Shown here one piece after another: positions 1 through 53,490 of a stretch of 53,490 nucleotides of DNA; positions within the stretch are counted from its first letter, which is position 1, and every line of letters begins with the position of its first letter. Under the pieces are notes generated by a model, which worked only from the letters and a program-made list of their open reading frames with translations, ran no database searches and was not told the DNA's origin. This DNA is from Syntrophomonadaceae bacterium (GTDB taxonomy: Bacteria; Bacillota; Dethiobacteria; DTU022; PWGO01). Made by a program: the position numbers and the translations under genes. The DNA is taken from positions 1 through 53,490 of the forward strand of contig PUKQ01000096.1 of NCBI GenBank assembly GCA_003550565.1, read 5' to 3'.

Positions 1-1
1 T

Positions 2-2398
2 CATCCTGAAGCTTGTTTGATTTGCGACAAAGGGAACCGTTGTAAACTGCGCCAAATTGCCTCGGATTTGGGGGTGGGTGTAAATGAAATGGAAAAAATA
101 CCGCGTTTTGCAAGTGTAGAAGAATTAAACCCTTTTTTAACGAGAGACAATAGTAAATGTATATTATGCGGCAAATGCATCAGGGCATGCCAGGAAATTG
201 TGGTAGAAGGCGCTATTGATTATTACCAAAGAGGATTCATCACCAAGCCTGCTACTTTCAATGATTATCCCCTTGAAAATTCGGAGTGCACTTTCTGTGG
301 AACCTGTGTAGCTATGTGCCCCACCGGCGCGTTAACGGAGAAAGAAAAGCCGTATCAGGGAACCGGCAGGGAAACTGTGCAAACTACCTGTTCTTTTTGC
401 GGATGCGGATGCCCTATATTGCTGGAAATAAAAGATAACCATATAGTGAGAGCTTTACCGGCTGAAGGTAAAATCCCTCATAAAGGCGCTCTTTGTGTGC
501 GGGGAAGTTACGGATACGATTATATCAATAGCAAAGATAGGTTAACCAAACCCCTGGTAAAGAGCAAAGATGGCTTTGAAGAAGTTTCCTGGGAAGAGGG
601 TTTGACTGCTGCAGCTGCCGGCTTAAAGGAAGTTAAAGAAAAGCATGGCCCATCTGCTCTGGCAGTTTTGGGTTCTTCCAAGTGTACTAATGAAGAAAAC
701 TATCTTTTACAGAGATTTGCCCGGACTGTATTGGAAACAAATCATATTGATAACGGCAGCAGCCTTTATAATGCTGCAACCCGTGCAGGGTTGTCAGAAA
801 CTATTGGATTTTTAAGTGCTACAAACTTATTGGAAGCACTTGAACAAGCGGAAATAATTTTAATGGTTGGCGCAGATCCTGCCGTAACTGCTCCTCAGGT
901 AGCCTATGCATTGAAGCGCGCTGTCAGGCAACACCATGCAAAATTAATCCTTATTGATTCTTGCTCTACAAAACTTTCCTCTTTTGCTCATCAGAGCATT
1001 TATCCCCATCCGGAAAGCGAGCTGGCATTATTAAACAGCCTGTCGAAAGTTATTATTGACGAAGGTTTATTAAATAGTGAATACCTGAGTCGCCAAACAG
1101 AAAGTTTTGCAGATTTTGAGGCGGCACTTGAAAACTTTTCTCCCGAAAATATAGCGGAAATTACGGGGGTTAATGCTATGGAAATCCGTAATGCCGCCCA
1201 TCTATATGCAGGGGCGGAAAAATCTGTAATAGTTTTTGGAGCAAGAGCTGCCGGCACTGTAAATGGTGCGGAAAATATTAAGGCAATTGCCAACCTGGCC
1301 CTCCTTACCAATAATGTGTGGGGCCGTGGGTGTGGCATCTATCCTCTTCAGAAAGAAAATAATGCCCAGGGTGCGGGTGAAATGGGGTCCTTGCCTAATT
1401 ATTTGCCCGGTTTTCGTTCACTTGCGGAAGTAACGGCTCGCCAAAGTTATGAAAGCCTCTGGCAAAAAAACTTACCTTCTGTATCAGGATTAAGTGCAGT
1501 AGAAATACTCTCTCAGGGCCATGATGGGGCATTAAAAGGCCTTTATATTGTGGGTGAAAATCCTGCTGCCGGGTTTCCCCAGTCTAAATTAGTTGCAGAT
1601 ACACTGGAAGGATTAGAGTTCTTGGTAGTTCAAGATATGTTTTTAACAGAAACAGCTAAAGATGCTGATGTAGTTTTACCTGCAGCGAGTTTTGCCGAAA
1701 AGGAAGGCTCTTTTACTAATTTTGAAGGAAGAATAGGCTGGCTGCAACAAGCTTTTACACCGAAAGGAGAAAGCCTGGCTGACTGGGATATTATTCTGCG
1801 TTTGGCTCGGCAATGGGGAGATCCTTTGCCTTATTTTTCTTTGCAAGAAGTGATAAACGAAATTGAGGAAAATGTACCCTTTTATGAAGGTTATATTTAC
1901 CCGGAAAAAAGATTGGGGGAGAAATGTTCTTACCTGGAAGAGCGTCGCAATAGAATTTTTCAATCTTTTACGGGGTTTCCCTGCTTTTCTATCCCACAAT
2001 ATACTCCTCCACTACTTGAAAGAGATAAGAAATATCCGTTTTATTTAACTGTGGAGAAGGTACTTCCTCATTTTGGCAGTGGAGTAAGAAGTGATAAAGC
2101 TCGGCGTTTGAAAAGCTTTTATCCCGAACCTTACTTAAGCATTTCTCCGGGAGATGCCCATGAGTTATCTTTGGTGTCCGGTGAACATGTTTATGTAAAA
2201 TCTCCCTTTGCGCAAATAGAACTGGTTTTAGAAGTTTCCAATGGCATACCCTCGGGAACTTTATCTGTGCCTGTTTCTATTTCGGGAGTAATGGATCTTT
2301 TTGGTGCCGCTACCGTTTCGGAAATGGATAATAACCGATGGGATTTCAGCTTGGCAGGTTGTTACGTTAATTTAGAAAGGGTGAGTATAAATGAGTGA
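2..2398 (+). CDS. NuoG/FdhA-like molybdopterin-oxidoreductase-family Fe-S subunit; 5' end cut by window edge; formate dehydrogenase catalytic dyad absent
   Basis: The frame is open back to nt 2. HPEAC-LIC-DKGNRC gives H-x3-C-x2-C-x5-C, the His-ligated 4Fe-4S motif of NuoG/HydA N-termini. CILCGKCIRAC and CTFCGTCVAMCP are ferredoxin motifs. CSFCGCGC...ALCVRG is the MopB-type cluster, and TNEENYLLQRFAR is typical of the FdhA/NuoG family. The position that aligns to E. coli FdhH ARV-U-H reads SSL-Y-N. Confidence 0.8.
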   Translation, partial: HPEACLICDKGNRCKLRQIASDLGVGVNEMEKIPRFASVEELNPFLTRDNSKCILCGKCIRACQEIVVEGAIDYYQRGFITKPATFNDYPLENSECTFCGTCVAMCPTGALTEKEKPYQGTGRETVQTTCSFCGCGCPILLEIKDNHIVRALPAEGKIPHKGALCVRGSYGYDYINSKDRLTKPLVKSKDGFEEVSWEEGLTAAAAGLKEVKEKHGPSALAVLGSSKCTNEENYLLQRFARTVLETNHIDNGSSLYNAATRAGLSETIGFLSATNLLEALEQAEIILMVGADPAVTAPQVAYALKRAVRQHHAKLILIDSCSTKLSSFAHQSIYPHPESELALLNSLSKVIIDEGLLNSEYLSRQTESFADFEAALENFSPENIAEITGVNAMEIRNAAHLYAGAEKSVIVFGARAAGTVNGAENIKAIANLALLTNNVWGRGCGIYPLQKENNAQGAGEMGSLPNYLPGFRSLAEVTARQSYESLWQKNLPSVSGLSAVEILSQGHDGALKGLYIVGENPAAGFPQSKLVADTLEGLEFLVVQDMFLTETAKDADVVLPAASFAEKEGSFTNFEGRIGWLQQAFTPKGESLADWDIILRLARQWGDPLPYFSLQEVINEIEENVPFYEGYIYPEKRLGEKCSYLEERRNRIFQSFTGFPCFSIPQYTPPLLERDKKYPFYLTVEKVLPHFGSGVRSDKARRLKSFYPEPYLSISPGDAHELSLVSGEHVYVKSPFAQIELVLEVSNGIPSGTLSVPVSISGVMDLFGAATVSEMDNNRWDFSLAGCYVNLERVSINE

Positions 2399-2876
2399 AA
2401 AACTAAAAAAACCCGAAATAGATATGGAAAGGCTTACGCACATAGTGAACAGTTATAAGTATCAAAAATGGTCTTTAATCCCTTTGGTACAGGACATTCA
2501 AGCTGAATTCGGCTTTATTCCCCCTGAATCCATACCCATTATTGCCGATGCTTTAAACCTATTTCCCAGTGAGGTGCAGGGAGTAGTTTCTTTTTACGCA
2601 CAGTTGTATACAGAGCCAAGGGGTAGAAACATAGTTCGTGTTTGCCGGGGAACGGCTTGTCATGTTCGTGGGGGCAAAACAGTGCTAAAACTGGTAAAAA
2701 AACAGCTGGGATTACAAGAAAACCAAACTTCTGAAGACCTGGAATATACTTTAGAAACAGTAGCATGCCTTGGAGTTTGTGCTCTTTCCCCCAGCATGGT
2801 TATAAATAACCAGGTATATGGAAATATGAACCCCAAAAAATTAAAGCTCTTATTTAAGGGGGAGGAGGATAGTTGA
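2391..2876 (+). CDS. NuoE/HydC-type thioredoxin-like [2Fe-2S] subunit
   Basis: 161 aa. VCRGTACHVRG ... CLGVCALSP gives the four-Cys pattern of NuoE/HndA. It overlaps the upstream gene by 8 nt, which suggests translational coupling. Confidence 0.85.
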   Translation: MSEKLKKPEIDMERLTHIVNSYKYQKWSLIPLVQDIQAEFGFIPPESIPIIADALNLFPSEVQGVVSFYAQLYTEPRGRNIVRVCRGTACHVRGGKTVLKLVKKQLGLQENQTSEDLEYTLETVACLGVCALSPSMVINNQVYGNMNPKKLKLLFKGEEDS

Positions 2877-5800
2877 TTATGCAAAAACGCACTGTATTTG
2901 TTTGCCAGGGAACCGGATGCTTTTCCAGTGGCTCTCAGGCTCTCTATGATCATTTACTTACGGAAGTAAAACGCTTGCAAATTCAGGATGCTGAAGTAGA
3001 TTTTACCGGATGCCATGGATTTTGTGAACAAGGGCCCATTGTCATCGTAGAACCGGAAGGAATATTTTACACTCGCGTTCAATCTGAGGACGCTTCCGAA
3101 ATAGCATTATCTCACCTGCAAAAAAACATACCGGTAGAGCGGCTCTACTATCGAGATCCTTTGAGTGGAGAGGCGATACCTTATTATAAAGATGTTAATT
3201 TTTATCAAAAACAACAGCGAGTAATTTTGGAAAACTGCGGGCATATAAACCCTGAAAATATTGAACATTCAATAACAAAAGGAAAATACCGGGGATTGGA
3301 AAGGGCCCTGCTAAATTTATCTCCCCAACAGGTCATCGAGGAAATAAAAGCATCGGGACTACGTGGCCGCGGGGGAGCCGGCTTTCCCACAGCGCGCAAA
3401 TGGGAATTTTGTTTTAACGCTCCCGGACCCAAAAAATATGTGATCTGTAATGCCGATGAAGGCGATCCCGGAGCTTTTATGGATCGTTCCATCCTGGAAG
3501 CCGATCCTCATGCGGTAGTAGAAGGTTTAACTATCGCCGGCTATGCTGTTGGTGCTGATGAAGGATATATTTATGTGCGCGCCGAGTATCCTCTGGCAGT
3601 GAAAAGACTGCGAATGGCCATTAAAGAAGCCTTAGATAAAGGTTTTTTGGGTAAAAATATTATGGATTCCGGTTTTAATTTTACCCTGAATATTAAAGAA
3701 GGTGCCGGTTCTTTTGTGTGCGGTGAAGAAACAGCCCTTATAGCTTCTATCGAAAGCCGTCGGGGAATGCCCAAGCCTCGTCCTCCTTTTCCTGCTCAAT
3801 CCGGGCTGGATGGAAAGCCAACGGTTATAAACAATGTTAAAAGTCTGGCAGCTGTTTCAGCCATTATGCGGCGTGGAGCAGATTGGTTTGCTTCTATAGG
3901 CACTGAAAAAAGCCGGGGAACAGTAGTTTTTGCCTTAACTGGAAAAGTAGCCAATAGTGGACTGGTGGAAGTAGAAGCAGGTACACCACTATCTTCCATC
4001 ATTTTCGATATAGGCGGTGGTATTCCTCGGGGCAAAAACTTTAAAGCTGTCCAAACCGGCGGTCCTTCGGGAGGATGTATCCCGGCACCTTACATGGATA
4101 CCCCGGTAGAATTTGAAAATCTGGCTCGCCTGGGATCCATCATGGGATCAGGGGGCATGGTGGTTTTGGATGAAAGCACTTGCATGGTAGAAATTGCCAG
4201 GTATTTTCTCAGCTTCACTCAATCGGAATCTTGTGGGAAGTGCACCCCTTGCCGCTTGGGCACCAGGCAAATGTTGGAGATATTAACCCGCATTACCCAG
4301 GGTTTGGGTCGAGACGGAGATATCGAGGCTCTCTACAATATTGCGAAAACAGTGAAGGAAGGCTCTTTATGTGGATTAGGACAAACTTGCCCTAATCCGG
4401 TTTTAACAACACTTGATTATTTTCGTAAAGAATATGAAATGCACATAAGAGAGAAAAAATGCCAGGCTGCGGTCTGCGATGCGCTTATGATTTCTCCCTG
4501 TCAACACACCTGCCCCGTGGGGGTAGATGTGCCTCGCTATGTGGAAGCTATTTCACGGGGGGCATATCTGGAATCGTTAGAGATAATCAGAGAACGTAAT
4601 CCTTTTCCCGCTATTTGCGGACGAATTTGCCATCATCCATGTGAAATGAGGTGCCGTCGTGGTGAACTGGATGATTCCCTGGCTATCAGGGCGTTAAAAC
4701 GTTTTGCCGGCGACTGGTATTTTGATAATATTCAAGAACTTCCTCCACCCGAACCTTTTGAGCGCCTTTATTCGCAAAATATTGCCGTGGTTGGGGCAGG
4801 CCCCTGCGGGCTTTCTTGCGCATATTTTTTAGCCCAGCTGGGATACGGAGTTACCATTTTCGAAGCTTTGCCTGTAGGCGGAGGAATGCTTTCTGTGGCT
4901 ATTCCTGAGTTTCGGCTACCCGAAAAAGTTCTTGAGGAAGAAATTAATTATATCCAAAATTGTGGGGTAGAAATTAAGTATAACACCCCGATTAACGTTA
5001 ATTTTACCATTGAAGATCTTAAGCAAATTGGTTATGATGCTGTATTTATTGCCGCCGGAGCTCAAAAAAGCCAGCAAATAGGAATACCCGGTGAAATTGA
5101 AGATTTGGAAGGATTTTATTATGGTTTACGTTTCCTGCGGGATGTAAAGATAGGCAAGACGGTATCTATTGGCAAAAAAGTGATAGTTATCGGCGGAGGT
5201 AATGTTGCTTTGGATACTGCCCGCACGGCTGTTCGCATGGGAGCAGAGCAGGTTGAAATATTTTATCGCCGCACCGAGGAACAAATGCCGGTTTCGGAAT
5301 TTGAGTACAAAGAAGCTTTAGATGAAGGAGTGAACGTGAATTTTCTGGTGAGTCCTACGCGCGTTGTAAGCGGTAATTGGAAGGTAACGGGAATAGAGTG
5401 TATTAAAATGAAACTGGGTGAGCCCGGCAGCGATGGAAGGCGTCGACCGGTACCGGTATCGGGAACTGAATTTTTTGCCGCAGCAGATACCGTATTTGCT
5501 TCCGTGGGACAGGCCCCTGATCTTTCATTTTTGCCAATTGATAGCGCCCTGGAGCGCTCTAGAATGGAAACCCTGGTGGTAGATGAAAATAGTCTTTCTA
5601 CAAATGTGCCGGGTGTATTTGCCGGAGGCGACTTTGTTACCGGCCCTGATATGGTAGTTGAGGCCATTGCGGCGGGAAGAAGAGGGGCGTTGGCTATAGA
5701 TAAGTATTTTAGAAAAGATCCTTCGCGGGTTTTAATGTATGATCTTCCTCTAAGTATGGGTATGGGAAAGGAGGAAGATGAGGAAGAAGGCTCTGAAGGC

Positions 5801-5971
5801 CTTGAAGAGGAATTGGAGGAAGAAACCTGGCAACCACAATTTCGACCCGAAACACCTCAACTTTCCGTCTTAATTAGGAAAAAGAGTTTTCAAGAAACAG
5901 AATTATGTTTTTCAGAAGAAGAAGCGGTTCAGGAATCGAAACGGTGCCTCAGGTGTGATCTGGAAAGATAA
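2873..5971 (+). CDS. Fusion flavoprotein: Trx-like [2Fe-2S] domain, NuoF/HydB NADH-FMN-FeS core and GltD/NfnB-type FeS-FAD-NAD(P)H oxidoreductase
   Basis: N-terminus: VFVCQGTGC...GCHGFCEQGP. NuoF motifs: GLRGRGGAGFPT and ESCGKCTPCR. GltD/NfnB-type region: CQHTCPVGVDVPRY...ICGRICHHPCEMRCRRG. Two Rossmann motifs: VVGAGPCGLSCAYFLA and VIVIGGGNVALDTA. There is an acidic E/D-rich tail and a terminal CLRCD. ATG at 2879 after GGAGGAGGA is the more likely start than TTG at 2873. Confidence 0.85.
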   Translation: MIMQKRTVFVCQGTGCFSSGSQALYDHLLTEVKRLQIQDAEVDFTGCHGFCEQGPIVIVEPEGIFYTRVQSEDASEIALSHLQKNIPVERLYYRDPLSGEAIPYYKDVNFYQKQQRVILENCGHINPENIEHSITKGKYRGLERALLNLSPQQVIEEIKASGLRGRGGAGFPTARKWEFCFNAPGPKKYVICNADEGDPGAFMDRSILEADPHAVVEGLTIAGYAVGADEGYIYVRAEYPLAVKRLRMAIKEALDKGFLGKNIMDSGFNFTLNIKEGAGSFVCGEETALIASIESRRGMPKPRPPFPAQSGLDGKPTVINNVKSLAAVSAIMRRGADWFASIGTEKSRGTVVFALTGKVANSGLVEVEAGTPLSSIIFDIGGGIPRGKNFKAVQTGGPSGGCIPAPYMDTPVEFENLARLGSIMGSGGMVVLDESTCMVEIARYFLSFTQSESCGKCTPCRLGTRQMLEILTRITQGLGRDGDIEALYNIAKTVKEGSLCGLGQTCPNPVLTTLDYFRKEYEMHIREKKCQAAVCDALMISPCQHTCPVGVDVPRYVEAISRGAYLESLEIIRERNPFPAICGRICHHPCEMRCRRGELDDSLAIRALKRFAGDWYFDNIQELPPPEPFERLYSQNIAVVGAGPCGLSCAYFLAQLGYGVTIFEALPVGGGMLSVAIPEFRLPEKVLEEEINYIQNCGVEIKYNTPINVNFTIEDLKQIGYDAVFIAAGAQKSQQIGIPGEIEDLEGFYYGLRFLRDVKIGKTVSIGKKVIVIGGGNVALDTARTAVRMGAEQVEIFYRRTEEQMPVSEFEYKEALDEGVNVNFLVSPTRVVSGNWKVTGIECIKMKLGEPGSDGRRRPVPVSGTEFFAAADTVFASVGQAPDLSFLPIDSALERSRMETLVVDENSLSTNVPGVFAGGDFVTGPDMVVEAIAAGRRGALAIDKYFRKDPSRVLMYDLPLSMGMGKEEDEEEGSEGLEEELEEETWQPQFRPETPQLSVLIRKKSFQETELCFSEEEAVQESKRCLRCDLER

Positions 5972-5980
5972 AAAGGAGGG

Positions 5981-6655
5981 ATGATCTTGAAATCTATAAC
6001 CAGGCTAAAACCTTATGCAGAAATTATGCAACAGCTGGAAGATTGCAACCGAGTTTTTATAGTGGGGTGCGGTACTTGTGCTACGGTGGTTCAAACAGGG
6101 GGGGTAGAGCAGGTAGAAGCTATGAAAGAGCAACTGCAGGACTCAGGGATGCTGGTAACCGGCTGGACGGTTATACCCACTGCCTGTGACGAGATGACTT
6201 CTGCTTCAACTGCTGAACATGAATCAGCCATCCAAAGCGCAAATGGAATATTGGTTATGGCTTGTGCTCTGGGGGTGCAGAGGCTAAATCTTTATACAGG
6301 CAAACGAGTCTTACCCGCTCTTGATACTTTGTTTATGGGGTTGGAAGAAAGTCCCGGCTATTTTGTGGAAGCTTGCGACCAGTGTGGAGAGTGCATTCTT
6401 GGCTATACGGCAGGGATATGCCCGGTAACTGCCTGTCACAAGGGTTTACTTAACGGCCCGTGTGGTGGTACCAACAAGGGTAAATGTGAAGTGGATCAAG
6501 AAAAAGATTGTGCTTTTACTCTTATATATCAGAAGTTAAGAGACCTGGGCCGGCCGGATTTAATGAAGCATTATCACCCCCCTAAAAATGCGCAGGCATG
6601 TCCTAGGCCAAAAGTTAAGATTCTGGAAGCAAAGGAGACAGAACAATGGATTTAA
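5981..6655 (+). CDS. metV: MetV, the Cys-rich small subunit associated with acetogen-type methylene-THF reductase
   Basis: 224 aa. Cys-rich motifs VGCGTCATV, CDQCGECILGYTAGICPVTACHKGLLNGPCGG and KCEVD. It sits immediately upstream of metF and overlaps it. RBS AAAAGGAGGG lies just before the ATG. Confidence 0.8.
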   Translation: MILKSITRLKPYAEIMQQLEDCNRVFIVGCGTCATVVQTGGVEQVEAMKEQLQDSGMLVTGWTVIPTACDEMTSASTAEHESAIQSANGILVMACALGVQRLNLYTGKRVLPALDTLFMGLEESPGYFVEACDQCGECILGYTAGICPVTACHKGLLNGPCGGTNKGKCEVDQEKDCAFTLIYQKLRDLGRPDLMKHYHPPKNAQACPRPKVKILEAKETEQWI

Positions 6656-7536
6656 AATTTAAAAGTTTACTTGATTCCGGAAAGTTTGTAGTGACTGCAG
6701 AAGTGGCACCGCCTAAAGGAATTGAGCTTGAACAGATGAACCATCACATTGAGCTTCTTAAAGGCAAAGTAGATGCTTTAAATGTAACCGATCACCAAAG
6801 TTCAGTTATGCGTTTCCCTTCCCTGGGAGGCTGCCTTGCCATTAAGGAAGGAGGCGGTGAAGCCATTTTGCAAATGACCTGCCGTGATCGCAACCAGATA
6901 GCCCTGCAGTCTGATCTCCTGTTTGCATACTCCCGGGGTATAAGAAATGTCCTTTGCCTTACCGGGGATGCTATGCCGGTGGGAGATCACCCTCAAGCCC
7001 GCGGTGTATTTGAAATGGACTCTGTTCAATTATTGCATTGTATAAACAGGTTGGAAGAAGGTTATGATATGGGAGGCAATGAATTAAAGGGAGAAGTTTC
7101 TTTTTGTAAGGGAGCAATAGTCACTCCGGAAGCAGATCCTTTAGAGCCTCAATTGAGCAAATTTGAAAAGAAAGTTGAAGCGGGTGTGGAATTTATTCAG
7201 ACCCAGGCTATCTATGATCTGGATAACTTTGCTGCTTTTATGGAGCATGCCCGACAATTTTCTGTAAAGATAATTGCCGGAATTGTTTTACTTACTTCTG
7301 CGAAAATGGCCAGATATATGAACAACAACGTTCCCGGCATTTTCGTGCCCCAGCATCTGATTGATGAACTGGCCGATGCTCCCAAAGGAACTGCTCTGCA
7401 GAAAGGAATTGAAATTGCGGGCCGCATGATTGCCACTTTACATAATGATGCCCTCTGTGATGGAGTCCATATCATGGCTATTAATAAGGAAGAAGTTGTC
7501 CCGGATATTTTGGAGGCTGCGGGTCTTCAGTCATAA
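6646..7536 (+). CDS. metF: 5,10-methylenetetrahydrofolate reductase (MetF)
   Basis: 296 aa. It matches the MTHFR family pattern: VTAEVAPPKG, ALNVTD, LQMTCRDRN, VLCLTGD and FIQTQAIYD. It overlaps the metV stop by 10 nt. Confidence 0.9.
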   Translation: MDLKFKSLLDSGKFVVTAEVAPPKGIELEQMNHHIELLKGKVDALNVTDHQSSVMRFPSLGGCLAIKEGGGEAILQMTCRDRNQIALQSDLLFAYSRGIRNVLCLTGDAMPVGDHPQARGVFEMDSVQLLHCINRLEEGYDMGGNELKGEVSFCKGAIVTPEADPLEPQLSKFEKKVEAGVEFIQTQAIYDLDNFAAFMEHARQFSVKIIAGIVLLTSAKMARYMNNNVPGIFVPQHLIDELADAPKGTALQKGIEIAGRMIATLHNDALCDGVHIMAINKEEVVPDILEAAGLQS

Positions 7537-7551
7537 TAATATTAACCTTTT

Positions 7552-8805
7552 TTAAGGCATATTTTTATCAACATAAACGGCTAATTTTCCTAGAAAGTTA
7601 ACATAACTACCAAGTTCATTGTCATACCAACCGAAAATTTTAGCGTGGGTAACCGGAATATTAATGTCCTCTTGTATTTCGATGCCGTGTTCGCGAAGGG
7701 TTTTAGCATAAAAGGGTATGAAACCGGTTCTGGTATGTGTTTCTGCTCCTTCAATAATAATTGCAGCAGGATAACCAATCATGTCGGATGAAACGTTCTT
7801 TTTTTCACTGTAGACAAGCATTTCTTTTTGGGGGCCTTCAGCGGCTTTTTTATAAATATTGTTAATAAAATTTTTGCTTAAAAGAGGTTCGCCATCTTCG
7901 CTTAGGGTAGTGTTAAACGTAACGTTGAGGACAATGAGAGAAGCTGTACTAATGGGAACTCTAACTGAATCTGCCATGATGCCGATCTGCTTTATTTCCG
8001 GTAAAATATTTTCCAGAGCAAACCCTGCGCCGGTAGTGGTCATGATTATGTTGTTAAATACAGAACGAGTTTTTCTCAAATCAGAAGCATCTGCTTTAGG
8101 TGCTGAATCTAATATATTTTGATTATTTGTAGCTGCATGGACAGTAGACATTGAAATAGTAATAATTTCTGATGTTTCGCGGGTATCCAGCAGCGGGCTG
8201 ACCATGTGGGCCAAACCGGTAGTTGTACAGCTGGCGGCAGAAATAATATGGTGTTCATCAGGTTCGTATTCATGATGATTGATTCCATATACAAAAGTGC
8301 CGCAATCAGGTGGAATGTCTTGGATGTTATCGGACGCTTTAAAGGGAGCGCTAACAATAACTTTTTCGGCCCCGGCTTCAAGGTGACCGCGCATGCCGCC
8401 TTTGGGGTGATCTGCAGGAGCAGTGGGATCAACAAAATTTCCCGTGCACTCCACAACCAACCGCACATCTTCCCTAGCCCAGTTAATATTTTTTGGATTT
8501 CTAGAATCCGCAATAAGTTTAATCGGTAATCCGTTAATAGTAAAAATAGATGACTCCCGATCAACAATTTCGATATCGCAGGTATTGCCCGAATATCCGT
8601 AAAAGAAATTATCCAGAGATCCAAAAGTAGAATCTTTTACCAGGTAGTCAATAAAGTCTTCCAATTTTTTGCCCACTTTTCTGCCGGCATTAATAACAAA
8701 ACCATCAAAGTGCCCATAGTTTAAATGGTTCCACAGGGTGAGTTTCCCAATCCGCCCGATACCATTGATGCCTATTTTTTTAGTGCTTTTTAGGAGATTA
8801 CTCAA
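7552..8805 (-). CDS. Long-form glyceraldehyde-3-phosphate dehydrogenase family protein
   Basis: 417 aa. IGINGIGRIGK is the NAD-binding N-terminus. SAASCTTTGLAH matches the canonical SCTTNCLAP catalytic Cys. TVHAATNNQNILD contains the catalytic His. DLRKTRS and VRVPISTASL are Pi-site-like. It has a TTG start and is the last gene of the minus-strand pair with the 1360-aa protein. Confidence 0.8.
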   Translation of the reverse strand: MSNLLKSTKKIGINGIGRIGKLTLWNHLNYGHFDGFVINAGRKVGKKLEDFIDYLVKDSTFGSLDNFFYGYSGNTCDIEIVDRESSIFTINGLPIKLIADSRNPKNINWAREDVRLVVECTGNFVDPTAPADHPKGGMRGHLEAGAEKVIVSAPFKASDNIQDIPPDCGTFVYGINHHEYEPDEHHIISAASCTTTGLAHMVSPLLDTRETSEIITISMSTVHAATNNQNILDSAPKADASDLRKTRSVFNNIIMTTTGAGFALENILPEIKQIGIMADSVRVPISTASLIVLNVTFNTTLSEDGEPLLSKNFINNIYKKAAEGPQKEMLVYSEKKNVSSDMIGYPAAIIIEGAETHTRTGFIPFYAKTLREHGIEIQEDINIPVTHAKIFGWYDNELGSYVNFLGKLAVYVDKNMP

Positions 8806-8865
8806 TTTCCTTTTTCACCCCTATCTTTCTAAAATATATTGAATTATTGAGCAAATTTGTCTTTA

Positions 8866-11800
8866 TCAGCTTTTTGCGCTTTGGTATGAAAATGAAAGTT
8901 GATCATCCTCTGCATGTATGCTTCCCACTTGCCCATCGATATATATAGTGGCACCTGATTTAATGGTGACATTGTTAATTGTACATTCTTTATTGGTTTC
9001 GTCAACTTTAAGTTCTTTGCAATTAACAATGCATACTTTACCTAATTTCTGGGCCGATACCGCTGCGTGGGAAGTAATGCCTCCCCGGCTGGTAACCAGC
9101 CCGTCGCTTGTAAAAATCATGTGAATATCATCGGGTACCGTATCGGGTCGAATTAAAATGTGATTTTCCTCGGGATATTTATTTTTGTTTGCTTGTAGAT
9201 CTTCCATATAGAAGCTGACAATGCCTTTCATGAGGCCTCCACCAACACCAATGCCTTTACCGATCATATTTCCTCTTGCAGTGGTGTTGCTAAAGGAGGT
9301 TTCCTTTTCTTTGGGAGTAATTTCTTGTTCTCTGGTTTGAAGAAGGTACAGATCTTTTGGTTCCGGTGACTCAAAAGTAAATTCAATCTGCTGGTGGTTA
9401 AAACCGTGTGTTTCTATTAATTCGGCAGCAATTTCATACAGTCGTCGAAAGATTTTAGGAAATGCAGATTCAAGAGAAAATTCACAGTCCTGGTATTCAT
9501 TTATGCGCTGCCTTTCTGAAACAGGCATAGTATACACAAGGCCGGAGACGATATCTTCTCCCTGACTGCAAGTTGTAAAATCTCCATAGAGATGGATGCC
9601 GGGTTTATTCAATTTAGGATCATGGGTAAAAACTACACCTGTACCGGAGCTTCTTGAGCGGTTGCCCATTACCATTTTTTGGACGGTAACTGCTGTACCC
9701 CATTCATCGGCGATTTGCATATGTTTGCGATAAGCATTGGCTCTTTTAGAAGACCATGAATCAAAAACAATGGAAATAGCCTGCTTAAGTTGTTCAAAAG
9801 AATTCTCTGCAACGAAAACATTATTTTTGTTGAGTATTTTTTTATATTCTTTAGCTATTTCTTTCATTTGGGTTGCATTGAAGAAAGATTTAAGCTTAAC
9901 ATTATATCTTTTCTTATGATAAGCCATGATTTCATCAAATAAATCCCGATCAATGCCATACGCCATGCCCCAACTTTGGATAAATCGCCGGTAAGAATCC
10001 CAGCCCATCCAAGCTGTTTTGGCGTTTTTACCCAACTCTTCGGCGATAGCATCGTTCATTCCCACATTTAGCAGGGTAATCATGGCACCGGGCATTGAAA
10101 ATGCTGTGCCGGAACGAACAGACAAAAGCAAAGGGTTTTTAACACTGCCAAATTTCAATTCCTCGGTGGCCTCTAAGGCATGAACCTGGGTTAAAATTTT
10201 GTTTTCCAGGTCACGAAGCATATTTTGGTTTTTAAAAATAGTTTGCTTGTGCCTATAGACTTCTGTGGTGAGAACAAAACCGGGAGGTATGGGTAATTTG
10301 TAAGAAGACATCTTTTTAAGGTAATATGCTTTAGCACCCAGAAAGATTCGATTGTCCATAGGTAGGGTTTCTTGGGTTAAAGGGCTGATAGCCATTTCCG
10401 GCTTATAGCTGGTAGTGGTATGAATATGAACTTCCTTATTGTTTTCAATAAGGTTTTCGGTTACATTGATTAAATTAGCCAGGAAATTATCAATTTCCTG
10501 CATTAAAAAGGATGAGGACAAAATATCCCGGTAAAAAATCTCAGATACGTTCATGAGCGTTTCAGCTGAATCATCGTATATTTGGGGTATTACAATATTG
10601 AGAGCTTCATCGTAAAACCTCATAAAATATTTATTTATTGCTTCTTTGATGTGCCCGGACATGAATCTGAAAATGTTTATATATTGACCCAGTGTTACGC
10701 TGGGTGAAAAAAGGCTGTGCCAAAACATCTCTAAGGTGGAATTGAAATTTTGGTTTACTATCCCATCTAACTCAAGCCCTTTTTTGAATTGAACAAGCAG
10801 TGCATATATTCCATCAAGAGTGCGTGGCGAAAAATTTTCCAGGGGTAAGTCTTTTAATGTTCTTTCAATCAGATGAGAAGCTAATTGTTCCAGCCTGTAA
10901 ATTAGACCCAGAGCTTCGAATTTTGGTTCTCTGTATTCCCCATACATTGAAGGAATGCCTATGGCAATATGCCTTTTATAATAAATGTTTTCTACGGGTT
11001 CAGTTATATCTTCGTCCAGTATTATTTCATTTAAATCATTCATAAAAGCATACACTTGTTCCAGGGCTTGTTGATGCATGTTTTGTTCTAAAAATTCTTG
11101 CAGTTTCTTAATATCGTCTTTTTGGAAAAAATTACTGCGTGATAAAACATCAATGATGTTGTTGGCCTCGAAAGAATATTTAGCTAATAAAAGTTTATTC
11201 ATATGAATAAGATATATTAATCGTTGTTTATCTCTTTCATTTACCGAACTCTGGTTTTGGATGAAATCTGCAACTTCATCTTCAGGTAATTTCAAAAGTC
11301 CTTCAAAGTCAACGTGGAAGTGTTTGCATACTTCATTCATAAGGAGATTTATTTCTACAAAATACTCACTTTCTACATCAATAAATTCGATAACGTCGCC
11401 GGGCAATATAGCTTTTAGTGGTTTTAAGTCACCATTGTACCAAAAGCCGGCTACTTTTTTAATAAGCTCCACATGCATATTGTTACTTTCGGCGTGGATT
11501 TGCTTTCTAACAAAATGCATGAGCCGGTCTTTTCTTCCGGATAGTTCATCTATAGCTGTGCTGTAATCGCGCAGGTCTCCTTCGGCGCCAATTTCGTTGT
11601 AATAAACCGGAAAAACTCTGGCTAATTGCTTAACTTGTTTAAATACTAGCCCGATATTTGCGTTTAGTAGTTTAGTGATATCACGCTGGAAAAGATCAGT
11701 GTCAGAGATAAAAATGCCGCCAAGTTTTAGATTAACCAGAAGAGCCGACAGAAGCTTTTTAAAATTATAAGGTGATATCCTAATTAATTCCAGCCAAATT

Positions 11801-12948
11801 CTAATATTTTTCACATGGTTTGGGTTAGCTTTGGTTACCCAGTCATCAGTTATTTCAATTTTTCCCGGGAATACAAAGCCAAACTCAATAAGGTTATCTA
11901 TGTAATGGGTAATAATTTCCTGGTCATCAATATCGGCGATTTCTTTTCCTAGTGTAAGTTGACAATCTAAAATTGTCCCGGTGTGTTGTTCTTTAAGATC
12001 AATGAAAAGGTTAAACATAATGTCAATGAAAGGATAAACATCTTTGTTGTCAAGCTCTGCCAAAACTGTTTTAAGCAATCTATTCAGATCATAGAGGAGG
12101 TGATTTTTAAGAGGAATCATCCCCGGTAAATGTAACAAATATAAAAGGTAATAAATTTTCTCTATAGAGAGTTCAAGCTCTTCTATAAAATGTCGAAAGT
12201 AGTTGGCAATTTCTTCAAAAAAGAGGTTCGATTCAATTTCTTTCCAATCTTGAGATGCCTCGATTTGTTCTGATAGATCTTTAAAAAATTTTTTACCGAG
12301 TTGCTTAATTTTTTCCTGGCTTTCGGGTAGAAATAGTTCTGATTTGCTTTCTATCCATTCTTCGATATTTGTTGTATTTTCCCAATATGCACAGCTTTTT
12401 CGCAGTACATCTTTGGTAATATCGCAAATTTTTTGATTAAACTCCGGCACTTTGGCTACTTTTCTTAGATACATTTTAAAGTGCCTTGCATTCCGCAGGT
12501 AAATATCTTCATTTTTAGCCATTCCCTGTTCAATCAAGTCCAAGCATTTCCAAATTACCCTGGGGGGGTAGTTACCTTCTTTGGCCAGTTTGTCAACAAA
12601 CTCGAAGAGTGTTCTAACCAATTGTTCCTGTAGTTTTTCTTCCAGTTCTTTGCTTTGCAATTCTTCAAAAATACTTACCAAAAAAAGCAAGGCTTCTTCC
12701 GATTCTTCCACCGAATTATAAAGCCACAATTCGTTTATGCTGATTTTATGCAAACTTTTAATAATAAAAGCGTAATCGGGGTATGCGTGGTTATATTCTT
12801 TAATAAAATTTTCTGTTTTTTTGTTTATGCCCCAGTATGAAGCAGATAAAGAAATAAACCAGCGATGCTTTTCCGGAAACTCTATCTGCTCCTGTTTTGT
12901 TTGTGTTAAGTTAGCCTCTAATGCTTTTGACTTAAAAGTGCTTTTCAT
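8866..12948 (-). CDS. PPDK/PpsA-like phosphotransfer enzyme: ATP-grasp nucleotide-binding domain plus swivelling phospho-His domain, with an ~860-aa unknown helical N-terminal region and no PEP/pyruvate TIM-barrel domain
   Basis: 1360 aa. Residues ~864-1360 align by eye to the PPDK N-terminal two thirds: FLGAKAYYLKKM, LPIPPGFVLTTEV, LLLSVRSGTAFSMPGAMITLLNVGMND, DSYRRFIQSWG, GTAVTVQKMVMGN, SGTGVVFTHDP, GEDIVSG, QQIEFTFE, LYLLQTR and TSRGGITSHAAV. The His codon is at 9067-9069. The protein ends 66 aa after that His. Confidence 0.8.
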   Translation of the reverse strand: MKSTFKSKALEANLTQTKQEQIEFPEKHRWFISLSASYWGINKKTENFIKEYNHAYPDYAFIIKSLHKISINELWLYNSVEESEEALLFLVSIFEELQSKELEEKLQEQLVRTLFEFVDKLAKEGNYPPRVIWKCLDLIEQGMAKNEDIYLRNARHFKMYLRKVAKVPEFNQKICDITKDVLRKSCAYWENTTNIEEWIESKSELFLPESQEKIKQLGKKFFKDLSEQIEASQDWKEIESNLFFEEIANYFRHFIEELELSIEKIYYLLYLLHLPGMIPLKNHLLYDLNRLLKTVLAELDNKDVYPFIDIMFNLFIDLKEQHTGTILDCQLTLGKEIADIDDQEIITHYIDNLIEFGFVFPGKIEITDDWVTKANPNHVKNIRIWLELIRISPYNFKKLLSALLVNLKLGGIFISDTDLFQRDITKLLNANIGLVFKQVKQLARVFPVYYNEIGAEGDLRDYSTAIDELSGRKDRLMHFVRKQIHAESNNMHVELIKKVAGFWYNGDLKPLKAILPGDVIEFIDVESEYFVEINLLMNEVCKHFHVDFEGLLKLPEDEVADFIQNQSSVNERDKQRLIYLIHMNKLLLAKYSFEANNIIDVLSRSNFFQKDDIKKLQEFLEQNMHQQALEQVYAFMNDLNEIILDEDITEPVENIYYKRHIAIGIPSMYGEYREPKFEALGLIYRLEQLASHLIERTLKDLPLENFSPRTLDGIYALLVQFKKGLELDGIVNQNFNSTLEMFWHSLFSPSVTLGQYINIFRFMSGHIKEAINKYFMRFYDEALNIVIPQIYDDSAETLMNVSEIFYRDILSSSFLMQEIDNFLANLINVTENLIENNKEVHIHTTTSYKPEMAISPLTQETLPMDNRIFLGAKAYYLKKMSSYKLPIPPGFVLTTEVYRHKQTIFKNQNMLRDLENKILTQVHALEATEELKFGSVKNPLLLSVRSGTAFSMPGAMITLLNVGMNDAIAEELGKNAKTAWMGWDSYRRFIQSWGMAYGIDRDLFDEIMAYHKKRYNVKLKSFFNATQMKEIAKEYKKILNKNNVFVAENSFEQLKQAISIVFDSWSSKRANAYRKHMQIADEWGTAVTVQKMVMGNRSRSSGTGVVFTHDPKLNKPGIHLYGDFTTCSQGEDIVSGLVYTMPVSERQRINEYQDCEFSLESAFPKIFRRLYEIAAELIETHGFNHQQIEFTFESPEPKDLYLLQTREQEITPKEKETSFSNTTARGNMIGKGIGVGGGLMKGIVSFYMEDLQANKNKYPEENHILIRPDTVPDDIHMIFTSDGLVTSRGGITSHAAVSAQKLGKVCIVNCKELKVDETNKECTINNVTIKSGATIYIDGQVGSIHAEDDQLSFSYQSAKS

Positions 12949-13225
12949 AAAAAATCACCCCGCTAGCTGCACGCTTTGTTGTTTGCTTGACAAGTGTATA
13001 AAATTAGGAGTTATCTTTATCAAATACATTATATCAGATAAATTATGAAAAAAATAGTTAGAAAAATAAGACAATACACTCCGGTATAATAATTTGGCAG
13101 ATAATATAATAAGCAGGATAACCGCATATTTTCCAGAATTATAATAACCAGGGGAATTCATAGAAAACCCTGGACTTTATGTTTAGGTAAAGTTGCCATT
13201 TCCTAAAAGATAGGAGTGACGGGGA

Positions 13226-14632
13226 ATGAATGCTAATGGAAAGATACTACAAGAAGGCCTTTTTAACCGGGTTTACGGACTCTTTGGAGTAATGAATAAG
13301 TTTCCGGACGTAATGAGCGAAGCTGAACTGGAAGGGTTAATTAAAGTACTTCCTCCCGATTCGGCAAACAGCATAAGATCCATCTTAAGGCCATCTATCC
13401 AGGAAGCAAGTATGGCTTATATAAAAATGCTTAATGTATGGCTTGCGGAAGCCAGGCAGGCGCGAGATGAAGGTAAAAAAGTTATCCTTCTTCCTTTTAA
13501 CTTTAACCCGGAAATTATTCATTTTTTTGATAATATATTTCCTCTTACCAGTGAAGTCCTTACCACCATGGGAGTTGTAGCCTTGGAGGGGCAAGGTCAA
13601 AGATACTGGGATTACGCTATGGGTATGGGCATGCCTGACCATATTTGTTCGGCGAATTCGGTGGAAATTGGTTCCGTACTTACAGGAGTGGATTTTAAGC
13701 CCGATGCCGTGATTTCTGCAGCGCCGGGGGCTTGTGACATGAACGCTAAAATTCACGAGTTTTTGGCCAGATACCTCGAAATTCCTCAGTTTGTAATACA
13801 AAAACCGCCGGATAATACCCGGCGGGGTTATGAATTTTTTAAAAACAGCTATAGAAATTTAATTGCTATGCTGGAAGATTATGCGGGAGAAGAAGTAAAA
13901 GAGGAAAAAATGCGGGAAGTGGCGACAAAAGCAAACCGCTGCACAGAATTGTATTACGACCTTTGGGAGTTAAAAAAGCAGGTGCCCTGTCCTGTACCGG
14001 GACTATTTTCCCTCTATATTATTGGAGTGAGGTTTGCCATGTGGGGAAGGGATGAAGGTATAACAACAATGCAAAAAATGGTGGAGGTGGCTCGCCGAAA
14101 CCTTGAAGATCCACATTGCCAAAATCGAGAAGAAGTTGCCCGGGTCCTCTGGACTTATGTAAGTTATTATTACGACTTGCTTGGTTTTTATGATTGGATG
14201 GATGAAAAGGGATTTATTAATATGGGGGACATGCTCCAGATAAATTTTACCCAACCCATAGATTTAAGCACTCGCGAAAGCATTCTTGACGGTATAGTGG
14301 AAAACGCATGGAATGCTTTTATGACCAGGCAAATGGGGGGTGATTCCATGTCACTGCGGTGGGTGAATGATCTCATTCACATTGTTAAAGAGTTTGGTGT
14401 CAACGGTGCTATCTTTTGCGGTCATCATGCTTGCAAACAAAGTCAGAGTGTTTTTTCCATTGCCCGTAAGGAACTTCAAGAAAAAACCGGAGTTCCCACC
14501 TTAAGGTTACAGGGGGATTCCTGGGTAGGCTCTATGACTCCTATGAGTGTTATTCAGGCAGAGGTAGAGCAGTTTATAAATAATGTAGTTAATAAAAAAA
14601 GAAGGCGTCGGAAAAAATCCGGAGGAGTATAA
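13226..14632 (+). CDS. 2-hydroxyacyl-CoA dehydratase / benzoyl-CoA reductase (HgdB/BcrB/BadE) family protein, solitary
   Basis: 468 aa. Family-typical N-terminal GKKVILLPFNFNPEIIHFFD and Cys-containing HICSANS, GACDMNAK and CGHHACKQS. It has a poly-basic C-terminus, KKRRRRKKSGG. No partner subunit or activase is adjacent. Confidence 0.7.
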   Translation: MNANGKILQEGLFNRVYGLFGVMNKFPDVMSEAELEGLIKVLPPDSANSIRSILRPSIQEASMAYIKMLNVWLAEARQARDEGKKVILLPFNFNPEIIHFFDNIFPLTSEVLTTMGVVALEGQGQRYWDYAMGMGMPDHICSANSVEIGSVLTGVDFKPDAVISAAPGACDMNAKIHEFLARYLEIPQFVIQKPPDNTRRGYEFFKNSYRNLIAMLEDYAGEEVKEEKMREVATKANRCTELYYDLWELKKQVPCPVPGLFSLYIIGVRFAMWGRDEGITTMQKMVEVARRNLEDPHCQNREEVARVLWTYVSYYYDLLGFYDWMDEKGFINMGDMLQINFTQPIDLSTRESILDGIVENAWNAFMTRQMGGDSMSLRWVNDLIHIVKEFGVNGAIFCGHHACKQSQSVFSIARKELQEKTGVPTLRLQGDSWVGSMTPMSVIQAEVEQFINNVVNKKRRRRKKSGGV

Positions 14633-14666
14633 AACGGAAGTAACTTTATTATTTCTTAATTAATTT

Positions 14667-15149
14667 TTATATTTTTCCCTCCAGTTTGCTAATATCGTTT
14701 TGTAATTTTTTCTTCACTTTTTCTTTATTTTTTAAGACATTTTTATAATCAAACGCCCCTTTAATATTATTGCCTGCCAATTCTTTTTCAAGATTGCGCA
14801 GTGTTTTGCCGGGCATCCCCATATGGGTGCAAAAAAGGACAATAATTTTTCCCGAAATGGAGTTTTCTTTTAGGAAACTTCTTATTGGAGGAGAGAAGTT
14901 AAAGCTCCACACGGGTGTCCCCAAAAAAATCAAATCATACTTATGGAGATCAAGATCATATTCTTTGAGCTGAGGGGATTCACGCATCATGACCTGCTTG
15001 CCGCCCCATATATGCTTGATGGGTTCAACTTTTGAAAGCTCTTTTACGGGTTTGAGTTCCTGAAAGTCTAACTCAAAATGTTCTCCTATGCACTCCGCGA
15101 TAAACCTGGTATTGCCTTCAAGTGAATAATAGACCACTATTTTATCCAT
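14667..15149 (-). CDS. Flavodoxin family protein
   Basis: 160 aa. The N-terminal KIVVYYSLEGNTRFIAE matches the flavodoxin FMN phosphate-binding loop pattern. The size fits short-chain flavodoxin-like proteins. Confidence 0.75.
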   Translation of the reverse strand: MDKIVVYYSLEGNTRFIAECIGEHFELDFQELKPVKELSKVEPIKHIWGGKQVMMRESPQLKEYDLDLHKYDLIFLGTPVWSFNFSPPIRSFLKENSISGKIIVLFCTHMGMPGKTLRNLEKELAGNNIKGAFDYKNVLKNKEKVKKKLQNDISKLEGKI

Positions 15150-15717
15150 TACATTTATTCACCTCTCCTAACAAATATTTTGATAGATTACTATCTATCC
15201 GCTTATGCGTATAAAATTATATCAATAATTACTTCTATTTAGCAAAAAAGCCAATCAACTCAAAAATCCTTCTGCAGATGGCAGGACTAACCATAGTAAT
15301 TGAAGAATAACAAACAAAATATTAAATTTCTGCACTCCTTGCCGGCCAAGCATAGCCATAGCTTAAACAGCTATCTGAGATCTTTTTCTACTTTTTGCCA
15401 CCGTTTACCTCCTAAAAGTAAAAACCCACACAATTGTATATGTTAAGTTTTGCCTCTCTTTTCCCAAAAGAACTTATGCTGAGTTTTATCTTAAAAAAGG
15501 AAGTGTGAAAGATTATGTTGTAATATAAGAATGGAATGTATTATTTAAGAGTTGCAATTATAAATACAATAAACACCGAAAGCCGAAAAACTTTTCCAGA
15601 AAAAATGTTTTATTATATTCTTTTTTTAAGTAAAAAATAATATATTTAAACAGAAGCAAATACCGGTATTTACTGATTTGTGATTTTGATTAAAACCCGG
15701 CTTGTGAGGTCAGAAGA

Positions 15718-16983
15718 ATGCGAAAAAAAATTTCTGAAAGATTAAGTGTTTTAACAGGAGGAAAGGCTCACAGAATAAAAAAACGGTTAAGCAGGTATAT
15801 TCTTTTTGTTTTAATAGTATTATTAATTATAATTGGAACCGATTTTTATTCTTTGCTTATTATAGGATTCCTGGTAGTAGGGGTTATAATGTTAAATATT
15901 TACCTGAGTCGAATTAATGCCGGATTGCTTTCCCCTAAGTCAAATTTAGCTTACAATACGAATTTAAAAGAAAACAACAAACCTCGAAAAAAAATCTACC
16001 GGGATGGTTTAGGCCACTGGTGCGTTATAAAGAACGAGGGAAAAAGGTTTAATATTTTGCATTTAAGTGATATACATATAGGCAATGGTTTTGTTAGCTT
16101 TAAAAAGGACAGAGTGGCCCTGGAGGCGATAAGACAGTTGATACATCATGCTCAGCCGGATTTGATAGTGGTAAGCGGTGATATGGTGTATCCGGTTCCA
16201 TTTTTGTCAGGAAGCGGGAACAATTTGCAAGCAAGCAGGCTTTTTGCCGGTTTCATGGAGTCTTTCGAGATACCATGGACAATTACTTTTGGGAACCATG
16301 ATGAAGAGATATGCTCGTGGTATCCCCTGGAAACAATATGTGAGGTTTATGAAAAGAGCAGGAACTGTTTGTTTCAGAGGGGTCCGGAAGATGTAACAGG
16401 TTTGAGCAATCATTTTATCAATATTATTAATTCTGCGGGAACTTTGAATACTTCCCTGGTTATGCTCGATTCCCATGCTTATATTCATCCCTTTTGGGTG
16501 CTCCATTATGATTATATCCGTGAAGACCAGGTAAATTGGTATGCAGAAAAGTTGTATGCACTTTCAGCAGATTACAAATTAAATAGCCTGCCTCCTTCCC
16601 TTGCTTTTTTTCATATTCCTCTTAATGAATTTGATGATGCCTGGGAATTATATCAAAGGGATAATCAAAGCGCAGAAGTTAATTATCATTATGGCCATAA
16701 AGTAGAAAAAGTTTCTGCCCCCCTACGCCGCAGTTCTCTGTTTCGCAAAATGGTGGATTTAGGAAGTACCAAAGGAGTATTTGTGGGTCATGACCACTAC
16801 AACGATTTTTCTATTACATACCGTGGGATCAGGCTTACATATGGCAAGTCAATAGATTATTTAGCTTACGCAGGAATTGCCCGGTCGTCCTGGCAAAGAG
16901 GAGGAACACTAATAGAGATTGATGAAAACGCAAATTTTGAGGTAACTCCTTTGTCTCTTTCAAATATAATTAGCAACAAATAG
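15718..16983 (+). CDS. Membrane-anchored calcineurin-like metallophosphoesterase
   Basis: 421 aa. Two N-terminal hydrophobic helices. Metallophosphoesterase motifs in order: LHLSDIHIG, VVSGDMVYP, TFGNHDEE, FFHIPL and VGHDHYND. Confidence 0.8.
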   Translation: MRKKISERLSVLTGGKAHRIKKRLSRYILFVLIVLLIIIGTDFYSLLIIGFLVVGVIMLNIYLSRINAGLLSPKSNLAYNTNLKENNKPRKKIYRDGLGHWCVIKNEGKRFNILHLSDIHIGNGFVSFKKDRVALEAIRQLIHHAQPDLIVVSGDMVYPVPFLSGSGNNLQASRLFAGFMESFEIPWTITFGNHDEEICSWYPLETICEVYEKSRNCLFQRGPEDVTGLSNHFINIINSAGTLNTSLVMLDSHAYIHPFWVLHYDYIREDQVNWYAEKLYALSADYKLNSLPPSLAFFHIPLNEFDDAWELYQRDNQSAEVNYHYGHKVEKVSAPLRRSSLFRKMVDLGSTKGVFVGHDHYNDFSITYRGIRLTYGKSIDYLAYAGIARSSWQRGGTLIEIDENANFEVTPLSLSNIISNK

Positions 16984-17108
16984 TTTAGGGCCAATATTCT
17001 TTCTTACAATAATATTCCTTACATCGGTAATTATTTCAAAGTACAGAAATTATTAACAGGACTCATAAATTGAAGGAGGATTTAATTTATGTTTATAGAA
17101 ATTTGAAA

Positions 17109-17123
17109 ATGAAAACGTTTGCA
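17109..17123. promoter_or_regulatory. cre / LacI-family operator-like palindrome upstream of the ThuA-like gene
   Basis: ATGAAAACGTTTGCA fits the cre consensus WTGNAANCGNWNNCW at every constrained position. Its 14-nt core is 12/14 palindromic. It lies 19 nt upstream of the 17142 start codon, and a LacI-family regulator is encoded in the same cluster. Confidence 0.5.
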
Positions 17124-17141
17124 TAACCGAGGAGGATTAAG

Positions 17142-17753
17142 ATGAAAATATTAACAATATCAAAAGGATTAATTCACCCTTCCTTTTTAGCCCGAAAGAG
17201 TTTAGAAATCTTATTGAATAGAATTAAGGGAAACTTTGATTTTACTTCAACCTCTAAATTAGGCGATTTAAAAATGTTAAAGAGGAACAATTATGATGTA
17301 GTAATCTTGTATTACCACCTGAAATCTATAAACAATGATAATTTAATGGCTCTAATTGATTTTGTAAACGAGGGTGGCGGGGTTTTGGCCTTACATTCAG
17401 CCATGGCTTCTTTAAAGGACAATGCTGAATATCAGGAATTACTGGGGGGGCGCTTTATCGGGCATGGCAAAATTGAAAGAATAGATGTTAATGCCAATGA
17501 TAATACTCACCCCATTTCTTCAGATATTTTTAATTTTGCAGTTAAAGATGAGTTGTATTTACATGAATATGATGAAAATAATGAGATAATTTTTTATGCC
17601 CAGAGTAATGACAAAGATGAACCCGTCATGTGGACAAAAAAATATGGACGAGGTAGGGTGTGTTATCTGTCTTTGGGGCATTGTTTTCAAATTTGGCAAC
17701 ATCCGGAAGTTAAGAAAATTGTCCGGAACAGTCTTATATGGCTAAAGGAATAG
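17142..17753 (+). CDS. ThuA-like (trehalose-utilisation / class-I amidotransferase-like) domain protein
   Basis: 203 aa. FVNEGGGVLALHSA...LLGGRFIGHG resembles the ThuA domain core. RBS GAGGAGGA lies 6 nt upstream. A Gfo/Idh/MocA oxidoreductase follows, as in thuAB-type pairs. Confidence 0.65.
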   Translation: MKILTISKGLIHPSFLARKSLEILLNRIKGNFDFTSTSKLGDLKMLKRNNYDVVILYYHLKSINNDNLMALIDFVNEGGGVLALHSAMASLKDNAEYQELLGGRFIGHGKIERIDVNANDNTHPISSDIFNFAVKDELYLHEYDENNEIIFYAQSNDKDEPVMWTKKYGRGRVCYLSLGHCFQIWQHPEVKKIVRNSLIWLKE

Positions 17754-17763
17754 GAGGAAGAAA

Positions 17764-18804
17764 ATGCGAAAACTACGTTTAGGCATTATCGGTTGTGGGG
17801 AAATAACCAGGTTTATGAGCGTTTTTGCCAAATTGAATAATAATATTCAAGTTGTAGGTTTTTATGCGCGCAATATTGAAAAAGCCCACCGCTATGCCTC
17901 CTATTTTAGAGATGCTTCTGCTTATGATGATTACGTTAAAATGGCTTCCAATTTACAAATGGATGCGGTATATATAGCGCTTCCCCATCATCTTCATTAC
18001 CCGGTAATGCAGGAATATGTTTCCAGAGGAATTCATGTCCTGTGCGAAAAACCGGCAGCACGCCACTTCACAGAAGCGAATGAGACCTTGAATTTAGCCC
18101 GGGAGCGCAAAGTTAAAATTGGTGTTAACTATCAATACCGCTATGATAAAGCTTGTTACCGAATGGCTAAAGCAGCTCAGAATGGGGACCTTGGGAAATT
18201 GCATTATGGAATATGCAATATACCCTGGTCCCGGAGCAACGAATATTTTCGGAAGAGCCAATGGCATGCCCAATGGGAAAAATCAGGTGGTGGCACCCTT
18301 ATTACCCATGGTTCTCACGGTCTTGATTTGTTGTTGTGGTCGTTTGGCAAAAAACCTGTTCATGCGGCAGGTTTTAGCTCCCAGCAGAAATTTCTCCATA
18401 CTGAAGTAGAAGATCTATGCATGGGAATTTTAGAACTTGAAAATGGTTCCCTTCTTCAGGTTACCAGTTCCATGGTAGCGATGCCGGAACAGCCTGCCAT
18501 GGTGAAAATTTACGGGTCAAAAGGGACTGCCATATGCACTTTCCGGGAACTCTTTTCCAGCGTGAATTTTATTAAAACTTCCGTGCCGAATTATACTCCC
18601 GAAGTCCGGGGTGTTCATGCCATGGGAAGAAGTTTGGAAGCTTTTAGGCAATGGGTAGTCAAAGATAAACCATATTATTGTTCCCTGGAGGATGTTCTGG
18701 ATGTGTTGGCATCAATAGAAGCTATTTATGAAAGTAGCCGGAGTCAGGCCAAAATTGAAGTTAAAAAAGGAAATTTTGAAAACTACGGGAGAAAAATATT
18801 GTGA
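17764..18804 (+). CDS. Gfo/Idh/MocA family NAD(P)-dependent oxidoreductase
   Basis: 346 aa. LRLGIIGCGEI is the Rossmann start, and HVLCEKP is the family EKP motif. The size is typical. Confidence 0.85.
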   Translation: MRKLRLGIIGCGEITRFMSVFAKLNNNIQVVGFYARNIEKAHRYASYFRDASAYDDYVKMASNLQMDAVYIALPHHLHYPVMQEYVSRGIHVLCEKPAARHFTEANETLNLARERKVKIGVNYQYRYDKACYRMAKAAQNGDLGKLHYGICNIPWSRSNEYFRKSQWHAQWEKSGGGTLITHGSHGLDLLLWSFGKKPVHAAGFSSQQKFLHTEVEDLCMGILELENGSLLQVTSSMVAMPEQPAMVKIYGSKGTAICTFRELFSSVNFIKTSVPNYTPEVRGVHAMGRSLEAFRQWVVKDKPYYCSLEDVLDVLASIEAIYESSRSQAKIEVKKGNFENYGRKIL

Positions 18805-19799
18805 GTACCATTAAAGATGTGGCTGAAAAAGCAGGAGTTTCCATCAGTACTGTATCACGGACTTTGACTAGCAGTGCACCGGTGATGGAAGAGACTCGCC
18901 AGAAAGTTTTGGAGGCGGTAGCAGAGCTTAACTATCAACCTAACACTGTTGCCCGAGGACTAAAAGTGGGTCGCTCCAAAACTTTGGGTTTAATCATTCC
19001 AAATTATCAAAGCCTGGTGTTTCCTGATGCCATTAAGGGAATTACCGATGCATTAGATGATTTTGGCTACAACCTGGTTTTGGGAGATACTTATGATAAT
19101 CTTGAACGCGAAGAACAATTGATTGAAGGTCTGCGCATGCGTATGGTAGACGGGTTGATTTGTTCTACTGCTACGAGAACTAGCACGCATCTTTTGCAAT
19201 TAAAAGAAGAAGGTTTTCCTGTGGTTTTACTTTTGAGGCATTTAAATGAAGATATTGATGCCGTAATAGCGGATAATTACCAGGGTGGTTTTGTAGGAGG
19301 CAATTATTTATTAAATAAAGGTTTTACAAGGATTGGGTTTATCAATGGTTCCCTGGAATTAGACTTATACAGGCAGCGTTATAGTGGTTTTCAAAATGCG
19401 CTTTCCGCTAAAGGTGTAGAGAAAGATCAAAGGCTGATGGCGCATGGTCACAAAGGTTGGCAAGGAGGTTATTATGCCATGTTGAAATTATTAAATCAAA
19501 AACCTTTTCCGGAAGCGGTTTTTGCCACCAGTGACCCCAAGGCTTTTGGCGCGATTAAGGCTATTCATGAATCCGGCATGCAGATTCCGCAGGATATTTC
19601 TGTGGTGGGCTATGACAACCTGGAATTTTCGCAATTAATCAATCCTCCTTTAACCACTATTGGCCAGCCTTTTTATGACATGGGTAGAATGGCTGCCCAG
19701 AAGATATTGGAATTAATCAACCGGGATAACCGGAAGGAAGCAATAGTAGATAAATTTCCGGTGGAACTAATTGAGCGTGGGTCAGTGAGAGAAAAATGA
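18801..19799 (+). CDS. LacI family transcriptional regulator
   Basis: 332 aa. The N-terminal HTH is TIKDVAEKAGVSISTVSRTL...YQPNTVARGLK. A periplasmic-binding-protein-like sugar-binding core follows. It overlaps the upstream gene by 4 nt. Confidence 0.9.
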   Translation: MSTIKDVAEKAGVSISTVSRTLTSSAPVMEETRQKVLEAVAELNYQPNTVARGLKVGRSKTLGLIIPNYQSLVFPDAIKGITDALDDFGYNLVLGDTYDNLEREEQLIEGLRMRMVDGLICSTATRTSTHLLQLKEEGFPVVLLLRHLNEDIDAVIADNYQGGFVGGNYLLNKGFTRIGFINGSLELDLYRQRYSGFQNALSAKGVEKDQRLMAHGHKGWQGGYYAMLKLLNQKPFPEAVFATSDPKAFGAIKAIHESGMQIPQDISVVGYDNLEFSQLINPPLTTIGQPFYDMGRMAAQKILELINRDNRKEAIVDKFPVELIERGSVREK

Positions 19800-19867
19800 G
19801 TTGAGCCTAATATTATTTTGTAAGGACAATAAATTACAAGGATACTATTAAGGAGGGGTGATAGAGT

Positions 19868-20962
19868 TTGAGTTCAGCAAAATCCATGGTTTTAACGGAA
19901 TTTAATGCTCCTTTAGAAAAACAGGAATATCCGCTCCCTGAACCGGCAAAAGGTCAGCTTCTGGTGAAAATAGCTGCCGCCGGTGTGTGCGGTTCGGATG
20001 CCCATATGTGGAGGGGGAAAGATCCTCGCACCCCTTTGCCTGTGATTTTGGGCCACGAGGGAGTGGGATGGGTTGCCGGCATTAAAGATGATAAAGAGTC
20101 TGTGGAAGGTCAAATAATCAGGGAGGGGGATCTTATTCTTTGGCACAGGGGAATCAGCTGTGATCGCTGTTATTATTGTAAAATAATTAAAGAACCTGCG
20201 CTATGTTCGAATAGACTGGTGTATGGTATCAACCGGGGGTGCAAGGAACCTCCTCATCTGAGAGGGGGGTATTCCAGTCACATTCTTCTTGATGAATCTA
20301 CCAGCGTGTTTCGTCTCCCTCCCCATATAGATCCGGCGGTAGTTGTAGGTGCTACTTGCTCTGGCTCTACTGCTGCCCATGCTTTTGATCTGTTTTCGCC
20401 TCGGATTGGCGATACTGTGTTGGTTCAAGGCCCAGGCCCCCTTGGTTTGTTTTCCATAGCATTTGCGGCAGCTTGCGGTGCTGCTCAAATTGTGGCAATA
20501 GGTGGAACTGCCGATAGGTTAGAGCTATGCCGGGGTTTTGGCGCAGACATTACCCTTAACAGAAATGAGCTATCGGCAGCAGAACGACGGGAAAAGATAA
20601 TGGAACTTACTGACGGTCTTGGAGTTGACTATGCAGTGGAAGCTGCAGGTTCCAAAGAGGCGGTCAAGGAAGGTATATCACTGGTGCGTCCAGGAGGGAC
20701 ATATTTGTCCGTGGGATTTGGGGAACCAGCCGGTGCTTTAGAATTGGAAATATTCGAAGATTTGGTCCGCAAGAACTTGCATCTACAGGGAGTTTGGGTT
20801 AGTGATGTACGCCACACGTATATGGCGCTCCAACTCATCAGAGGAAAGATGGATACATTTGCCAAAATGATTACTCATCGCCTTCCCCTGGAGAGAGCAA
20901 CAGAGGGGATGGAATTAATGGAGAAAAAGGAAGCGGTCAAGGTGGTTTTAACTCCGGAGTAA
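19868..20962 (+). CDS. Zinc-dependent medium-chain alcohol/polyol dehydrogenase
   Basis: 364 aa. GVCGSDAH and GHEGVG are catalytic-Zn motifs. CDRCYYCKIIKEPALC is the structural-Zn lobe. VLVQGPGPLGL is the NAD(P) fold. It has a TTG start after AAGGAGGGG. Confidence 0.85.
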   Translation: MSSAKSMVLTEFNAPLEKQEYPLPEPAKGQLLVKIAAAGVCGSDAHMWRGKDPRTPLPVILGHEGVGWVAGIKDDKESVEGQIIREGDLILWHRGISCDRCYYCKIIKEPALCSNRLVYGINRGCKEPPHLRGGYSSHILLDESTSVFRLPPHIDPAVVVGATCSGSTAAHAFDLFSPRIGDTVLVQGPGPLGLFSIAFAAACGAAQIVAIGGTADRLELCRGFGADITLNRNELSAAERREKIMELTDGLGVDYAVEAAGSKEAVKEGISLVRPGGTYLSVGFGEPAGALELEIFEDLVRKNLHLQGVWVSDVRHTYMALQLIRGKMDTFAKMITHRLPLERATEGMELMEKKEAVKVVLTPE

Positions 20963-21050
20963 AACAGAAAGTTTTTCCGGATAATAGATTAATTCGCAGG
21001 AGTATTAGGATTTCTAATCCTTAAATATGACGGAGAAAAGGAGGATTAAC

Positions 21051-22904
21051 ATGACCCCACAATTGCGTAGGGAAAAATGTGATGTTTTAGTAGTAGGTTC
21101 CGGTGGAGCCGGTTTGCGTGCAGCCATAGCTGCTGATGAAAAAATTGGTAATAATGGTCGAGTGATTTTGGCTACTAAAGGAAAAATAGGATACAGTGGT
21201 GTTACTGCTGTAGCATGTTCTGACCGGATGGCTTTTCATGCTACTTTGCCTTTCACCGAACCGGCTACCGAAGATACCTGGTTTTACCATGCGGAGGATA
21301 TTTATGAAATCGGGGGCAAGGTATCCGATGCTCATCTGGCGCGTATCCTGGCTACCAAATCTGCTGAGGCCTATAACTTCCTGGATAGTATCGGGGTCCC
21401 CTTTGTTAAAAATGAGGAAGGATATCCTCACCAATTTGTTACTGACGGTTCCGATTATGCCCGAGCATGTTATACAGGGCCTCGTACAGCGGTTAATATT
21501 GAAGAAAAATTAGTGGAATATTTTCAGAATACCGGGGTAGATTCTTTAGAGAACTGCACAGTTTTTCGCCTGCTGGTATCCCATGGTGAAATTTGTGGAG
21601 CTCTTGCTCTGGTAGAAGAGGAACCGGGCCATGAAGAGTTTATTGCTATTGAAACTGGTGCGGTAATTATGGCCACAGGCGGTGGTGGAGAAATTTATGC
21701 GGAGAATGTATTTCCCAGGGGTAATAGCGGTGATGCTTTTACGTCCAGTTATCTGGTGGGAGCGGAATTGGTGAATATGGAGTTTCTGCAAATCGGAATT
21801 GCTTCTCTGGCAACCAAACTAAATTGTTCCGGAAGCATGATGCGTGCCATTCCTCGTTTTGTTAACGATGCGGGAGAAGAATTCGTATTTAAATATTTCC
21901 CGGAAGGAACTGCACCCATGGAAATATACAATACCATGTTCCAAAAAGGCGCCACCTGGCCCTTAACATATGAGAAAGAAACCCACAAATTTGACATAGC
22001 GGTGTATAAAGAACGGCGTGCCGGTAGGAAGGTTTATTTGGATTATACTACCAACCCCACCGGTTTTGATTTTAATAAATTGGATCCTGATTTGCAGCGG
22101 CGTTATCAAAATGAGATGAAGTTTGACCTTGGAAAAGAAAGAAGGGAGAATTCGCCGGCAGATAGGTTACAGGAGATTAACACTGAGTCGATAAAGTGGC
22201 TACAGGAAAAAGGAATTGATCCCGTAGCAGGTGATTGGGTGGAAATAGGTTCATGCAGTCAGCATTTTCAAGGAGGAATCAAGATTAATTCCAGGGGAGA
22301 GACCTCTGTTAAGGGGTTGTATGCTGCCGGCGAGTGTGCCGGAGGTCAACACGGTGCTAACCGCCCCGGAGGGAATGCACTCCTGGATGGGCAGGTTTTT
22401 GGCCGCATATGTGGTGAGCAGGCTGCATTTAAGGCCCTTAAAAAAGACCATCCTGATGCTGGCACGAACCCTGATAATGCTTTGCAGGAAGAAATTGCTG
22501 CAGTTGATCATCGCCGGGGTTTGCCGGCAAAAGAAGTGAGGGAAAAAGTGCAGCAGCTAATGAGCTGGTCTGCCAGCGTTGTGCGCACCGGCGAGGGGTT
22601 GGATGAAGGATTGGAGCAATTGAAGGAATTGTGGCTTCAGGGAGTAAGTAAAGACGAGAATGGAATAACTTATGCCCTGGAAACCAGAGCCATGTTCCCT
22701 CTGGCAGAGATGATACTAAAAGCCGCGCGAGAAAGGGACGAAAGTCGTGGGCCTCACCTGCGTTTTCAGCGTTACGAAGATAATATCTCCTTGCCGCATA
22801 AAGACCCGGATTGGCAACAGTATCTGGTATTTAGACGCGGCTCGGATGGAAATATGAAGATGGAACGGCGGGAACCTGTGCGAGACTACTATTATGAAGA
22901 TTAA
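21051..22904 (+). CDS. FAD flavoprotein of the fumarate reductase / succinate dehydrogenase / aspartate oxidase / AprA superfamily
   Basis: CDVLVVGSGGAGLRAA is the dinucleotide fold. Also HFQGGIKIN, LYAAGECAGGQHGANRPGGNALLD and ESRGPHLRF, the family signature near the C-terminus. ATG at 21051 follows AAAGGAGGA at good spacing. The ORF track starts at 21027. Confidence 0.8.
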   Translation: MTPQLRREKCDVLVVGSGGAGLRAAIAADEKIGNNGRVILATKGKIGYSGVTAVACSDRMAFHATLPFTEPATEDTWFYHAEDIYEIGGKVSDAHLARILATKSAEAYNFLDSIGVPFVKNEEGYPHQFVTDGSDYARACYTGPRTAVNIEEKLVEYFQNTGVDSLENCTVFRLLVSHGEICGALALVEEEPGHEEFIAIETGAVIMATGGGGEIYAENVFPRGNSGDAFTSSYLVGAELVNMEFLQIGIASLATKLNCSGSMMRAIPRFVNDAGEEFVFKYFPEGTAPMEIYNTMFQKGATWPLTYEKETHKFDIAVYKERRAGRKVYLDYTTNPTGFDFNKLDPDLQRRYQNEMKFDLGKERRENSPADRLQEINTESIKWLQEKGIDPVAGDWVEIGSCSQHFQGGIKINSRGETSVKGLYAAGECAGGQHGANRPGGNALLDGQVFGRICGEQAAFKALKKDHPDAGTNPDNALQEEIAAVDHRRGLPAKEVREKVQQLMSWSASVVRTGEGLDEGLEQLKELWLQGVSKDENGITYALETRAMFPLAEMILKAARERDESRGPHLRFQRYEDNISLPHKDPDWQQYLVFRRGSDGNMKMERREPVRDYYYED

Positions 22905-22995
22905 GCGAAAATGATTAACACTGTTATTTTTAAATTTATAGAAAAGCTTTTTGGGATGGGATAATATGGAGAGGGGAAAAAGGGGGCGCCTTTAG

Positions 22996-24162
22996 ATGAT
23001 TGATTTAGAAGTAAATTATGGGGGATTGAAATTAAAAAACCCCTTGATAGTTGCTTCTTCTGGTATCAGCGGTACGCTGGATTTAATGCGCCGTGCTGAA
23101 GAAGCGGGAGCAGCGGCAATAGTCATGAAAACTTTGTTTGAGGAACAATATACCAGGAGAACGCCAACACCATGCTTTTCGCTGTTACGAAGAGAAAGCG
23201 AGCCTATGAAATCTACTACTTTTTACAGTTTTGAGCAGGCGAGCCCCTGGGGGTTAGAACGTTATGCACGGGAAGTTTTCAGGGCCAGGGAAGCTCTGGA
23301 AATCCCGGTTATAGCCAGTATTAACTGTGTCAGTGAGGAAAGTTGGCTTGATTATTCCCGCACCTTGGAAGAGGCCGGGGCATGTGCCCTGGAACTTAAT
23401 CGTTCTTGTCCTTTTAGCACGGTAGTGTTGGGAACGGGAGATGCCTGGACTGAGAAAGCGGTGGAGACTCTGGAACTGGTTAAACAGCAGGTTTCTATCC
23501 CCGTATTTCCTAAATTTACTCCCCAGTTATCCAATCCGGTGGGAGCAGCGCTGGCCTTGCAAGAAAGAGGTGCAGAAGGCTTGGTAATGTTCAGCCGTTT
23601 TACCGGTTTGGAGATTGATGTGGAAAAGGAAAGGCCTATCATGCACGGGGGATTTGCAGGGCATGGCGGCATATGGGCCCTACATTACACCTTACGCTGG
23701 ATTGCTGAGGCTTATCCGCAGGTGAAGGTACCTATCAGTGGTAGTGGTGGGGTATCTTCCGGCGAGGATGTAGTCAAATTAATTATGGCCGGTGCAAACA
23801 ATGTGCAATTATGCACATCTATTTACATGGAAGGTTTTCAAGTCATTGGAAATTATCTTCAGTTTTTAGAAGCATTTATGGAAAGAAAAGGATATGCTTC
23901 ACTGCAGGAGTTACGTGGGGTTGTAAATGACAAGATTATCACCCCTGATGCCGTGGTTCGCTCCCGGCGATTGGTGGTTTCCATAGATGAAAAAGAATGT
24001 TCCGGATGCTTTGCATGTGAGGAGATTTGCTATCATGGTGCTATTCAAAATGCAGGTGAGTGCTGCGCCGTAGAAGAGGAAAAATGTATGGGCTGTGGTC
24101 TTTGCATAGAGGTGCTGCAATGTTCCGCATTGCAATGGAAAAGAATATCACCCCCGGCTTGA
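22996..24162 (+). CDS. Dihydroorotate dehydrogenase / dihydropyrimidine dehydrogenase (PreA)-like FMN TIM-barrel protein with C-terminal 2x[4Fe-4S] ferredoxin domain
   Basis: 388 aa. LKLKNPLIVASSG...AIVMKT is the typical class-1 DHODH/DPD start. The C-terminus has CSGCFACEEIC and CMGCGLCIEVLQC cluster motifs. Confidence 0.75.
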   Translation: MIDLEVNYGGLKLKNPLIVASSGISGTLDLMRRAEEAGAAAIVMKTLFEEQYTRRTPTPCFSLLRRESEPMKSTTFYSFEQASPWGLERYAREVFRAREALEIPVIASINCVSEESWLDYSRTLEEAGACALELNRSCPFSTVVLGTGDAWTEKAVETLELVKQQVSIPVFPKFTPQLSNPVGAALALQERGAEGLVMFSRFTGLEIDVEKERPIMHGGFAGHGGIWALHYTLRWIAEAYPQVKVPISGSGGVSSGEDVVKLIMAGANNVQLCTSIYMEGFQVIGNYLQFLEAFMERKGYASLQELRGVVNDKIITPDAVVRSRRLVVSIDEKECSGCFACEEICYHGAIQNAGECCAVEEEKCMGCGLCIEVLQCSALQWKRISPPA

Positions 24163-24190
24163 TGGGGAAAAGGAGGTTTAAGCTTTTGCC

Positions 24191-24838
24191 ATGCTAAAAA
24201 AAATGAGAAATCTCCAGCGAATTATGGATACGGGAATTATAGCCGTCATTCGCGGAGATACTGTTCAACAGGCTCTGCAGGTAGCAGAAGCGGTCAAGAA
24301 AGGCGGTATTGATATCATCGAAATAACCATGACTGTTCCGGGGGCCATGGATGCTTTACCTCAATTCAAACAGAAATTTCCCCGGGACGAAGTATTACTG
24401 GGCGCGGGAACAGTCCTGGATACGGAAACTGCTCGCCTTACCATATTAGCCGGTGCTGAATTTGTGGTTAGTCCGGGCTTAAACCCGGAGGTGGTGAAAA
24501 TGTGCAATCGTTACCAGGTGCTAAATATGGCCGGTAGTATGACGGTTAATGATGTTATAGGAGCTTTGGAAGCGGGTAGTGATGTAGTTAAATTTTTCCC
24601 GGGTAACCTTTTTGGCCCTCAAGTTATTAAAACCCTTAAGGGACCTCTACCGCAGGCAGAATTTATCCCTACAGGGGGGGTCAACCTGGATAATGTTCAG
24701 GAGTGGTTCCGTTTTGGCTGCCTGGCAGTTGGTGTGGGCAGTGAACTGACCAGGGGAGCAGAAAAAGGAGATTATGATGAGGTAACCAGAACTGCCGCAG
24801 CTTTTCGGGAAAAAATTATGGAAATCAGAAAGGGGTAA
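24191..24838 (+). CDS. eda: 2-dehydro-3-deoxy-phosphogluconate (KDPG) / 4-hydroxy-2-oxoglutarate aldolase
   Basis: 215 aa. GIIAVIRG, IDIIEITMTVPGA, GAGTVLD, VVKFFPG and IPTGGV follow the Eda family pattern. Confidence 0.85.
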   Translation: MLKKMRNLQRIMDTGIIAVIRGDTVQQALQVAEAVKKGGIDIIEITMTVPGAMDALPQFKQKFPRDEVLLGAGTVLDTETARLTILAGAEFVVSPGLNPEVVKMCNRYQVLNMAGSMTVNDVIGALEAGSDVVKFFPGNLFGPQVIKTLKGPLPQAEFIPTGGVNLDNVQEWFRFGCLAVGVGSELTRGAEKGDYDEVTRTAAAFREKIMEIRKG

Positions 24839-24863
24839 TATTTTTAGGAAAGGAGGTTTTATA

Positions 24864-25886
24864 TTGGAAAGAGTGGTCACTTTTGGGGAAATTATGATGC
24901 GCCTTTCACCCCCCGGAGTACAAAAGTTGATCCAGGCAGAAAACCTGGAGCTGACTTACGGAGGTGGAGAGGCAAATGTGGCAGTTTCATTGGCCAATTA
25001 TGGCCTGGATAGTGTTTTTGTGACCCGCCTCCCCAAAAACCCTCCCGGGCAGGGTGCGCTCAATCACTTACGCAGGTTTGGCGTTAATACTCAATATATT
25101 GATCGGGGTGGAAATAGGCTGGGACTTTATTTTCTGGAAAAAGGCGCTTCGCAGCGGCCTTCTTCTGTGAGTTATGATCGCACGAATTCTGCTATATCCG
25201 AAGCAGGAAAAGGTGATTTTCCCTGGCAGGTTATTTTGAGTGATGCCAGGTGGTTTCATTTTACCGGTATAACCCCCGCCCTTAGCGACAGGGCTGCGGA
25301 AGCTACCCTGGAGGCTTGCAAGATTGCCAGGAACATGGGGGCAACAATTAGCTGTGATTTAAACTACCGGAAAAAATTATGGTCGCGGGAAAAAGCCGGG
25401 GAGGTAATGGGCTCCCTAATGCCTTATGTAGACGTGGTGATTGCCAATGAAGAAGATGCCGAGCAAGTTTTTGGAATCAAAGCGGGTGATACAGATGTAG
25501 AAAAAGCTGAATTGGACGAAGAAGGTTACATGGAAGTTGCCCGTAGGTTAAAAGAAAACTTTGACTTTAGATACGTAGCTATTACTTTACGGGAAAGTTA
25601 CTCGGCCTCGGATAATGGATGGTCGGGTTTGCTTTATGATGGCACGACTTATTATCATTCTCGCCGGTACACCATTCATGTAGTGGACCGGGTAGGGGGT
25701 GGAGATGCTTTTGCCGCTGGACTGATTTATGGCCTACTCCATGAATGGAATCCTCAAGATACAATAGAATTTGCTGCAGCGGCTTCATGCTTAAAACATA
25801 CTATCCCCGGTGACCTGAACATGGCCTCGGTGGAAGAAGTACAAAATTTAGCAAAAGGAGCAGATTCGGGAAGGGTGCAGCGGTAG
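24864..25886 (+). CDS. kdgK: 2-dehydro-3-deoxygluconokinase (PfkB family)
   Basis: 340 aa. VVTFGEIMMRLSP, GGGEANVAVSLA and VDRVGGGDAFAAGLIYG are PfkB/KdgK signatures. It has a TTG start after AGGAGG. Confidence 0.85.
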   Translation: MERVVTFGEIMMRLSPPGVQKLIQAENLELTYGGGEANVAVSLANYGLDSVFVTRLPKNPPGQGALNHLRRFGVNTQYIDRGGNRLGLYFLEKGASQRPSSVSYDRTNSAISEAGKGDFPWQVILSDARWFHFTGITPALSDRAAEATLEACKIARNMGATISCDLNYRKKLWSREKAGEVMGSLMPYVDVVIANEEDAEQVFGIKAGDTDVEKAELDEEGYMEVARRLKENFDFRYVAITLRESYSASDNGWSGLLYDGTTYYHSRRYTIHVVDRVGGGDAFAAGLIYGLLHEWNPQDTIEFAAAASCLKHTIPGDLNMASVEEVQNLAKGADSGRVQR

Positions 25887-25930
25887 TTTAATTTACTCAA
25901 AGATAGAGGGTTCTTGAGGAGGTAAATATT

Positions 25931-27391
25931 ATGGAAAAACCGGTAAAGTTACACAATTATATTTCTTATGGGGTGGGTGATTTCCTGGGCGGCGGTTCCC
26001 TGGTTATCATCGGTACTTTTTTGTTAATTTTTCTTACCGATGTAGTGGGAATGGTTCCCTTCTATGCAGGTCTGGTGTTTGCTATAGGTAAGATATGGGA
26101 TGGTATTTCCGATCCCATCATGGGCTATATCTCTGATCGCACTCGTACCCGCTTTGGCCGTCGGCGTTTTTATTTTCTCATTGGTCTGGTGCCTTCTGGG
26201 GTGTTTTTTTTCCTCCTCTGGGTGCCGGTAAATATCGAAACTCAGTTGGCCCTGTTTTTTTATTACCTTTTGCTTTATATTCTTTTTAATACCAGTTATA
26301 CAATTCTCATGGTCCCCTATACTGCCCTGAATGCGGAAATGTCACTGGATTATAGAGTCAGAGGCAAACTCAGCGGTTTTAAACAATTTGCATCCGGCCT
26401 TTCTTCTGGAATCTGCCTGGTAGGTTCTCAGCCCATCATTGCTTACTTCCCTGATGAAGTTACGGGTTACATGATGATGGGGCTTATTTTTGCTTTATTT
26501 TTCTCCCTGCCTTATATTGCAGTTTTTTTAGGCACGTGGGAAGTTCGTACCGACTACGGGGAAGCTCAAAGGCAAACCTTAAAGGAAATATTTAAAAACT
26601 TTTTCTCCGTTTTTTTAAATAGATCTTTCAGATTACATGTGCTTATGTACGTTGCCGGTTTTGCAGGTCTGGATACTATTATGGCTATGTTTATGTATTT
26701 TCTTACGTATTACCTGGGCGATCCGGGTCTATTGCCCATTTTGGGAGCCGCACTTTTCCTCTCCCAGGGAGTAGCCATGCCCATCCATATAAAAATTGGC
26801 AACGTGTGGGGAAAAAGTAAAGCTTATATGCTGGGGGCTATAGTTTGGATGGCAGGGATGATATTTGCTTTTAGCTTTACCCCGGATACTCCGGTGCCGC
26901 TAATGGCCGCCGGTGCGGCAGTTATAGGTTTCGGTATGGCCGGAGTTACGGTTATGCCCTGGGCCATCCTTCCTGAAGTCACTGATGTAGACATACTCAT
27001 TACCGGAGATAAAAGAGCAGGCACTTATTCGGGGATGATGACTTTGCTCCGCAAAATAGTAAACGGCCTGGTGGCTTTCATGGTAGGAATTTTGTTGACG
27101 TTTATAGGTTATGAAGCCGGTGTAGCGGAACAAACCCATGATACCGAACAGGCATTACGTGCAATGTTTTCTCTTCTTCCGATTATTTTTGTTTTCATAG
27201 GATTTATAACCAGCCTTTGGTTTAAGATAACCCCCACTACTCACAAAATCATGATGGATGAAATCGACCGGCTGGAAGGCGGAGGCAGTAAAGAAGACGC
27301 CGATGAAGAGACCCAAAAAGTTTGTGAGGATTGTACCGGCAAGAAATATGACGAGCTTTATCTGGTGCAAAAAGAGGATAACTTAAAGTAG
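25931..27391 (+). CDS. Glycoside-pentoside-hexuronide (GPH) family cation symporter (MelB/UidB/YicJ-like)
   Basis: 486 aa, about 12 hydrophobic segments. The GPH signature is DGISDPIMGYISDRTRTRFGRRRFY. Confidence 0.85.
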   Translation: MEKPVKLHNYISYGVGDFLGGGSLVIIGTFLLIFLTDVVGMVPFYAGLVFAIGKIWDGISDPIMGYISDRTRTRFGRRRFYFLIGLVPSGVFFFLLWVPVNIETQLALFFYYLLLYILFNTSYTILMVPYTALNAEMSLDYRVRGKLSGFKQFASGLSSGICLVGSQPIIAYFPDEVTGYMMMGLIFALFFSLPYIAVFLGTWEVRTDYGEAQRQTLKEIFKNFFSVFLNRSFRLHVLMYVAGFAGLDTIMAMFMYFLTYYLGDPGLLPILGAALFLSQGVAMPIHIKIGNVWGKSKAYMLGAIVWMAGMIFAFSFTPDTPVPLMAAGAAVIGFGMAGVTVMPWAILPEVTDVDILITGDKRAGTYSGMMTLLRKIVNGLVAFMVGILLTFIGYEAGVAEQTHDTEQALRAMFSLLPIIFVFIGFITSLWFKITPTTHKIMMDEIDRLEGGGSKEDADEETQKVCEDCTGKKYDELYLVQKEDNLK

Positions 27392-27404
27392 TTTAATAGA
27401 AAGG

Positions 27405-29906
27405 ATGGAAAGAATGGGAAAAATGACCGGCAAACTGAAAGATGTGAAGATCAGTGTTGCTTTCAGATTTCATGTCAATATGTATCATTCCTATAGGGGT
27501 GACACTCCGGACGAATATGGGATTGGCAAAGATATCAGGCTTATCAAATACATTCTTGATATCCTGGATAAGTACAACCGAAAAGGGGTTCCGGTCAAGG
27601 GAACATGGGATATAGAAAATTATTTTTCGTTGGAAAATAATATGCGAAAGCACTGCCCGGAGCTGATTGAAAGGATAAAAAAGCGAGTAGAGCAAAATTA
27701 TGACGAAATCGAAATAATGTCCTATAATAATGGCCTGGTTTCTGCCGATATGGAGGAAGATTTCAGGGAAAACATGCGCAGGGCGATTTCCAATGAAGGC
27801 GGCTCCGGGGTAAAAGATGTTTTTAAGCATTATGCCCCGGTGGTTAGACCCCAGGAATGTATGATGACTCCCGGATTAATCAAATTGTATCAGCAGGCCG
27901 GAATAGAAGCATTTTCTGTTTTTTACAGTTGTATCCCCTTTAATGGTTTTAGTAATTTTATCCCCCTGTTGCCGGTGGAGAAAAGGTATAATCCCTTATG
28001 GTATACTGCTCCCGGTGTGACAGATAAAATTATTGTTTTGCCGGCAATTAATCCCGGAGATGTCTATGACAATTTTGGACTTGTGCACCTTATAAAAAGC
28101 TTGCGCCGGGAACAGAGAAAGATGAAATCTCCCTGCGATCTTCTGGTTTTGCTGGACATGGATGCTGACGATGATTTCTGGCAGGGGTATTTGAATACTA
28201 CTTTTTCTTTCGGATTGGGTCTTCAAGAGCCGCTTTTGGATGGAGGGCTCAATATTTTTATCCGCCAGTTAAACAAGTTGCCCTACGTGAAATTTGATAC
28301 ACCTTATGCTTATTTACAGAATCATCCTCCGGTGGGAGAAGTCAGTGTGGGACAGGATTTAGCAGATGGCTCTTTTGATGGTTATTCGCCGTGGTCGGAT
28401 AAATTAGAAAATACTAAGCTGTGGACAGGTATAGATCGCAGTAGAATGATATCGGAATATGCCCTGGAAGTGGCCGATTATGCCGATGAAATAAAAACAG
28501 AAGTGGAGCAAACCAGGAAACAGAGGTTACTTGCCACCTCTACCACTCACTTTGGATTATCTACGCCGGTGATGTGCAAGCCCCGATTACAGCAAGCCAT
28601 GGAGAGGGCCGGAAAAAATCTTGCTCAGTCAGAACACATCCTTTCTTCTGCCCTTCAACAAAATAGGGTGCAGGAAGATACCGGGGTGAAAGCTGTATTC
28701 CCGTCTCGCTTTTACAGGGGGGAAGGAAGGAAAAAGGGCTTAATAAGGCTTGCAAGCAATAACGAAAGCGCTCTTCTTACCGGAAAAGGTGTTAAAACGA
28801 TTTTTAACCGGGAAATTTTTGGCCGGAAAGAGATTAACCTGGTTTTTGAAGGCAGGGAAAGAAAAATTCATTTAAATGAAGGAAATAATGAAGGTAATGC
28901 GGAAGAAGATAGTTCTGTTTATATTTCCTCCTCTGTTATCGGCAATTCACACCTGGAATTAAGAATAAACACCTATAATGAGTTGGTATTGTATTATAAC
29001 GGACAAGAAGTAACCGACAAGGGGTCTTTTACTACTTCTGTCAATTATCAAAACCGCCTGGTTTCTGCCGGTGAAGTTGAATACGAAGTAAGTGGTGTAG
29101 AGGGAAAAGTAGCAACAATAACTGAAAAAGGAAAGCTGCACTTGAGCGATAAAATGCTCAAGATGGTTTCTTATGAAAAAAAGTATATGATAGCGGGGGA
29201 TCTTCCTTACTTATTCGTAGATGTTGATATTTCTTACCCCTTAACTGCTGATTATGGGACTGATAAAGCCAAAGTGAAAAAGTTGTACAGGGGCTATGAC
29301 ACCAGGTGGCGGGAAGTCATGCCCCTGGAAATCGTGCCCTCTTTCAGGGGGTCAAAAGAAAGTCCCATTAGGGTCCACAAACATAATTTCTTGGGGGATC
29401 TTACTTACTTCGATTTTAATTATGAGCAATTCAGCGATAATAAAGAAATAGATGCCAGCAATAACGCCATTACTTGTGGTTTCGTATCATTTTCTGCCAA
29501 TAACCGGGGAATTCTTTTGGCGCAGAGTGTTGCCGCCGATAATAATTTTGCATTTAGCCGGGCCCGTTTACGCAAAGAAAAAGGGATGGATAAGCTCTTT
29601 ATAAATCCCTTTGGAGTTTATACGGGAAAGCAGTTGAAGTATAATACGGAAAGATTGGGGTTGGCCCAAAAGGTGGCCTTAAAATTTGCGGAATCTTATA
29701 TGTCATGTGCCCCTTCTTTCAGAGGCGGCAGGCAGCAATTTAGCTTGATGATTGCTCCCTTTGATGGGATAAAGCCTTCGGAAGAACTTATAAACTCCGC
29801 CATCATGCATGCTTACCCCCCCTATATTCAATCTACGGATGAAAGATATGGGATGATTAACTTTACTGACTGGAAAAATTTTGAACCATTGGATTTTAGC
29901 TATTAG
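27405..29906 (+). CDS. Large uncharacterised cytoplasmic protein; candidate carbohydrate-active enzyme by context only
   Basis: An 833-aa uninterrupted ORF with no signal peptide. It lies between the GPH transporter and uxaC. The N-terminal VAFRFHVNMYHSYRGD...GTWDIEN...EIMSYNNG loosely recalls GH57/GH38/CE4-type (beta/alpha)7 folds. I could place no confident family motif. Confidence 0.55.
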   Translation: MERMGKMTGKLKDVKISVAFRFHVNMYHSYRGDTPDEYGIGKDIRLIKYILDILDKYNRKGVPVKGTWDIENYFSLENNMRKHCPELIERIKKRVEQNYDEIEIMSYNNGLVSADMEEDFRENMRRAISNEGGSGVKDVFKHYAPVVRPQECMMTPGLIKLYQQAGIEAFSVFYSCIPFNGFSNFIPLLPVEKRYNPLWYTAPGVTDKIIVLPAINPGDVYDNFGLVHLIKSLRREQRKMKSPCDLLVLLDMDADDDFWQGYLNTTFSFGLGLQEPLLDGGLNIFIRQLNKLPYVKFDTPYAYLQNHPPVGEVSVGQDLADGSFDGYSPWSDKLENTKLWTGIDRSRMISEYALEVADYADEIKTEVEQTRKQRLLATSTTHFGLSTPVMCKPRLQQAMERAGKNLAQSEHILSSALQQNRVQEDTGVKAVFPSRFYRGEGRKKGLIRLASNNESALLTGKGVKTIFNREIFGRKEINLVFEGRERKIHLNEGNNEGNAEEDSSVYISSSVIGNSHLELRINTYNELVLYYNGQEVTDKGSFTTSVNYQNRLVSAGEVEYEVSGVEGKVATITEKGKLHLSDKMLKMVSYEKKYMIAGDLPYLFVDVDISYPLTADYGTDKAKVKKLYRGYDTRWREVMPLEIVPSFRGSKESPIRVHKHNFLGDLTYFDFNYEQFSDNKEIDASNNAITCGFVSFSANNRGILLAQSVAADNNFAFSRARLRKEKGMDKLFINPFGVYTGKQLKYNTERLGLAQKVALKFAESYMSCAPSFRGGRQQFSLMIAPFDGIKPSEELINSAIMHAYPPYIQSTDERYGMINFTDWKNFEPLDFSY

Positions 29907-29946
29907 GAATAGAGATTGGTATGGGAGGTAAAAAAGGGGAAATGAG

Positions 29947-31389
29947 GTGATAATAATGGGAGAAAATTCTTCTTTTCAAACACCTTTTATGGATGAGAAT
30001 TTTTTGTTGAACACAGAAGAGGCCCGAGAACTCTACCATAATCATGCCCAAAAAATGCCCATCATTGATTATCACAGCCACCTGGATCCTTCACAAATAG
30101 AAAGAGATCACAAATTTAATAATTTAACCGAGATTTGGTTGAGAAGTGATCATTATAAATGGAGGGCAATGCGCAGTAATGGAATTGCGGAAAAATATAT
30201 AACCGGAAATGCGGGGGATTATGAGAAATTTTTGGCCTGGGCACAGACTGTGCCCATGTGTATGGGGAATCCCCTTTATCACTGGACGCACCTGGAATTG
30301 CAACGTTATTTTGAGGTTTATGACCCGCTGCATGAAGGCACAGCTGAAAAGATTTGGGAAAAGGCCAGAGAAGCCCTTTCTGAAGAGAAATTTACTGCCC
30401 GGAAATTACTGGAATATTCCGGGGTAGAAATTGTTTTTACTACAGATGACCCCACGGATGAACTTCTTTCCCATCAAAAAATTGAAGCAGATGAAAATTT
30501 TGAAGTTAAAGTTTTACCAACTTTTCGACCTGATCAGGGGTTGAATATAGATAAACCGGGTTTTAATAATTGGCTGGAAAGTTTGCAGAAAGTATCAGAG
30601 GTAGACATAAATAATTTAGATGAATTCCTTATTGCCCTGGAAAGGCGCCTTGATTATTTTCACAGGCAGGGTTGCCGGGCCTCTGATCATGCCCTGGATT
30701 ACGTTTTTTTCCGTGAAGCCGGCACTGAAGAAGTTAAAAATATCTTTGAAAAAGCTCTCCGACAAAAAGAGCTAACAATTGAAGAGGTTGAAAAATATAA
30801 AACCCACGCCTTGCAATTTTTAAGTAGGGAATATTACCGGCGGGGATGGGTTATGCAGCTGCACATTGGAGCCATGCGTAATAATAATTCCCCCATGTAT
30901 GAAAAATTGGGGGCGGATTCCGGATTTGATTCTATTGGGGATACTCCTATTGCCACTCCCCTCTCTAATTTGCTGGATAGTATGGAACGGGAAGATCATT
31001 TGCCCAAAACTGTTTTCTACGGTCTTAATCCAAAAGATAATTATGTGCTGGGAACAATGCTGGGAAATTTCCAGGGAGGGGAGATTCCCGGCAAAATGCA
31101 ACTTGGGCCGCCCTGGTGGTTTAATGATCACAAAGCGGGAATTTACAAACTTTTAGAGGATTTGGGGAACCTGAGCTTGCTGGGCCGTTTTATCGGCATG
31201 CTTACAGATTCCCGGAGTTTACTGTCTTTTCCCAGGCATGAGTATTTTCGTCGGGTATTATGCGACTTAATAGGACAGTGGGTCTCTAGGGGAGAGGTAT
31301 TACCTGATCCGGCATATTTGGGAAATATAGTAGAGAGGATTAGTTATTATAATGCTTTGGATTACTTCGGTTTAACCCAAAGATCATAG
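29947..31389 (+). CDS. uxaC: Glucuronate isomerase (uronate isomerase)
   Basis: FQTPFMDENFLLNTEEARELYHNHAQKMPIIDYHSHL closely parallels the UxaC N-terminus (TPFMTEDFLL...IFDYHCHL). The length is about 470 aa. The true start may be ATG at 29956. Confidence 0.9.
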   Translation: MIIMGENSSFQTPFMDENFLLNTEEARELYHNHAQKMPIIDYHSHLDPSQIERDHKFNNLTEIWLRSDHYKWRAMRSNGIAEKYITGNAGDYEKFLAWAQTVPMCMGNPLYHWTHLELQRYFEVYDPLHEGTAEKIWEKAREALSEEKFTARKLLEYSGVEIVFTTDDPTDELLSHQKIEADENFEVKVLPTFRPDQGLNIDKPGFNNWLESLQKVSEVDINNLDEFLIALERRLDYFHRQGCRASDHALDYVFFREAGTEEVKNIFEKALRQKELTIEEVEKYKTHALQFLSREYYRRGWVMQLHIGAMRNNNSPMYEKLGADSGFDSIGDTPIATPLSNLLDSMEREDHLPKTVFYGLNPKDNYVLGTMLGNFQGGEIPGKMQLGPPWWFNDHKAGIYKLLEDLGNLSLLGRFIGMLTDSRSLLSFPRHEYFRRVLCDLIGQWVSRGEVLPDPAYLGNIVERISYYNALDYFGLTQRS

Positions 31390-31632
31390 CTCGCTCAAAC
31401 TTAGATTTTACTTTTTTTAAAAAACTATGGTGAGATAAAGTGAGGTGATTCAAATAAGTGCATCTGATTCCACTATGAGTAAAATCTTTGTGGGTGATTT
31501 TTTAAAAAACTGATTCCACCGTGCTTGTAAAATGAATCATGGTTTGTTAATGTTAGCATATAATTTGCAATGGTAATAGTTGTTAATTAAGATGAATAAA
31601 AGTAAATATTTATTTCAAAAAGGGTCTTATTT

Positions 31633-32370
31633 ATGAGTTTAGTATTTATGTTTAACCAGTTGATTAAAGCAGTTGTGATGTACGGAGTGCAGTATAGTAC
31701 CGGCTTGTTAGTTAAGCATAAAGGGATGAAAGTTAATTATACCCGGAAAATAAATCATTTTGTGCTCTTTTTTGTACCTGCTTTTGTTGACAGAGGATTT
31801 GCTATGGAAGAATCTTTGGAGTTATTTGCCCTGGGTGGGATAGGTGCTGTAGTTTCACTGGTTATTTATATAGGCCCTATTCGCCAAAGAGTGCCTTTTA
31901 TCGATACCATGTTTAAATCTTTTGACCGCCCGGAAGATCGACCTCATACCTTATTATGGCTTTCTACTCAAGTAGCGGCGGGGCAAGTGGTAATCATTTC
32001 CATGACTTCTCTCTTTGTTTATTACGACTTGACACACTTAATCTTAATCCCTATTCTCATTAACGGCATTGGGGACGGCCTGGCTGAACCGGTGGGTGTT
32101 CGATTCGGCAAGCATCCTTATGAAACCCGGGCTTTATTTACCCAAAAGAGATATGTGCGTACTTATGAGGGAAGCGCCTGTGTATTTTTTACTAGTTTAA
32201 TTGTAGTTTGTTTGTTTCATACACTTTTTACGCCCTGGCAGCTAGTTGCGGCTCTGGTTATTTTGCCACCGCTGATGACCCTTACCGAAGCTGTTTCACC
32301 TCATACTTGGGATAATCCTTTTCTTTTCCTGGTAGGGTATCTTGCCCTTTGGGGCATATCATTTATATAA
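31633..32370 (+). CDS. CTP-dependent polyprenol/phytol/dolichol kinase-like membrane protein (CdsA superfamily)
   Basis: 245 aa, multi-TM. Motifs in family order: TRKINHF, GIGDGLAEPVGVRFGKH, RTYEGSACVF and EAVSPHTWDN. Confidence 0.6.
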   Translation: MSLVFMFNQLIKAVVMYGVQYSTGLLVKHKGMKVNYTRKINHFVLFFVPAFVDRGFAMEESLELFALGGIGAVVSLVIYIGPIRQRVPFIDTMFKSFDRPEDRPHTLLWLSTQVAAGQVVIISMTSLFVYYDLTHLILIPILINGIGDGLAEPVGVRFGKHPYETRALFTQKRYVRTYEGSACVFFTSLIVVCLFHTLFTPWQLVAALVILPPLMTLTEAVSPHTWDNPFLFLVGYLALWGISFI

Positions 32371-32473
32371 CGGGGTGAGGGATCAAGTATCCGGTAAAAA
32401 GGCATTACACTTTTAGGAAAATAATGGTTCCGGGGGTAGCTTTTCCGTATCCCGGCATGGAGGGAAGCAGGCA

Positions 32474-34189
32474 TTGGAAAAACAAGGATTAGCAAAAATA
32501 TTAGAAGAAATAGGAGTCCTACTGGAACTACAGGGAGAAAGCTCCTTTAAAAGCAGGGCCTATTACAATGCAGCTCGCATTATAGAGCAAATGGGAGAAG
32601 AAGAACTGCAGGAACTTGTGCATGCCGACAAGCTGAGAGAAGTTGATGGTATAGGTGAAGCTTTAAATGAAAAGATTAAAGAATATGTTTTCACGGGTTT
32701 TCTGTCTTATTACGAAGACTTGAAAGCAAGCATTCCGGATGGTCTATTGGAAATTCTGAAAGTGCCGGGGCTGGGCCCACGTAAAGTCAAGGCGTTATAT
32801 GAGTTGTTAGAGATTACTACTCTGGCGGAGCTTGAATATGCTTGCCGGGAAAACAGATTGGTGAGCTTGAAAGGTTTTGGGGCTAAAACGCAGGATAATA
32901 TACTTGCCGGCATAGAATTTTTAAGGCATTCCCAGGGAAAATACTTCTATAAAGAGGCAAAGCAAATTGCCGATCATCTACTGGAAAAAATAAGAGAGTT
33001 TCCCGACTTGGGGGAAGCCGGTTTAGCGGGTAGCATCAGGCGCTGTAGGGAAATCGTTAAAGATATTGACCTGGTAGCATCTGCCCATGATCCCGGTCAA
33101 TTAACCGGTTTATTTGTTAAGATTCCCGCGGTTTCAGCAGTAATTGTCCATGGGGAAACAAAAGCTTCAATAAGATTGCCGCAGGGAATTAATGCGGATT
33201 TGCGTGTGGTCAAAAAAGAAGAGTTTCCCTATGCTCTCCACCATTTTACAGGTAGCAAGGAGCACAATACTGCTATGCGGCAGAGGGCTAAAAGTATGGG
33301 AATGAAAATAAACGAATACGGTCTTTTTCGGGGTAATGAATTGGTGAGGTGCCGTGATGAAGTGGAGTTTTTTAATGTTTTAAACCTTTCTTATATCCCG
33401 CCGGAATTACGCGAAGGCACTTCCGAGATTGAAGCTGCAGCTAAAGGGAAGCTTCCCCCGCTATTGGAAAAAGAAGACATCAAAGGCGTATTTCATGTTC
33501 ATTCACATTACAGTGATGGCATGAATTCCCTGGAGGAAATTGTCCTTTATTGTCGTGAATATGGTTATGAGTACGTAGGTATTGCCGATCACAGTCAGTC
33601 AGCTTACTATGCCGGCGGAATGAAAGAAAACGAACTTCTCCGGCAAATTGAAGAAATAGAAACTTTGCAAGAAAGGTATCCGGACATAGGTATTTTCTGC
33701 GGCGTGGAGTCAGATATTCGCAGTGATGGATCCCTCGATTATGACAATGCAATTTTGGAGAAGTTAGACTTTGTGATTGCTTCGGTACATTCAGGATTGA
33801 AAATGGAAAAGGACAAAATGAACCACCGGCTTCTGAAAGCCCTTGCTAATCCGCGGGTGACTATGCTTGGGCATCCTACCAATCGTCTTCTATTGGGGAG
33901 AGATAGTTCGCATTTGGATATGGAAAAAATCCTTCATGCTGCCCGGGAAAATAACGTAATCTTGGAGCTTAACGCCAGCCCGGCAAGGCTTGATCTTGAT
34001 TGGCGGTATTTGAAAAAAACTAAAGAATTGGGTGTGCAGGTATCAATTAACCCTGATGCCCATCAACTGGAGGATTTTCAAGATACTGATTATGGAGTGG
34101 CTATAGCCCGTAAAGGCTGGCTGGAAAAAAAAGATGTTTTCAATACTCTTACTCGCCGGCAAATAGCAGAATATTTTAGGAAAAACTGA
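32474..34189 (+). CDS. polX: DNA polymerase X family protein with C-terminal PHP phosphoesterase domain
   Basis: 571 aa. The N-terminus has HhH motifs (ILEEIGVLLELQGE..FKSRAYYNAA, VPGLGPRKVKAL). The Pol-beta-like core has GSIRRCREIVKDIDLV. The PHP domain has FHVHSHYSDG and ADHS. It has a TTG start. Confidence 0.9.
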   Translation: MEKQGLAKILEEIGVLLELQGESSFKSRAYYNAARIIEQMGEEELQELVHADKLREVDGIGEALNEKIKEYVFTGFLSYYEDLKASIPDGLLEILKVPGLGPRKVKALYELLEITTLAELEYACRENRLVSLKGFGAKTQDNILAGIEFLRHSQGKYFYKEAKQIADHLLEKIREFPDLGEAGLAGSIRRCREIVKDIDLVASAHDPGQLTGLFVKIPAVSAVIVHGETKASIRLPQGINADLRVVKKEEFPYALHHFTGSKEHNTAMRQRAKSMGMKINEYGLFRGNELVRCRDEVEFFNVLNLSYIPPELREGTSEIEAAAKGKLPPLLEKEDIKGVFHVHSHYSDGMNSLEEIVLYCREYGYEYVGIADHSQSAYYAGGMKENELLRQIEEIETLQERYPDIGIFCGVESDIRSDGSLDYDNAILEKLDFVIASVHSGLKMEKDKMNHRLLKALANPRVTMLGHPTNRLLLGRDSSHLDMEKILHAARENNVILELNASPARLDLDWRYLKKTKELGVQVSINPDAHQLEDFQDTDYGVAIARKGWLEKKDVFNTLTRRQIAEYFRKN

Positions 34190-34279
34190 ATTTATTATTA
34201 CCAAAATCATGAATCATGAAATATGTAATTTTTTTCTACCTGAAAAATAAAATGTTCTCATGTTTTTAAATGCATCCGG

Positions 34280-35584
34280 TCACTTTTTTTCGATGCTTTC
34301 CAAAAAAGCGCCTATCCTGGTGAAGGCTGTTTCTTCGTTATATTTACGGGGATCGGCATGATCCACATCTATCATCACGGTAGGGATATCTAATTGATGA
34401 GAGATTCTACTTTGTAGGTCCATCTGCATTAATGAGTACGCTTTGCAACTCCGATTGCTGGCAAAAATCACCCCGTCAATACCCAGGCGTTGGATAGCTT
34501 CGCTCATGGCCTGGTAGCGTAATTCCAAGCCCTGGGGGCACACGGAAAAATTCTGTAAACGAGCCAGGTAATCTAATGGATCAGTATTTTCATCATAGGG
34601 AAAGTAGTCAAATTCACCTTCAAGGCTTCCCAGGCAGTAGGTATAGCTGGCGGCAATAATGTTACCTCCTAATTCTGCGAGTCGTCCCGACATTTTGCTT
34701 AACTGGTGCCAGGGAGCAATGTTGTCCCACAAAAGGCGATAGGATTCGTGGGGGACTGGAAAAATTCCCTTCCTAACCCTTTGAGATGTTTCTTCTACCA
34801 GAAACTTGTAATGTTCAACCAGTTCTTTTGAACCCCTGGATGTAAGTATAGGAGCCATTTGCACAAAAGAATCAAAGGCCGTAATTCCGGAGGGATAATG
34901 GGCGGCATAACCAAGAAACTTTTTCCAGTAGGCATAAGCATTGCTGGAATTTTTTACAGCTTCCACTACTCGTTCAGGATGGTATTTTTGGCCGCTTAAC
35001 TGTTCTATAGTGTGGATCAGATCATTTATTTGTTCTTTTATATATCGACGTTCTTCGTTTTGCTGCGGGCGGTAGCAAAACGGCACATCCAGGGTAAAAT
35101 GAGGCACATTCCATTCTCGGTGGTATATATCAAACCATTTAACCAGTAGAGAACAATTATTATTGTTAGAAACCAGCAAATCAGGGTGAGGAAGGCCTGA
35201 AGTAGGTGAGTCCCTGCCTTCGTCAAAAGCAGTACCCACATCAATCCTTGCATATGAGCAGACATCCGGTGAATACCCCATTTGCTCTGCTTTTTCACAT
35301 TGCAGAGGGGAAACCCTTTTACCGGCGCTCATGGCAGCATGGCTTTCAGGGACTGCGAAAATGACGTTGTCAAACCCATAAAAAATTTCCACGGGGACAA
35401 CGATGGCAACCCAAATTACGAAAGCACCTTCTGCAGCTTTGTGATGTAAATCCATGTAGGATTTTGCCATCAAAGAGCTTAACCGTTTGCCTGCCTCAGT
35501 TTTGCCGGGCTTATTGTTTTTTTCTCTGTTGTTTTCTGTTATATTGTTGTGTTCGTGGTCTGACATGGGGAACACTCCATCCAT
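34280..35584 (-). CDS. 2-hydroxyacyl-CoA dehydratase family protein (HgdA/BcrC-like subunit)
   Basis: 434 aa. GAFVIWVAIVVPVEIFYGFD...PESHAAM is typical of the family. Its start overlaps the upstream subunit's stop (TAATG). Confidence 0.7.
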   Translation of the reverse strand: MDGVFPMSDHEHNNITENNREKNNKPGKTEAGKRLSSLMAKSYMDLHHKAAEGAFVIWVAIVVPVEIFYGFDNVIFAVPESHAAMSAGKRVSPLQCEKAEQMGYSPDVCSYARIDVGTAFDEGRDSPTSGLPHPDLLVSNNNNCSLLVKWFDIYHREWNVPHFTLDVPFCYRPQQNEERRYIKEQINDLIHTIEQLSGQKYHPERVVEAVKNSSNAYAYWKKFLGYAAHYPSGITAFDSFVQMAPILTSRGSKELVEHYKFLVEETSQRVRKGIFPVPHESYRLLWDNIAPWHQLSKMSGRLAELGGNIIAASYTYCLGSLEGEFDYFPYDENTDPLDYLARLQNFSVCPQGLELRYQAMSEAIQRLGIDGVIFASNRSCKAYSLMQMDLQSRISHQLDIPTVMIDVDHADPRKYNEETAFTRIGAFLESIEKK

Positions 35585-36693
35585 TAATTTTTTAAAAGCT
35601 CTGCAAAAGCTTCTATTCTTGTTTTGTAACCTCCCGTATCTTCTACGGTTTTGCTCGCAGTTAATTCGAGAGTGAGAGTATTAATTCCCCGCTCCTTAAA
35701 AAGTTTTTCTAAATAAGGATATTCCAGGTATTCATATTCACAAAACTTTTCTGCGCTGAAAATAATCCCTTTTGCCCCTGTTTCCTCTAAAAATCGTACC
35801 AAATGAGGCGGTCTTTTGTCAGCTGTATGGAGTAAAGTTGGGCATGGAAAGTGGTTACTATAAAACTGCTTGAAATAATACACGGGATCTTTCGTATTGG
35901 GTGGTTGATATCCATAGGAACGGCGTTGGGTGGCCACATCATTACCTACTATTTGTAGCCCTGCAGATTCAATTAATTCGATTATCGGTAAAGGTGGAGG
36001 TTGAATACCGCTTATAAGCACCCCTACTTGTTTTCCATTAGCCGGTTGATTAAAAGAACCATTATCTTCTAAATTTTTAAGTTCTGCCAATTGAGTTTCC
36101 GGGGAACGGAAATAATTTGCTTGTAAGCATGCAGAAAAATCTGCATAGCTGAGTTTTCCCGAAGCCACCATTTTTTCCAGGCGATCCGATAATTCACGGA
36201 TTTGAGCGTATAAATCTACACTTTCTGCAAACTTTTCCGGATCAAAACTTTTCCCGGTGAATTCTTCCAGTTCAGTAATGAGGGTAGTTATTTGTTTTTC
36301 CAAATAGGCAGACGCGCCCCTTCTTTCCAGAGGGATCATGGGAAGGTGCATTCGTATAAAAGGAAGAGCCATATCTCTTTCTCTCATCCCCGCCTGGAGT
36401 ATGTCGGGAAGATTGCGCAGGGTATCGCAAGCATTATAAAAGAAAAGGCATTCAAAGTCGGGTTCATGAGCCAGGGTAAACTGAAGAAGTTCTCGGGCTA
36501 TGGAACAGGAAAACACCTGCAAATGCCTGTCACTGATATTAAAGTTTTCCACACTATCCTTTAAACCCCATAGAATTACCGGAGTAAGCCCCATGGCATG
36601 AAAAAGTTCCAGGGGGGGATAAAGAGGAAAACACCCTATTACATTTTCTTCTTCCAGCTTATTTAGAAGGAAGTTTGGATTTAAATCCTTCAT
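35584..36693 (-). CDS. 2-hydroxyacyl-CoA dehydratase family protein (HgdB/BcrB-like subunit)
   Basis: 369 aa. VIGCFPLYPPLELFHAMGLTPVILWG is the family-typical N-terminus. It is translationally coupled to the 434-aa paralogue downstream. Confidence 0.7.
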   Translation of the reverse strand: MKDLNPNFLLNKLEEENVIGCFPLYPPLELFHAMGLTPVILWGLKDSVENFNISDRHLQVFSCSIARELLQFTLAHEPDFECLFFYNACDTLRNLPDILQAGMRERDMALPFIRMHLPMIPLERRGASAYLEKQITTLITELEEFTGKSFDPEKFAESVDLYAQIRELSDRLEKMVASGKLSYADFSACLQANYFRSPETQLAELKNLEDNGSFNQPANGKQVGVLISGIQPPPLPIIELIESAGLQIVGNDVATQRRSYGYQPPNTKDPVYYFKQFYSNHFPCPTLLHTADKRPPHLVRFLEETGAKGIIFSAEKFCEYEYLEYPYLEKLFKERGINTLTLELTASKTVEDTGGYKTRIEAFAELLKN

Positions 36694-36883
36694 AGAGGTT
36701 ACTAAATTCTCCTATCTTCATTTGTTTATATATATTTCAAATACTCCTTAAAGCTTTCTGTTGTATTTACTATATTATTCCCATTTTATTAAAGTTATAC
36801 CTTATTAATAATTAATACCATATTTATTTCGTGATTAATTTAAGTAAACCCTTCTGCTGAAATATTCTTGTATTAGGGGGATA

Positions 36884-36892
36884 TGTTATAAT
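36884..36892 (+). promoter_or_regulatory. Possible extended -10 promoter (TGtTATAAT) for lepA
   Basis: TGTTATAAT lies about 30-50 nt upstream of the lepA start candidates. No good -35 hexamer is present. Confidence 0.3.
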
Positions 36893-36918
36893 TTTAGTAA
36901 CTTTTTTGAAGTAAATTT

Positions 36919-38739
36919 ATGTGGTGGAGGTATTACCTATTGAAACTTGAAAACACCAGGAATTTCTGTATCATTGCCCACATTGATCATGGGAAGTCTA
37001 CCCTGGCTGACCGTATTTTAGAAATAACCGGCACTGTTACCGGCAGGAATATGAGAGAGCAGTTTTTAGATCGCATGGATTTGGAAAGGGAGCGTGGTAT
37101 AACTATAAAGATGCAGGCAGTGAGGTTGGATTACCAAACCCGTAGCGGTGATAGTTATATTTTAAACCTCATAGACACCCCCGGGCATGTGGATTTTTCT
37201 TATGAAGTTTCCAGAAGCCTTGCGGCCTGTGAAGGGGCAGTATTGGTAGTTGACGCCGCCCAAGGTGTAGAGGCCCAAACCCTGGCTAATATCTACTTGG
37301 CCCTGGAACATGATTTGGAAATAGTGCCGGTTATCAATAAAATAGATATGGCCAATGCTGACCCGGAAAAAGTGAAGCAAGAATTGAAAGATATTATTGG
37401 TCTGGAAGCAAGGGATGCTCTTCTTATTTCAGCAAAAGAAGGGACGGGAGTAGAAGATGTAATGGAGGCTATCATTCAAAAAATACCTCCTCCTCAAATA
37501 AGCGCCCCTGATGCGCCTTTAAAAGCTCTGGTTTTTGATTCGCATTATGATACCTACAGAGGGGTTATTGTTTATGTCAGAATGAAGGCAGGCCGGGTAA
37601 CTAAAGGTGATTACATCAAATTTATGAACACTGGTAAAGTTTTTGAGGTTGCTGAAACCGGTGTTTTCCAGCCGGATATGAAATCTACTAAAGAATTGGT
37701 AGCCGGTGACGTAGGTTATGTGGTGGCGGCTATTAAAAATGTGGCGGATGCCCGGGTTGGCGATACCATGACGTTAGCGGATAATCCGGCGGCAGAGCCG
37801 CTGCCCGGATATAGAGAAGTAAAACCCATGGTTTTTTGCGGCCTTTTTCCTCAAAGTAATGATGATTATGTAACTCTCAGGGATGGTATTGAGCGGCTTA
37901 AGCTTAATGACTCTGCTCTTACCTATGAGACAGAAAGGTCCTTGGCCCTTGGCGCCGGTTTCCGTTGTGGCTTTTTAGGTTTACTGCATATGGAGATTGT
38001 CCAGCAGCGGTTGGAAAGGGAATACGATTTAGATCTTATAATTTCAGCCCCCAATGTAGTTTACAAAGTGCATAAGCGTAATGGAGAAGTAGTGGAAGTA
38101 GATAATCCTTCCACGTTGCCTCCTGCAGACGAGAGGTTAATGATGGAAGAACCTTATGTGGACGGCGCGATATTTACTCCCGAAGAGTACGTAGGGGCAG
38201 TTATAGAGCTTTGCCAGGAAAAAAGGGGGGAATTTCAGAATATGGAATACCTTCATTCGGGACGCGTTAAACTTGCTTATTTGCTACCCTTAGGAGAAAT
38301 AATCTATGATTTCTTTGATTTGCTTAAATCTCGTTCCCGCGGGTATGCTTCCCTTGATTATACATTTCATGGCTACAGGGAGTCTAACCTGGTTTTGATG
38401 GATATAATGGTGGGAGGGCAAAAAGTAGATGCGCTTTCTTTCATAATTCATGAGGATAAGGCTTATCAGCGAGGCAGGGAAATGGTGGAAAAGTTAAAAG
38501 AGATTATTCCCAGGCAAATGTTCGATATACCACTGCAAGCTGCTATCGGCAATAAAGTGATTGCCAGGGAAACCATTAAAGCATTACGCAAAAATGTAAC
38601 GGAAAAATTATATGGCGGAGATGTCACGCGGAAACGCAAACTGCTGGAAAAGCAGAAAGAAGGGAAGAAAAAAATGAAACAACTGGGCAATGTGGAAATA
38701 CCACAGGAAGCTTTTACTGCTGTTTTAAAGGTAAGGTAA
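36919..38739 (+). CDS. lepA: Elongation factor 4 (LepA)
   Basis: [26 protein letters not shown] and NKID are GTPase motifs. The LepA-specific C-terminus follows (GYASLDY..., [14 protein letters not shown]). TTG at 36940, 9 nt after GGAGG, is a plausible true start. Confidence 0.95.
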
Positions 38740-38804
38740 GTTGTTGGTTTCCTTTGCCCGGAAGATTTTCATGCTATCTTTTTTTCTACAGGAAAGTATT
38801 TACG

Positions 38805-38832
38805 AGAAAAACAAGCAGAAAGCCCACTGCTT
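38805..38832 (-). terminator. Weak hairpin plus T-run downstream of the 125-aa minus-strand gene
   Basis: On the minus strand, AAGCAG-N8-CTGCTT (38813-38832) is followed by GTTTTT. The stem is only 6 bp. Confidence 0.3.
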
Positions 38833-38848
38833 TAGCTGTAGGAGTATG

Positions 38849-39226
38849 TCAAATGAGAGTTAAATATACCTTTCCATCTTCTTTTAAGCCTTTTACCAAT
38901 TCGCAGTGCCGCAAAACTGAAACATGCTTTTCTAATTCTTTTTGGTCAAAATCAAATTGTTCTTTTATTTCTTCCCGGGTAGCTTTACCATGTTTTTTAA
39001 GATATTCGTACATTTCTTTCTGAACAGGTAAAAGCCCTTCAGCGCCTTGCTGTCCCATTTTTTCTCTCGTAATTTTAGCGGAATGAACTTGCAGTGGATC
39101 ACAGGTTTTGGGCACGCTTACTATTTCCAAGTAGCAATCTTCGCAAAGATTTTGACCGGCATGCCTGAATGCTTCATCTTCCGGAAGGTTTTCTCTCCCG
39201 CACTTTTCACAATCCATCCAAAGCAC
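38849..39226 (-). CDS. Small zinc-ribbon plus winged-helix-like protein, function unknown
   Basis: 125 aa. CEKCGR-x17-CEDCY gives a C-x2-C...C-x2-C pattern. The C-terminal half (MYEYLKKHGKATREEI...LEKHVSVLRHCELVKG) looks like a wHTH. The likely start is MDCEKC at 39217. Confidence 0.55.
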   Translation of the reverse strand: MLWMDCEKCGRENLPEDEAFRHAGQNLCEDCYLEIVSVPKTCDPLQVHSAKITREKMGQQGAEGLLPVQKEMYEYLKKHGKATREEIKEQFDFDQKELEKHVSVLRHCELVKGLKEDGKVYLTLI

Positions 39227-39416
39227 CTCTTTTTTTATTGGACATTACTAATTTATACGTTTGACTGCTTTAATCATAACATTTTATTAGTTTAAAAAAA
39301 ATGAACCTAAAATGAACTTCCCCGTAAAAAATTACATTGTGGGTATAGACATGTTCAAAAGGTAATTAGTATAATACTCATAGTTTAAAAATGCAGGAGA
39401 AGAAAGGGAAGGGATA

Positions 39417-41489
39417 ATGTCAAGAAGTAAACTTTTAGGAATAGCGGTAATTATAGGTGTTTTGGTAATTATGGGCGTATTATATTCTCAAGGAATATTT
39501 GGCACGCCTTTTTTTGTTGAAAGAACAGATGATGAAGATATATCGGATTCCCCCGGTGAAGAGAATGATGTAGATGAAGAAAAAAAAGAAGTTGATTGGA
39601 AAGAAGTTGCTTATGAAGTAGGTGCCAATGAATTGGGCAGGGTTCCTGTTTTTGTCTACCATGCCATTGATGATGAAGAAGGGCGTTGGACACGCACCCC
39701 GGAAAACTTTAGAAACGACTTGCAGGAACTATATGATAACGATTATGTGCTGGTATCAATGAGCGATTATTTAAAAGGTAATATGGATGTGCCCGGGGGA
39801 AAATCACCGGCAATACTAACTTTTGATGATAGCACCACCGGTCAATTTCGCCTTATAGAAGATGAAGAAGGAAATTTAAAAGTAGATCCTGATTGTGCGA
39901 TTGGCATTTTAAAGGATTTTGGAGAAAAGAACCCTGAGTTTGGCCATACGGCAACATTTTATATAAATAGCTATCCTTTTAGTTCTGAACCCGAGCAGCG
40001 GCAATACTGGAAGAAAAAGTTACAAAAGCTTGATGAATGGGGCTTTGAAATAGGCAATCATACCTTTAATCACACCAATCTGGGGGAACTTGATCCTGAG
40101 GAAATAAAAGCAGAAATAGCCGATTTGAAAGCGCATGTTCTAGAGGCAGTTCCGGATTATGAAATTAATAGTTTTGCCATAGTTCAGGATGGAGTGCCCG
40201 ATGACTACGATCTTTTAATTGAAGGAGAAAGTGAGGGAGTTACTTACGAACATGATGGGGTAGTTAAATGGGCCTGGGAAGATGATTATTCTCCTTTTCA
40301 TAATGATTTTGACCCCCATGCTATAGACCGTATCCAGGTTTACGATGAAGGCGCTGAGGAGGGAAGTAGCTTAACTAAATGGCTGGATAGAATTGAACAT
40401 CGGCGATACGTAAGTGATGGTAATAATGAAACCATATCATTTCCGTCTGAATGGGAGGAGGAACTGGGGGAGGATTTTGGCAAAGAAGTTATTACCTATG
40501 AGAAGGAGAACTTGTCCAGGACCCCGGCGAAAGAGAAACAGGCTTCTGAAGCCAAAGGTATGCATGTAACCTATTACTCGGCATCTTCGGAAACCAGGTG
40601 GGAAAACTTTATAAATATGGTAGACGATACCCAGATGAATGCGATTCAGCTGGATTTAAAAGATGAATCGGGATATATGGGGCATGAATCAACCGTTGAG
40701 CTGGCTCAGGAAATTGGAGCCAGCAAAAATTTTTTGCCTGCTGAAGAGATGGTTGCCGATTTACAGGAAAGAGGCATTTATTCTATTGCCCGTATAGTTG
40801 TTTTTCGGGATCCGGTTTTAGCAGAAGAAAGGCCCGAATATATGGTAAAAAGAAAAGATGGTGAGCCTCTGGGAGGTGGGAATTGGGTGGATCCTACCAA
40901 CAAAGAGGTATGGGAATATAATTTGGAACTGGCCCGGGAGGCTTATGAAATGGGGTTTGATGAAGTACAGTATGATTACATACGCTTTCCGGAAGGACAT
41001 GCCGCTTGGGAAGCAGAGTATAAAAAAGATGTGGGCGAAAAACGTTATGAGTTTATGAATGATTTTCTAAAGTATGTGCGAAAGGAAATTGGGTGGGATA
41101 AAAGATTGTCGGCAGCAGTTTTTGGTTTTATTAGTGTGGCCCAGGATGACTTAAAAATCGGTCAGAGGCCTGAACAAATGGGCCCTTATTTGGATTATAT
41201 GTCGCCCATGGTATATCCATCCCATTATTCTCCGGGAAACTACGGCTTAGATAATCCCAATGCGCATCCGTATGAGGTGGTTGATGAATCAATGGCTGAA
41301 TTCCATGAATTACTGGAAAAATCCGGTTGTAAACTGCGACCCTGGCTGCAAGCATTTACTCTGGGCTCACCCAGTTATGGAAGAGAAGAAATTCGGGCTC
41401 AAATAGAAGCCACCGAAAAGAATGGTATTGATACCTGGTTATTATGGAATCCCCGCACAGTTTATAATAAAGATGAAATAGTTCCCTAG
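39417..41489 (+). CDS. Membrane-anchored polysaccharide deacetylase (CE4/NodB-like) fused to a putative glycoside-hydrolase-like TIM-barrel (GHL/DUF4015-like) domain
   Basis: 690 aa. N-terminal TM helix, then an acidic linker. VPVFVYHAI, LTFDDS and GNHTFNHTNL are CE4-type motifs. The C-terminal ~330 aa (NAIQLDLKDESGYMG, ARIVVFRD, EVQYDYIRFP, MSPMVYPSHY) resemble the GH-like domains found in exopolysaccharide-processing enzymes. Confidence 0.7.
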   Translation: MSRSKLLGIAVIIGVLVIMGVLYSQGIFGTPFFVERTDDEDISDSPGEENDVDEEKKEVDWKEVAYEVGANELGRVPVFVYHAIDDEEGRWTRTPENFRNDLQELYDNDYVLVSMSDYLKGNMDVPGGKSPAILTFDDSTTGQFRLIEDEEGNLKVDPDCAIGILKDFGEKNPEFGHTATFYINSYPFSSEPEQRQYWKKKLQKLDEWGFEIGNHTFNHTNLGELDPEEIKAEIADLKAHVLEAVPDYEINSFAIVQDGVPDDYDLLIEGESEGVTYEHDGVVKWAWEDDYSPFHNDFDPHAIDRIQVYDEGAEEGSSLTKWLDRIEHRRYVSDGNNETISFPSEWEEELGEDFGKEVITYEKENLSRTPAKEKQASEAKGMHVTYYSASSETRWENFINMVDDTQMNAIQLDLKDESGYMGHESTVELAQEIGASKNFLPAEEMVADLQERGIYSIARIVVFRDPVLAEERPEYMVKRKDGEPLGGGNWVDPTNKEVWEYNLELAREAYEMGFDEVQYDYIRFPEGHAAWEAEYKKDVGEKRYEFMNDFLKYVRKEIGWDKRLSAAVFGFISVAQDDLKIGQRPEQMGPYLDYMSPMVYPSHYSPGNYGLDNPNAHPYEVVDESMAEFHELLEKSGCKLRPWLQAFTLGSPSYGREEIRAQIEATEKNGIDTWLLWNPRTVYNKDEIVP

Positions 41490-41574
41490 ACAATTCTTTT
41501 ATGTGGTTAAAACTTTATTCCTGTTAAAATAATTTTGTAAACCTTTGTTTTAACTTTTGTGATTTTTACAAAGC

Positions 41575-42213
41575 TCAGGCTTTATTTAATGTAGCCTTTA
41601 AATTGTTAAATCCGCTCCACAGCAGATAAAAAGCAACTGCTATCGAGCCCAGGGAGTCCATGTAAGGGGTAACCGGAGCAGTGGGATCAATAAGGACTGC
41701 TGAAAGGGAAATAATCACTACAAGATCAACCATTGCTTTGGCTCGATATAGCAAACGTTGAGAATTTATGACGATATTAAAGTTTTCTCTAGTCATTCTG
41801 GTATAGCGTCTCCAGAACCAGGAATTTGTTAAAAAACCGAGGGTGGCAATAGCCATCCCGGGGTAAACATTTCCTCCCGGTTCAAAAGTAGAAAAGCGGG
41901 TTATAGTTACTATAAACATGGTCGCACCTGATATGCCCATAGCAATAGCCACGCTGAACCCTGCAATTCTTTCCAGGCGGACTTTTTTCTTAACTGTTGT
42001 TTCTTCACCCTTTTCTACAACACGGAAGACGCGCCAGGAAATGAAAAGGGCCACTAATTCTACACTACGGCGAATAAAATCTGCCAGTTGAGTTGTAGAC
42101 TGGCTGAGGACAACAGCAATACCGGTGGCCAAGGGAGCCCACATGCTTAGCAAAAGAGCAGCGATTAATGTTTTTTCGCGGCTGGCAATTTGCTCCGGGG
42201 AAAGATCGCTCAT
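41575..42213 (-). CDS. Six-TM cation-efflux (CDF)-like membrane domain protein without cytoplasmic domain
   Basis: 212 aa, about 6 hydrophobic helices. QSTTQLADFIRRSVE resembles CDF TM2, but the canonical D-x3-D / H-x3-D metal ligands appear substituted. Its start lies 1 nt after the upstream gene's stop. Confidence 0.45.
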   Translation of the reverse strand: MSDLSPEQIASREKTLIAALLLSMWAPLATGIAVVLSQSTTQLADFIRRSVELVALFISWRVFRVVEKGEETTVKKKVRLERIAGFSVAIAMGISGATMFIVTITRFSTFEPGGNVYPGMAIATLGFLTNSWFWRRYTRMTRENFNIVINSQRLLYRAKAMVDLVVIISLSAVLIDPTAPVTPYMDSLGSIAVAFYLLWSGFNNLKATLNKA

Positions 42214-42214
42214 T

Positions 42215-42952
42215 TTATAACCCCAAAGAAGAGAATAAATAAGTTAAAGGAAAGATTAGCGCGGCAGCACTCAGGGGAACGGTTAGAGTATCACTGCCAT
42301 TTCTGGAAAAAAGCTCCACCAGGCCACACACAGGTGCTACTAAAATTGAGACTAGTAAGCTTGGAAACCAGGTAATGCCACCGTAGAAAAACAATGTCAA
42401 AAATACGGCCAGCCCTGCTATGAGAATCATAGCTGTTGTCCCTTCAAGGGATTTAGCTTTTTCGATGTAACGGTGCAAATTGTTTGTTCGTCCCAGTACT
42501 TTTCCTACCAGCGCTGCAGCAGCATCGCCAAATCCCCAACCCATCACGGCTACTGCTGCTACGAATTGCCAATTAGGCCCTAACAAACCCCAAAAAATAA
42601 AAATTAGAACAGCAAAAGTAAATTGAACATATATAAGTTGTTTTCTTAGCTCTCCGGCTTTGAGAGTACTTTGCCGATCTACAAACAGTTTTTTATATAG
42701 AGCTGATTTTTCCATAATTAAGAGAGCCGGATAGCCGATTACAGCTAAAATTAATGCTGCGCTTACAGCTAAATACCAGGCGCTAAATAAATTTAAAAGA
42801 AGGAATATCGACATGCTATATGCTATATGGTGAAGTTTACGCACATATTCGGTGGGAACTTTAAAATAAAATTTGAGTATAACCGGGACCAAAACCACAA
42901 CGAGTAGATAATATGCTATCAATATGACGGTGCCTATAAGGTCACTATTCAT
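42215..42952 (-). CDS. CTP-dependent polyprenol/phytol/dolichol kinase-like membrane protein (second paralogue)
   Basis: Motifs: VRKLHHI, GWGFGDAAAALVGKVLGR, KSLEGTTAMI and ELFSRNGSDTLTVP. ATG at 42952 (MNSDLIG) follows GGAG at 7 nt. The ORF track extends to 43000. Confidence 0.6.
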   Translation of the reverse strand: MNSDLIGTVILIAYYLLVVVLVPVILKFYFKVPTEYVRKLHHIAYSMSIFLLLNLFSAWYLAVSAALILAVIGYPALLIMEKSALYKKLFVDRQSTLKAGELRKQLIYVQFTFAVLIFIFWGLLGPNWQFVAAVAVMGWGFGDAAAALVGKVLGRTNNLHRYIEKAKSLEGTTAMILIAGLAVFLTLFFYGGITWFPSLLVSILVAPVCGLVELFSRNGSDTLTVPLSAAALIFPLTYLFSSLGL

Positions 42953-43063
42953 TTTAGTCTCCTCTAAAAAAATTGCTTTTATAGTTTCAAATAATATCAC
43001 ATTACAGGCAGTACAGCAACATTGACAACAGAATTGGTGAAGTGGGTTATATTTCTGCCATTA

Positions 43064-43072
43064 TGATATAAT
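43064..43072 (+). promoter_or_regulatory. Possible extended -10 promoter (TGaTATAAT) for the geranylgeranyl-reductase-like gene
   Basis: TGATATAAT lies about 60-70 nt upstream of the start, in the 130-nt divergent intergenic region. The -35 is weak. Confidence 0.3.
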
Positions 43073-43130
43073 TGATGCAAAATGTTTTTAAATTATTAAC
43101 CGTGCAAACCATAAATGCGGAAATAAACAA

Positions 43131-44468
43131 ATGGAGATATTTATGATGAAAACTGAAATTATAATTGTTGGTGCAGGGCATGGCGGGTTAGTGGCTGCTA
43201 CTAAGCTTGCCCGCAGCGGTTTTCAGGTTGTCGTGTTTGAAAAAAGTGAACGTAACAAATTATCCTGGAACTGGAAAGATTGTTTGGATTTAGAGGTATT
43301 TGAAAGGATTAACCTTTCCAGGCCGAAGCCTTTTGAGTATGAAACCCCGGCGAATTTCCGTTTTTTTTCTCCCAATGAAAAAAATTATATTGACACCGAC
43401 GTTCCTCCTGAAGAACGGGAAAAGTCCATGGAAAGAAGGTTGCTGATGGAGAAATTACTTATGCATGCGCTTGATGCAGGGGTAGATTTTTATTTTAATC
43501 GGGAGGTTTCCGGTCCACTTTTGGAAGGTAATAAAATATGTGGCATTAAGGTTGGAGAGGAGCATCATTATGCAGATTTAATCATCGATTCCGCCGGTTT
43601 CAATTCTCCAATTAGGCCGAATCTGCCCTCTGAATATGAAATAACCTCTAACCTGGCAGATGGGGATTATATTTATGCCTACCGGGGATATTTTAATAAA
43701 AAACAGAATAAGCGTTTTTGGGATATCATTATCGGTTATAAGAATAAGCGCGGTATCTCATGGTTAAATACTTCTTCGAAAGATGAGGCAGACATTTTAA
43801 TTGGTTCTGTACATCCGTTTGAAGAAGGGGAAATCGAAGCATTAGTTCACGATTTGAGAATAAAATACCCGGTGGTGGGCACGGAACTTTTGCGCGGCGG
43901 TCAGGTGGAATTGATTCCTATTCGACGGTCTTTAGAAAAATTTGTGGGAGATAATTATGCGGCAGTGGGTGATGTTGCATGCATGACCAACCCTATCAAT
44001 GGCTCCGGGATTACCAGAAGCATGATTGCCGGAGATATACTTGCCCATAATGTAATAAAAGCCCGTAAAAATGCTCATAATACTTATACCACAAGTATTT
44101 TATGGCCATATCAAGTGGAGTATTTTCGGGAAATAGGGGCAAAACAAGGGTACATAGAAGTGATGAAAAATTTCTTAATTTCCATAGATGATTTTAGCAA
44201 AATCGATTTTTTATTTAAAAATAAGCTTTTGGCCCCTAATGATATAATTACAAATTTGATGGGCAAAGAATTAAATCTTGGAGTCGGTGAGATGCTTTGG
44301 CGTGGGTTTCGAGGAATGAAAAGAGGAGACATTTTAATAGAATTAGCTCATACAATAAATACAGCCGACAAGGTAAAAAAACATTATTTAAATATTCCTC
44401 ATTATTATGATCGCCACAAATTCTTAAAGTGGAAAAAGCAATTAGAAAGATATGTGGTAAAAAATTAA
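43131..44468 (+). CDS. FAD-dependent oxidoreductase, geranylgeranyl reductase-like
   Basis: EIIIVGAGHGGLVAATKLARSGFQVVVFEK is the dinucleotide fold. AAVGDVACMTNPINGSGI is the GD-type FAD motif. The likely true start is ATG at 43143, after GGAG. Confidence 0.7.
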   Translation: MEIFMMKTEIIIVGAGHGGLVAATKLARSGFQVVVFEKSERNKLSWNWKDCLDLEVFERINLSRPKPFEYETPANFRFFSPNEKNYIDTDVPPEEREKSMERRLLMEKLLMHALDAGVDFYFNREVSGPLLEGNKICGIKVGEEHHYADLIIDSAGFNSPIRPNLPSEYEITSNLADGDYIYAYRGYFNKKQNKRFWDIIIGYKNKRGISWLNTSSKDEADILIGSVHPFEEGEIEALVHDLRIKYPVVGTELLRGGQVELIPIRRSLEKFVGDNYAAVGDVACMTNPINGSGITRSMIAGDILAHNVIKARKNAHNTYTTSILWPYQVEYFREIGAKQGYIEVMKNFLISIDDFSKIDFLFKNKLLAPNDIITNLMGKELNLGVGEMLWRGFRGMKRGDILIELAHTINTADKVKKHYLNIPHYYDRHKFLKWKKQLERYVVKN

Positions 44469-44594
44469 CGCGCCTGGCTGCTGAGGGCTTAGCAAAAAGA
44501 CTGTCCTGCCTAATTTGACAGTTGAAACAAAAATATATACATTTAAGTTAATCAAGCCTGTAAACTCATACGTGTTTGATAGGAGGGCATAATC

Positions 44595-44873
44595 TTGTCA
44601 AAGGTAGCGAAAACAAGAGAGAATATCTTAAAATGTTTGTGTAAAAAGTGCCCGACTTACTCCTTCACCTGCAAGGTGATGGCCATGCCGGGAAACCTCA
44701 TTTTGCTGGTTGACCCTAAAGAAGACAGACCCTGGGCTGAAACAATGTTTTGCGCCTACAGTAAGAGCAATTGTATTAAGGAAGAAAAAGGCTGCCTCTG
44801 TGCAAAGTGTGAAGTATACAAAGAGAATGGACTGACAAATATCTACTTCTGCCTCGCAGACGGCGGAAAATAA
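44595..44873 (+). CDS. Small Cys-rich protein, DUF2769-like
   Basis: 92 aa. CLCKKCPTY...C...FCAYSKSNC...GCLCAKCEVY...YFC matches the Cys pattern as I remember the DUF2769 family. It has a TTG start 8 nt after GGAGGG. Confidence 0.55.
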   Translation: MSKVAKTRENILKCLCKKCPTYSFTCKVMAMPGNLILLVDPKEDRPWAETMFCAYSKSNCIKEEKGCLCAKCEVYKENGLTNIYFCLADGGK

Positions 44874-45136
44874 ACTAAACCAAAGGGAAGATCTGGGGTT
44901 ATTAGAAGATTTACTTTTTGCTCCCACCTTCCAGCTTTAGTTTTCTGCCCATCAGCTCGGCTAATCTTTGCTTCAGATAGATAAGGCTATTGAACTGGAG
45001 TTGGCTTAAGGAGGAAACGGGACGTAACCATGACAAGCATGCTTTCTGGTAACCCCTGCTATAATAATAAGGACAATAAATATACAGTGGCGGTAGAACT
45101 AAATTAAGGACTATTTAAAAATTAGAGGGTGAGGTT

Positions 45137-46291
45137 ATGATGATTAGACACCTTTCTTGCGCATTAATTACTGTTTTCCTTCTTTCCTGTCTGGAGTTTG
45201 CCATTGCAACCTCTGGTGGGCAAACAGCAGAATTACAACTTGCTGAAAGTGCAGAGTCGCTGATGGAAGTTTCAGGAGATGCTGTTTTAGAGGTTGATAA
45301 TCAAACAAATAGCGGGGAAACGGGGGCAATTATAGCTTTAGCTGCGGAGATTGTGCAGCAGAAAGATGATGGTTCTGCTGGTGCGAATGGTATTATTGAA
45401 GTAAGTGATATCCAAGATATTAATAATGAAGAACCTGCTCTAGATGAAGATCCTGCAACTGAAGAACCTATTATAGATGAAGATCCTGCAACTGAAGAAC
45501 CAACTATAGAAGAACCCGTTGAGGAAGAGCCTGCCGAGGATTATAACACAGAGGAAGAGAACGCGCAGCTTTTGCCTTCACTATTTGAGGGCTTGCAGGA
45601 AGTCTTTAGTAATATTGTAGACAGTATCAATGAAATGCTGGTAGGCATAGGGGAGTATCTGGCGGAGGTACAGGAAATGGTGCGGGAGTTAATTGTCGAA
45701 GAAGTTCCGGAACTGGATGGAGAACCTGTTCCATTGCCGGAAGACCCCGTTGACCCGGCCCCTGAACCGGAAGATCACGCTTATCAAGTCAATTGGGGTA
45801 TGTTGCTGTTATTTGCATTTATGGGCGTTCTGGTGATCGGCGGGTTCATCTGGTATATTCTATCCCGGCGGGATCATATTCGGATAGTTGACGATGAAAC
45901 CGGAGAACTATTAGAAACCCGGCAAATTAAAGTGTATCCCCGAACCAAAATTGACCTGACTGATGCTTTAGAGCATGCTTATAATGATGCGGTGCGTGTC
46001 CAGTTTTTAAAGCCTATTATCAATGAATTACAGGGCTACCGCATCCTATTTCTGCTGGAGGATAGAAAAATTGCAGAGATAGAAACCTACCGGGGAGAGC
46101 TGGAATTTCGGGTTAGCTTGCCGCAACCTCCGCAAGAGGAAGAGCATAAGGGGCAGAGGCCACAAGAACAGGGAGAACAGCAGGCAGGAAGGCAGAATAT
46201 GCGACAGGAAGGGCAGCCTGAACCTGCATCGCCTTCTGATTCTTCTAATAATGACGAAACGGATGAAACCCCGGACCTTGATGATCGATAA
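45137..46291 (+). CDS. Acidic repeat-containing single-pass membrane protein, unknown function
   Basis: 384 aa. Signal-peptide-like N-terminus, then a long D/E/P-rich region with tandem DEDPATEEPxI repeats. TM helix WGMLLLFAFMGVLVIGGFIWYIL. A ~100-aa C-terminal domain is followed by a Q/E-rich tail. Confidence 0.6.
   Translation: MMIRHLSCALITVFLLSCLEFAIATSGGQTAELQLAESAESLMEVSGDAVLEVDNQTNSGETGAIIALAAEIVQQKDDGSAGANGIIEVSDIQDINNEEPALDEDPATEEPIIDEDPATEEPTIEEPVEEEPAEDYNTEEENAQLLPSLFEGLQEVFSNIVDSINEMLVGIGEYLAEVQEMVRELIVEEVPELDGEPVPLPEDPVDPAPEPEDHAYQVNWGMLLLFAFMGVLVIGGFIWYILSRRDHIRIVDDETGELLETRQIKVYPRTKIDLTDALEHAYNDAVRVQFLKPIINELQGYRILFLLEDRKIAEIETYRGELEFRVSLPQPPQEEEHKGQRPQEQGEQQAGRQNMRQEGQPEPASPSDSSNNDETDETPDLDDR
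45443..45508 (+). repeat. Two tandem 33-nt in-frame repeats (31/33 identical)
   Basis: GATGAAGATCCTGCAACTGAAGAACCTATTATA is followed by GATGAAGATCCTGCAACTGAAGAACCAACTATA. They encode DEDPATEEPII and DEDPATEEPTI. Confidence 0.9.
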
Positions 46292-46485
46292 CCAGGGATG
46301 TAGAAAGGATTTATTTCCGCTCTTTTGTGATAAATGTCATATATAGATACTTGGAATTTGGCGATTTTCACTTTGGTTGACAGTAATTCAATAATATACT
46401 AACTTACTTTTATTACTGATTTCTAATATTAATACTCTTACCTCTAGATTAATTATAAAAAAGCTAACCGGATAAAACTTCTTTT

Positions 46486-47850
46486 CTAGTTTACTGCGGC
46501 CCGAAGGATGTTTGCTGCTATGGGCGCGGCAACCCTCAAGCCGGAGCCGCTGTTTTCCACTATTACCACAAAAGCAAGTGGATAATCTTCCCGGTCAAGA
46601 TATCCCGCAAACCAGGCATGGGGAAGTTTGCCCTCGCCTACCTCTGCGGTGCCGGTTTTGGCGCAAAGTTCAAGCCCTTTGAAATTCCACTCTCCATAAG
46701 TACTTGTGACATTATTTCTCATCATCCTCCCGAGCTTTTCGGCTGTTTTCGGAGGTATTATGCGTTCTTTTTTAATCAGAGGCCTAATAAGAGATGCAAA
46801 AGAACCTTCGTCAGAGAGTAAACTGGGTGGTACTCTAACACCTCCATTTGCGATAGCTCCCATGAAGGCCATAAAATTTAGCGGATTTGCCGTGTTAGTA
46901 TATTGCCCAATGCCGGCCCAGGCCAAGTTTGCGCCTTCTGCATCAGATAGATCTACACGTCCCATACCGGTTTGTATACCGTCCACATGCATTGTTGAGT
47001 TAAAACCGGCCGCATTTGCATAATCCTGTAATGTTTTTGAGCCAAGTTCAAGAGATATTTGGGCAAAAGTGGTATTGCAAGAAGTTGCCAGTGCTTGCTC
47101 TAAAGTGACTTCACCGCAAGGTGTAAGGCAACTTACTATATCTTCGCCTATTTGTATTTTTCCTTCACATTTATAAACTTTTTCTTTAACATGGGGAATA
47201 TGATCAATTGCCGCCGCTGTGGTTACCAACTTAAATATAGAACCGGGAACATAAACCGACGAAAGCAACCGGTTAATGTAAACACCTTCGTGCCTTGGAT
47301 CATCAAACGGTATATTCCCGGGATGTGCCGGGTCAAATGAAGGAGTGCTAACCATGCAAATTATTTCTCCTGTTTCATAATTATAGATGCCCACCGCGCC
47401 CTTGTGCCCGGCAAGTTCTCTGTATGCTGTGGCGCACAATTGGGCATCGAGATTAAGAGTGATATCATTACCGGATGTGTTCATATCATCAAATTCATAT
47501 ACTCCATTGAAGAAATTCCAACCGCTCAATCGATCTCGGAAGGCAACTAGTGCTCCGGTTGCCACATTGTCATTCAGGTCTCCTGTTGCATGCATAACAG
47601 CAGTGCGAATTGTTGTATCTTCATGGAAATTTATATTTCCTTCTATCATTTCTAAAAGCAATCTGCCCGAACGGTCATAAATATTACCTGTGGTATTCAA
47701 TTTGCCATCAGTATATAAGTGCCTGTTAGAAGAATGCTGCACCCATGTAGAAGCATTATTGATATAATTACCCAGAAATAATACAAGTCCCGTTAAAAGT
47801 AATAACGAGAAAATAAATAAAATGGCGGAACGCCTTATAATAAGCTTCAT
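46486..47850 (-). CDS. Class B penicillin-binding protein (transpeptidase; PBP2/PbpA-like)
   Basis: 454 aa. N-terminal TM anchor. The SxxK (PGSIFK), SxN (TSCNT) and KTG (AKTGTAE) motifs appear in order. It overlaps the upstream SEDS gene by 4 nt. Confidence 0.85.
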   Translation of the reverse strand: MKLIIRRSAILFIFSLLLLTGLVLFLGNYINNASTWVQHSSNRHLYTDGKLNTTGNIYDRSGRLLLEMIEGNINFHEDTTIRTAVMHATGDLNDNVATGALVAFRDRLSGWNFFNGVYEFDDMNTSGNDITLNLDAQLCATAYRELAGHKGAVGIYNYETGEIICMVSTPSFDPAHPGNIPFDDPRHEGVYINRLLSSVYVPGSIFKLVTTAAAIDHIPHVKEKVYKCEGKIQIGEDIVSCLTPCGEVTLEQALATSCNTTFAQISLELGSKTLQDYANAAGFNSTMHVDGIQTGMGRVDLSDAEGANLAWAGIGQYTNTANPLNFMAFMGAIANGGVRVPPSLLSDEGSFASLIRPLIKKERIIPPKTAEKLGRMMRNNVTSTYGEWNFKGLELCAKTGTAEVGEGKLPHAWFAGYLDREDYPLAFVVIVENSGSGLRVAAPIAANILRAAVN

Positions 47851-49631
47851 GATCTATCACCTTCTTTAATGTAATATTTTTTTGTTTTAGGTCTTAGGCG
47901 TTCATCAGCGGATTTGATAAGAGCAAGAAGCCCCCATGAAGCAATCATGGAAGAGCCACCTCTTGAAATAAAAGGTATGGTTATTCCCGTGAGGGGAAGT
48001 ACATCTACCGACCCCAGGACATTTAAAGCAGTTTGGATTAAGAAGATGGAAGCAGCTCCACACGCGGCAATTGCATAAAAGGAGGATCGGCATTTTTTGG
48101 TAAGAAGCAGGGCATAAATAGAAAAAAATACAATAATAAAAACTGCAATAAACGCTATGAGAAGTCCCCATTCTTCGCATAGCATCCCAAAAACCAGGTC
48201 AGTATCGGCAGCAGCGATGCCGGAAAGATAGCCATTGCCGCCTCCTACCCCTATAAGCCCTCCGCTGGCAGCGGCTATCATGGTTTGAGTTTGCTGGTAG
48301 CCGATGGTGTACGCATGATCCCATACATTGCCCCATGCTTCCAAACGAGTAGCTATGTATGGGATAAACGACGTTACTGCAATTGCTCCCAGTACAGCTC
48401 CCGATGATGTTAAAGCAATAGTTCGCAAATCTCCGGAACGCATGAATGCGATGACAATAAAAGCCCCAAAAAAAACTACTACCATGCCGAAATCTCTCAT
48501 AAGCACTAAAGAACCGACACATATTGCGGTGAACCCTATAAAAGCGGTCATGTTGCGGACAGTAAGAAGCCTGTCCAGGGTTGCCGTGCCGGCCATTATG
48601 AATGCAATTTTCACGAATTCCGACGGTTGGAAGGTTATAAAACCAAGGTCTATCCAGCGTTTTGCGCCAAAACGTACTTCTCCTATCGTTAGATTTAAAA
48701 CCAGCAGAACTAAAGCAGATGCTACCAGTATATATTTTAGCCTGTTTGCGCGTCCCAGGTCTCGAATAATTGCCTCAATTGCCATATAAACAGCAATTCC
48801 GAAAACAATGGCTAAAAGCTGGGTAAAAAGAGAATGAGGCGCAGCAGAGGCTACAATAAGTAAATTTAAACCACAAAGAAAGAAACAAAGTAGTTCCAGC
48901 TCAAAATATTTTCGGCTGTATTGGCGCGTAATGAAATAAAACAAGCATTCTACAAAAATGAACAAAAGAAAAACCTGCGGTATTATAGGATTTAAATTAT
49001 CTCCCATAGAAAGACAAACCTGCAGGCAGCCCAACGCCTGGAAAAGTAAAATTAAGAAGAAAGTTACACCTGTTTTCACCTGTTTGCTCGAGGAGATAAA
49101 ACTAGAAATAATATCTAATTGAGGGGCCTGTCCCGCTTCTTTTTCGCCCGGGAACAGTACCATTTCTTTTCCGCCTAAGGAAATAACATCACCGGGAGTT
49201 AATGATGCCGTTTTTTCGATTTTTTCCCCATTAACCTTTACTCCGTTTTTGGAATTCAAGTCGGTAATAAACCAGGTGCCATCACGAAAAGTAAGTACGG
49301 CATGGTTTTTTGAAATATAAGGTAGATTTATTACAATATCGGAGGAGTTGCTCCGCCCGATGGAATTTTCCCAGTGTTTAATAGGAGTTTTGGCGCCGCC
49401 CCTTGAGTAAAGATATCCCCAAACAGCTTTTTGTTTTCTAACTTGCAAGAGCGGAAGGATGCAACGCCATAGTATGGTAATTGCCAGTAGAGGCAAAATC
49501 CATCGAATTATCAATGTAAAAATTGCGGAAGGCAATTCCAAATTCATAATTTCCATAGTTGCAGAAATATCAGCAATGCTATTTATACACGAATCCCAAA
49601 TTTGCTTCAAAGATTCACCCAAATTATTCAT
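47847..49631 (-). CDS. FHA domain fused to SEDS glycosyltransferase (FtsW/RodA/SpoVE family)
   Basis: 594 aa. N-terminal hydrophobic segment. FHA core: IGRSNSSDIVINLPYISKNHAVLTFRDGTWFITDLNSKNGVKVNGEKI. About 10 TM helices follow with the SEDS motif FQPSEFVKIAFIM. Confidence 0.85.
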   Translation of the reverse strand: MNNLGESLKQIWDSCINSIADISATMEIMNLELPSAIFTLIIRWILPLLAITILWRCILPLLQVRKQKAVWGYLYSRGGAKTPIKHWENSIGRSNSSDIVINLPYISKNHAVLTFRDGTWFITDLNSKNGVKVNGEKIEKTASLTPGDVISLGGKEMVLFPGEKEAGQAPQLDIISSFISSSKQVKTGVTFFLILLFQALGCLQVCLSMGDNLNPIIPQVFLLFIFVECLFYFITRQYSRKYFELELLCFFLCGLNLLIVASAAPHSLFTQLLAIVFGIAVYMAIEAIIRDLGRANRLKYILVASALVLLVLNLTIGEVRFGAKRWIDLGFITFQPSEFVKIAFIMAGTATLDRLLTVRNMTAFIGFTAICVGSLVLMRDFGMVVVFFGAFIVIAFMRSGDLRTIALTSSGAVLGAIAVTSFIPYIATRLEAWGNVWDHAYTIGYQQTQTMIAAASGGLIGVGGGNGYLSGIAAADTDLVFGMLCEEWGLLIAFIAVFIIVFFSIYALLLTKKCRSSFYAIAACGAASIFLIQTALNVLGSVDVLPLTGITIPFISRGGSSMIASWGLLALIKSADERLRPKTKKYYIKEGDRS

Positions 49632-49965
49632 AAAATACCCTTTTTATAATGGAATTTTTACTTGATGCATTTAGCCTATGTCAATACTATTATACTAAAT
49701 ATTGGAGTTTATTATATTGGTAGATGAGAATTTTTATTATGTTTATTTTTTAACAAATTCTGATGTGGGTTATATTATTTAGTTTGCCGGAAAGGTTGAA
49801 AATTTTTAATTGCAAGGAGAAAAACTTGGTAGATTAAAATACCCTGACACCTTTTGACATGATAGATCTTTAAATTTGTGTAATATTTATATATTATTAA
49901 GAATACAGTTAACAAGAAAGTTAAGATGTTTAAGACTGCGAGGTGAATGAAGAACTTATAAAAGA

Positions 49966-50007
49966 AATAAAAAAAGAAAGAGTTAGCTATGCGTAGCTTC
50001 CTCTTTC
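49966..50007 (-). terminator. Rho-independent terminator downstream of the lipoprotein gene
   Basis: The plus strand reads GAAAGAG-tt-AGCTA-tgcg-TAGCT-tc-CTCTTTC (49976-50007), preceded by a run of 7 A. On the minus strand this is a 12-bp interrupted stem followed by TTTTTTT. Confidence 0.65.
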
Positions 50008-50041
50008 CTTTTATAAATAATTTAGCAATGTTAGTGTTCAA

Positions 50042-50614
50042 TCAGTCTTCAAAATAAACTACTGTGAATGCCGTTTGGCTCCCTTCCAGCCACTCGGCTT
50101 CAAAGTCCTGGGGGGTGCGAATCAAGATTGAAGGAAGATTAAGAGCATAGGTTTCACTTAATTGGTCGGCATCGCCTTGCCAAAGAACATAATCATAGCT
50201 TGCATGATCTACTTTTTCAGAATGCCATCCATCCATTTGTTCCTGGTAAAAATTGTAGACGTCCTCGGGAGGATCGGTTGCTAAAAGAAAGATGTCAGTG
50301 CTTTTTGGAGTTTCACCTGACCAACCAATACCGAAAGCGTGTGAGCCGGGGTAATGGGGATACGGCACCTCGTCTTCAGCAGGTAAGTTTTCTACTACAA
50401 GGTGGGGACAGTCAGCCGGTGGAGCCCAAAGATCCGAAGGAGCTGATGGGGCAGTGTCTGGTGTATCTTCAACTTCACCTGCATCAACATCAGCAACTTC
50501 TTCCAGTTCATCACTGATTTCAGCTGTTTCTTCACTGCTGCAACCGATAAAAGCTACTAATAAAATTAATAAGATGCTCATACAAAATAATTGCTTGAAA
50601 CGAATAAATCTCAT
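50042..50614 (-). CDS. Lipoprotein with acidic N-terminal linker, unknown function
   Basis: MRFIRFKQLFCMSILLILLVAFIGC has a lipobox (FIGC) after an h-region. ATG at 50614 lies 8 nt after GGAGGG. The ORF track extends to 50656. Confidence 0.65.
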   Translation of the reverse strand: MRFIRFKQLFCMSILLILLVAFIGCSSEETAEISDELEEVADVDAGEVEDTPDTAPSAPSDLWAPPADCPHLVVENLPAEDEVPYPHYPGSHAFGIGWSGETPKSTDIFLLATDPPEDVYNFYQEQMDGWHSEKVDHASYDYVLWQGDADQLSETYALNLPSILIRTPQDFEAEWLEGSQTAFTVVYFED

Positions 50615-50962
50615 CTTACTTTCCCTCCTATATCTTTTTTTTCTTGCCCGGGTCACAATAAATACGGCTGAAGTGAGAAAATTTTAACATAAATTTTACA
50701 CTGCGTCAAAAGAATTCAACAAAAAGGTGACACGAGTTTGTCACTTAGATTATTTAAAATATCATTTAATATGGAAAAACATGAATAAAGCATGGTTAAT
50801 TGTAATTATTTTATTTGTTACAAAAGGTTTATGAAAGAATTGTTCTTATATTTGGGGGGTCAAAGTCGCTATGGTTTGTCTTTTTTAAAAATAATAAGTT
50901 AAGGATTGTAAATTTTTGCATTAAGGATAATAGGTATTATTCTATTTAAAGGAGGTAAATCT

Positions 50963-53275
50963 ATGAGTTCTTTTGTGCACCTGCATGTCCATTCGGAATA
51001 TAGCCTTTTGGATGGGGCCATAAGGCTCCAACAACTTGCTTCTAAAACTGCGGAACTCGGTATGCCGGCAGTAGCCCTGACGGATCACCATGGGTTGTAT
51101 GGGGTTGTTAATTTTTATCAAAAAGCCTTAGCGGCAGGTGTAAAACCTATTGTGGGTTGTGAAATGTGTGTTTCTTCTGCTTCTTCCTTGGATGGGTATT
51201 ATGAAGAAAATACTTTGCCTCATCTGGTTTTGCTGGCCAGAACCATGGAGGGGTACCGAAACCTTATGCAGTTGGTTACTTTGGGATCTTGTGAGGGCCA
51301 AAACCATACGCCTCTTGTAAACAATGAAAAATTGAAGAGCCATGCTGACGGGATTACGGCTTTGAGTGGGTGTATGGCCGGGGAGATTCCCCGGCTTATA
51401 TTACACGATCAATTAGAAGAAGCGGAGAACATTGCTACCTTTTATGCTTCTGTTTTTGGAGATAACCATTTCTATCTCGAAATGCAGGATCATGGATTAC
51501 CCGGCCAGGCGAAAATTAATGAAGGACTGGTAGAAATCTCCCAAAAGCAGGGAATTCCCCTGGTAGCTACCAACAATGCTCATTATTTGGAAAAAGAAGA
51601 TAATAAAGCTTATGATGTTTTACTTTGTTTGAAGGAAGGAAAGATGATATATGATAAAGAAAGCCTAAGCTATAATTCATGTGAACTTTACCTGAAAAGC
51701 CCGTCAGAAATGCAGGAAATATTTAATAATTATTCCGAAGCATTAAAAAACACCATGGAGATTGCCGAAGACTGCAGTTTAAATTTGGAAGTCAGTTCTC
51801 CTTCCGTGATAGGAATCAATTTGCCGTCAGGCCAAACAGAAATTGAGTTTCTGCGACAGATTTGTACCCAAGGACTGTCATGGCGCTATAAATGGGCGAA
51901 TAATTCTCTGCAGAAAAGGTTGGATTACGAATTAAAGGTAATTGAGCAGATGGATTGCGCCGGTTATTTCCTGACTTTATGGGATATTGTACGTTATGCC
52001 CGTGAAAGGGATATTCAAATTGGCCCTGGCAGGGGATCGGCGGTAGGAAGTTTGGTAAATTACTGCCTTGGTATTACCGAGATAGATCCCATAAAACATG
52101 ATCTGGTTTTTGAATGTTTTTTTAATCCCACTTTGGTTAACATGCCAGATGTAACTATAGATATAAACGGTAAAAGGCGGGACGAAGTTATCGAATATAT
52201 GGAAAAAAAGTATGGAGAAGACAGGGTAGCACATATTATTCATTTTGGAGTTATGAGAAGCCGATTGGCGGTCAAAGCTGTGGGAAGGGTTTTAAATGTC
52301 CCCACGGCAACCCTGAAGCATATCATAGGGCTAATTCCCAATGAACCGGGGATGACCATTAGAAAAGCATTGGAGATCAGCCCGGAACTCCAATCTTATT
52401 ATGAAAATGAAGAACACAGGGAATTGCTGGATATATCCCTTGCTCTGGAGGGATTGCCTCGGAATGCTGTTGCTCAAGGAAAGGGGGTTGTTGTTGCCGG
52501 CGAACCTTTAGTTAAGCGCGTGCCTTTACAAAAATTAAATACAGGTAATAGAGTAGTCCAATTTCCGGAGCAGAAGCTAAAAGATATGGGGCTTGTTAAA
52601 TTTAATATCCAAAGCTTAAAAATTCTAAAGTATATGGAAGAAGCCCTCAAAAACATAAAACATCGGCGGGGAAAACAAATAAACATAAACATGATACCTC
52701 TAGATGACAAAAATACTTATCATTACCTCGTGGGAAGGGAAACTGAGGGAATATTCCTTTTAGCAAAGAAAGATATAAAAAATTTTTTGCGGGAATTAAG
52801 ACCAAATAATTTTCGCGAATTAACAGCAGCAGTTGCTCTTTGCCGTCCCGGGGTCTATGATCAAACTGCTGATTTCGCAAAAATAAAATATAGAAGCTTT
52901 TCCCTAAAAAATATTCCCGATAATGTGGTAAAACTCCTTCGAGAAACTTATGGTGTAATTGTTTACCAGGAACAAATTATGCAGATTGCTGCTGAAATTG
53001 CCGGCTTTCCATTAAGACAGGCTCATTTAATGCAGAGAGCTTTGAGTAGTAATCATTCTGAAGAACTTGGACATTATAGAAAACAATTTATAAAGGGAGC
53101 TAGCGCTAAAGGATATAAGCCTGAAGAGGGAGAAAGCACTTTCCAGTATTTGAAAATACATGCCCCATATGTTTATAATAAATCACAAGCAACTGCCTAT
53201 GCCTTTTTGATATATCAAACAGCTTATATAAAAGCTAACTATCCCGAGGAGTATAAAGCAGCATTATCAGTTTAA
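50963..53275 (+). CDS. DnaE (Pol III alpha, C-family polymerase) homologue, C-terminally truncated, with substituted catalytic residues
   Basis: 770 aa. PHP start: FVHLHVHSEYSLLDGA. Also HLVLLARTMEGYRNL, YFLTLWDIV and GPGRGSAVGSLVNYCLGIT. The palm motif reads MPDVTIDIN (canonical PDxDxDF), and KFNIQSLKIL replaces K-x-DFLGL. It ends at YPEEYKAALSV, just after the fingers-domain YP..F.AA motif. No beta-clamp-binding, OB or tau-binding region follows. The RBS is strong: AAAGGAGGT. Confidence 0.85.
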   Translation: MSSFVHLHVHSEYSLLDGAIRLQQLASKTAELGMPAVALTDHHGLYGVVNFYQKALAAGVKPIVGCEMCVSSASSLDGYYEENTLPHLVLLARTMEGYRNLMQLVTLGSCEGQNHTPLVNNEKLKSHADGITALSGCMAGEIPRLILHDQLEEAENIATFYASVFGDNHFYLEMQDHGLPGQAKINEGLVEISQKQGIPLVATNNAHYLEKEDNKAYDVLLCLKEGKMIYDKESLSYNSCELYLKSPSEMQEIFNNYSEALKNTMEIAEDCSLNLEVSSPSVIGINLPSGQTEIEFLRQICTQGLSWRYKWANNSLQKRLDYELKVIEQMDCAGYFLTLWDIVRYARERDIQIGPGRGSAVGSLVNYCLGITEIDPIKHDLVFECFFNPTLVNMPDVTIDINGKRRDEVIEYMEKKYGEDRVAHIIHFGVMRSRLAVKAVGRVLNVPTATLKHIIGLIPNEPGMTIRKALEISPELQSYYENEEHRELLDISLALEGLPRNAVAQGKGVVVAGEPLVKRVPLQKLNTGNRVVQFPEQKLKDMGLVKFNIQSLKILKYMEEALKNIKHRRGKQININMIPLDDKNTYHYLVGRETEGIFLLAKKDIKNFLRELRPNNFRELTAAVALCRPGVYDQTADFAKIKYRSFSLKNIPDNVVKLLRETYGVIVYQEQIMQIAAEIAGFPLRQAHLMQRALSSNHSEELGHYRKQFIKGASAKGYKPEEGESTFQYLKIHAPYVYNKSQATAYAFLIYQTAYIKANYPEEYKAALSV

Positions 53276-53360
53276 AGTAAGCTTTTTATTTCCCATATCA
53301 GCTCAAACCTGTGGCCCCTAATTGATTAACTTTTACCCTTCGGGAGCGTTGGTAACGGTA

Positions 53361-53490
53361 TTACTTGCAAGCGTTAAGCCGCTTATTAACATTTTCCCAG
53401 TTAACCAGGTTCCACCAAGCTTCGATGAACTCTGCTTTTTTGTTCTGGTATTGCAGGTAGAAAGCATGTTCCCAAAGATCAATAACTAAA
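53361..53490 (-). CDS. Fe/Mn superoxide dismutase, 3' end only (gene continues beyond window)
   Basis: This is not in the ORF track because it is too short. Reverse-strand translation from 53489 gives LVIDLWEHAFYLQYQNKKAEFIEAWWNLVNWENVNKRLNACK-stop. That matches the D-x-WEHAYYLxYxN...W..VNW C-terminal signature. Confidence 0.85.
   Translation of the reverse strand, partial: LVIDLWEHAFYLQYQNKKAEFIEAWWNLVNWENVNKRLNACK

Follow-up and report, generated by a model that had tools for sequence, protein, structure and literature searches.

A metVF operon with a degenerate FdhA-like subunit and a NuoF::GltD fusion: a candidate NuoEFG-associated methylene-THF reductase

The window analyzed here (the whole 53,490-nucleotide stretch of contig PUKQ01000096.1) opens with five plus-strand genes spanning positions 2..7536, joined by overlaps or by gaps of at most 15 nt, as read directly at the junctions of the ORF list. 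In order, they putatively encode an FdhA-like Fe-S subunit (G), a NuoE-like subunit (E), a 1032-aa HydB/NuoF::GltD fusion, MetV, and MetF:

17/2..2398, + strand: gene 1 ORF (ORF list)
2..2398, + strand: gene 1 (G), FdhA-like/NuoG-like Fe-S subunit, N-terminus missing (Pfam, TIGR01591, PDB)
743..790, + strand: degenerate formate dehydrogenase (FDH) active-site loop HIDNGSSLYNAATRAG (7vw6 alignment and orthologue alignment)
1343..1372, + strand: second degenerate FDH motif, PLQKENNAQG (7vw6 alignment and orthologue alignment)
2391..2876, + strand: gene 2 (E), NuoE/HydC/StnA-like thioredoxin-like [2Fe-2S] subunit, 161 aa (PF01257, E 7e-45)
2873..4447, + strand: gene 3, N-terminal part (F), HydB/BfuB-type NuoF (Pfam Complex1_51K, NADH_4Fe-4S, SLBB)
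4448..5971, + strand: gene 3, C-terminal part, GltD/NfnA-type domain (Pfam Fer4_20, Pyr_redox_2)
5981..6655, + strand (probable true start TTG 5987): gene 4, MetV (PF12225, E 4e-34)
6646..7536, + strand: gene 5, MetF, catalytic flavoprotein of methylene-THF reductase (MTHFR), 296 aa (PF02219, E 1e-42)

The tight coupling of five same-strand genes, on which the original prediction was built, is borne out by the ORF list and the junctions. Genes 1 and 2 overlap by 8 nt (ATG 2391 versus TGA 2396-2398), genes 2 and 3 by 4 nt (TTG 2873 versus TGA 2874-2876), and genes 4 and 5 by 10 nt (ATG 6646 versus TAA 6653-6655); a 9-nt gap separates genes 3 and 4 (TAA 5969-5971, then ATG 5981). An alternative gene 3 start, ATG 2879, is the one called in a relative with a 97% identical fusion protein and would leave a 2-nt gap, while metV more likely starts at TTG 5987, 7 nt after a GGAGG, in keeping with the 222-aa gene calls in relatives; the gap to gene 3 then becomes 15 nt. 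Shine-Dalgarno-like sequences precede each of these starts. The noted lack of terminators between the genes also held: no terminator-like or promoter-like site was found at any operon junction, and counts of such sites across 1..9000 were not above shuffled controls. Gene 1 is cut at the 5' edge of the window, with 798 of ~893 codons present, so the operon start lies outside. The 3' end of the operon is the metF stop, and 15 nt beyond it lies the end of a convergent GAPDH-like gene. No Wood-Ljungdahl genes were found elsewhere in the window.

The domain labels originally assigned agree with Pfam and NCBIfam calls, although "NuoG-like," correct for gene 1 as a domain label, is more exactly FdhA-like with three catalytic residues replaced. 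Gene 1 combines molybdopterin-oxidoreductase and Fe-S domains (Pfam Molybdopterin, Molybdop_Fe4S4, Molydop_binding, Fer4_7, and NADH-G_4Fe-4S_3), and its Cys motifs place a predicted His-ligated [4Fe-4S], two ferredoxin-type [4Fe-4S], and the MopB FS0 [4Fe-4S] cluster. It resembles FdhA along its whole length, and in the PDB it matches NAD-dependent FDH alpha subunits best. In relative L001, which carries the 97% identical fusion protein, full-length G has 893 aa and an N-terminal Fer2_4 domain but no GltD domain. Identity of gene 1 as a Mo/W-bisPGD formate dehydrogenase (FdhA/FdhF) was considered and rejected on its YN and QKENNAQG motifs and its TIGR01591 score (536 bits, under the cut-off of 666; the ~95 N-terminal residues absent from the query fall outside the model range). 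Within loop HIDNGSSLYNAATRAG, Tyr256 and Asn257 stand in place of the Sec/Cys and His of genuine FdhA, (V/I)DxCxR(L/V)(U/C)H, and the second motif has Gln at the catalytic Arg of PLRGQNNVQG. When nine readable MetVF-linked G orthologues were aligned with seven FdhA genes from other loci, the Sec/Cys-His pair was replaced in 9/9 orthologues (Sec/Cys by Tyr, His by Asn or Ser), the catalytic Arg had become Gln or another residue in most of them, and the FS0-pterin Lys had become Arg; the catalytic motifs (U/C-H) were intact in all seven control genes, which belong to neighboring clades. The Fe-S cysteines are retained in all eight orthologues that cover the N-terminal region. Judged from these residues, the gene 1 product serves as wire or scaffold rather than as a formate dehydrogenase.

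Gene 2 has cysteines at positions 85, 90, 126, and 130 and matches the FDH gamma/NuoE family in NCBIfam. Gene 3 starts with a four-Cys site of the [2Fe-2S] type (C11, 16, 47, 51), followed by the FMN loop GLRGRGGAGFPT, the NADH loop CNADEGDPGAF, and the ligands of the N3/B1 [4Fe-4S] cluster (C454, 457, 460, 500); the cluster, FMN, and NADH residues of this NuoF part are invariant in A1. Residues 4-540 align to the bifurcating HydB/BfuB chains 7t2r_B (741 bits), 7q4v_B, 9bov_B, and 8oh5_B, versus 376-393 bits for the non-bifurcating FdsB (6vw7_B) and Nqo1 (2fug_1). The BfuB alignments end at ~540 with Fer4_20/GltD next, and the BfuB ferredoxin-like C-terminal domain (clusters B3/B4) is absent. 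Instead, from residue ~525 of the same chain there follows a GltD part with ligands for two [4Fe-4S] clusters (C543, 547, 582, 586, 590, 594, the C-terminal RC1025LRC1028, and Lys609), an FAD loop (GAGPCG), an NADPH loop (GGGNVA and YRR), and an acidic linker. Its top PDB matches are NfnA (9n5u_A, 9bov_A) and StnC (8oh5_C); K609 aligns with StnC K170 and R681 with StnC R239, a feature described in PMC10482914, and the tail aligns with the post-GltD segment of NfnA/StnC and with the NfnB N-terminus. By its motifs, the GltD part is of the Stn/NfnA type, and it stands where canonical BfuB has its C-terminal ferredoxin-like domain. At least 8000 database proteins match the fusion at E <= 1e-50, the best 120 of them at >=72% identity. 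MetV has 14 Cys and carries the NGPCGG motif described for MetV (PMC8515935) at residues 158-163; no solved MetV homologue was found in the PDB. MetF matches MTHFR structures there.

Conservation across relatives supports treating the five genes as one conserved unit. Other loci of the fusion's monophyletic clade, which includes Syntrophomonadaceae, Dethiobacteria, and Chloroflexota/Dehalococcoidia MAGs, have metV-metF directly downstream of the fusion in 14/14 cases, against 0/37 for sister-clade loci. Orthologous three-gene modules without metVF, which the original prediction would have counted against itself, did not appear; metVF is lacking only in paralogous clades. There, the fusion is accompanied by [FeFe]-hydrogenase HydA, genuine Sec/Cys FdhA, HdrA-like, Glu_synthase-like, and other partners, and since these catalytic partners follow the pair outside the clade, E-F::GltD appears to be modular, requiring a "third-substrate" partner. 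The G gene has moved to the front of the cluster only in the MetVF-linked clade. RnfC-like or HdrA/B/C/MvhD genes were found beside metVF neither in the window cluster nor in related loci, and assignment to the 3S (RnfC2) or 6S (HdrABC-MvhD) MetFV type was rejected.

We put the probability at about 0.6 that the five genes encode a single soluble multi-subunit MetFV reductase of the NuoEFG-associated "X" type. From gene content and cofactor motifs we infer a physical complex, its electron path, bifurcation, and a low-potential partner, either ferredoxin or NADP+. [quoted passage not shown] This chain would join a Bfu-type core made of the NuoE [2Fe-2S] protein and the HydB-like NuoF with its FMN and NAD(H) site, whose C-terminus bears the Stn/NfnA-type GltD with two [4Fe-4S], FAD, and an NADP(H) site. 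Since NuoF offers an NAD(H) site and GltD an NADP(H) site, the complex would connect the NAD(H) and NADP(H) pools alike to the methylene-/methyl-THF couple, at about -200 mV; characterized MetFV enzymes have no NAD(P)H site of their own, and RnfC2 or HdrA supplies one (PMC8515935). Co-transcription alone is no proof of association, and 2S-type MetFV is active by itself with reduced ferredoxin (PMC8515935), both of which speak against a complex.

Flavin-based energy coupling, with bifurcation in the reductive and confurcation in the oxidative direction, is probably the better description than simple downhill transfer. In NfnABC, ferredoxin is reduced at the B3/B4 domain of BfuB (PMC12018979), and since this domain is absent here, the canonical Bfu mechanism cannot just be carried over. 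With two pyridine-nucleotide sites plus methylene-THF, the stoichiometry is ambiguous. GltD sits at the sequence position of the missing outlet, so NADP+, rather than ferredoxin, may receive the low-potential electron that leaves the NuoE/NuoF flavobicluster. Such a ferredoxin-independent, three-substrate bifurcation is a long shot; it would run reductively as 2 NADH + NADP+ + methylene-THF -> 2 NAD+ + NADPH + methyl-THF and oxidatively as NADPH-driven oxidation of methyl-THF to NADH. If true, methylene-THF reduction, being exergonic, would drive transhydrogenation from NADH to NADPH, a coupling undescribed for any MTHFR or Bfu enzyme.

Alternatively, the NuoF and/or GltD sites could do no more than feed MetVF downhill through the Fe-S chain, as in RnfC2-MetFV of Acetobacterium woodii. 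The MTHFR would then accept both NADH and NADPH but neither bifurcate nor couple the reaction to energy conservation. The A. woodii enzyme indeed carries an NADH-binding Complex1_51K-type subunit (PMC8515935), reduction of methylene-THF by NAD(P)H is exergonic, and the ferredoxin-reducing B3/B4 domain (PMC12018979) is missing. We nevertheless regard this as unlikely, because the NuoF part here, with its NuoE partner and N-terminal four-Cys domain, belongs with bifurcating HydB/BfuB and not with FdsB/Nqo1, five Fe-S/flavin subunits and two nucleotide sites would be uneconomical for a downhill reaction, and the carriers are energy-limited anaerobes.

The operon could also encode two enzymes whose co-expression matches their redox carriers: a transhydrogenase resembling a permuted Stn/NfnABC (G-E-F::GltD), and a 2S-type MetFV that works by itself with ferredoxin. 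Every Stn building block is present, down to the inactive FdhF-like domain and the Lys ligand of the Stn type (PMC10482914), and 2S-type MetFV functions alone (PMC8515935), but the strict, clade-wide co-occurrence with metVF (14/14), the G gene at the front only in the MetVF-linked clade, the absence of the domain essential to NfnABC ferredoxin reduction, and the separate phylogenetic group of X-type MetFV (PMC8515935) make this decidedly improbable. A plain Stn transhydrogenase co-transcribed with MetFV, the fallback of the original prediction, fits poorly, given the different GltD topology and the missing BfuB domain, and a stand-alone Stn/NfnABC unit was rejected: metVF always comes next in the clade, GltD is not on the NuoG-like subunit, and B3/B4 are lacking. 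Hardly credible is an FDH coupled to MTHFR, in which gene 1 would oxidize formate or reduce CO2 and be linked through NuoEF to methylene-THF reduction, as Frank et al. proposed for unFirm_1 (PMC5080403): despite the FDH annotation and whole-length FdhA resemblance of gene 1, the Sec/Cys, His, Arg (in most orthologues), and FS0-pterin Lys kept in neighboring-clade FdhA genes are replaced, the score is below the TIGR01591 cut-off, and the analogous StnC domain has no formate activity (PMC7483475).

Energy coupling at the MTHFR step is a long-standing open point in the bioenergetics of acetogens and syntrophic acetate oxidizers, covering both reductive energy gain and the uphill drive of methyl-THF oxidation, and the NuoEFG-linked type, though abundant, has never been purified. 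Our analysis suggests that the "formate dehydrogenase" annotated in NuoEFG-MetVF clusters is catalytically dead, which corrects the published FDH-MTHFR link, that its NuoF bears a Stn-type NADPH domain where a ferredoxin outlet is usual, and that the module represents a single branch within a wider NuoF::GltD family plugging into hydrogenases, real FDHs, and HdrA-like proteins. Together, the dead FdhA, the GltD swap, and the family membership yield concrete, testable predictions on substrates and stoichiometry.

The association itself, originally thought undescribed, is not new, since both the X type and the unFirm_1 cluster, each uncharacterized, are published. Yi et al. (2021, Microbiol Spectr, PMC8515935) named NuoEFG-MetFV the X type and speculated on bifurcation; its representative is Dethiosulfatarculus sandiegensis, its MetFV forms a group apart (phylogenetic group III), and it was reported as widespread in Chloroflexi. 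Our cluster, also found in Chloroflexota/Dehalococcoidia MAGs, shares the adjacent metV-metF, NGPCGG motif, MTHFR fold, and NuoE/F/G homologues immediately upstream, a likeness drawn from the published description of the D. sandiegensis locus for a Syntrophomonadaceae MAG; that description is silent on the GltD fusion, dead FdhA site, G-E-F order, and conserved two-component system. Frank et al. (2016, mSystems, PMC5080403) reported in unFirm_1, an uncultured Firmicute with the Wood-Ljungdahl pathway, a "second FDH - nuoE - nuoF - second metVF" cluster (IMG genes 2635450610-14), all of whose products were detected by metaproteomics, and read it as linking CO2 reduction to methylene-THF reduction. 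Its five consecutive genes, likened here by type rather than sequence, appear to have the same arrangement, although our FDH-like subunit lacks the catalytic residues. As originally noted, Stn-type enzymes reuse these building blocks: NuoE, NuoF, and GltD plus a NuoG/FdhF-like part (PMC7483475, PMC10482914). Stn/NfnABC (Kremp 2020, PMC7483475; Kumar 2023, PMC10482914; Li 2025, PMC11829005; Xiao 2025, PMC12018979) shares with our locus the NuoE-like subunit and HydB-like NuoF core with its B1 cluster, the GltD-type FAD/NADPH domain with Lys cluster ligand and conserved Arg, and a catalytically inactive FdhF-like domain. There, however, GltD is on the N-terminus of the NuoG-like subunit (StnC/NfnA) rather than the NuoF C-terminus, NfnABC retains the B3/B4 ferredoxin site, the MopB domain is far less close to real FdhA, and the three genes stand alone instead of always preceding metVF. 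RnfC2-MetFV (3S, A. woodii) and HdrABC-MvhD-MetFV (6S, Moorella, Sporomusa), the latter likewise suspected of bifurcation, also pair MetFV with Fe-S subunits and a flavoprotein that binds NAD(P)H, encoded next to it, but their partner modules, RnfC-like or HdrA/MvhD, are unrelated to the Bfu/GltD module described here.

The five genes at the 5' edge of the window share one strand and are tightly packed, as the original prediction held and as both the ORF list and a direct reading of each junction confirm:

2..2398, + strand: gene 1 (G; FdhA-like/NuoG-like), truncated by the 5' window edge
2391..2876, + strand: gene 2 (E; NuoE-like)
2873..5971, + strand: gene 3 (F::GltD; NuoF/HydB::GltD fusion, 1032 aa)
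5981..6655, + strand: gene 4 (metV)
6646..7536, + strand: gene 5 (metF)

The ATG at 2391 overlaps the gene 1 stop codon (2396-2398), a TTG at 2873 overlaps that of gene 2 (2874-2876), and the ATG at 6646 overlaps that of metV (6653-6655); an alternative gene 3 start, ATG 2879, would leave a 2-nt gap and is the one called in the closest relative. Gene 3 stops at TAA 5969-5971, and metV has two start candidates: ATG 5981, 1 nt past a GGAGG, and TTG 5987, which is probably the true start because its 7-nt spacing from the GGAGG is ideal and metV is called at 222 aa in relatives. A Shine-Dalgarno-like sequence precedes each start in the cluster. A consensus scan placed no terminator-like or promoter-like site at a junction, and such sites were no more numerous than in shuffled controls; the original prediction likewise saw no terminator between the genes.

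Since gene 1 runs off the 5' edge, the start of the operon lies outside the window. In eight related loci, the region upstream of gene 1 encodes a GAF-HisKA_3 sensor kinase and a 250-265-aa double-receiver protein (L001, the locus of a relative with a 97% identical fusion, at 3522-6794; L007, L008, L009, L016, L096, L098 and L099). These loci span Syntrophomonadaceae, Dethiobacteria and Chloroflexota MAGs, and all except L007 also carry a NarL/GerE-type response regulator (7/8). Between the double-receiver gene and gene 1 are 44-90 nt, and because the sole promoter-like match in the 97% relative precedes the former, the transcription unit may comprise six genes with the double-receiver gene first. 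The idea that metF is biosynthetic and controlled by a SAM or THF riboswitch was rejected, as neither the window nor four related loci gave an Rfam match.

[quoted passage not shown] The GAPDH-like protein (7552-8805, - strand) has 417 aa, ~85 residues over the usual length, and scores 293 bits, below the TIGR01534 cut-off of 367; a paralogue that has diverged or gained an insertion is one possible explanation. Elsewhere, the window contains no Wood-Ljungdahl genes; it codes for the breakdown of sugar acids and uronates, for 2-hydroxyacyl-CoA-dehydratase-like proteins and a large PPDK-like protein, and for housekeeping functions. The PPDK-like protein (8866-12948, - strand; 1360 aa) matches PPDK_N and PEP-utilizers within its C-terminal ~460 residues and no Pfam family in the ~900 that precede them. 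Three genes resemble the D-component of 2-hydroxyglutaryl-CoA dehydratase (HGD-D; 13226-14632, + strand; 34280-35584 and 35584-36693, both - strand), and a flavodoxin-like gene lies at 14667-15149. Amid uronate and sugar-acid utilisation genes (UxaC, KDPG aldolase, PfkB kinase and MFS_2 transporter) sit two + strand ORFs with no Pfam family at E <= 1e-5 (27405-29906, 833 aa; 31633-32370, 245 aa).

Linkage of metVF to the redox genes is specific to one clade. An exact-sequence look-up of the fusion gave no match, so the 97% identical relative (P0001) was used in its stead; it belongs to an uncultured Syntrophomonadaceae MAG whose gene 1 product has 893 aa, an N-terminal Fer2_4 domain and no GltD. 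A protein search with the fusion returned at least 8000 proteins at E <= 1e-50, the best 120 of which are full-length fusions of 72-97% identity. Loci came from one genome scan and one metagenome scan, supplemented by looking up named matches (Dethiobacteria, Chloroflexota and Syntrophomonadaceae MAGs), and the five proteins were placed on them by tblastn. Fourteen distinct loci carried a fusion of 56% identity or more and extended far enough downstream to be scored; all 14 had the order G-E-F::GltD-MetV-MetF, and they group with the window as one clade when 66 full-length fusions are placed in a neighbour-joining tree. Outside this clade, metVF adjoined the fusion in none of 37 loci that extend at least 1.5 kb downstream of it. 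The original prediction had named orthologous modules usually without metVF as evidence against it; the presence of metVF in every clade locus and its absence outside therefore favour a functional unit.

Pfam and NCBIfam place gene 1 among the molybdopterin oxidoreductases. Its N-terminal Fe-S motifs are of NuoG type, and it is nearest to the formate dehydrogenase (FDH) alpha subunit but falls short of the curated NCBIfam FDH cut-off (536 versus 666 bits). Aligned with the tungsten FDH 7vw6, the loop bearing the Sec/Cys ligand and adjacent His reads SLYN, and the catalytic-Arg motif reads PLQKENNAQG where FDH has PLRGQNNVQG. We compared nine MetVF-linked G subunits with seven FdhA from fetched loci, encoded beside other NuoF or NuoF::GltD genes. 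The ligand position is Tyr-Asn/Ser in 9/9 MetVF-linked subunits, the Arg motif is altered in all nine (one, from L007, still has Arg at that position), and the Lys linking FS0 to the pterin is replaced by Arg in the nine. All seven controls keep U/C-H, RGQNNVQG and CVKGR, five with an in-frame TGA. The Fe-S cysteines are kept in all eight MetVF-linked subunits covering that region. On these residues, gene 1 is no formate dehydrogenase, and its putative FDH ancestor has decayed into a connector in the MetVF-linked clade. Coupling of an FDH to methylene-THF reductase (MTHFR) was rejected given this loss of active-site residues and is essentially excluded as a rival explanation.

Gene 2 encodes a NuoE-type thioredoxin-like [2Fe-2S] protein (Pfam, NCBIfam), and gene 3 joins a NuoF/HydB-type flavoprotein (Complex1_51K, SLBB, NADH_4Fe-4S) to a GltD-type unit (Fer4_20, Pyr_redox_2). 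Against solved structures, fusion residues 4-540 score far higher with bifurcating HydB/BfuB chains (7t2r_B, 741 bits; 7q4v_B, 714; NfnB 9bov_B, 640; StnB 8oh5_B, 629) than with non-bifurcating FdsB (6vw7_B) and Nqo1 (2fug_1; 376-393 bits). For residues 540-1029, the GltD parts of NfnA (9n5u_A, 9bov_A) and StnC (8oh5_C) outscore NfnB of NfnAB. All cofactor ligands are present and invariant in 12 homologues: in the NuoF part, the four Cys of an N-terminal [2Fe-2S]-type site, the FMN and NADH loops and the N3/B1 cluster; in the GltD part, eight cysteines plus the C-terminal RCLRC, GAGPCG (FAD), and GGGNVA and YRR (NADPH). Fusion Lys609 aligns with StnC Lys170, an unusual ligand of the FAD-adjacent cluster that is strictly conserved in StnC and Glu in NfnB (PMC10482914), and Arg681 aligns with StnC Arg239. 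These alignments assign the GltD domain to the Stn/NfnA type. Its C-terminal tail pairs with the NfnA/StnC post-GltD segment and the N-terminal RCLQC of NfnB, and the two cysteines of the tail therefore probably complete the distal GltD cluster. The topology differs: in Stn the GltD unit is the N-terminus of the NuoG-like subunit, whereas here it follows NuoF, in the place of the C-terminal ferredoxin-like domain of BfuB, at whose B3/B4 clusters ferredoxin is reduced in the NfnABC cryo-EM structure (PMC12018979).

No characterised NuoF::GltD fusion was found in the literature and solved structures examined. Loci outside the clade have the order E-F::GltD-X, where X is [FeFe]-hydrogenase HydA (L034, L047, L081), genuine Sec/Cys FdhA (L030, L033, L056), a short NuoG-like Fe-S protein (L059, L066), an HdrA-like protein (L051, L057) or a glutamate-synthase-like protein (L028). 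Their full-length fusions, 38-55% identical to that of the window, form a large family with varied downstream partners, which shows E + F::GltD as a putative reusable redox module whose third substrate would be supplied by the partner, MetVF in the window's clade. In a sister clade, L043 (3944-10872) encodes NuoE and NuoF::GltD together with an FdhA whose Cys-His and RGQNNVQG motifs are intact; a MetF fragment comes directly after it at the contig end, leaving no space for MetV. The module may here be linked to MetF a second time, independently.

Genes 4 and 5 encode MetV (PF12225) and MetF (PF02219); the PDB copy searched holds no solved structure of MetV or a MetFV complex. Characterised MetFV lack an NAD(P)H site, which is supplied by RnfC2 or HdrA, or else use reduced ferredoxin (PMC8515935). 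The most economical reading is a single complex of MetFV with G-E-F::GltD, and the unusual MTHFR complex originally proposed is the best-supported reading. Electrons could pass between the MetF flavin, the clusters of MetV, the Fe-S centres of the catalytically dead FdhA-like subunit and the NuoE/NuoF flavobicluster (NAD(H)); the FAD and clusters of the GltD domain (NADP(H)) would be joined to this core. Quoted potentials are ~-200 mV for the methylene-/methyl-THF couple, ~-320 mV for pyridine nucleotides and ~-450 to -500 mV for ferredoxin (PMC6295475, PMC9304861). Given these gaps, a Bfu-type core could conserve energy when methylene-THF is reduced. Running in reverse, it could power the uphill oxidation of methyl-THF on which syntrophic acetate oxidisers depend. 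That NADP+ is the low-potential acceptor is speculative and rather unlikely, an idea prompted by the missing canonical ferredoxin outlet and the GltD in its sequence place.

Less probably, the cluster may encode a simple downhill NAD(P)H-dependent reductase; the two nucleotide sites predicted in the fusion and the match of its NuoF part to bifurcating chains speak against this. Genes 1-3 may also, again less probably, represent a permuted Stn transhydrogenase that does no more than share a transcript with a ferredoxin-dependent MetFV; the Stn-like GltD domain speaks for this rival and the clade-wide retention of metVF against it.

The gene association has precedents, and the claim of an undescribed type was not correct. 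Frank et al. (2016) described a run of five genes in the uncultured Firmicute unFirm_1: a "second formate dehydrogenase", nuoE, nuoF and a second metVF pair. Every product was detected in the metaproteome, and the authors interpreted the set as CO2 reduction linked to methylene-THF reduction (PMC5080403). Going by that description, gene types and count are those of the window's cluster. NuoEF and MetFV both come up, though not as one cluster, in papers on Chloroflexi, NPL-UPA2, Hakuba Actinobacteria, Moorella caeni, Thermanaeromonas and DTU068; the survey of the Bfu family is silent on tetrahydrofolate. In "Ca. Syntrophonatronum acetioxidans", a second metF beside a [NiFe] hydrogenase was considered as a possible misannotated five-gene cluster and dropped, genuine large and small hydrogenase subunits being described (PMC6295475). 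Yi et al. (2021) found NuoEFG homologues upstream of metFV in Dethiosulfatarculus sandiegensis and considered this arrangement common among Desulfobacterales and Chloroflexi; they suggested an "X type", as yet unstudied and perhaps bifurcating, whose MetFV form phylogenetic group III (PMC8515935). The window's architecture, with its GltD fusion and dead FdhA, is likely identical to the X type; to these accounts our analysis adds a corrected identity for the FDH-like subunit, a Stn-type GltD fusion replacing the ferredoxin outlet, and clade-specific synteny statistics.

Follow-up and report, generated by a model that had tools for sequence, protein, structure and literature searches.

A barrel-less PPDK-type dikinase with a large helical N-terminal domain is encoded beside a GAPDH-like protein in anaerobic bacteria: a possible 3-phosphoglycerate dikinase

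Related dikinases and layout of the locus

Pyruvate, phosphate dikinase (PPDK, EC 2.7.9.1) carries an ATP-grasp domain, a phospho-histidine domain and a TIM barrel for PEP and pyruvate. A related protein without this barrel is VadK (Rv1127c) from Mycobacterium tuberculosis, a PPDK truncated to ∼490 amino acids which has no extra domain and acts as a regulatory histidine kinase (PMC13400623; bioRxiv 10.1101/2025.10.30.685616). It autophosphorylates on histidine and binds, as seen by co-immunoprecipitation, the methylcitrate-cycle enzymes PrpC and PrpD, whose genes have locus tags close to its own (PMC13400623). In rifampicin phosphotransferase and in the small-molecule dikinases of the HpeHI/phenylphosphate-synthase type, an ATP-grasp domain and a swivelling histidine are combined with a separate acceptor domain which is not a barrel (PMC4844700, PMC12167813). 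A different kind of precedent is given by the pairs Pgk–Gap, Ask–Asd, ArgB–ArgC and ProB–ProA, in which a carboxylate is phosphorylated and a Cys-dependent dehydrogenase reduces the acyl-phosphate; their kinases have other folds and simply convert ATP to ADP.

Here we describe two genes of a Syntrophomonadaceae bacterium which encode a giant dikinase and a GAPDH-like protein (Table 1). They lie in the window, that is, the whole stretch of 53,490 nucleotides that was analysed (contig PUKQ01000096.1, assembly GCA_003550565.1). The ATP-grasp and phospho-His domains of the dikinase are homologous to those of PPDK and keep the GGxTSH motif and the residues that we take to be its catalytic ones, whereas the TIM barrel is absent and an all-helical N-terminus of ∼855 amino acids is found instead. 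Like VadK, the protein is a barrel-less PPDK core encoded near the gene of a metabolic enzyme with which it appears to work, but it adds a conserved domain of 855 amino acids, occurs in other taxa (anaerobes of many phyla) and has another partner, a GAPDH. With rifampicin phosphotransferase and the HpeHI type it has only the general logic in common, as domain order and acceptor domain are unrelated. The two-step logic that we propose below would resemble that of Pgk–Gap and the other pairs, except that the phosphate donor would be a phospho-His dikinase converting ATP to AMP.

Table 1. Features of the dikinase–GAPDH locus (positions in the window)
Feature	Position	Strand	Basis
GAPDH-family dehydrogenase gene, long form, 417 aa	7552..8805	(-)	Gp_dh_N + Gp_dh_C, alignment to solved GAPDHs, codon check
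Intergenic spacer, 60 nt, Shine-Dalgarno-like GGGGTG ahead of the TTG start of the GAPDH-like gene	8806..8865	(-)	Sequence, terminator scan
Dikinase gene, 1360 aa, ATG start	8866..12948	(-)	ORF list and translation, Pfam, NCBIfam, full-length homologues 43–94% identical
Swivelling phospho-histidine domain, residues ∼1225–1348	8905..9276	(-)	PEP-utilizers match; aligns to PPDK residues 386–510
PPDK-type nucleotide-binding (ATP-grasp) domain, residues ∼862–1212	9313..10365	(-)	TIGR01828 positions 14–339; 1KBL residues 15–340
N-terminal domain, residues 1–855	10384..12948	(-)	AlphaFold2, Foldseek against PDB, profile search of PDB sequences
Conserved beta-hairpin and loop, residues 641–680 (ENIYYKRHIAxGIPSMYGxYxEPKF)	10909..11028	(-)	Conservation and model
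Most conserved block, residues 401–495	11464..11748	(-)	Column conservation 0.81, 79 sequences, seven phyla
Upstream intergenic region shared with a divergent HGD-D-family gene; presumed promoter region	12949..13225	(-)	Sequence, promoter scan

A terminator scan found no terminator-like site in the spacer between the two genes. Homologous loci show gaps between -32 and +252 nt, and in several of them the stop and start codons overlap. The upstream region contains one weak promoter-like match (13135–13106), the scan giving fewer matches there than in shuffled sequence, and no Rfam element was found in it.

Domains of the giant dikinase

The new N-terminal domain is followed by the ATP-grasp domain and then by the swivel domain. 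Pfam matched PPDK_N (PF01326) with 102.6 bits (cutoff 27) at residues 903–1138 in two stretches and PEP-utilizers (PF00391) with 59.2 bits at residues 1260–1341, and did not match the PEP/pyruvate TIM barrel (PEP-utilizers_C, PF02896) anywhere in the protein. By PPDK_N and the GGxTSH swivel domain the protein is assigned to the superfamily of PPDK and PEP-utilising dikinases. The dikinase half aligns to residues 15–340 and 386–510 of the Clostridium symbiosum PPDK (1KBL, E = 1e-70) and thus ends just short of the barrel. The histidine of GGITSHAAV is His1294 (codon 9067–9069), and this histidine and the motif G-G-x-T-S-H-A-A-V are invariant across 79 sequences. Also invariant in the family alignment are K873, R945, E1189, Q1204 and R1206, which we take to be the equivalents of K22, R92, E323, Q335 and R337 of PPDK. 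As these presumed nucleotide-site residues and the GGxTSH motif do not vary, the sequence strongly implies that the protein is an active PPDK-type dikinase which would bind ATP in the ATP-grasp domain and become phosphorylated on His1294.

The initial annotation had described the 1360-aa reading frame with its ATP-grasp and swivel core, its missing barrel, the phospho-His codon, the end of the protein 66 amino acids later, and a helical N-terminal region of ∼860 amino acids that it could not place; for the neighbouring gene it had claimed a GAPDH-family product with Cys and His retained, on the same strand and 60 nt downstream. Translation, codon checks, alignments, models and the Pfam matches, which are those it had predicted, bear out each of these statements, the N-terminal region measuring ∼855 residues.

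The protein reaches the cutoff of none of the NCBIfam dikinase and PEP synthase models with which it was compared. It scores 372.3 bits against the PPDK model TIGR01828 (equivalog cutoff 843.45) and, with no PF02896 match, with its end 66 residues past the histidine and with an all-alpha N-terminal domain, it is not a PPDK proper. The second-best NCBIfam match to the dikinase half, at 303.6 bits and below the cutoff of 456, is NF004531, a model of 534 residues named pyruvate, phosphate dikinase, which we take to represent the truncated Rv1127c/VadK type; this score and the extra 855-aa domain argue against the short type. The PEP synthase models TIGR01418 and NF005057 are far from their cutoffs (80.8 and 91.3 bits against 739.75 and 598), as is the rifampicin phosphotransferase model NF041857 (24.9 bits against 999), and no rifampicin phosphotransferase appeared among the 50 Foldseek matches listed per model. 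With 372 bits for PPDK against 81–91 bits for PEP synthase, the dikinase half is much nearer to the former, which hints at Pi/PPi chemistry. In source records, members of the family are annotated as PPDK or ppdk2.

Residues 1–855 gave no significant match in Pfam, in NCBIfam or, by profile search, among PDB sequences. In the AlphaFold2 model (pLDDT 85.8, pTM 0.77) the domain consists of helices and a single beta-hairpin; the matches listed by Foldseek from the PDB were solenoids only, with TM ≤ 0.2, so that no fold relative was found there, and neither sequence, profile nor Foldseek searches gave a PPDK or TIM-barrel match. The domain was found solely fused to the dikinase half. It is a previously undescribed domain which replaces the pyruvate-binding barrel of PPDK, and we propose that it binds the acceptor substrate or a partner.

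The block of residues 401–495 tops the conservation of the entire dikinase. Its consensus reads GGIFISDTDLFQRD ... EIGAEGxLR ... RKQxHxESNN; it contains many invariant Arg, Lys, His and Asp residues, and D416, Q421, R460, D467, R481, K482 and H485 do not vary even among members with as little as 24% identity, which makes it a candidate active or binding site. In the second conserved segment (residues 641–680), K658, R659, H660, S667, Y672 and E674 are invariant; the hairpin itself spans residues 652–673, and its low-confidence tips (pLDDT < 50 at 658–666) are probably mobile. R807 and D820 of the same domain are invariant as well. We place the acceptor site in the N-terminal domain because the most conserved block, with its charged residues and histidines, is found there and because the domain is always fused to a dikinase.

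The GAPDH-like protein and the pairing of the two genes

Pfam recognises Gp_dh_N (50.5 bits) and Gp_dh_C (84.8 bits) in the GAPDH-like protein. The catalytic Cys193 in SCTT (codon 8227–8229) and His223 in TVHAAT (codon 8137–8139) are invariant in the long GAPDH-like family. With type I GAPDH (TIGR01534) the protein has in common the fold, both catalytic residues, the WYDNE motif and the residues aligned with T179, R195, T208/G209 and R231, which are invariant or nearly so in the family and which we take to be the anion-site residues for glyceraldehyde-3-phosphate and phosphate. Yet it reaches only 293.1 bits against TIGR01534, below the equivalog cutoff of 367.2. Six family-specific insertions, with an invariant HTRTGF motif among them, make the family ∼80 residues longer than type I GAPDH, and its gene is almost always found beside the giant dikinase.

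A further difference concerns the Asp which determines the use of NAD: the long family, with the consensus N-x-G-R, does not conserve it, and the window has Ala at this position. The D32G engineering of the Bacillus stearothermophilus GAPDH reportedly showed that this Asp sets NAD specificity, and mutant entries from this work (1dbv–4dbv) are among the solved GAPDHs aligned to our protein. The loss of the Asp, a single motif, suggests that the long-form GAPDH may accept NADP(H). An NADP-dependent gluconeogenic GAPDH is GapB of Bacillus subtilis. Some long members bear the name ‘GAPDH NAD-binding domain-containing protein’ in NCBI sources.

At least 582 species genomes, all from anaerobes, contain full-length members of the dikinase family, and our literature search found no paper characterising the family. 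The 80 loci that we examined stem from Bacillota, Bacteroidota, Desulfobacterota/Geobacter, Cloacimonadota, Ignavibacteria, Calditrichales and Sumerlaeota and cover at least seven phyla of anaerobic bacteria. A GAPDH-family gene adjoins the dikinase in 72 of the 78 informative loci: the long form lies directly downstream in 62, and an ordinary-length GAPDH is adjacent in another 10. When the search started from the GAPDH-like gene, about 53 of 57 informative metagenome loci had the dikinase next to it; in one clade among these the two genes are convergent, so that the pairing survives an inverted gene order. It is also kept in dikinases with only 24–26% identity in the N-terminal domain. The co-occurrence of the two genes, on which the initial annotation had made its reading depend, is therefore very strongly conserved across phyla and in both directions. 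In some lineages an ordinary-length type I GAPDH (354–431 bits against TIGR01534, cutoff 367) occurs instead of or besides the long form. In six loci that extend far enough to either side, Acetobacterium included, no GAPDH lies within 8 kb, and two divergent members, one of them fused to hemerythrin, are likewise without a GAPDH neighbour.

No other family is a conserved neighbour of the pair, as none was seen in more than six loci; lepA, hisS, dnaN and other housekeeping genes are among the neighbours. Both proteins belong to large and strongly conserved families, which excludes chance. The two genes very probably form an ancient, self-contained functional module. Their adjacency across phyla points to a step in central sugar metabolism, or to a point of its control, that has so far not been characterised.

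Possible functions of the pair

Of the possible functions we tentatively favour one in which the phospho-His dikinase serves its dedicated GAPDH by converting 3-phosphoglycerate to 1,3-bisphosphoglycerate and back. The His domain would swing to a second site in the helical domain and not to a PEP/pyruvate barrel, and the blocks 401–495 and 641–680 would bind Mg2+ and a polyanionic acceptor, which would be 3-phosphoglycerate. The reaction would then be 3-phosphoglycerate + ATP (+ Pi) <-> 1,3-bisphosphoglycerate + AMP (+ PPi), a dikinase alternative to phosphoglycerate kinase, and the long-form GAPDH, probably accepting NADP(H), would form or use up the labile acyl-phosphate, perhaps within a complex. 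As the anion-site-aligned residues are kept and ordinary-length GAPDHs are neighbours in some lineages, 3-phosphoglycerate appears the simplest carboxylate, rather than an unknown acid.

By textbook free energies the dikinase reaction would be ∼15 kJ/mol more favourable than that of phosphoglycerate kinase in the gluconeogenic direction and near equilibrium overall, which, if the reaction takes place, would suit energy-limited anaerobes. That the dikinase and its own NADP-type GAPDH form a phosphoglycerate-kinase bypass, shifting the energetics of gluconeogenesis or glycolysis in such organisms, goes a step further and is somewhat more doubtful. If true, it would add a previously unknown reaction to that part of central metabolism which is conserved best, with an acceptor site in a domain that has no relative of solved structure. 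No phosphoglycerate kinase gene is present in the 85 loci tested (L001–L085) or in the window; the genomes which bear the module nevertheless probably keep this enzyme and would then not obviously need a bypass. In addition, the helical domain would be very large for a three-carbon acid, and alpha-solenoids, its weak fold matches, typically bind proteins.

The latter point leads to the main alternative, which we consider rather unlikely, namely that the dikinase is a regulatory or protein-directed kinase. Its N-terminal domain would dock the GAPDH-like protein, or GAPDH in general, and the phospho-His would phosphorylate it, or the dikinase would control its activity according to the state of ATP, AMP and PPi. 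Alpha-solenoids are the sole fold matches of the N-terminal domain, the six insertions of the long GAPDH, the invariant HTRTGF included, could serve as docking or acceptor sites, the translational coupling fits a complex, and one dikinase variant carries a hemerythrin sensor domain. The NF004531 match, assumed to be of the VadK type, points in the same direction. Such a kinase would resemble VadK or Enzyme I of the PTS, which passes its phosphate to HPr. The macromolecular target which the initial annotation had named as its alternative gains a precedent in VadK, because this barrel-less PPDK binds metabolic enzymes encoded nearby (PMC13400623). On the other hand, an invariant cluster of charged residues and histidines is less typical of a docking surface than of a site for catalysis or for a small ligand; dikinases whose sole neighbour is an ordinary-length GAPDH, or which have none, keep identical invariant residues; and for most members of the superfamily that have been characterised the phosphate acceptor is a small molecule or a glucan (PMC4844700, PMC12167813).

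The versatility of this superfamily, whose acceptors include rifampicin, phenols and glucans (PMC4844700, PMC12167813, PMC13553574), also allows for a different substrate outside the glycolytic trunk, in line with the general idea of the initial annotation: another carboxylate or hydroxyl compound, phosphorylated or otherwise anionic, would be activated by the dikinase, and its product would be reduced or oxidised by the GAPDH-like enzyme. The long family lies under the type I cutoff (293 versus 367 bits), its cofactor pocket is altered and it has the six insertions; moreover, erythrose-4-phosphate dehydrogenase, which is among the model matches, shows that the GAPDH fold takes other sugar phosphates. 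We regard this as unlikely, however, as no further pathway gene is conserved beside the pair, the neighbours are housekeeping genes, the residues aligned with the anion sites for the C3 phosphate and Pi are retained, and several lineages have an ordinary-length GAPDH as the neighbour.

It is improbable that the helical domain is a non-homologous stand-in for the barrel, with PEP and pyruvate still being interconverted and the GAPDH adjacent because both enzymes are gluconeogenic. The nearness of the dikinase half to PPDK and the annotation of members as PPDK or ppdk2 speak for it, and an NADP-type GAPDH would suit a gluconeogenic operon; but Pfam and Foldseek found no known PEP/pyruvate-binding motif or fold, and adjacency which persists through inversion and at 25% identity, together with overlapping stop and start codons, favours consecutive steps or a complex. 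Finally, a circular permutation of PPDK in which the N-terminal region conceals a divergent barrel, a case the initial annotation had raised and for which nothing but the length of this region speaks, and a chance adjacency of unrelated genes are refuted within the limits of structure prediction, as the N-terminal domain is modelled with confidence as all-alpha, its one hairpin apart, and contains no beta/alpha barrel, PEP-utilizers_C and PPDK matches are absent by sequence, profile and fold, and the pairing holds in both sets of informative loci and across seven phyla.

The dikinase and its N-terminal domain

The dikinase gene and the long GAPDH gene were found exactly as the initial annotation had described them: the positions and sizes of the open reading frames, the 60-nt spacer and the codon of His1294 in the GGITSHAAV motif (9067–9069), which lies 66 residues before the C-terminus, all agree. 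A terminator scan revealed no terminator-like site in the spacer. Within the last 500 residues of the dikinase Pfam matches PPDK_N with 102.6 bits and the mobile PEP-utilizers domain with 59.2 bits, whereas PEP-utilizers_C has no match. This was the expected domain composition. Residues 15–340 and 386–510 of C. symbiosum PPDK align to this dikinase half with an E-value of about 1e-70, and the alignment ends just short of the start of the barrel. In NCBIfam the protein stays well under the cutoff of all named families, namely PPDK (372 bits, cutoff 843), the short PPDK model NF004531 (304 bits, cutoff 456), the PEP synthase models (81–91 bits, cutoffs 598–740) and rifampicin phosphotransferase (25 bits, cutoff 999). 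In an alignment of 79 full-length dikinase sequences from seven phyla, K873, R945, E1189, Q1204 and R1206, which we take to be the equivalents of PPDK nucleotide-site residues, are invariant together with the GGxTSH motif. Judged by these residues, the dikinase half-reaction is very likely intact.

Residues 1–855 (N-domain), which had been called helical and not assignable, have no significant match in Pfam or NCBIfam. AlphaFold2, run with 40 homologues, gave a confident model (pLDDT 85.8, pTM 0.77), which is all-helical but for one β-hairpin (652–673); the conserved core 330–855, modelled separately, reached pLDDT 84.6 and pTM 0.82. Foldseek against the PDB returned for the whole domain alpha-solenoids only (karyopherins, CAND1, FANCI; TM-scores 0.2 or less) and for the core a best E-value of 0.03, and a profile made from members at 24–62% identity found nothing but designed helical repeats among the PDB sequences. 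Thus, neither Foldseek with domain or core nor the profile search identified a relative, and assignment of a fold is impossible. It had been considered that the N-terminal region could hide a PEP/pyruvate-binding TIM barrel, making the protein a permuted PPDK. We reject this candidate, since both predicted models are all-alpha and neither Foldseek nor the profile search gave a match to a barrel or to PPDK.

The N-domain by itself was searched exhaustively with HMMER against 1.84 billion representative proteins, and 461 clusters matched. Of the matches with at least about 1.2 kb of protein, most have 1335–1540 aa, and most of the shorter ones look like fragments. Six of seven proteins checked (865–1540 aa) carry PPDK_N C-terminal to the N-domain match; five of the six also have PEP-utilizers and one has an extra N-terminal hemerythrin domain. 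No other architecture was found among the matches, with these seven proteins checked, and therefore the N-domain seems to occur in no protein other than this dikinase. As modelled, these ∼855 residues are a new fold-level family with well-defined invariant residues.

The most conserved stretch of the whole protein is located in the N-domain (residues 401–495, mean column conservation 0.81), that is outside the ATP-grasp and His domains, followed by residues 641–680 and 721–760. Even at 24–26% identity H378, D416, Q421, R460, D467, R481, K482, H485, K590, Y591, K658, R659, H660, S667, Y672, E674, R807 and D820 are invariant. The loops 453–455 and 658–666 have low confidence in the AlphaFold2 model and are probably mobile. 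Such an invariant cluster of basic, histidine and acidic residues on mobile loops would be expected of a site for a polyanionic ligand and a metal, and less so of a pure docking surface. No residues were found that separate dikinases with an adjacent long GAPDH from those without.

The long GAPDH and its linkage to the dikinase

The partner protein has both GAPDH domains and retains, as the initial annotation had stated, the catalytic residues Cys193 (in SCTT) and His223 (in TVHAAT). In an alignment with GAPDHs of solved structure, these two catalytic residues, the WYDNE motif and the equivalents of T179, R195, T208/G209 and R231 are invariant or nearly so in the long family; the latter positions presumably constitute the sites for the substrate phosphate and inorganic phosphate. 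Since it has kept these residues, the enzyme has most likely retained glyceraldehyde-3-phosphate and 1,3-bisphosphoglycerate, or a closely similar compound, as its substrates. Unlike ordinary type I GAPDH, the long form has six insertions of about 80 residues in all, among them an invariant HTRTGF...PVTHAKIFGWYDNE segment, and scores only 293 bits against TIGR01534 (cutoff 367). At the end of β-2 ordinary GAPDHs have the motif N-D, whereas the consensus of the long family is N-x-G-R, with Ala in the window, and the Asp is not conserved. This Asp reportedly excludes NADP in the Bacillus stearothermophilus GAPDH; the long form therefore probably accepts NADP(H). A paper on Geobacter metallireducens describes two GAPDH isoenzymes, likened to the Corynebacterium GapA and GapB types, and does not mention the pairing.

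A relative of the dikinase is present in at least 582 species (scan with one genome per species). The family has a size class of about 1350–1370 aa, and its members are named in the sources only 'PEP/pyruvate-binding domain-containing protein', 'hypothetical' or 'ppdk2'. We examined 80 loci whose dikinase is full-length or truncated only by contig ends (43–65% identity). The carriers comprise Syntrophomonadaceae, Oscillospiraceae, Peptococcaceae and Acetobacterium, Lentimicrobium and other anaerobic Bacteroidota, Geobacter, Desulfobacteraceae and strain NaphS2, as well as Cloacimonadota, Ignavibacteria, Calditrichales and Sumerlaeota; by lifestyle they include syntrophs, acetogens and relatives of Geobacter and of sulfate reducers beside the Cloacimonadota and anaerobic Bacteroidota. 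The dikinase and the GAPDH-family gene are the only families found in more than six of the 80 loci. There is no third conserved gene, the next commonest neighbour occurring in 6/80, and the remaining neighbours are unrelated housekeeping genes, for example, lepA, hisS and dnaN.

In 62 of the 78 informative loci the long GAPDH gene follows directly downstream on the same strand, with gaps of −32 to +252 nt (one outlier of 714 nt) and several overlapping stop/start pairs. An ordinary-length GAPDH is the sole GAPDH neighbour in 10 further loci, twice co-directional and nearly abutting upstream and eight times divergent; the short neighbours reach 354–431 bits against TIGR01534 (cutoff 367). Six loci have both forms in the order short GAPDH, dikinase, long GAPDH (L044, L045, L051, L066, L073, L076). 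There the N-D motif is present in the short GAPDH, whose gene overlaps the start of the dikinase gene by 4–8 nt in five cases (21-nt gap in L045), and the third gene is of the long N-x-G-R type. In another six loci (L026, L027 and L063 from Acetobacterium and a relative; L054, L056, L059) no GAPDH-family gene is present within 8 kb. The Acetobacterium dikinase has an amino-acid ABC transporter and an HTH regulator as neighbours.

The linkage also holds in the reverse direction. Of 72 long-type loci retrieved from metagenome contigs with the long GAPDH-like protein as query, 53 have an adjacent dikinase, 15 are uninformative due to contig ends and 4 are clear negatives. Three of five very divergent members looked up (24–26% N-domain identity) have kept the pairing, and in one divergent clade both genes are convergent (tail to tail), yet adjacent (L126, L130, L131, L133, L135–L138, L140–L142, L158). 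The conserved pairing across genomes on which the initial proposal of a joint system depended is thus borne out. As the linkage survives divergence, horizontal spread across phyla and inversion, there is strong evidence that dikinase and GAPDH form a two-gene functional module. The dikinase variant P0181 (1540 aa, L081 1166–5788), which has an N-terminal hemerythrin domain, has no GAPDH gene nearby; its hemerythrin domain hints at sensing of O2, iron or redox state in part of the family.

A possible reaction and its alternatives

The sequences show or strongly imply that the ATP-grasp and phospho-His relay is intact, that the new domain contains a second conserved site and that the GAPDH is a dedicated partner. 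Tentatively, we suggest that the phospho-His could give its phosphate to the carboxylate of 3-phosphoglycerate held in the N-domain, and that the resulting 1,3-bisphosphoglycerate would be reduced by the partner GAPDH; the sequence might also run in the opposite direction. Since the dikinase half is far nearer to PPDK than to PEP synthase, Pi and PPi may participate in the reaction. The standard free energies of hydrolysis are about −49 kJ/mol for 1,3-bisphosphoglycerate, −46 kJ/mol for ATP to AMP and PPi, and −31 kJ/mol for ATP to ADP. The reaction of 3-phosphoglycerate, ATP and Pi to 1,3-bisphosphoglycerate, AMP and PPi is estimated at about +4 kJ/mol and the phosphoglycerate kinase reaction at about +19 kJ/mol. 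Thus, the proposed reaction would be near equilibrium; it could be pulled by pyrophosphatase in gluconeogenesis, and in glycolysis the energy of PPi would be conserved. This would fit the energy-limited anaerobes which carry the module. Neither in 85 loci tested nor in the window is there a pgk gene, even beside a canonical gap gene, and a search for aldolase gave a single fbaA; the absence of pgk from these loci and the ordinary-length GAPDH neighbours are consistent with 3-phosphoglycerate as acceptor. Against it speak the size of the N-domain, which is very large for a C3 acid, and the models, in which the faint fold resemblance is to protein-binding solenoids only.

The protein could instead be a regulatory or protein-directed kinase, which we consider somewhat less likely. 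A precedent is the barrel-less PPDK VadK of M. tuberculosis, which autophosphorylates on a His and modulates the flux of the methylcitrate-cycle enzymes to which it binds and whose locus tags are nearby (PMC13400623). The solenoid-like shape of the N-domain, the GAPDH-specific insertions and the hemerythrin-fused variant would fit such a role, whereas the conservation looks catalytic and persists in dikinases without a long GAPDH neighbour. Another small-molecule acceptor in an unrelated pathway is unlikely, and it is quite improbable that the protein is a PPDK which has a non-homologous PEP/pyruvate domain and is encoded beside a gluconeogenic GAPDH. That the PPDK is permuted or that the genes are adjacent by chance is effectively refuted.

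Our literature search found no account of this dikinase family or of its pairing with GAPDH. The closest characterized systems are PPDK, VadK, the rifampicin, phenol and hydroxyphenylethanone dikinases, and glucan water dikinase; among phospho-His dikinases the protein is a new architecture, in which one domain has no detectable relatives, and its partner is likewise new and very tightly linked. Lower glycolysis and gluconeogenesis are held almost invariant across life, and here a large, strongly conserved and apparently catalytic protein, present in at least 582 species, is genetically tied to GAPDH. If the module were a bypass of phosphoglycerate kinase, it would add a new enzyme and an AMP/PPi-linked energetic option to the trunk pathway and call for changes in the metabolic models of anaerobic digesters and sediments. 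A VadK-like regulatory kinase would extend a very recently recognized metabolic control from mycobacteria to many phyla. The question is directly testable in Petroclostridium sp. (CP124862.1), a cultured and completely sequenced carrier with the gene pair at 1.814–1.819 Mb.

Surroundings of the gene pair

The organism is anaerobic and Bacillota-like, and the window is an ordinary segment of its chromosome.

Features of the window with their positions
Feature	Position	Strand	Remarks
Formate dehydrogenase/MetFV cluster	17–7536	+	molybdopterin formate-dehydrogenase-like, NuoE-like 2Fe-2S, 1032-aa NuoF + GltD-like fusion, MetV, MetF
Long GAPDH gene	7552–8805	−	417 aa, TTG start preceded by GGGGTG
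Dikinase gene	8866–12948	−	1360 aa, ATG start
HGD-D family gene	13226–14632	+	2-hydroxyacyl-CoA dehydratase/double-cubane reductase-like
Flavodoxin gene	14667–15149	−	
Hexuronate/sugar-acid catabolism cluster	17142–31389		ThuA, Gfo/Idh/MocA, LacI, KDPG aldolase, PfkB kinase, MFS_2, UxaC
833-aa open reading frame	27405–29906	+	no Pfam match at E ≤ 1e-8; within hexuronate/sugar-acid cluster
HGD-D family gene	34280–35584	−	2-hydroxyacyl-CoA dehydratase/double-cubane reductase-like
HGD-D family gene	35584–36693	−	2-hydroxyacyl-CoA dehydratase/double-cubane reductase-like

The formate dehydrogenase/MetFV cluster looks like a Wood-Ljungdahl-type electron-transfer module of formate dehydrogenase and methylene-THF reductase; 15 nt separate its end from the stop codon of the GAPDH-like gene, which is convergent to it. 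An activator gene for the three HGD-D genes was not recognized among the scanned neighbouring open reading frames. Around the operon neither a riboswitch nor another Rfam element was found, and PADLOC gave no match to a defence-system signature. A Rex-type operator is found upstream in 4/76 loci, compared to 2/225 background windows, and is rejected as a general feature of the module.

One dikinase member, with 53% identity, bears the label Caulobacteraceae, and a member from Calditrichales is more similar than many from Bacillota, both of which suggest horizontal spread or mis-binning. The G+C content of the dikinase/GAPDH region is 0.37–0.40 (8001–14000), compared to 0.43–0.47 at 4–8 kb and 18–26 kb, and the GC skew drops to about zero at 8–10 kb, consistent with the reversed strand of both genes.

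Follow-up and report, generated by a model that had tools for sequence, protein, structure and literature searches.

Genes and signals at the locus

Near the end of the window (the whole 53,490-nt stretch of DNA analysed here) lies a short dnaE paralogue, the 770-aa product of which ends in ...ANYPEEYKAALSV (Table 1). The first-pass annotation described an intact frame with a strong ribosome-binding site and a genuine truncation with no window-edge effect. Both descriptions hold: an uninterrupted frame stands behind a Shine-Dalgarno motif, and its real stop is followed by an 85-nt spacer and a convergent Fe/Mn superoxide dismutase (sod) gene that bounds the truncation. The short gene is monocistronic, flanked by a divergent orphan lipoprotein gene on one side and by sod on the other. 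Genes for DinB, a Dam-like methylase and an Exo_endo_phos protein are found within 1–8 kb downstream.

Regulatory signals are scarce. No LexA-type box (GAAC-N4-GTTC) occurs upstream of or near the short gene, promoter-like and terminator-like counts around it are at chance level, and no Rfam family is found across the whole window. When the upstream DNA of the short gene and of the parental dnaE are aligned, no homology is seen except at the ribosome-binding site. A homologue search with the upstream 190-aa lipoprotein, run to locate the ancestral locus in relatives, showed it to be an orphan confined to these genomes. The high conservation of the 306-nt spacer upstream was considered as a sign of regulatory constraint and rejected; the spacer belongs to a ~1-kb tract of low divergence, so recombination is the more likely cause. 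Behind the stop, a weak candidate for an in-frame relic of lost downstream coding sequence reads SKLFISHISSN versus the parental LLTSHMSTT. There the tblastn alignment crosses the stop, with a 5-codon insertion bearing the TAA, and 6.7% of nucleotide shuffles score at least as high as the observed alignment.

Table 1. Features of the short dnaE gene and its borders, in window coordinates
Feature	Position	Strand	Remarks
Shine-Dalgarno AGGAGG	50950..50955	+	7 nt 5' of ATG, read from the sequence; also in the orthologue
Short dnaE paralogue	50963..53275	+	ATG to TAA, intact 770-codon ORF
PHP domain, residues 1-280	50963..51802	+	PF02811, E=3e-50; best-conserved part of the short family
Degenerate PHP beta-hairpin QNHTPLVN	51299..51322	+	Replaces family-invariant FYYKPRVD
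Codon N205, eighth PHP ligand	51575..51577	+	Asp to Asn; aligned to M. tuberculosis D226
Palm and thumb (DNA_pol3_alpha), residues 296-548	51848..52606	+	PF07733, E=2e-76
PDVTIDIN, remnant of the PDxDxDF catalytic motif	52145..52168	+	Alignments to 2hpi, 2hnh
Codon T398 (E. coli D403 equivalent)	52154-52156	+	Thr in both orthologues
QGKG	52475..52486	+	Replaces invariant HAAG
Codon N548 (E. coli D555 equivalent)	52604..52606	+	Derived in the window's lineage only
Fingers, residues 555-717	52625..53113	+	PF17657, E=4e-40
AHLMQRALSSN, in fingers	53021-53053	+	Replaces ADLLRRAxGKK
NKSQ	53177..53188	+	Replaces invariant NKSH
Possible in-frame relic of lost downstream coding sequence	53276..53308	+	Weak
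Convergent Fe/Mn superoxide dismutase (sod) gene, 3' end	53361..53490	-	PF00081/PF02777 in gene calls of L001-L004; context, outside the element

Domain content and truncation point

Pfam recognizes only PHP (6-177), DNA_pol3_alpha (296-548) and DNA_pol3_finger (555-717) in the short protein. The Pol3 core (palm, thumb and fingers) comes after the PHP domain, in the order seen in DnaE1, the Pol III alpha subunit of the PolC + DnaE1 type of Clostridia-like Bacillota. Unlike DnaE1, the short protein is devoid of the (HhH)2/clamp-binding region, the OB fold and the C-terminal domain. HHH_6 (PF14579) and OB fold (PF01336) give no Pfam match, whereas both are present in the full-length DnaE of the same genome. 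The beta-binding domain with its clamp-binding motif is missing, the protein ending ahead of it (HHH_6 covers residues 831-919 in the full-length P0004), and tblastn of the window and of locus L003 detects no remnant of the OB or tau-binding C-terminal domain. The absence of beta-clamp motif, OB fold and tau-binding C-terminus reported from the first reading is thus corroborated. Its statement that the protein is truncated after the fingers stands for the domain content and needs correction for the exact end, which lies ~10 residues beyond the boundary between fingers and beta-binding domain.

An AlphaFold model (mean pLDDT 88) superposes on T. aquaticus Pol III alpha (2hpi) with a TM score of 0.94 and an rmsd of 2.2 Å. 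As the underlying alignment is dominated by active DnaEs, this model cannot prove that the fold is kept, and the PHP–palm–thumb–fingers fold is taken as presumably retained.

The extent of the protein recalls the split DnaE-N of cyanobacteria (~774 extein residues; NCBIfam NF007079 and NF005616 matches), and the junction between the NCBIfam models for its two halves in cyanobacteria falls near residue 738, not far from the end of the short protein. It could in principle be the N-terminal half of a split DnaE, with the other half encoded elsewhere and joined by trans-splicing or assembly. Cyanobacterial DnaE-N is, however, catalytically intact, carries an intein fragment at its end and is spliced to DnaE-C. 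Here the C-terminus bears no intein fragment, the catalytic residues are mutated and the truncation point differs from the split-intein site, the protein ending 30 residues beyond it. No separate DnaE C-terminal half, adjacent or otherwise, is encoded in the 53-kb window or the 22-kb locus, and the same genome holds a complete dnaE. A split DnaE is barely conceivable.

Origin and relatives

A bona fide dnaE exists elsewhere, and the short gene is not the only one. A full-length gene encoding 1149 aa (P0004) lies on another contig of GCA_003553635.1, an assembly with an identical copy of the short gene, and a second (P0124) in the sister assembly that holds the short orthologue. Two independent MAGs thus each combine the short gene with a full-length, 1149-aa dnaE, a co-occurrence that rests on MAG binning and on which both agree. 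The short protein is 52% identical to the resident DnaE1, and neighbour-joining trees nest its clade with that of the parental DnaE (143/200 bootstraps with wide sampling, ~93% with narrow sampling) on a branch 4–5 times the length of full-length branches. Co-residence and nesting, as far as sequence comparison goes, establish the short gene as a fast-evolving paralogue of its own lineage's DnaE1, in a Bacillota lineage with Dethiobacteria as closest named relatives. It lost the C-terminal modules and then diverged at several times the rate of the parent.

The family is small. Among 5.8 billion clusters it comprises three near-identical sequences and P0185, which is 42% identical, has a 785-codon frame with the same truncation point, groups with the window protein in 200/200 bootstraps and is more degenerate. 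When a genome collection was scanned with the short protein, the conserved word YQEQIMQI swamped the result, and the only hits were ordinary DnaE loci of other phyla.

The short-form set (P0185, P0250, P0257, P0264 and P0269, all metagenomic) resembles the window protein in architecture: 775–832 aa with PHP, palm/thumb and fingers only, ending at the same domain boundary with real stops inside contigs. In a small taxon set, 150/200 bootstraps supported one ancient family comprising all short DnaEs; once the nearest full-length relatives of each short form were added, support collapsed to 3/200, and the grouping was rejected as long-branch attraction. On these trees, the short DnaEs other than the window protein and P0185 are to be seen as having arisen independently, in other phyla. 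Most of them adjoin WYL or HTH/M78 regulators and nuclease-like genes, and the P0185 gene lies 42 nt upstream of a gene for a DnaB-C-terminal-only ATPase in a defence-like island. The window gene, in contrast, has no such neighbour, as no homologue of the WYL regulators, the DnaB_C ATPase or the nuclease-like ORFs is found in the window or in L001-L003. PADLOC yields no defence-system model matching the 770-aa protein or the other short DnaEs.

Losses in the polymerase active site

Substitutions were read residue by residue from alignments to the T. aquaticus (2hpi, 3e0d), E. coli (2hnh) and M. tuberculosis structures. The three catalytic aspartates are invariant across the C-family (PMC3919608). 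E. coli D401, D403, D405 and D555 correspond to D396, T398, D400 and N548 in the short protein, so that two of the three catalytic aspartates are replaced relative to DnaE1 and the triad is not intact. The first-pass annotation had read Thr for D403 and Asn for D555, and its coordinates for these codons are correct. The former is borne out by structure alignment and is common to both orthologues. The latter is correct for the window but restricted to its lineage: polarised against the parental clade, the change is derived, and the 94%-identical orthologue P0001 still has D548. T398 is therefore the only catalytic loss common to both.

Other losses concern residues contacting the nucleotide or the primer end (R385C, R391L, H505Q, A506G, A507K, R691Q, K696S, K697N and H742Q), all at columns at least 97% invariant in 119 DnaEs; the fingers also carry D688H. 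The alignments agree with the replacements noted earlier (FERFLNPER to FECFFNPTL, LLRRAMGKK to LMQRALSSN and NKSH to NKSQ). Altogether, of 219 columns with at least 97% invariance among 119 full-length DnaEs, 64 are changed in the short protein; the full-length DnaEs themselves deviate at 1.1 such columns on average and at 11 at most. The changes fall mainly on charged residues, affecting 43% of the charged invariant positions and 15% of the Gly/Pro ones. The net charge of the polymerase core (palm2 and fingers) is +17 as compared with -4 to 0 in the parents, suggesting a core more basic than the parent's.

With neither a full set of catalytic aspartates nor the nucleotide-binding residues, the protein is, judged from its sequence, no longer able to polymerise DNA. 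A rearranged site built on D396, D400 and the sister's D548 might still serve a distributive, clamp-independent repair enzyme. Such an enzyme would be in keeping with the retention of D396, D400, K546 and the GPGRGS motif, with D548 in the sister orthologue, with the DinB, Dam-like methylase and Exo_endo_phos genes downstream, and with the unrelated short proteins P0257 and P0269, which, unlike the window protein, keep the full triad. Yet the family-invariant D403 equivalent is Thr in both orthologues, the residues for the incoming dNTP are gone, the window copy is also without D548, and in P0185 neither the GS motif nor any of the three aspartates survives. Surviving polymerase activity is highly improbable.

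PHP domain and exonuclease

Eight of the nine PHP metal ligands (H8, H10, D17, H42, E67, H87, C137, N205 and H207) are kept. The resulting site, HHDHEHCNH, departs from the nine-residue signature HHDHEH[C/H]DH, a full match to which serves as the criterion of an active PHP exonuclease (PMC12926913). The departure lies at N205, within the ATNDVHY to ATNNAHY change already noticed in the first reading and recovered in the structure alignment. The equivalent D226N substitution abolishes the exonuclease activity of M. tuberculosis DnaE1 (PMC5636811). At this position, T. aquaticus has Asn in chain 3e0d and Asp in chain 2hpi. The Asp-to-Asn change is found in 5 of 6 short clusters, the window's included, versus 2 of 147 full-length sequences. 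The PHP beta-hairpin is degenerate, with H115 and T116 aligned to M. tuberculosis K136 and W137, mutations of which reduce exonuclease activity by ~90% (PMC5636811). Another ligand is altered by H10Q in one assembly. A dead PHP exonuclease was merely hinted at in the first-pass annotation. Taken at the level of residues, proofreading is almost certainly lost as well and the PHP exonuclease appears dead.

The PHP domain could nevertheless remain an enzyme, a stand-alone metal-dependent phosphoesterase or nuclease for which the dead polymerase core would be a DNA-binding handle. It is the best-conserved part of the protein, with most metal ligands in place, and two new residues, His43 and Cys69, adjoin ligands H42 and E67. 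Metal coordination is still possible with Asn. A precedent exists in bacterial PolX with a dead polymerase site and in ‘PolX-like’ PHP-only proteins, where the polymerase has decayed and selection is stronger on PHP than on the polymerase site, as here (PMC12926913). The PHP site of PolX is, however, intact and its exonuclease active, whereas the short protein carries the very Asp-to-Asn change that silences the M. tuberculosis exonuclease (PMC5636811), its primer-guiding hairpin is rewritten, H10Q appears in one assembly and P0185 keeps only six of nine ligands (HHEHEHCNR). An enzymatic PHP domain is unlikely, although deserving of consideration.

Selection and conservation

The short gene is identical in GCA_003553635.1 and in the Logan assembly of SRR490134, and the 770-aa orthologue P0001, 94% identical, occurs in two further assemblies. 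The two forms differ by 49 synonymous changes (493 sites) and 49 non-synonymous ones (1817 sites), which gives a dN/dS of 0.26 (Fisher p=1.6e-10). This value lies among those of neighbouring genes (0.07–0.34), versus 0.08 for the real dnaE of the same two genomes. There are 0 indels in 2313 nt, and no frameshift or stop in the short gene across four assemblies. Under simulated neutrality, ~3.5 stops would accumulate by 6% divergence; at 40%, which corresponds to the distance from the parent, the number rises to 19, and none of 300 runs kept an open frame. Selection is uneven, with dN/dS rising from 0.18 in residues 1-425 to 0.34 in residues 426-770, and identity to P0185 is 50% in PHP and 32–42% in the polymerase domains. 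The short dnaE is under purifying selection, strongest on the PHP domain.

Drift may affect part of the protein, as sites once invariant, D548 and E601 among them, still vary between the two orthologues, and its composition is shifted (Asn up, Asp and Arg down). These features would suit a functionless relic, i.e. a decaying partial dnaE duplicate with a frame still open for lack of time, as would the loss of catalytic and many other invariant residues, a dN/dS three times the parent's and a very narrow distribution. Against decay, dN/dS lies far under 1 with the significance given above and indels are absent, while the simulated numbers of stops, both between orthologues and from the parent, should have closed the frame. 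Moreover, P0185 holds frame and end point at 42% identity, and the ribosome-binding site is intact. Neither frameshifts or stops nor a dN/dS near 1, the marks of a pseudogene, are seen, and a relic is quite unlikely. The first-pass annotation hesitated between a pseudogene and a retained inactive scaffold, leaning to the second, and the tests that it named favour the latter.

Proposed function and related systems

Since residues for activity are lost and selection nonetheless keeps the gene intact, a new non-polymerase role is probable. The reading considered reasonably probable is that the short gene encodes a C-terminally truncated, polymerase-dead DnaE1 paralogue kept by selection as a folded non-catalytic binding module. 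Docking on the sliding clamp and the clamp loader would be impossible for such a protein, which suggests that it acts away from the replisome. Its target could be a primer 3' end or a DnaE partner such as the replicative helicase or PolC, and its effect would be to sequester, mark or mimic that partner with no DNA extension. The DnaE of B. subtilis binds primed 3' ends and has PolC, the helicase DnaC, DnaG, SSB and DnaN as interaction partners (PMC5627055). The DnaB-type ATPase gene beside P0185 points to a helicase-type partner. Counted against a binding module are the absence of a partner gene beside the short dnaE, a selection weaker than on the parent and the tiny size of the family.

In other families, catalytically dead polymerase homologues such as ImuB, or the C-terminal half of Pol epsilon in eukaryotes, are known as key scaffolds. 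ImuB, a polymerase homologue minus its catalytic residues and kept as a non-catalytic component, is the nearest functional analogy (PMC12926913). It belongs to another polymerase family, keeps a clamp-binding motif and is encoded in an operon with imuA and dnaE2, whereas the short dnaE has no clamp-binding region, operon partner or LexA box. With neither an imuA/dnaE2 operon nor damage-inducible control, the likeness to an ImuB-like mutasome is one of logic only.

Surveys of the C-family admitted only homologues with an intact active site, among which PHP + Pol3 + (HhH)2 was nearly universal (PMC3919608); as homologues with inactive sites were excluded by design, inactive derivatives are unrecorded. 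If a DnaE derivative with neither of its activities and none of its replisome-docking modules is kept by selection, the Pol III alpha core would be reusable for another purpose, and the short DnaEs beside WYL regulators and defence genes suggest where a role may be sought. It is tempting, if on balance doubtful, to propose that short DnaEs (PHP and core without clamp, OB or tau modules) form an undescribed, repeatedly evolved accessory class of the C-family with a place in anti-phage or DNA-damage circuits. Its members would include clamp-independent polymerases and also, the window protein and P0185 among them, dead decoys or scaffolds mimicking the replicase for a helicase-type ATPase or a like partner. 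If so, the window gene would be a solo representative of the first family of pseudo-polymerases described in the C-family.

Annotation pipelines will label the short gene ‘DNA polymerase III subunit alpha’, which misleads counts of replication systems in MAGs. The protein lies below every NCBIfam equivalog cut-off (the best, NF005298, gives 905.7 bits versus a cut-off of 1260), and the sole NCBIfam model it passes is the superfamily model TIGR00594.

An intact but truncated DnaE paralogue

The short dnaE is a complete gene; an 85-nt spacer separates it from a convergent gene for Fe/Mn superoxide dismutase, whose 3′ end faces it. It occurs with identical ends in four assemblies (GCA_003553635.1, Logan of SRR490134, ERZ27266004 and GCA_964636865.1), which excludes an artefact of assembly or of the window edge; the first-pass annotation, which had read an intact ORF with a strong ribosome-binding site and a genuine truncation, is thus upheld. 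Pfam finds only PHP, DNA_pol3_alpha and DNA_pol3_finger; the full-length DnaE of the same genome has HHH_6 and the OB fold on top of these, so that the clamp-binding region, OB fold and C-terminus are missing, as had been claimed. With NCBIfam, the protein falls below the cut-off of every DnaE equivalog and passes the superfamily model alone. A tblastn alignment crosses the stop, with 6.7% of shuffles reaching at least the observed score, and weakly suggests a 5-codon insertion carrying TAA, followed by a short relic of parental sequence. A split gene, with its C-terminal half encoded elsewhere, is the least credible explanation, as no remnant of the missing C-terminal third exists in the 53-kb window or in the 22-kb locus of this lineage.

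Features at and near the short dnaE (window positions)
Feature	Coordinates	Strand	Remarks
FtsW/RodA-family protein with N-terminal FHA, 594 aa	46486-49631	-	gene overlaps penicillin-binding transpeptidase start
Acidic lipoprotein-like ORF, 190-204 aa	50042-50656	-	signal peptide ...FIGC; divergent from short dnaE
Perfect inverted repeat GTGACA-N6-TGTCAC	50727-50744		divergent intergenic, ~220 nt 5′ of short dnaE
AGGAGG ribosome-binding site	50950-50955	+	5′ of short dnaE; read from sequence
Short dnaE ORF, 770 aa	50963-53275	+	intact, stop TAA; read from sequence

The nearest full-length proteins share 52% identity with the window's protein. One of these, P0004, is encoded on a different contig of GCA_003553635.1, which also has the short gene, and P0124, from the same 90%-identity cluster, is in the sister assembly with the short orthologue. 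A bona fide dnaE, which the first-pass annotation proposed to seek, thus accompanies the short gene in two independently binned MAGs of uncultured organisms, co-occurrence being by binning. In distance-based neighbour-joining trees, which involve long branches, the short clade joins the parental clade, whose nearest named members are Dethiobacteria (support ~93% with narrow and 143/200 with wide sampling); its branch is 4-5 times longer than those of full-length sequences. As judged from sequence, the short gene is a paralogue of the resident DnaE and not the replicase. The gene call for the full-length dnaE of GCA_003553635.1 (L005 6001-6117) adds 39 codons at the N-terminus (1188 vs 1149 aa); its true start is likely the conserved MYSFVHLHVH, with its own GGTG ribosome-binding site.

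Degenerate polymerase and PHP sites

Residue equivalences come from alignments to solved Pol III alpha structures from T. aquaticus, E. coli and M. tuberculosis. D396, T398, D400 and N548 of the window's protein correspond to E. coli D401, D403, D405 and D555, of which D401, D403 and D555 are reported to be absolutely conserved in the C-family (PMC3919608). The alignments bear out the motif changes first noticed, namely Thr in PDVTIDIN, FECFFNPTL for FERFLNPER, LMQRALSSN (within AHLMQRALSSN) for LLRRAMGKK and NKSQ for NKSH; QGKG also stands where DnaE has HAAG. The claim that two of the three catalytic aspartates are replaced is correct for the window's protein (T398 and N548) but does not extend to the 94%-identical orthologue, which keeps D548 and E601; the changes to N548 and A601 arose in the lineage of the window alone. 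Among 219 columns with at least 97% invariance in 119 full-length DnaEs, 64 are altered (genuine DnaEs: mean 1.1, maximum 11), with charged residues the most affected (43%, vs 15% for Gly/Pro). At this level of evidence, the protein is shown to have lost polymerase catalytic residues, together with every module docking DnaE on clamp, single-stranded DNA or tau. A residual polymerase, to which D548 of the orthologue could point, is highly improbable.

In the PHP domain, eight of nine metal ligands are kept, and structure alignment places the reported change of ATNDVHY to ATNNAHY at the eighth, N205. The equivalent Asp-to-Asn mutation in M. tuberculosis (D226N) abolishes exonuclease activity (PMC5636811). 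The hairpin FYYKPRVD, invariant among relatives, is replaced by QNHTPLVN, two positions of which align with M. tuberculosis K136 and W137, residues that the primer passes on its way to the PHP site and whose mutation costs ~90% of activity (PMC5636811). A still active PHP hydrolase, as the retained ligands might imply, is unlikely in the face of N205 and this degenerate hairpin. The GCA_964636865.1 copy (L002 295-2607) differs from the ENA copy by one change, H10Q, at a PHP metal-binding histidine; the change reflects either true polymorphism at what was once an active-site residue or a mistake in the assembly.

Selection and divergence

The short gene is under purifying selection. It differs from its orthologue at 98 nucleotides, without indels, and this one pair gives dS 0.107, dN 0.0275 and dN/dS 0.26 (Fisher p=1.6e-10 against neutrality), a result of the proposed check that favours retention over simple decay. 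Ten neighbouring genes have dN/dS values of 0.07-0.34 (pooled 0.18) and the real dnaE of the same two genomes 0.088; constraint on the short gene is thus relaxed about threefold, and its non-synonymous/synonymous ratio differs from that of the real dnaE (p=1.5e-4). Such relaxation might suit a neutral relic. In neutral simulations on the parental coding sequence, 3.5 premature stops arise at 6% protein divergence (2% of runs stop-free) and 19 at 40% (0/300 runs open), and a relic of this kind is improbable. Constraint varies along the protein, with a dN/dS of 0.18 over residues 1-425 and of 0.34 over residues 426-770. The orthologues differ at 8/219 formerly invariant sites vs 38/546 others, and the ancestral constraint pattern is weakly visible.

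Divergence between the two lineages is mosaic along 49800-53490 (compared with the sister-lineage loci L001 and L002), with ~0.7% mismatches in a ~1-kb tract (50263-51300), 3-8% in the rest of the short dnaE and 13% in the sod-ArsP spacer. At this locus dS is 0.05-0.27, far under the 0.27-0.79 seen where these two MAGs encode their full-length dnaE (L005 vs L091). Together, this suggests recent recombination or transfer of the short-gene region.

Other short DnaEs

A search through all of 1.84 billion cluster representatives places the short gene in a cluster of its own and brings to light five further short DnaEs. The window gene's deeper relative P0185 (785 aa, 42% identity; L092 5797-9095, ENA ERZ27266011 contig) has the same end point, groups with it in 200/200 bootstraps and has 15 of its 93 uniquely derived residues (other short forms 5-9). 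P0185 is more degenerate, with the three catalytic aspartates and the GPGRGS motif all lost and a PHP site reading HHEHEHCNR. These traits indicate that a truncated, polymerase-dead form persisted to 42% identity. PHP is the domain that the two short lineages share most closely, at 50% identity vs 32-42% in the others; parental orthologues share 72-79% in every domain. A 299-aa ATPase consisting of the DnaB C-terminal domain only, with altered motifs (FQLNN for SQLSR), lies 42 nt 3′ of P0185. The island further contains two GmrSD genes, a WYL/WCX regulator and an AAA+ protein of 780 aa with weak IetA-like matches. From its gene content, it resembles a module of a defence island assembled from parts of replisome origin.

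The five other short DnaEs, P0185 included, are stand-alone proteins of 775-832 aa with real stops inside their contigs; P0257, P0269, P0264 and P0250 (L094 6479-13216, L096 1878-7061, L097 973-14548 and L093 1351-3678) stop at the same domain boundary. These four are not close relatives of the window's protein, and all short forms group together in 3/200 bootstraps, which indicates two or three independent origins of this architecture at the least. The PHP Asp-to-Asn change occurs in 5/6 short clusters, the window's included, vs 2/147 full-length sequences, and recurs in P0250, P0257 and P0264. WYL/WCX regulators adjoin P0257 and P0269, as with P0185, and nearby ORFs (377 and 306 aa) have a PD-(D/E)xK-like motif (HIDIL..ILELK, HIDAM..LIEAK). 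P0264 adjoins an HTH_3/M78-peptidase pair in a cluster that also has three Metallophos genes and an AP_endonuc_2 gene. No homologue of these partner genes is found near the window's gene.

Proposed role and place among known polymerases

By descent and fold, the window's protein is a DnaE1 derivative. An AlphaFold model (pLDDT 88, TM 0.94 to T. aquaticus 2hpi), for which the input alignment consists of active enzymes, suggests a fold like the DnaE core, and the polymerase core is more basic than the parent's. DnaE of B. subtilis binds to primed 3′ ends, and its protein contacts include PolC, the helicase DnaC, DnaG, SSB and DnaN (PMC5627055). Based on this fold, the basic core and these contacts, we favour a role in which the protein would bind a 3′ end or a replisome-type partner non-catalytically, with the PHP domain as the main target of selection; the DnaB_C gene beside P0185 is a hint that the partner may be of helicase type.

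The protein lacks defining features of a C-family polymerase, namely an intact catalytic triad, (HhH)2, the OB fold and the C-terminal domain, and scores under curated cut-offs; by analogy, it comes closest to ImuB and to those PolX proteins whose polymerase site is dead. One comprehensive survey excluded sequences whose active site was not intact (PMC3919608), a second describes inactive homologues in families Y, X, A and B only (PMC12926913), and full-text literature searches turned up no account of an inactive C-family protein that has been retained. The incomplete triad, the dN/dS and the open frame agree with the first-pass annotation, which had leaned towards such a protein, presumably with a new role.

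Surroundings of the locus

The lipoprotein-like ORF is an orphan, with homologues among 5.8 billion clusters only from genomes carrying the short dnaE. Both arms of the inverted repeat are conserved in the sister lineage, and it may be an operator site. The FtsW/RodA gene represents the FHA-RodA-PBP arrangement in fused form. In both lineages, the DNA 1-8 kb 3′ of the short dnaE, past the end of the window, holds genes for an Exo_endo_phos protein, a Dam-like methylase (MethyltransfD12) and a Y-family polymerase of DinB type; they form separate transcription units (L003 14438-20544), and no LexA box was found. A 421-aa MFS transporter gene between ArsP2 and Exo_endo_phos in the sister lineage (L001 5619-6884, L002 4570-5835) is absent from the window's lineage (compared at L003 14218-14438). 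The start of the window is ordinary chromosomal context, with no sign of a mobile element. Positions 17-7536 and 8866-12948 first hold a group of genes linked with the Wood-Ljungdahl pathway, for a formate dehydrogenase-like molybdopterin enzyme, for NuoE/NuoF-like subunits in fusion with a pyridine-nucleotide oxidoreductase and for MTHFR, and then one for a 1360-aa protein with PPDK_N and PEP-utiliser domains.
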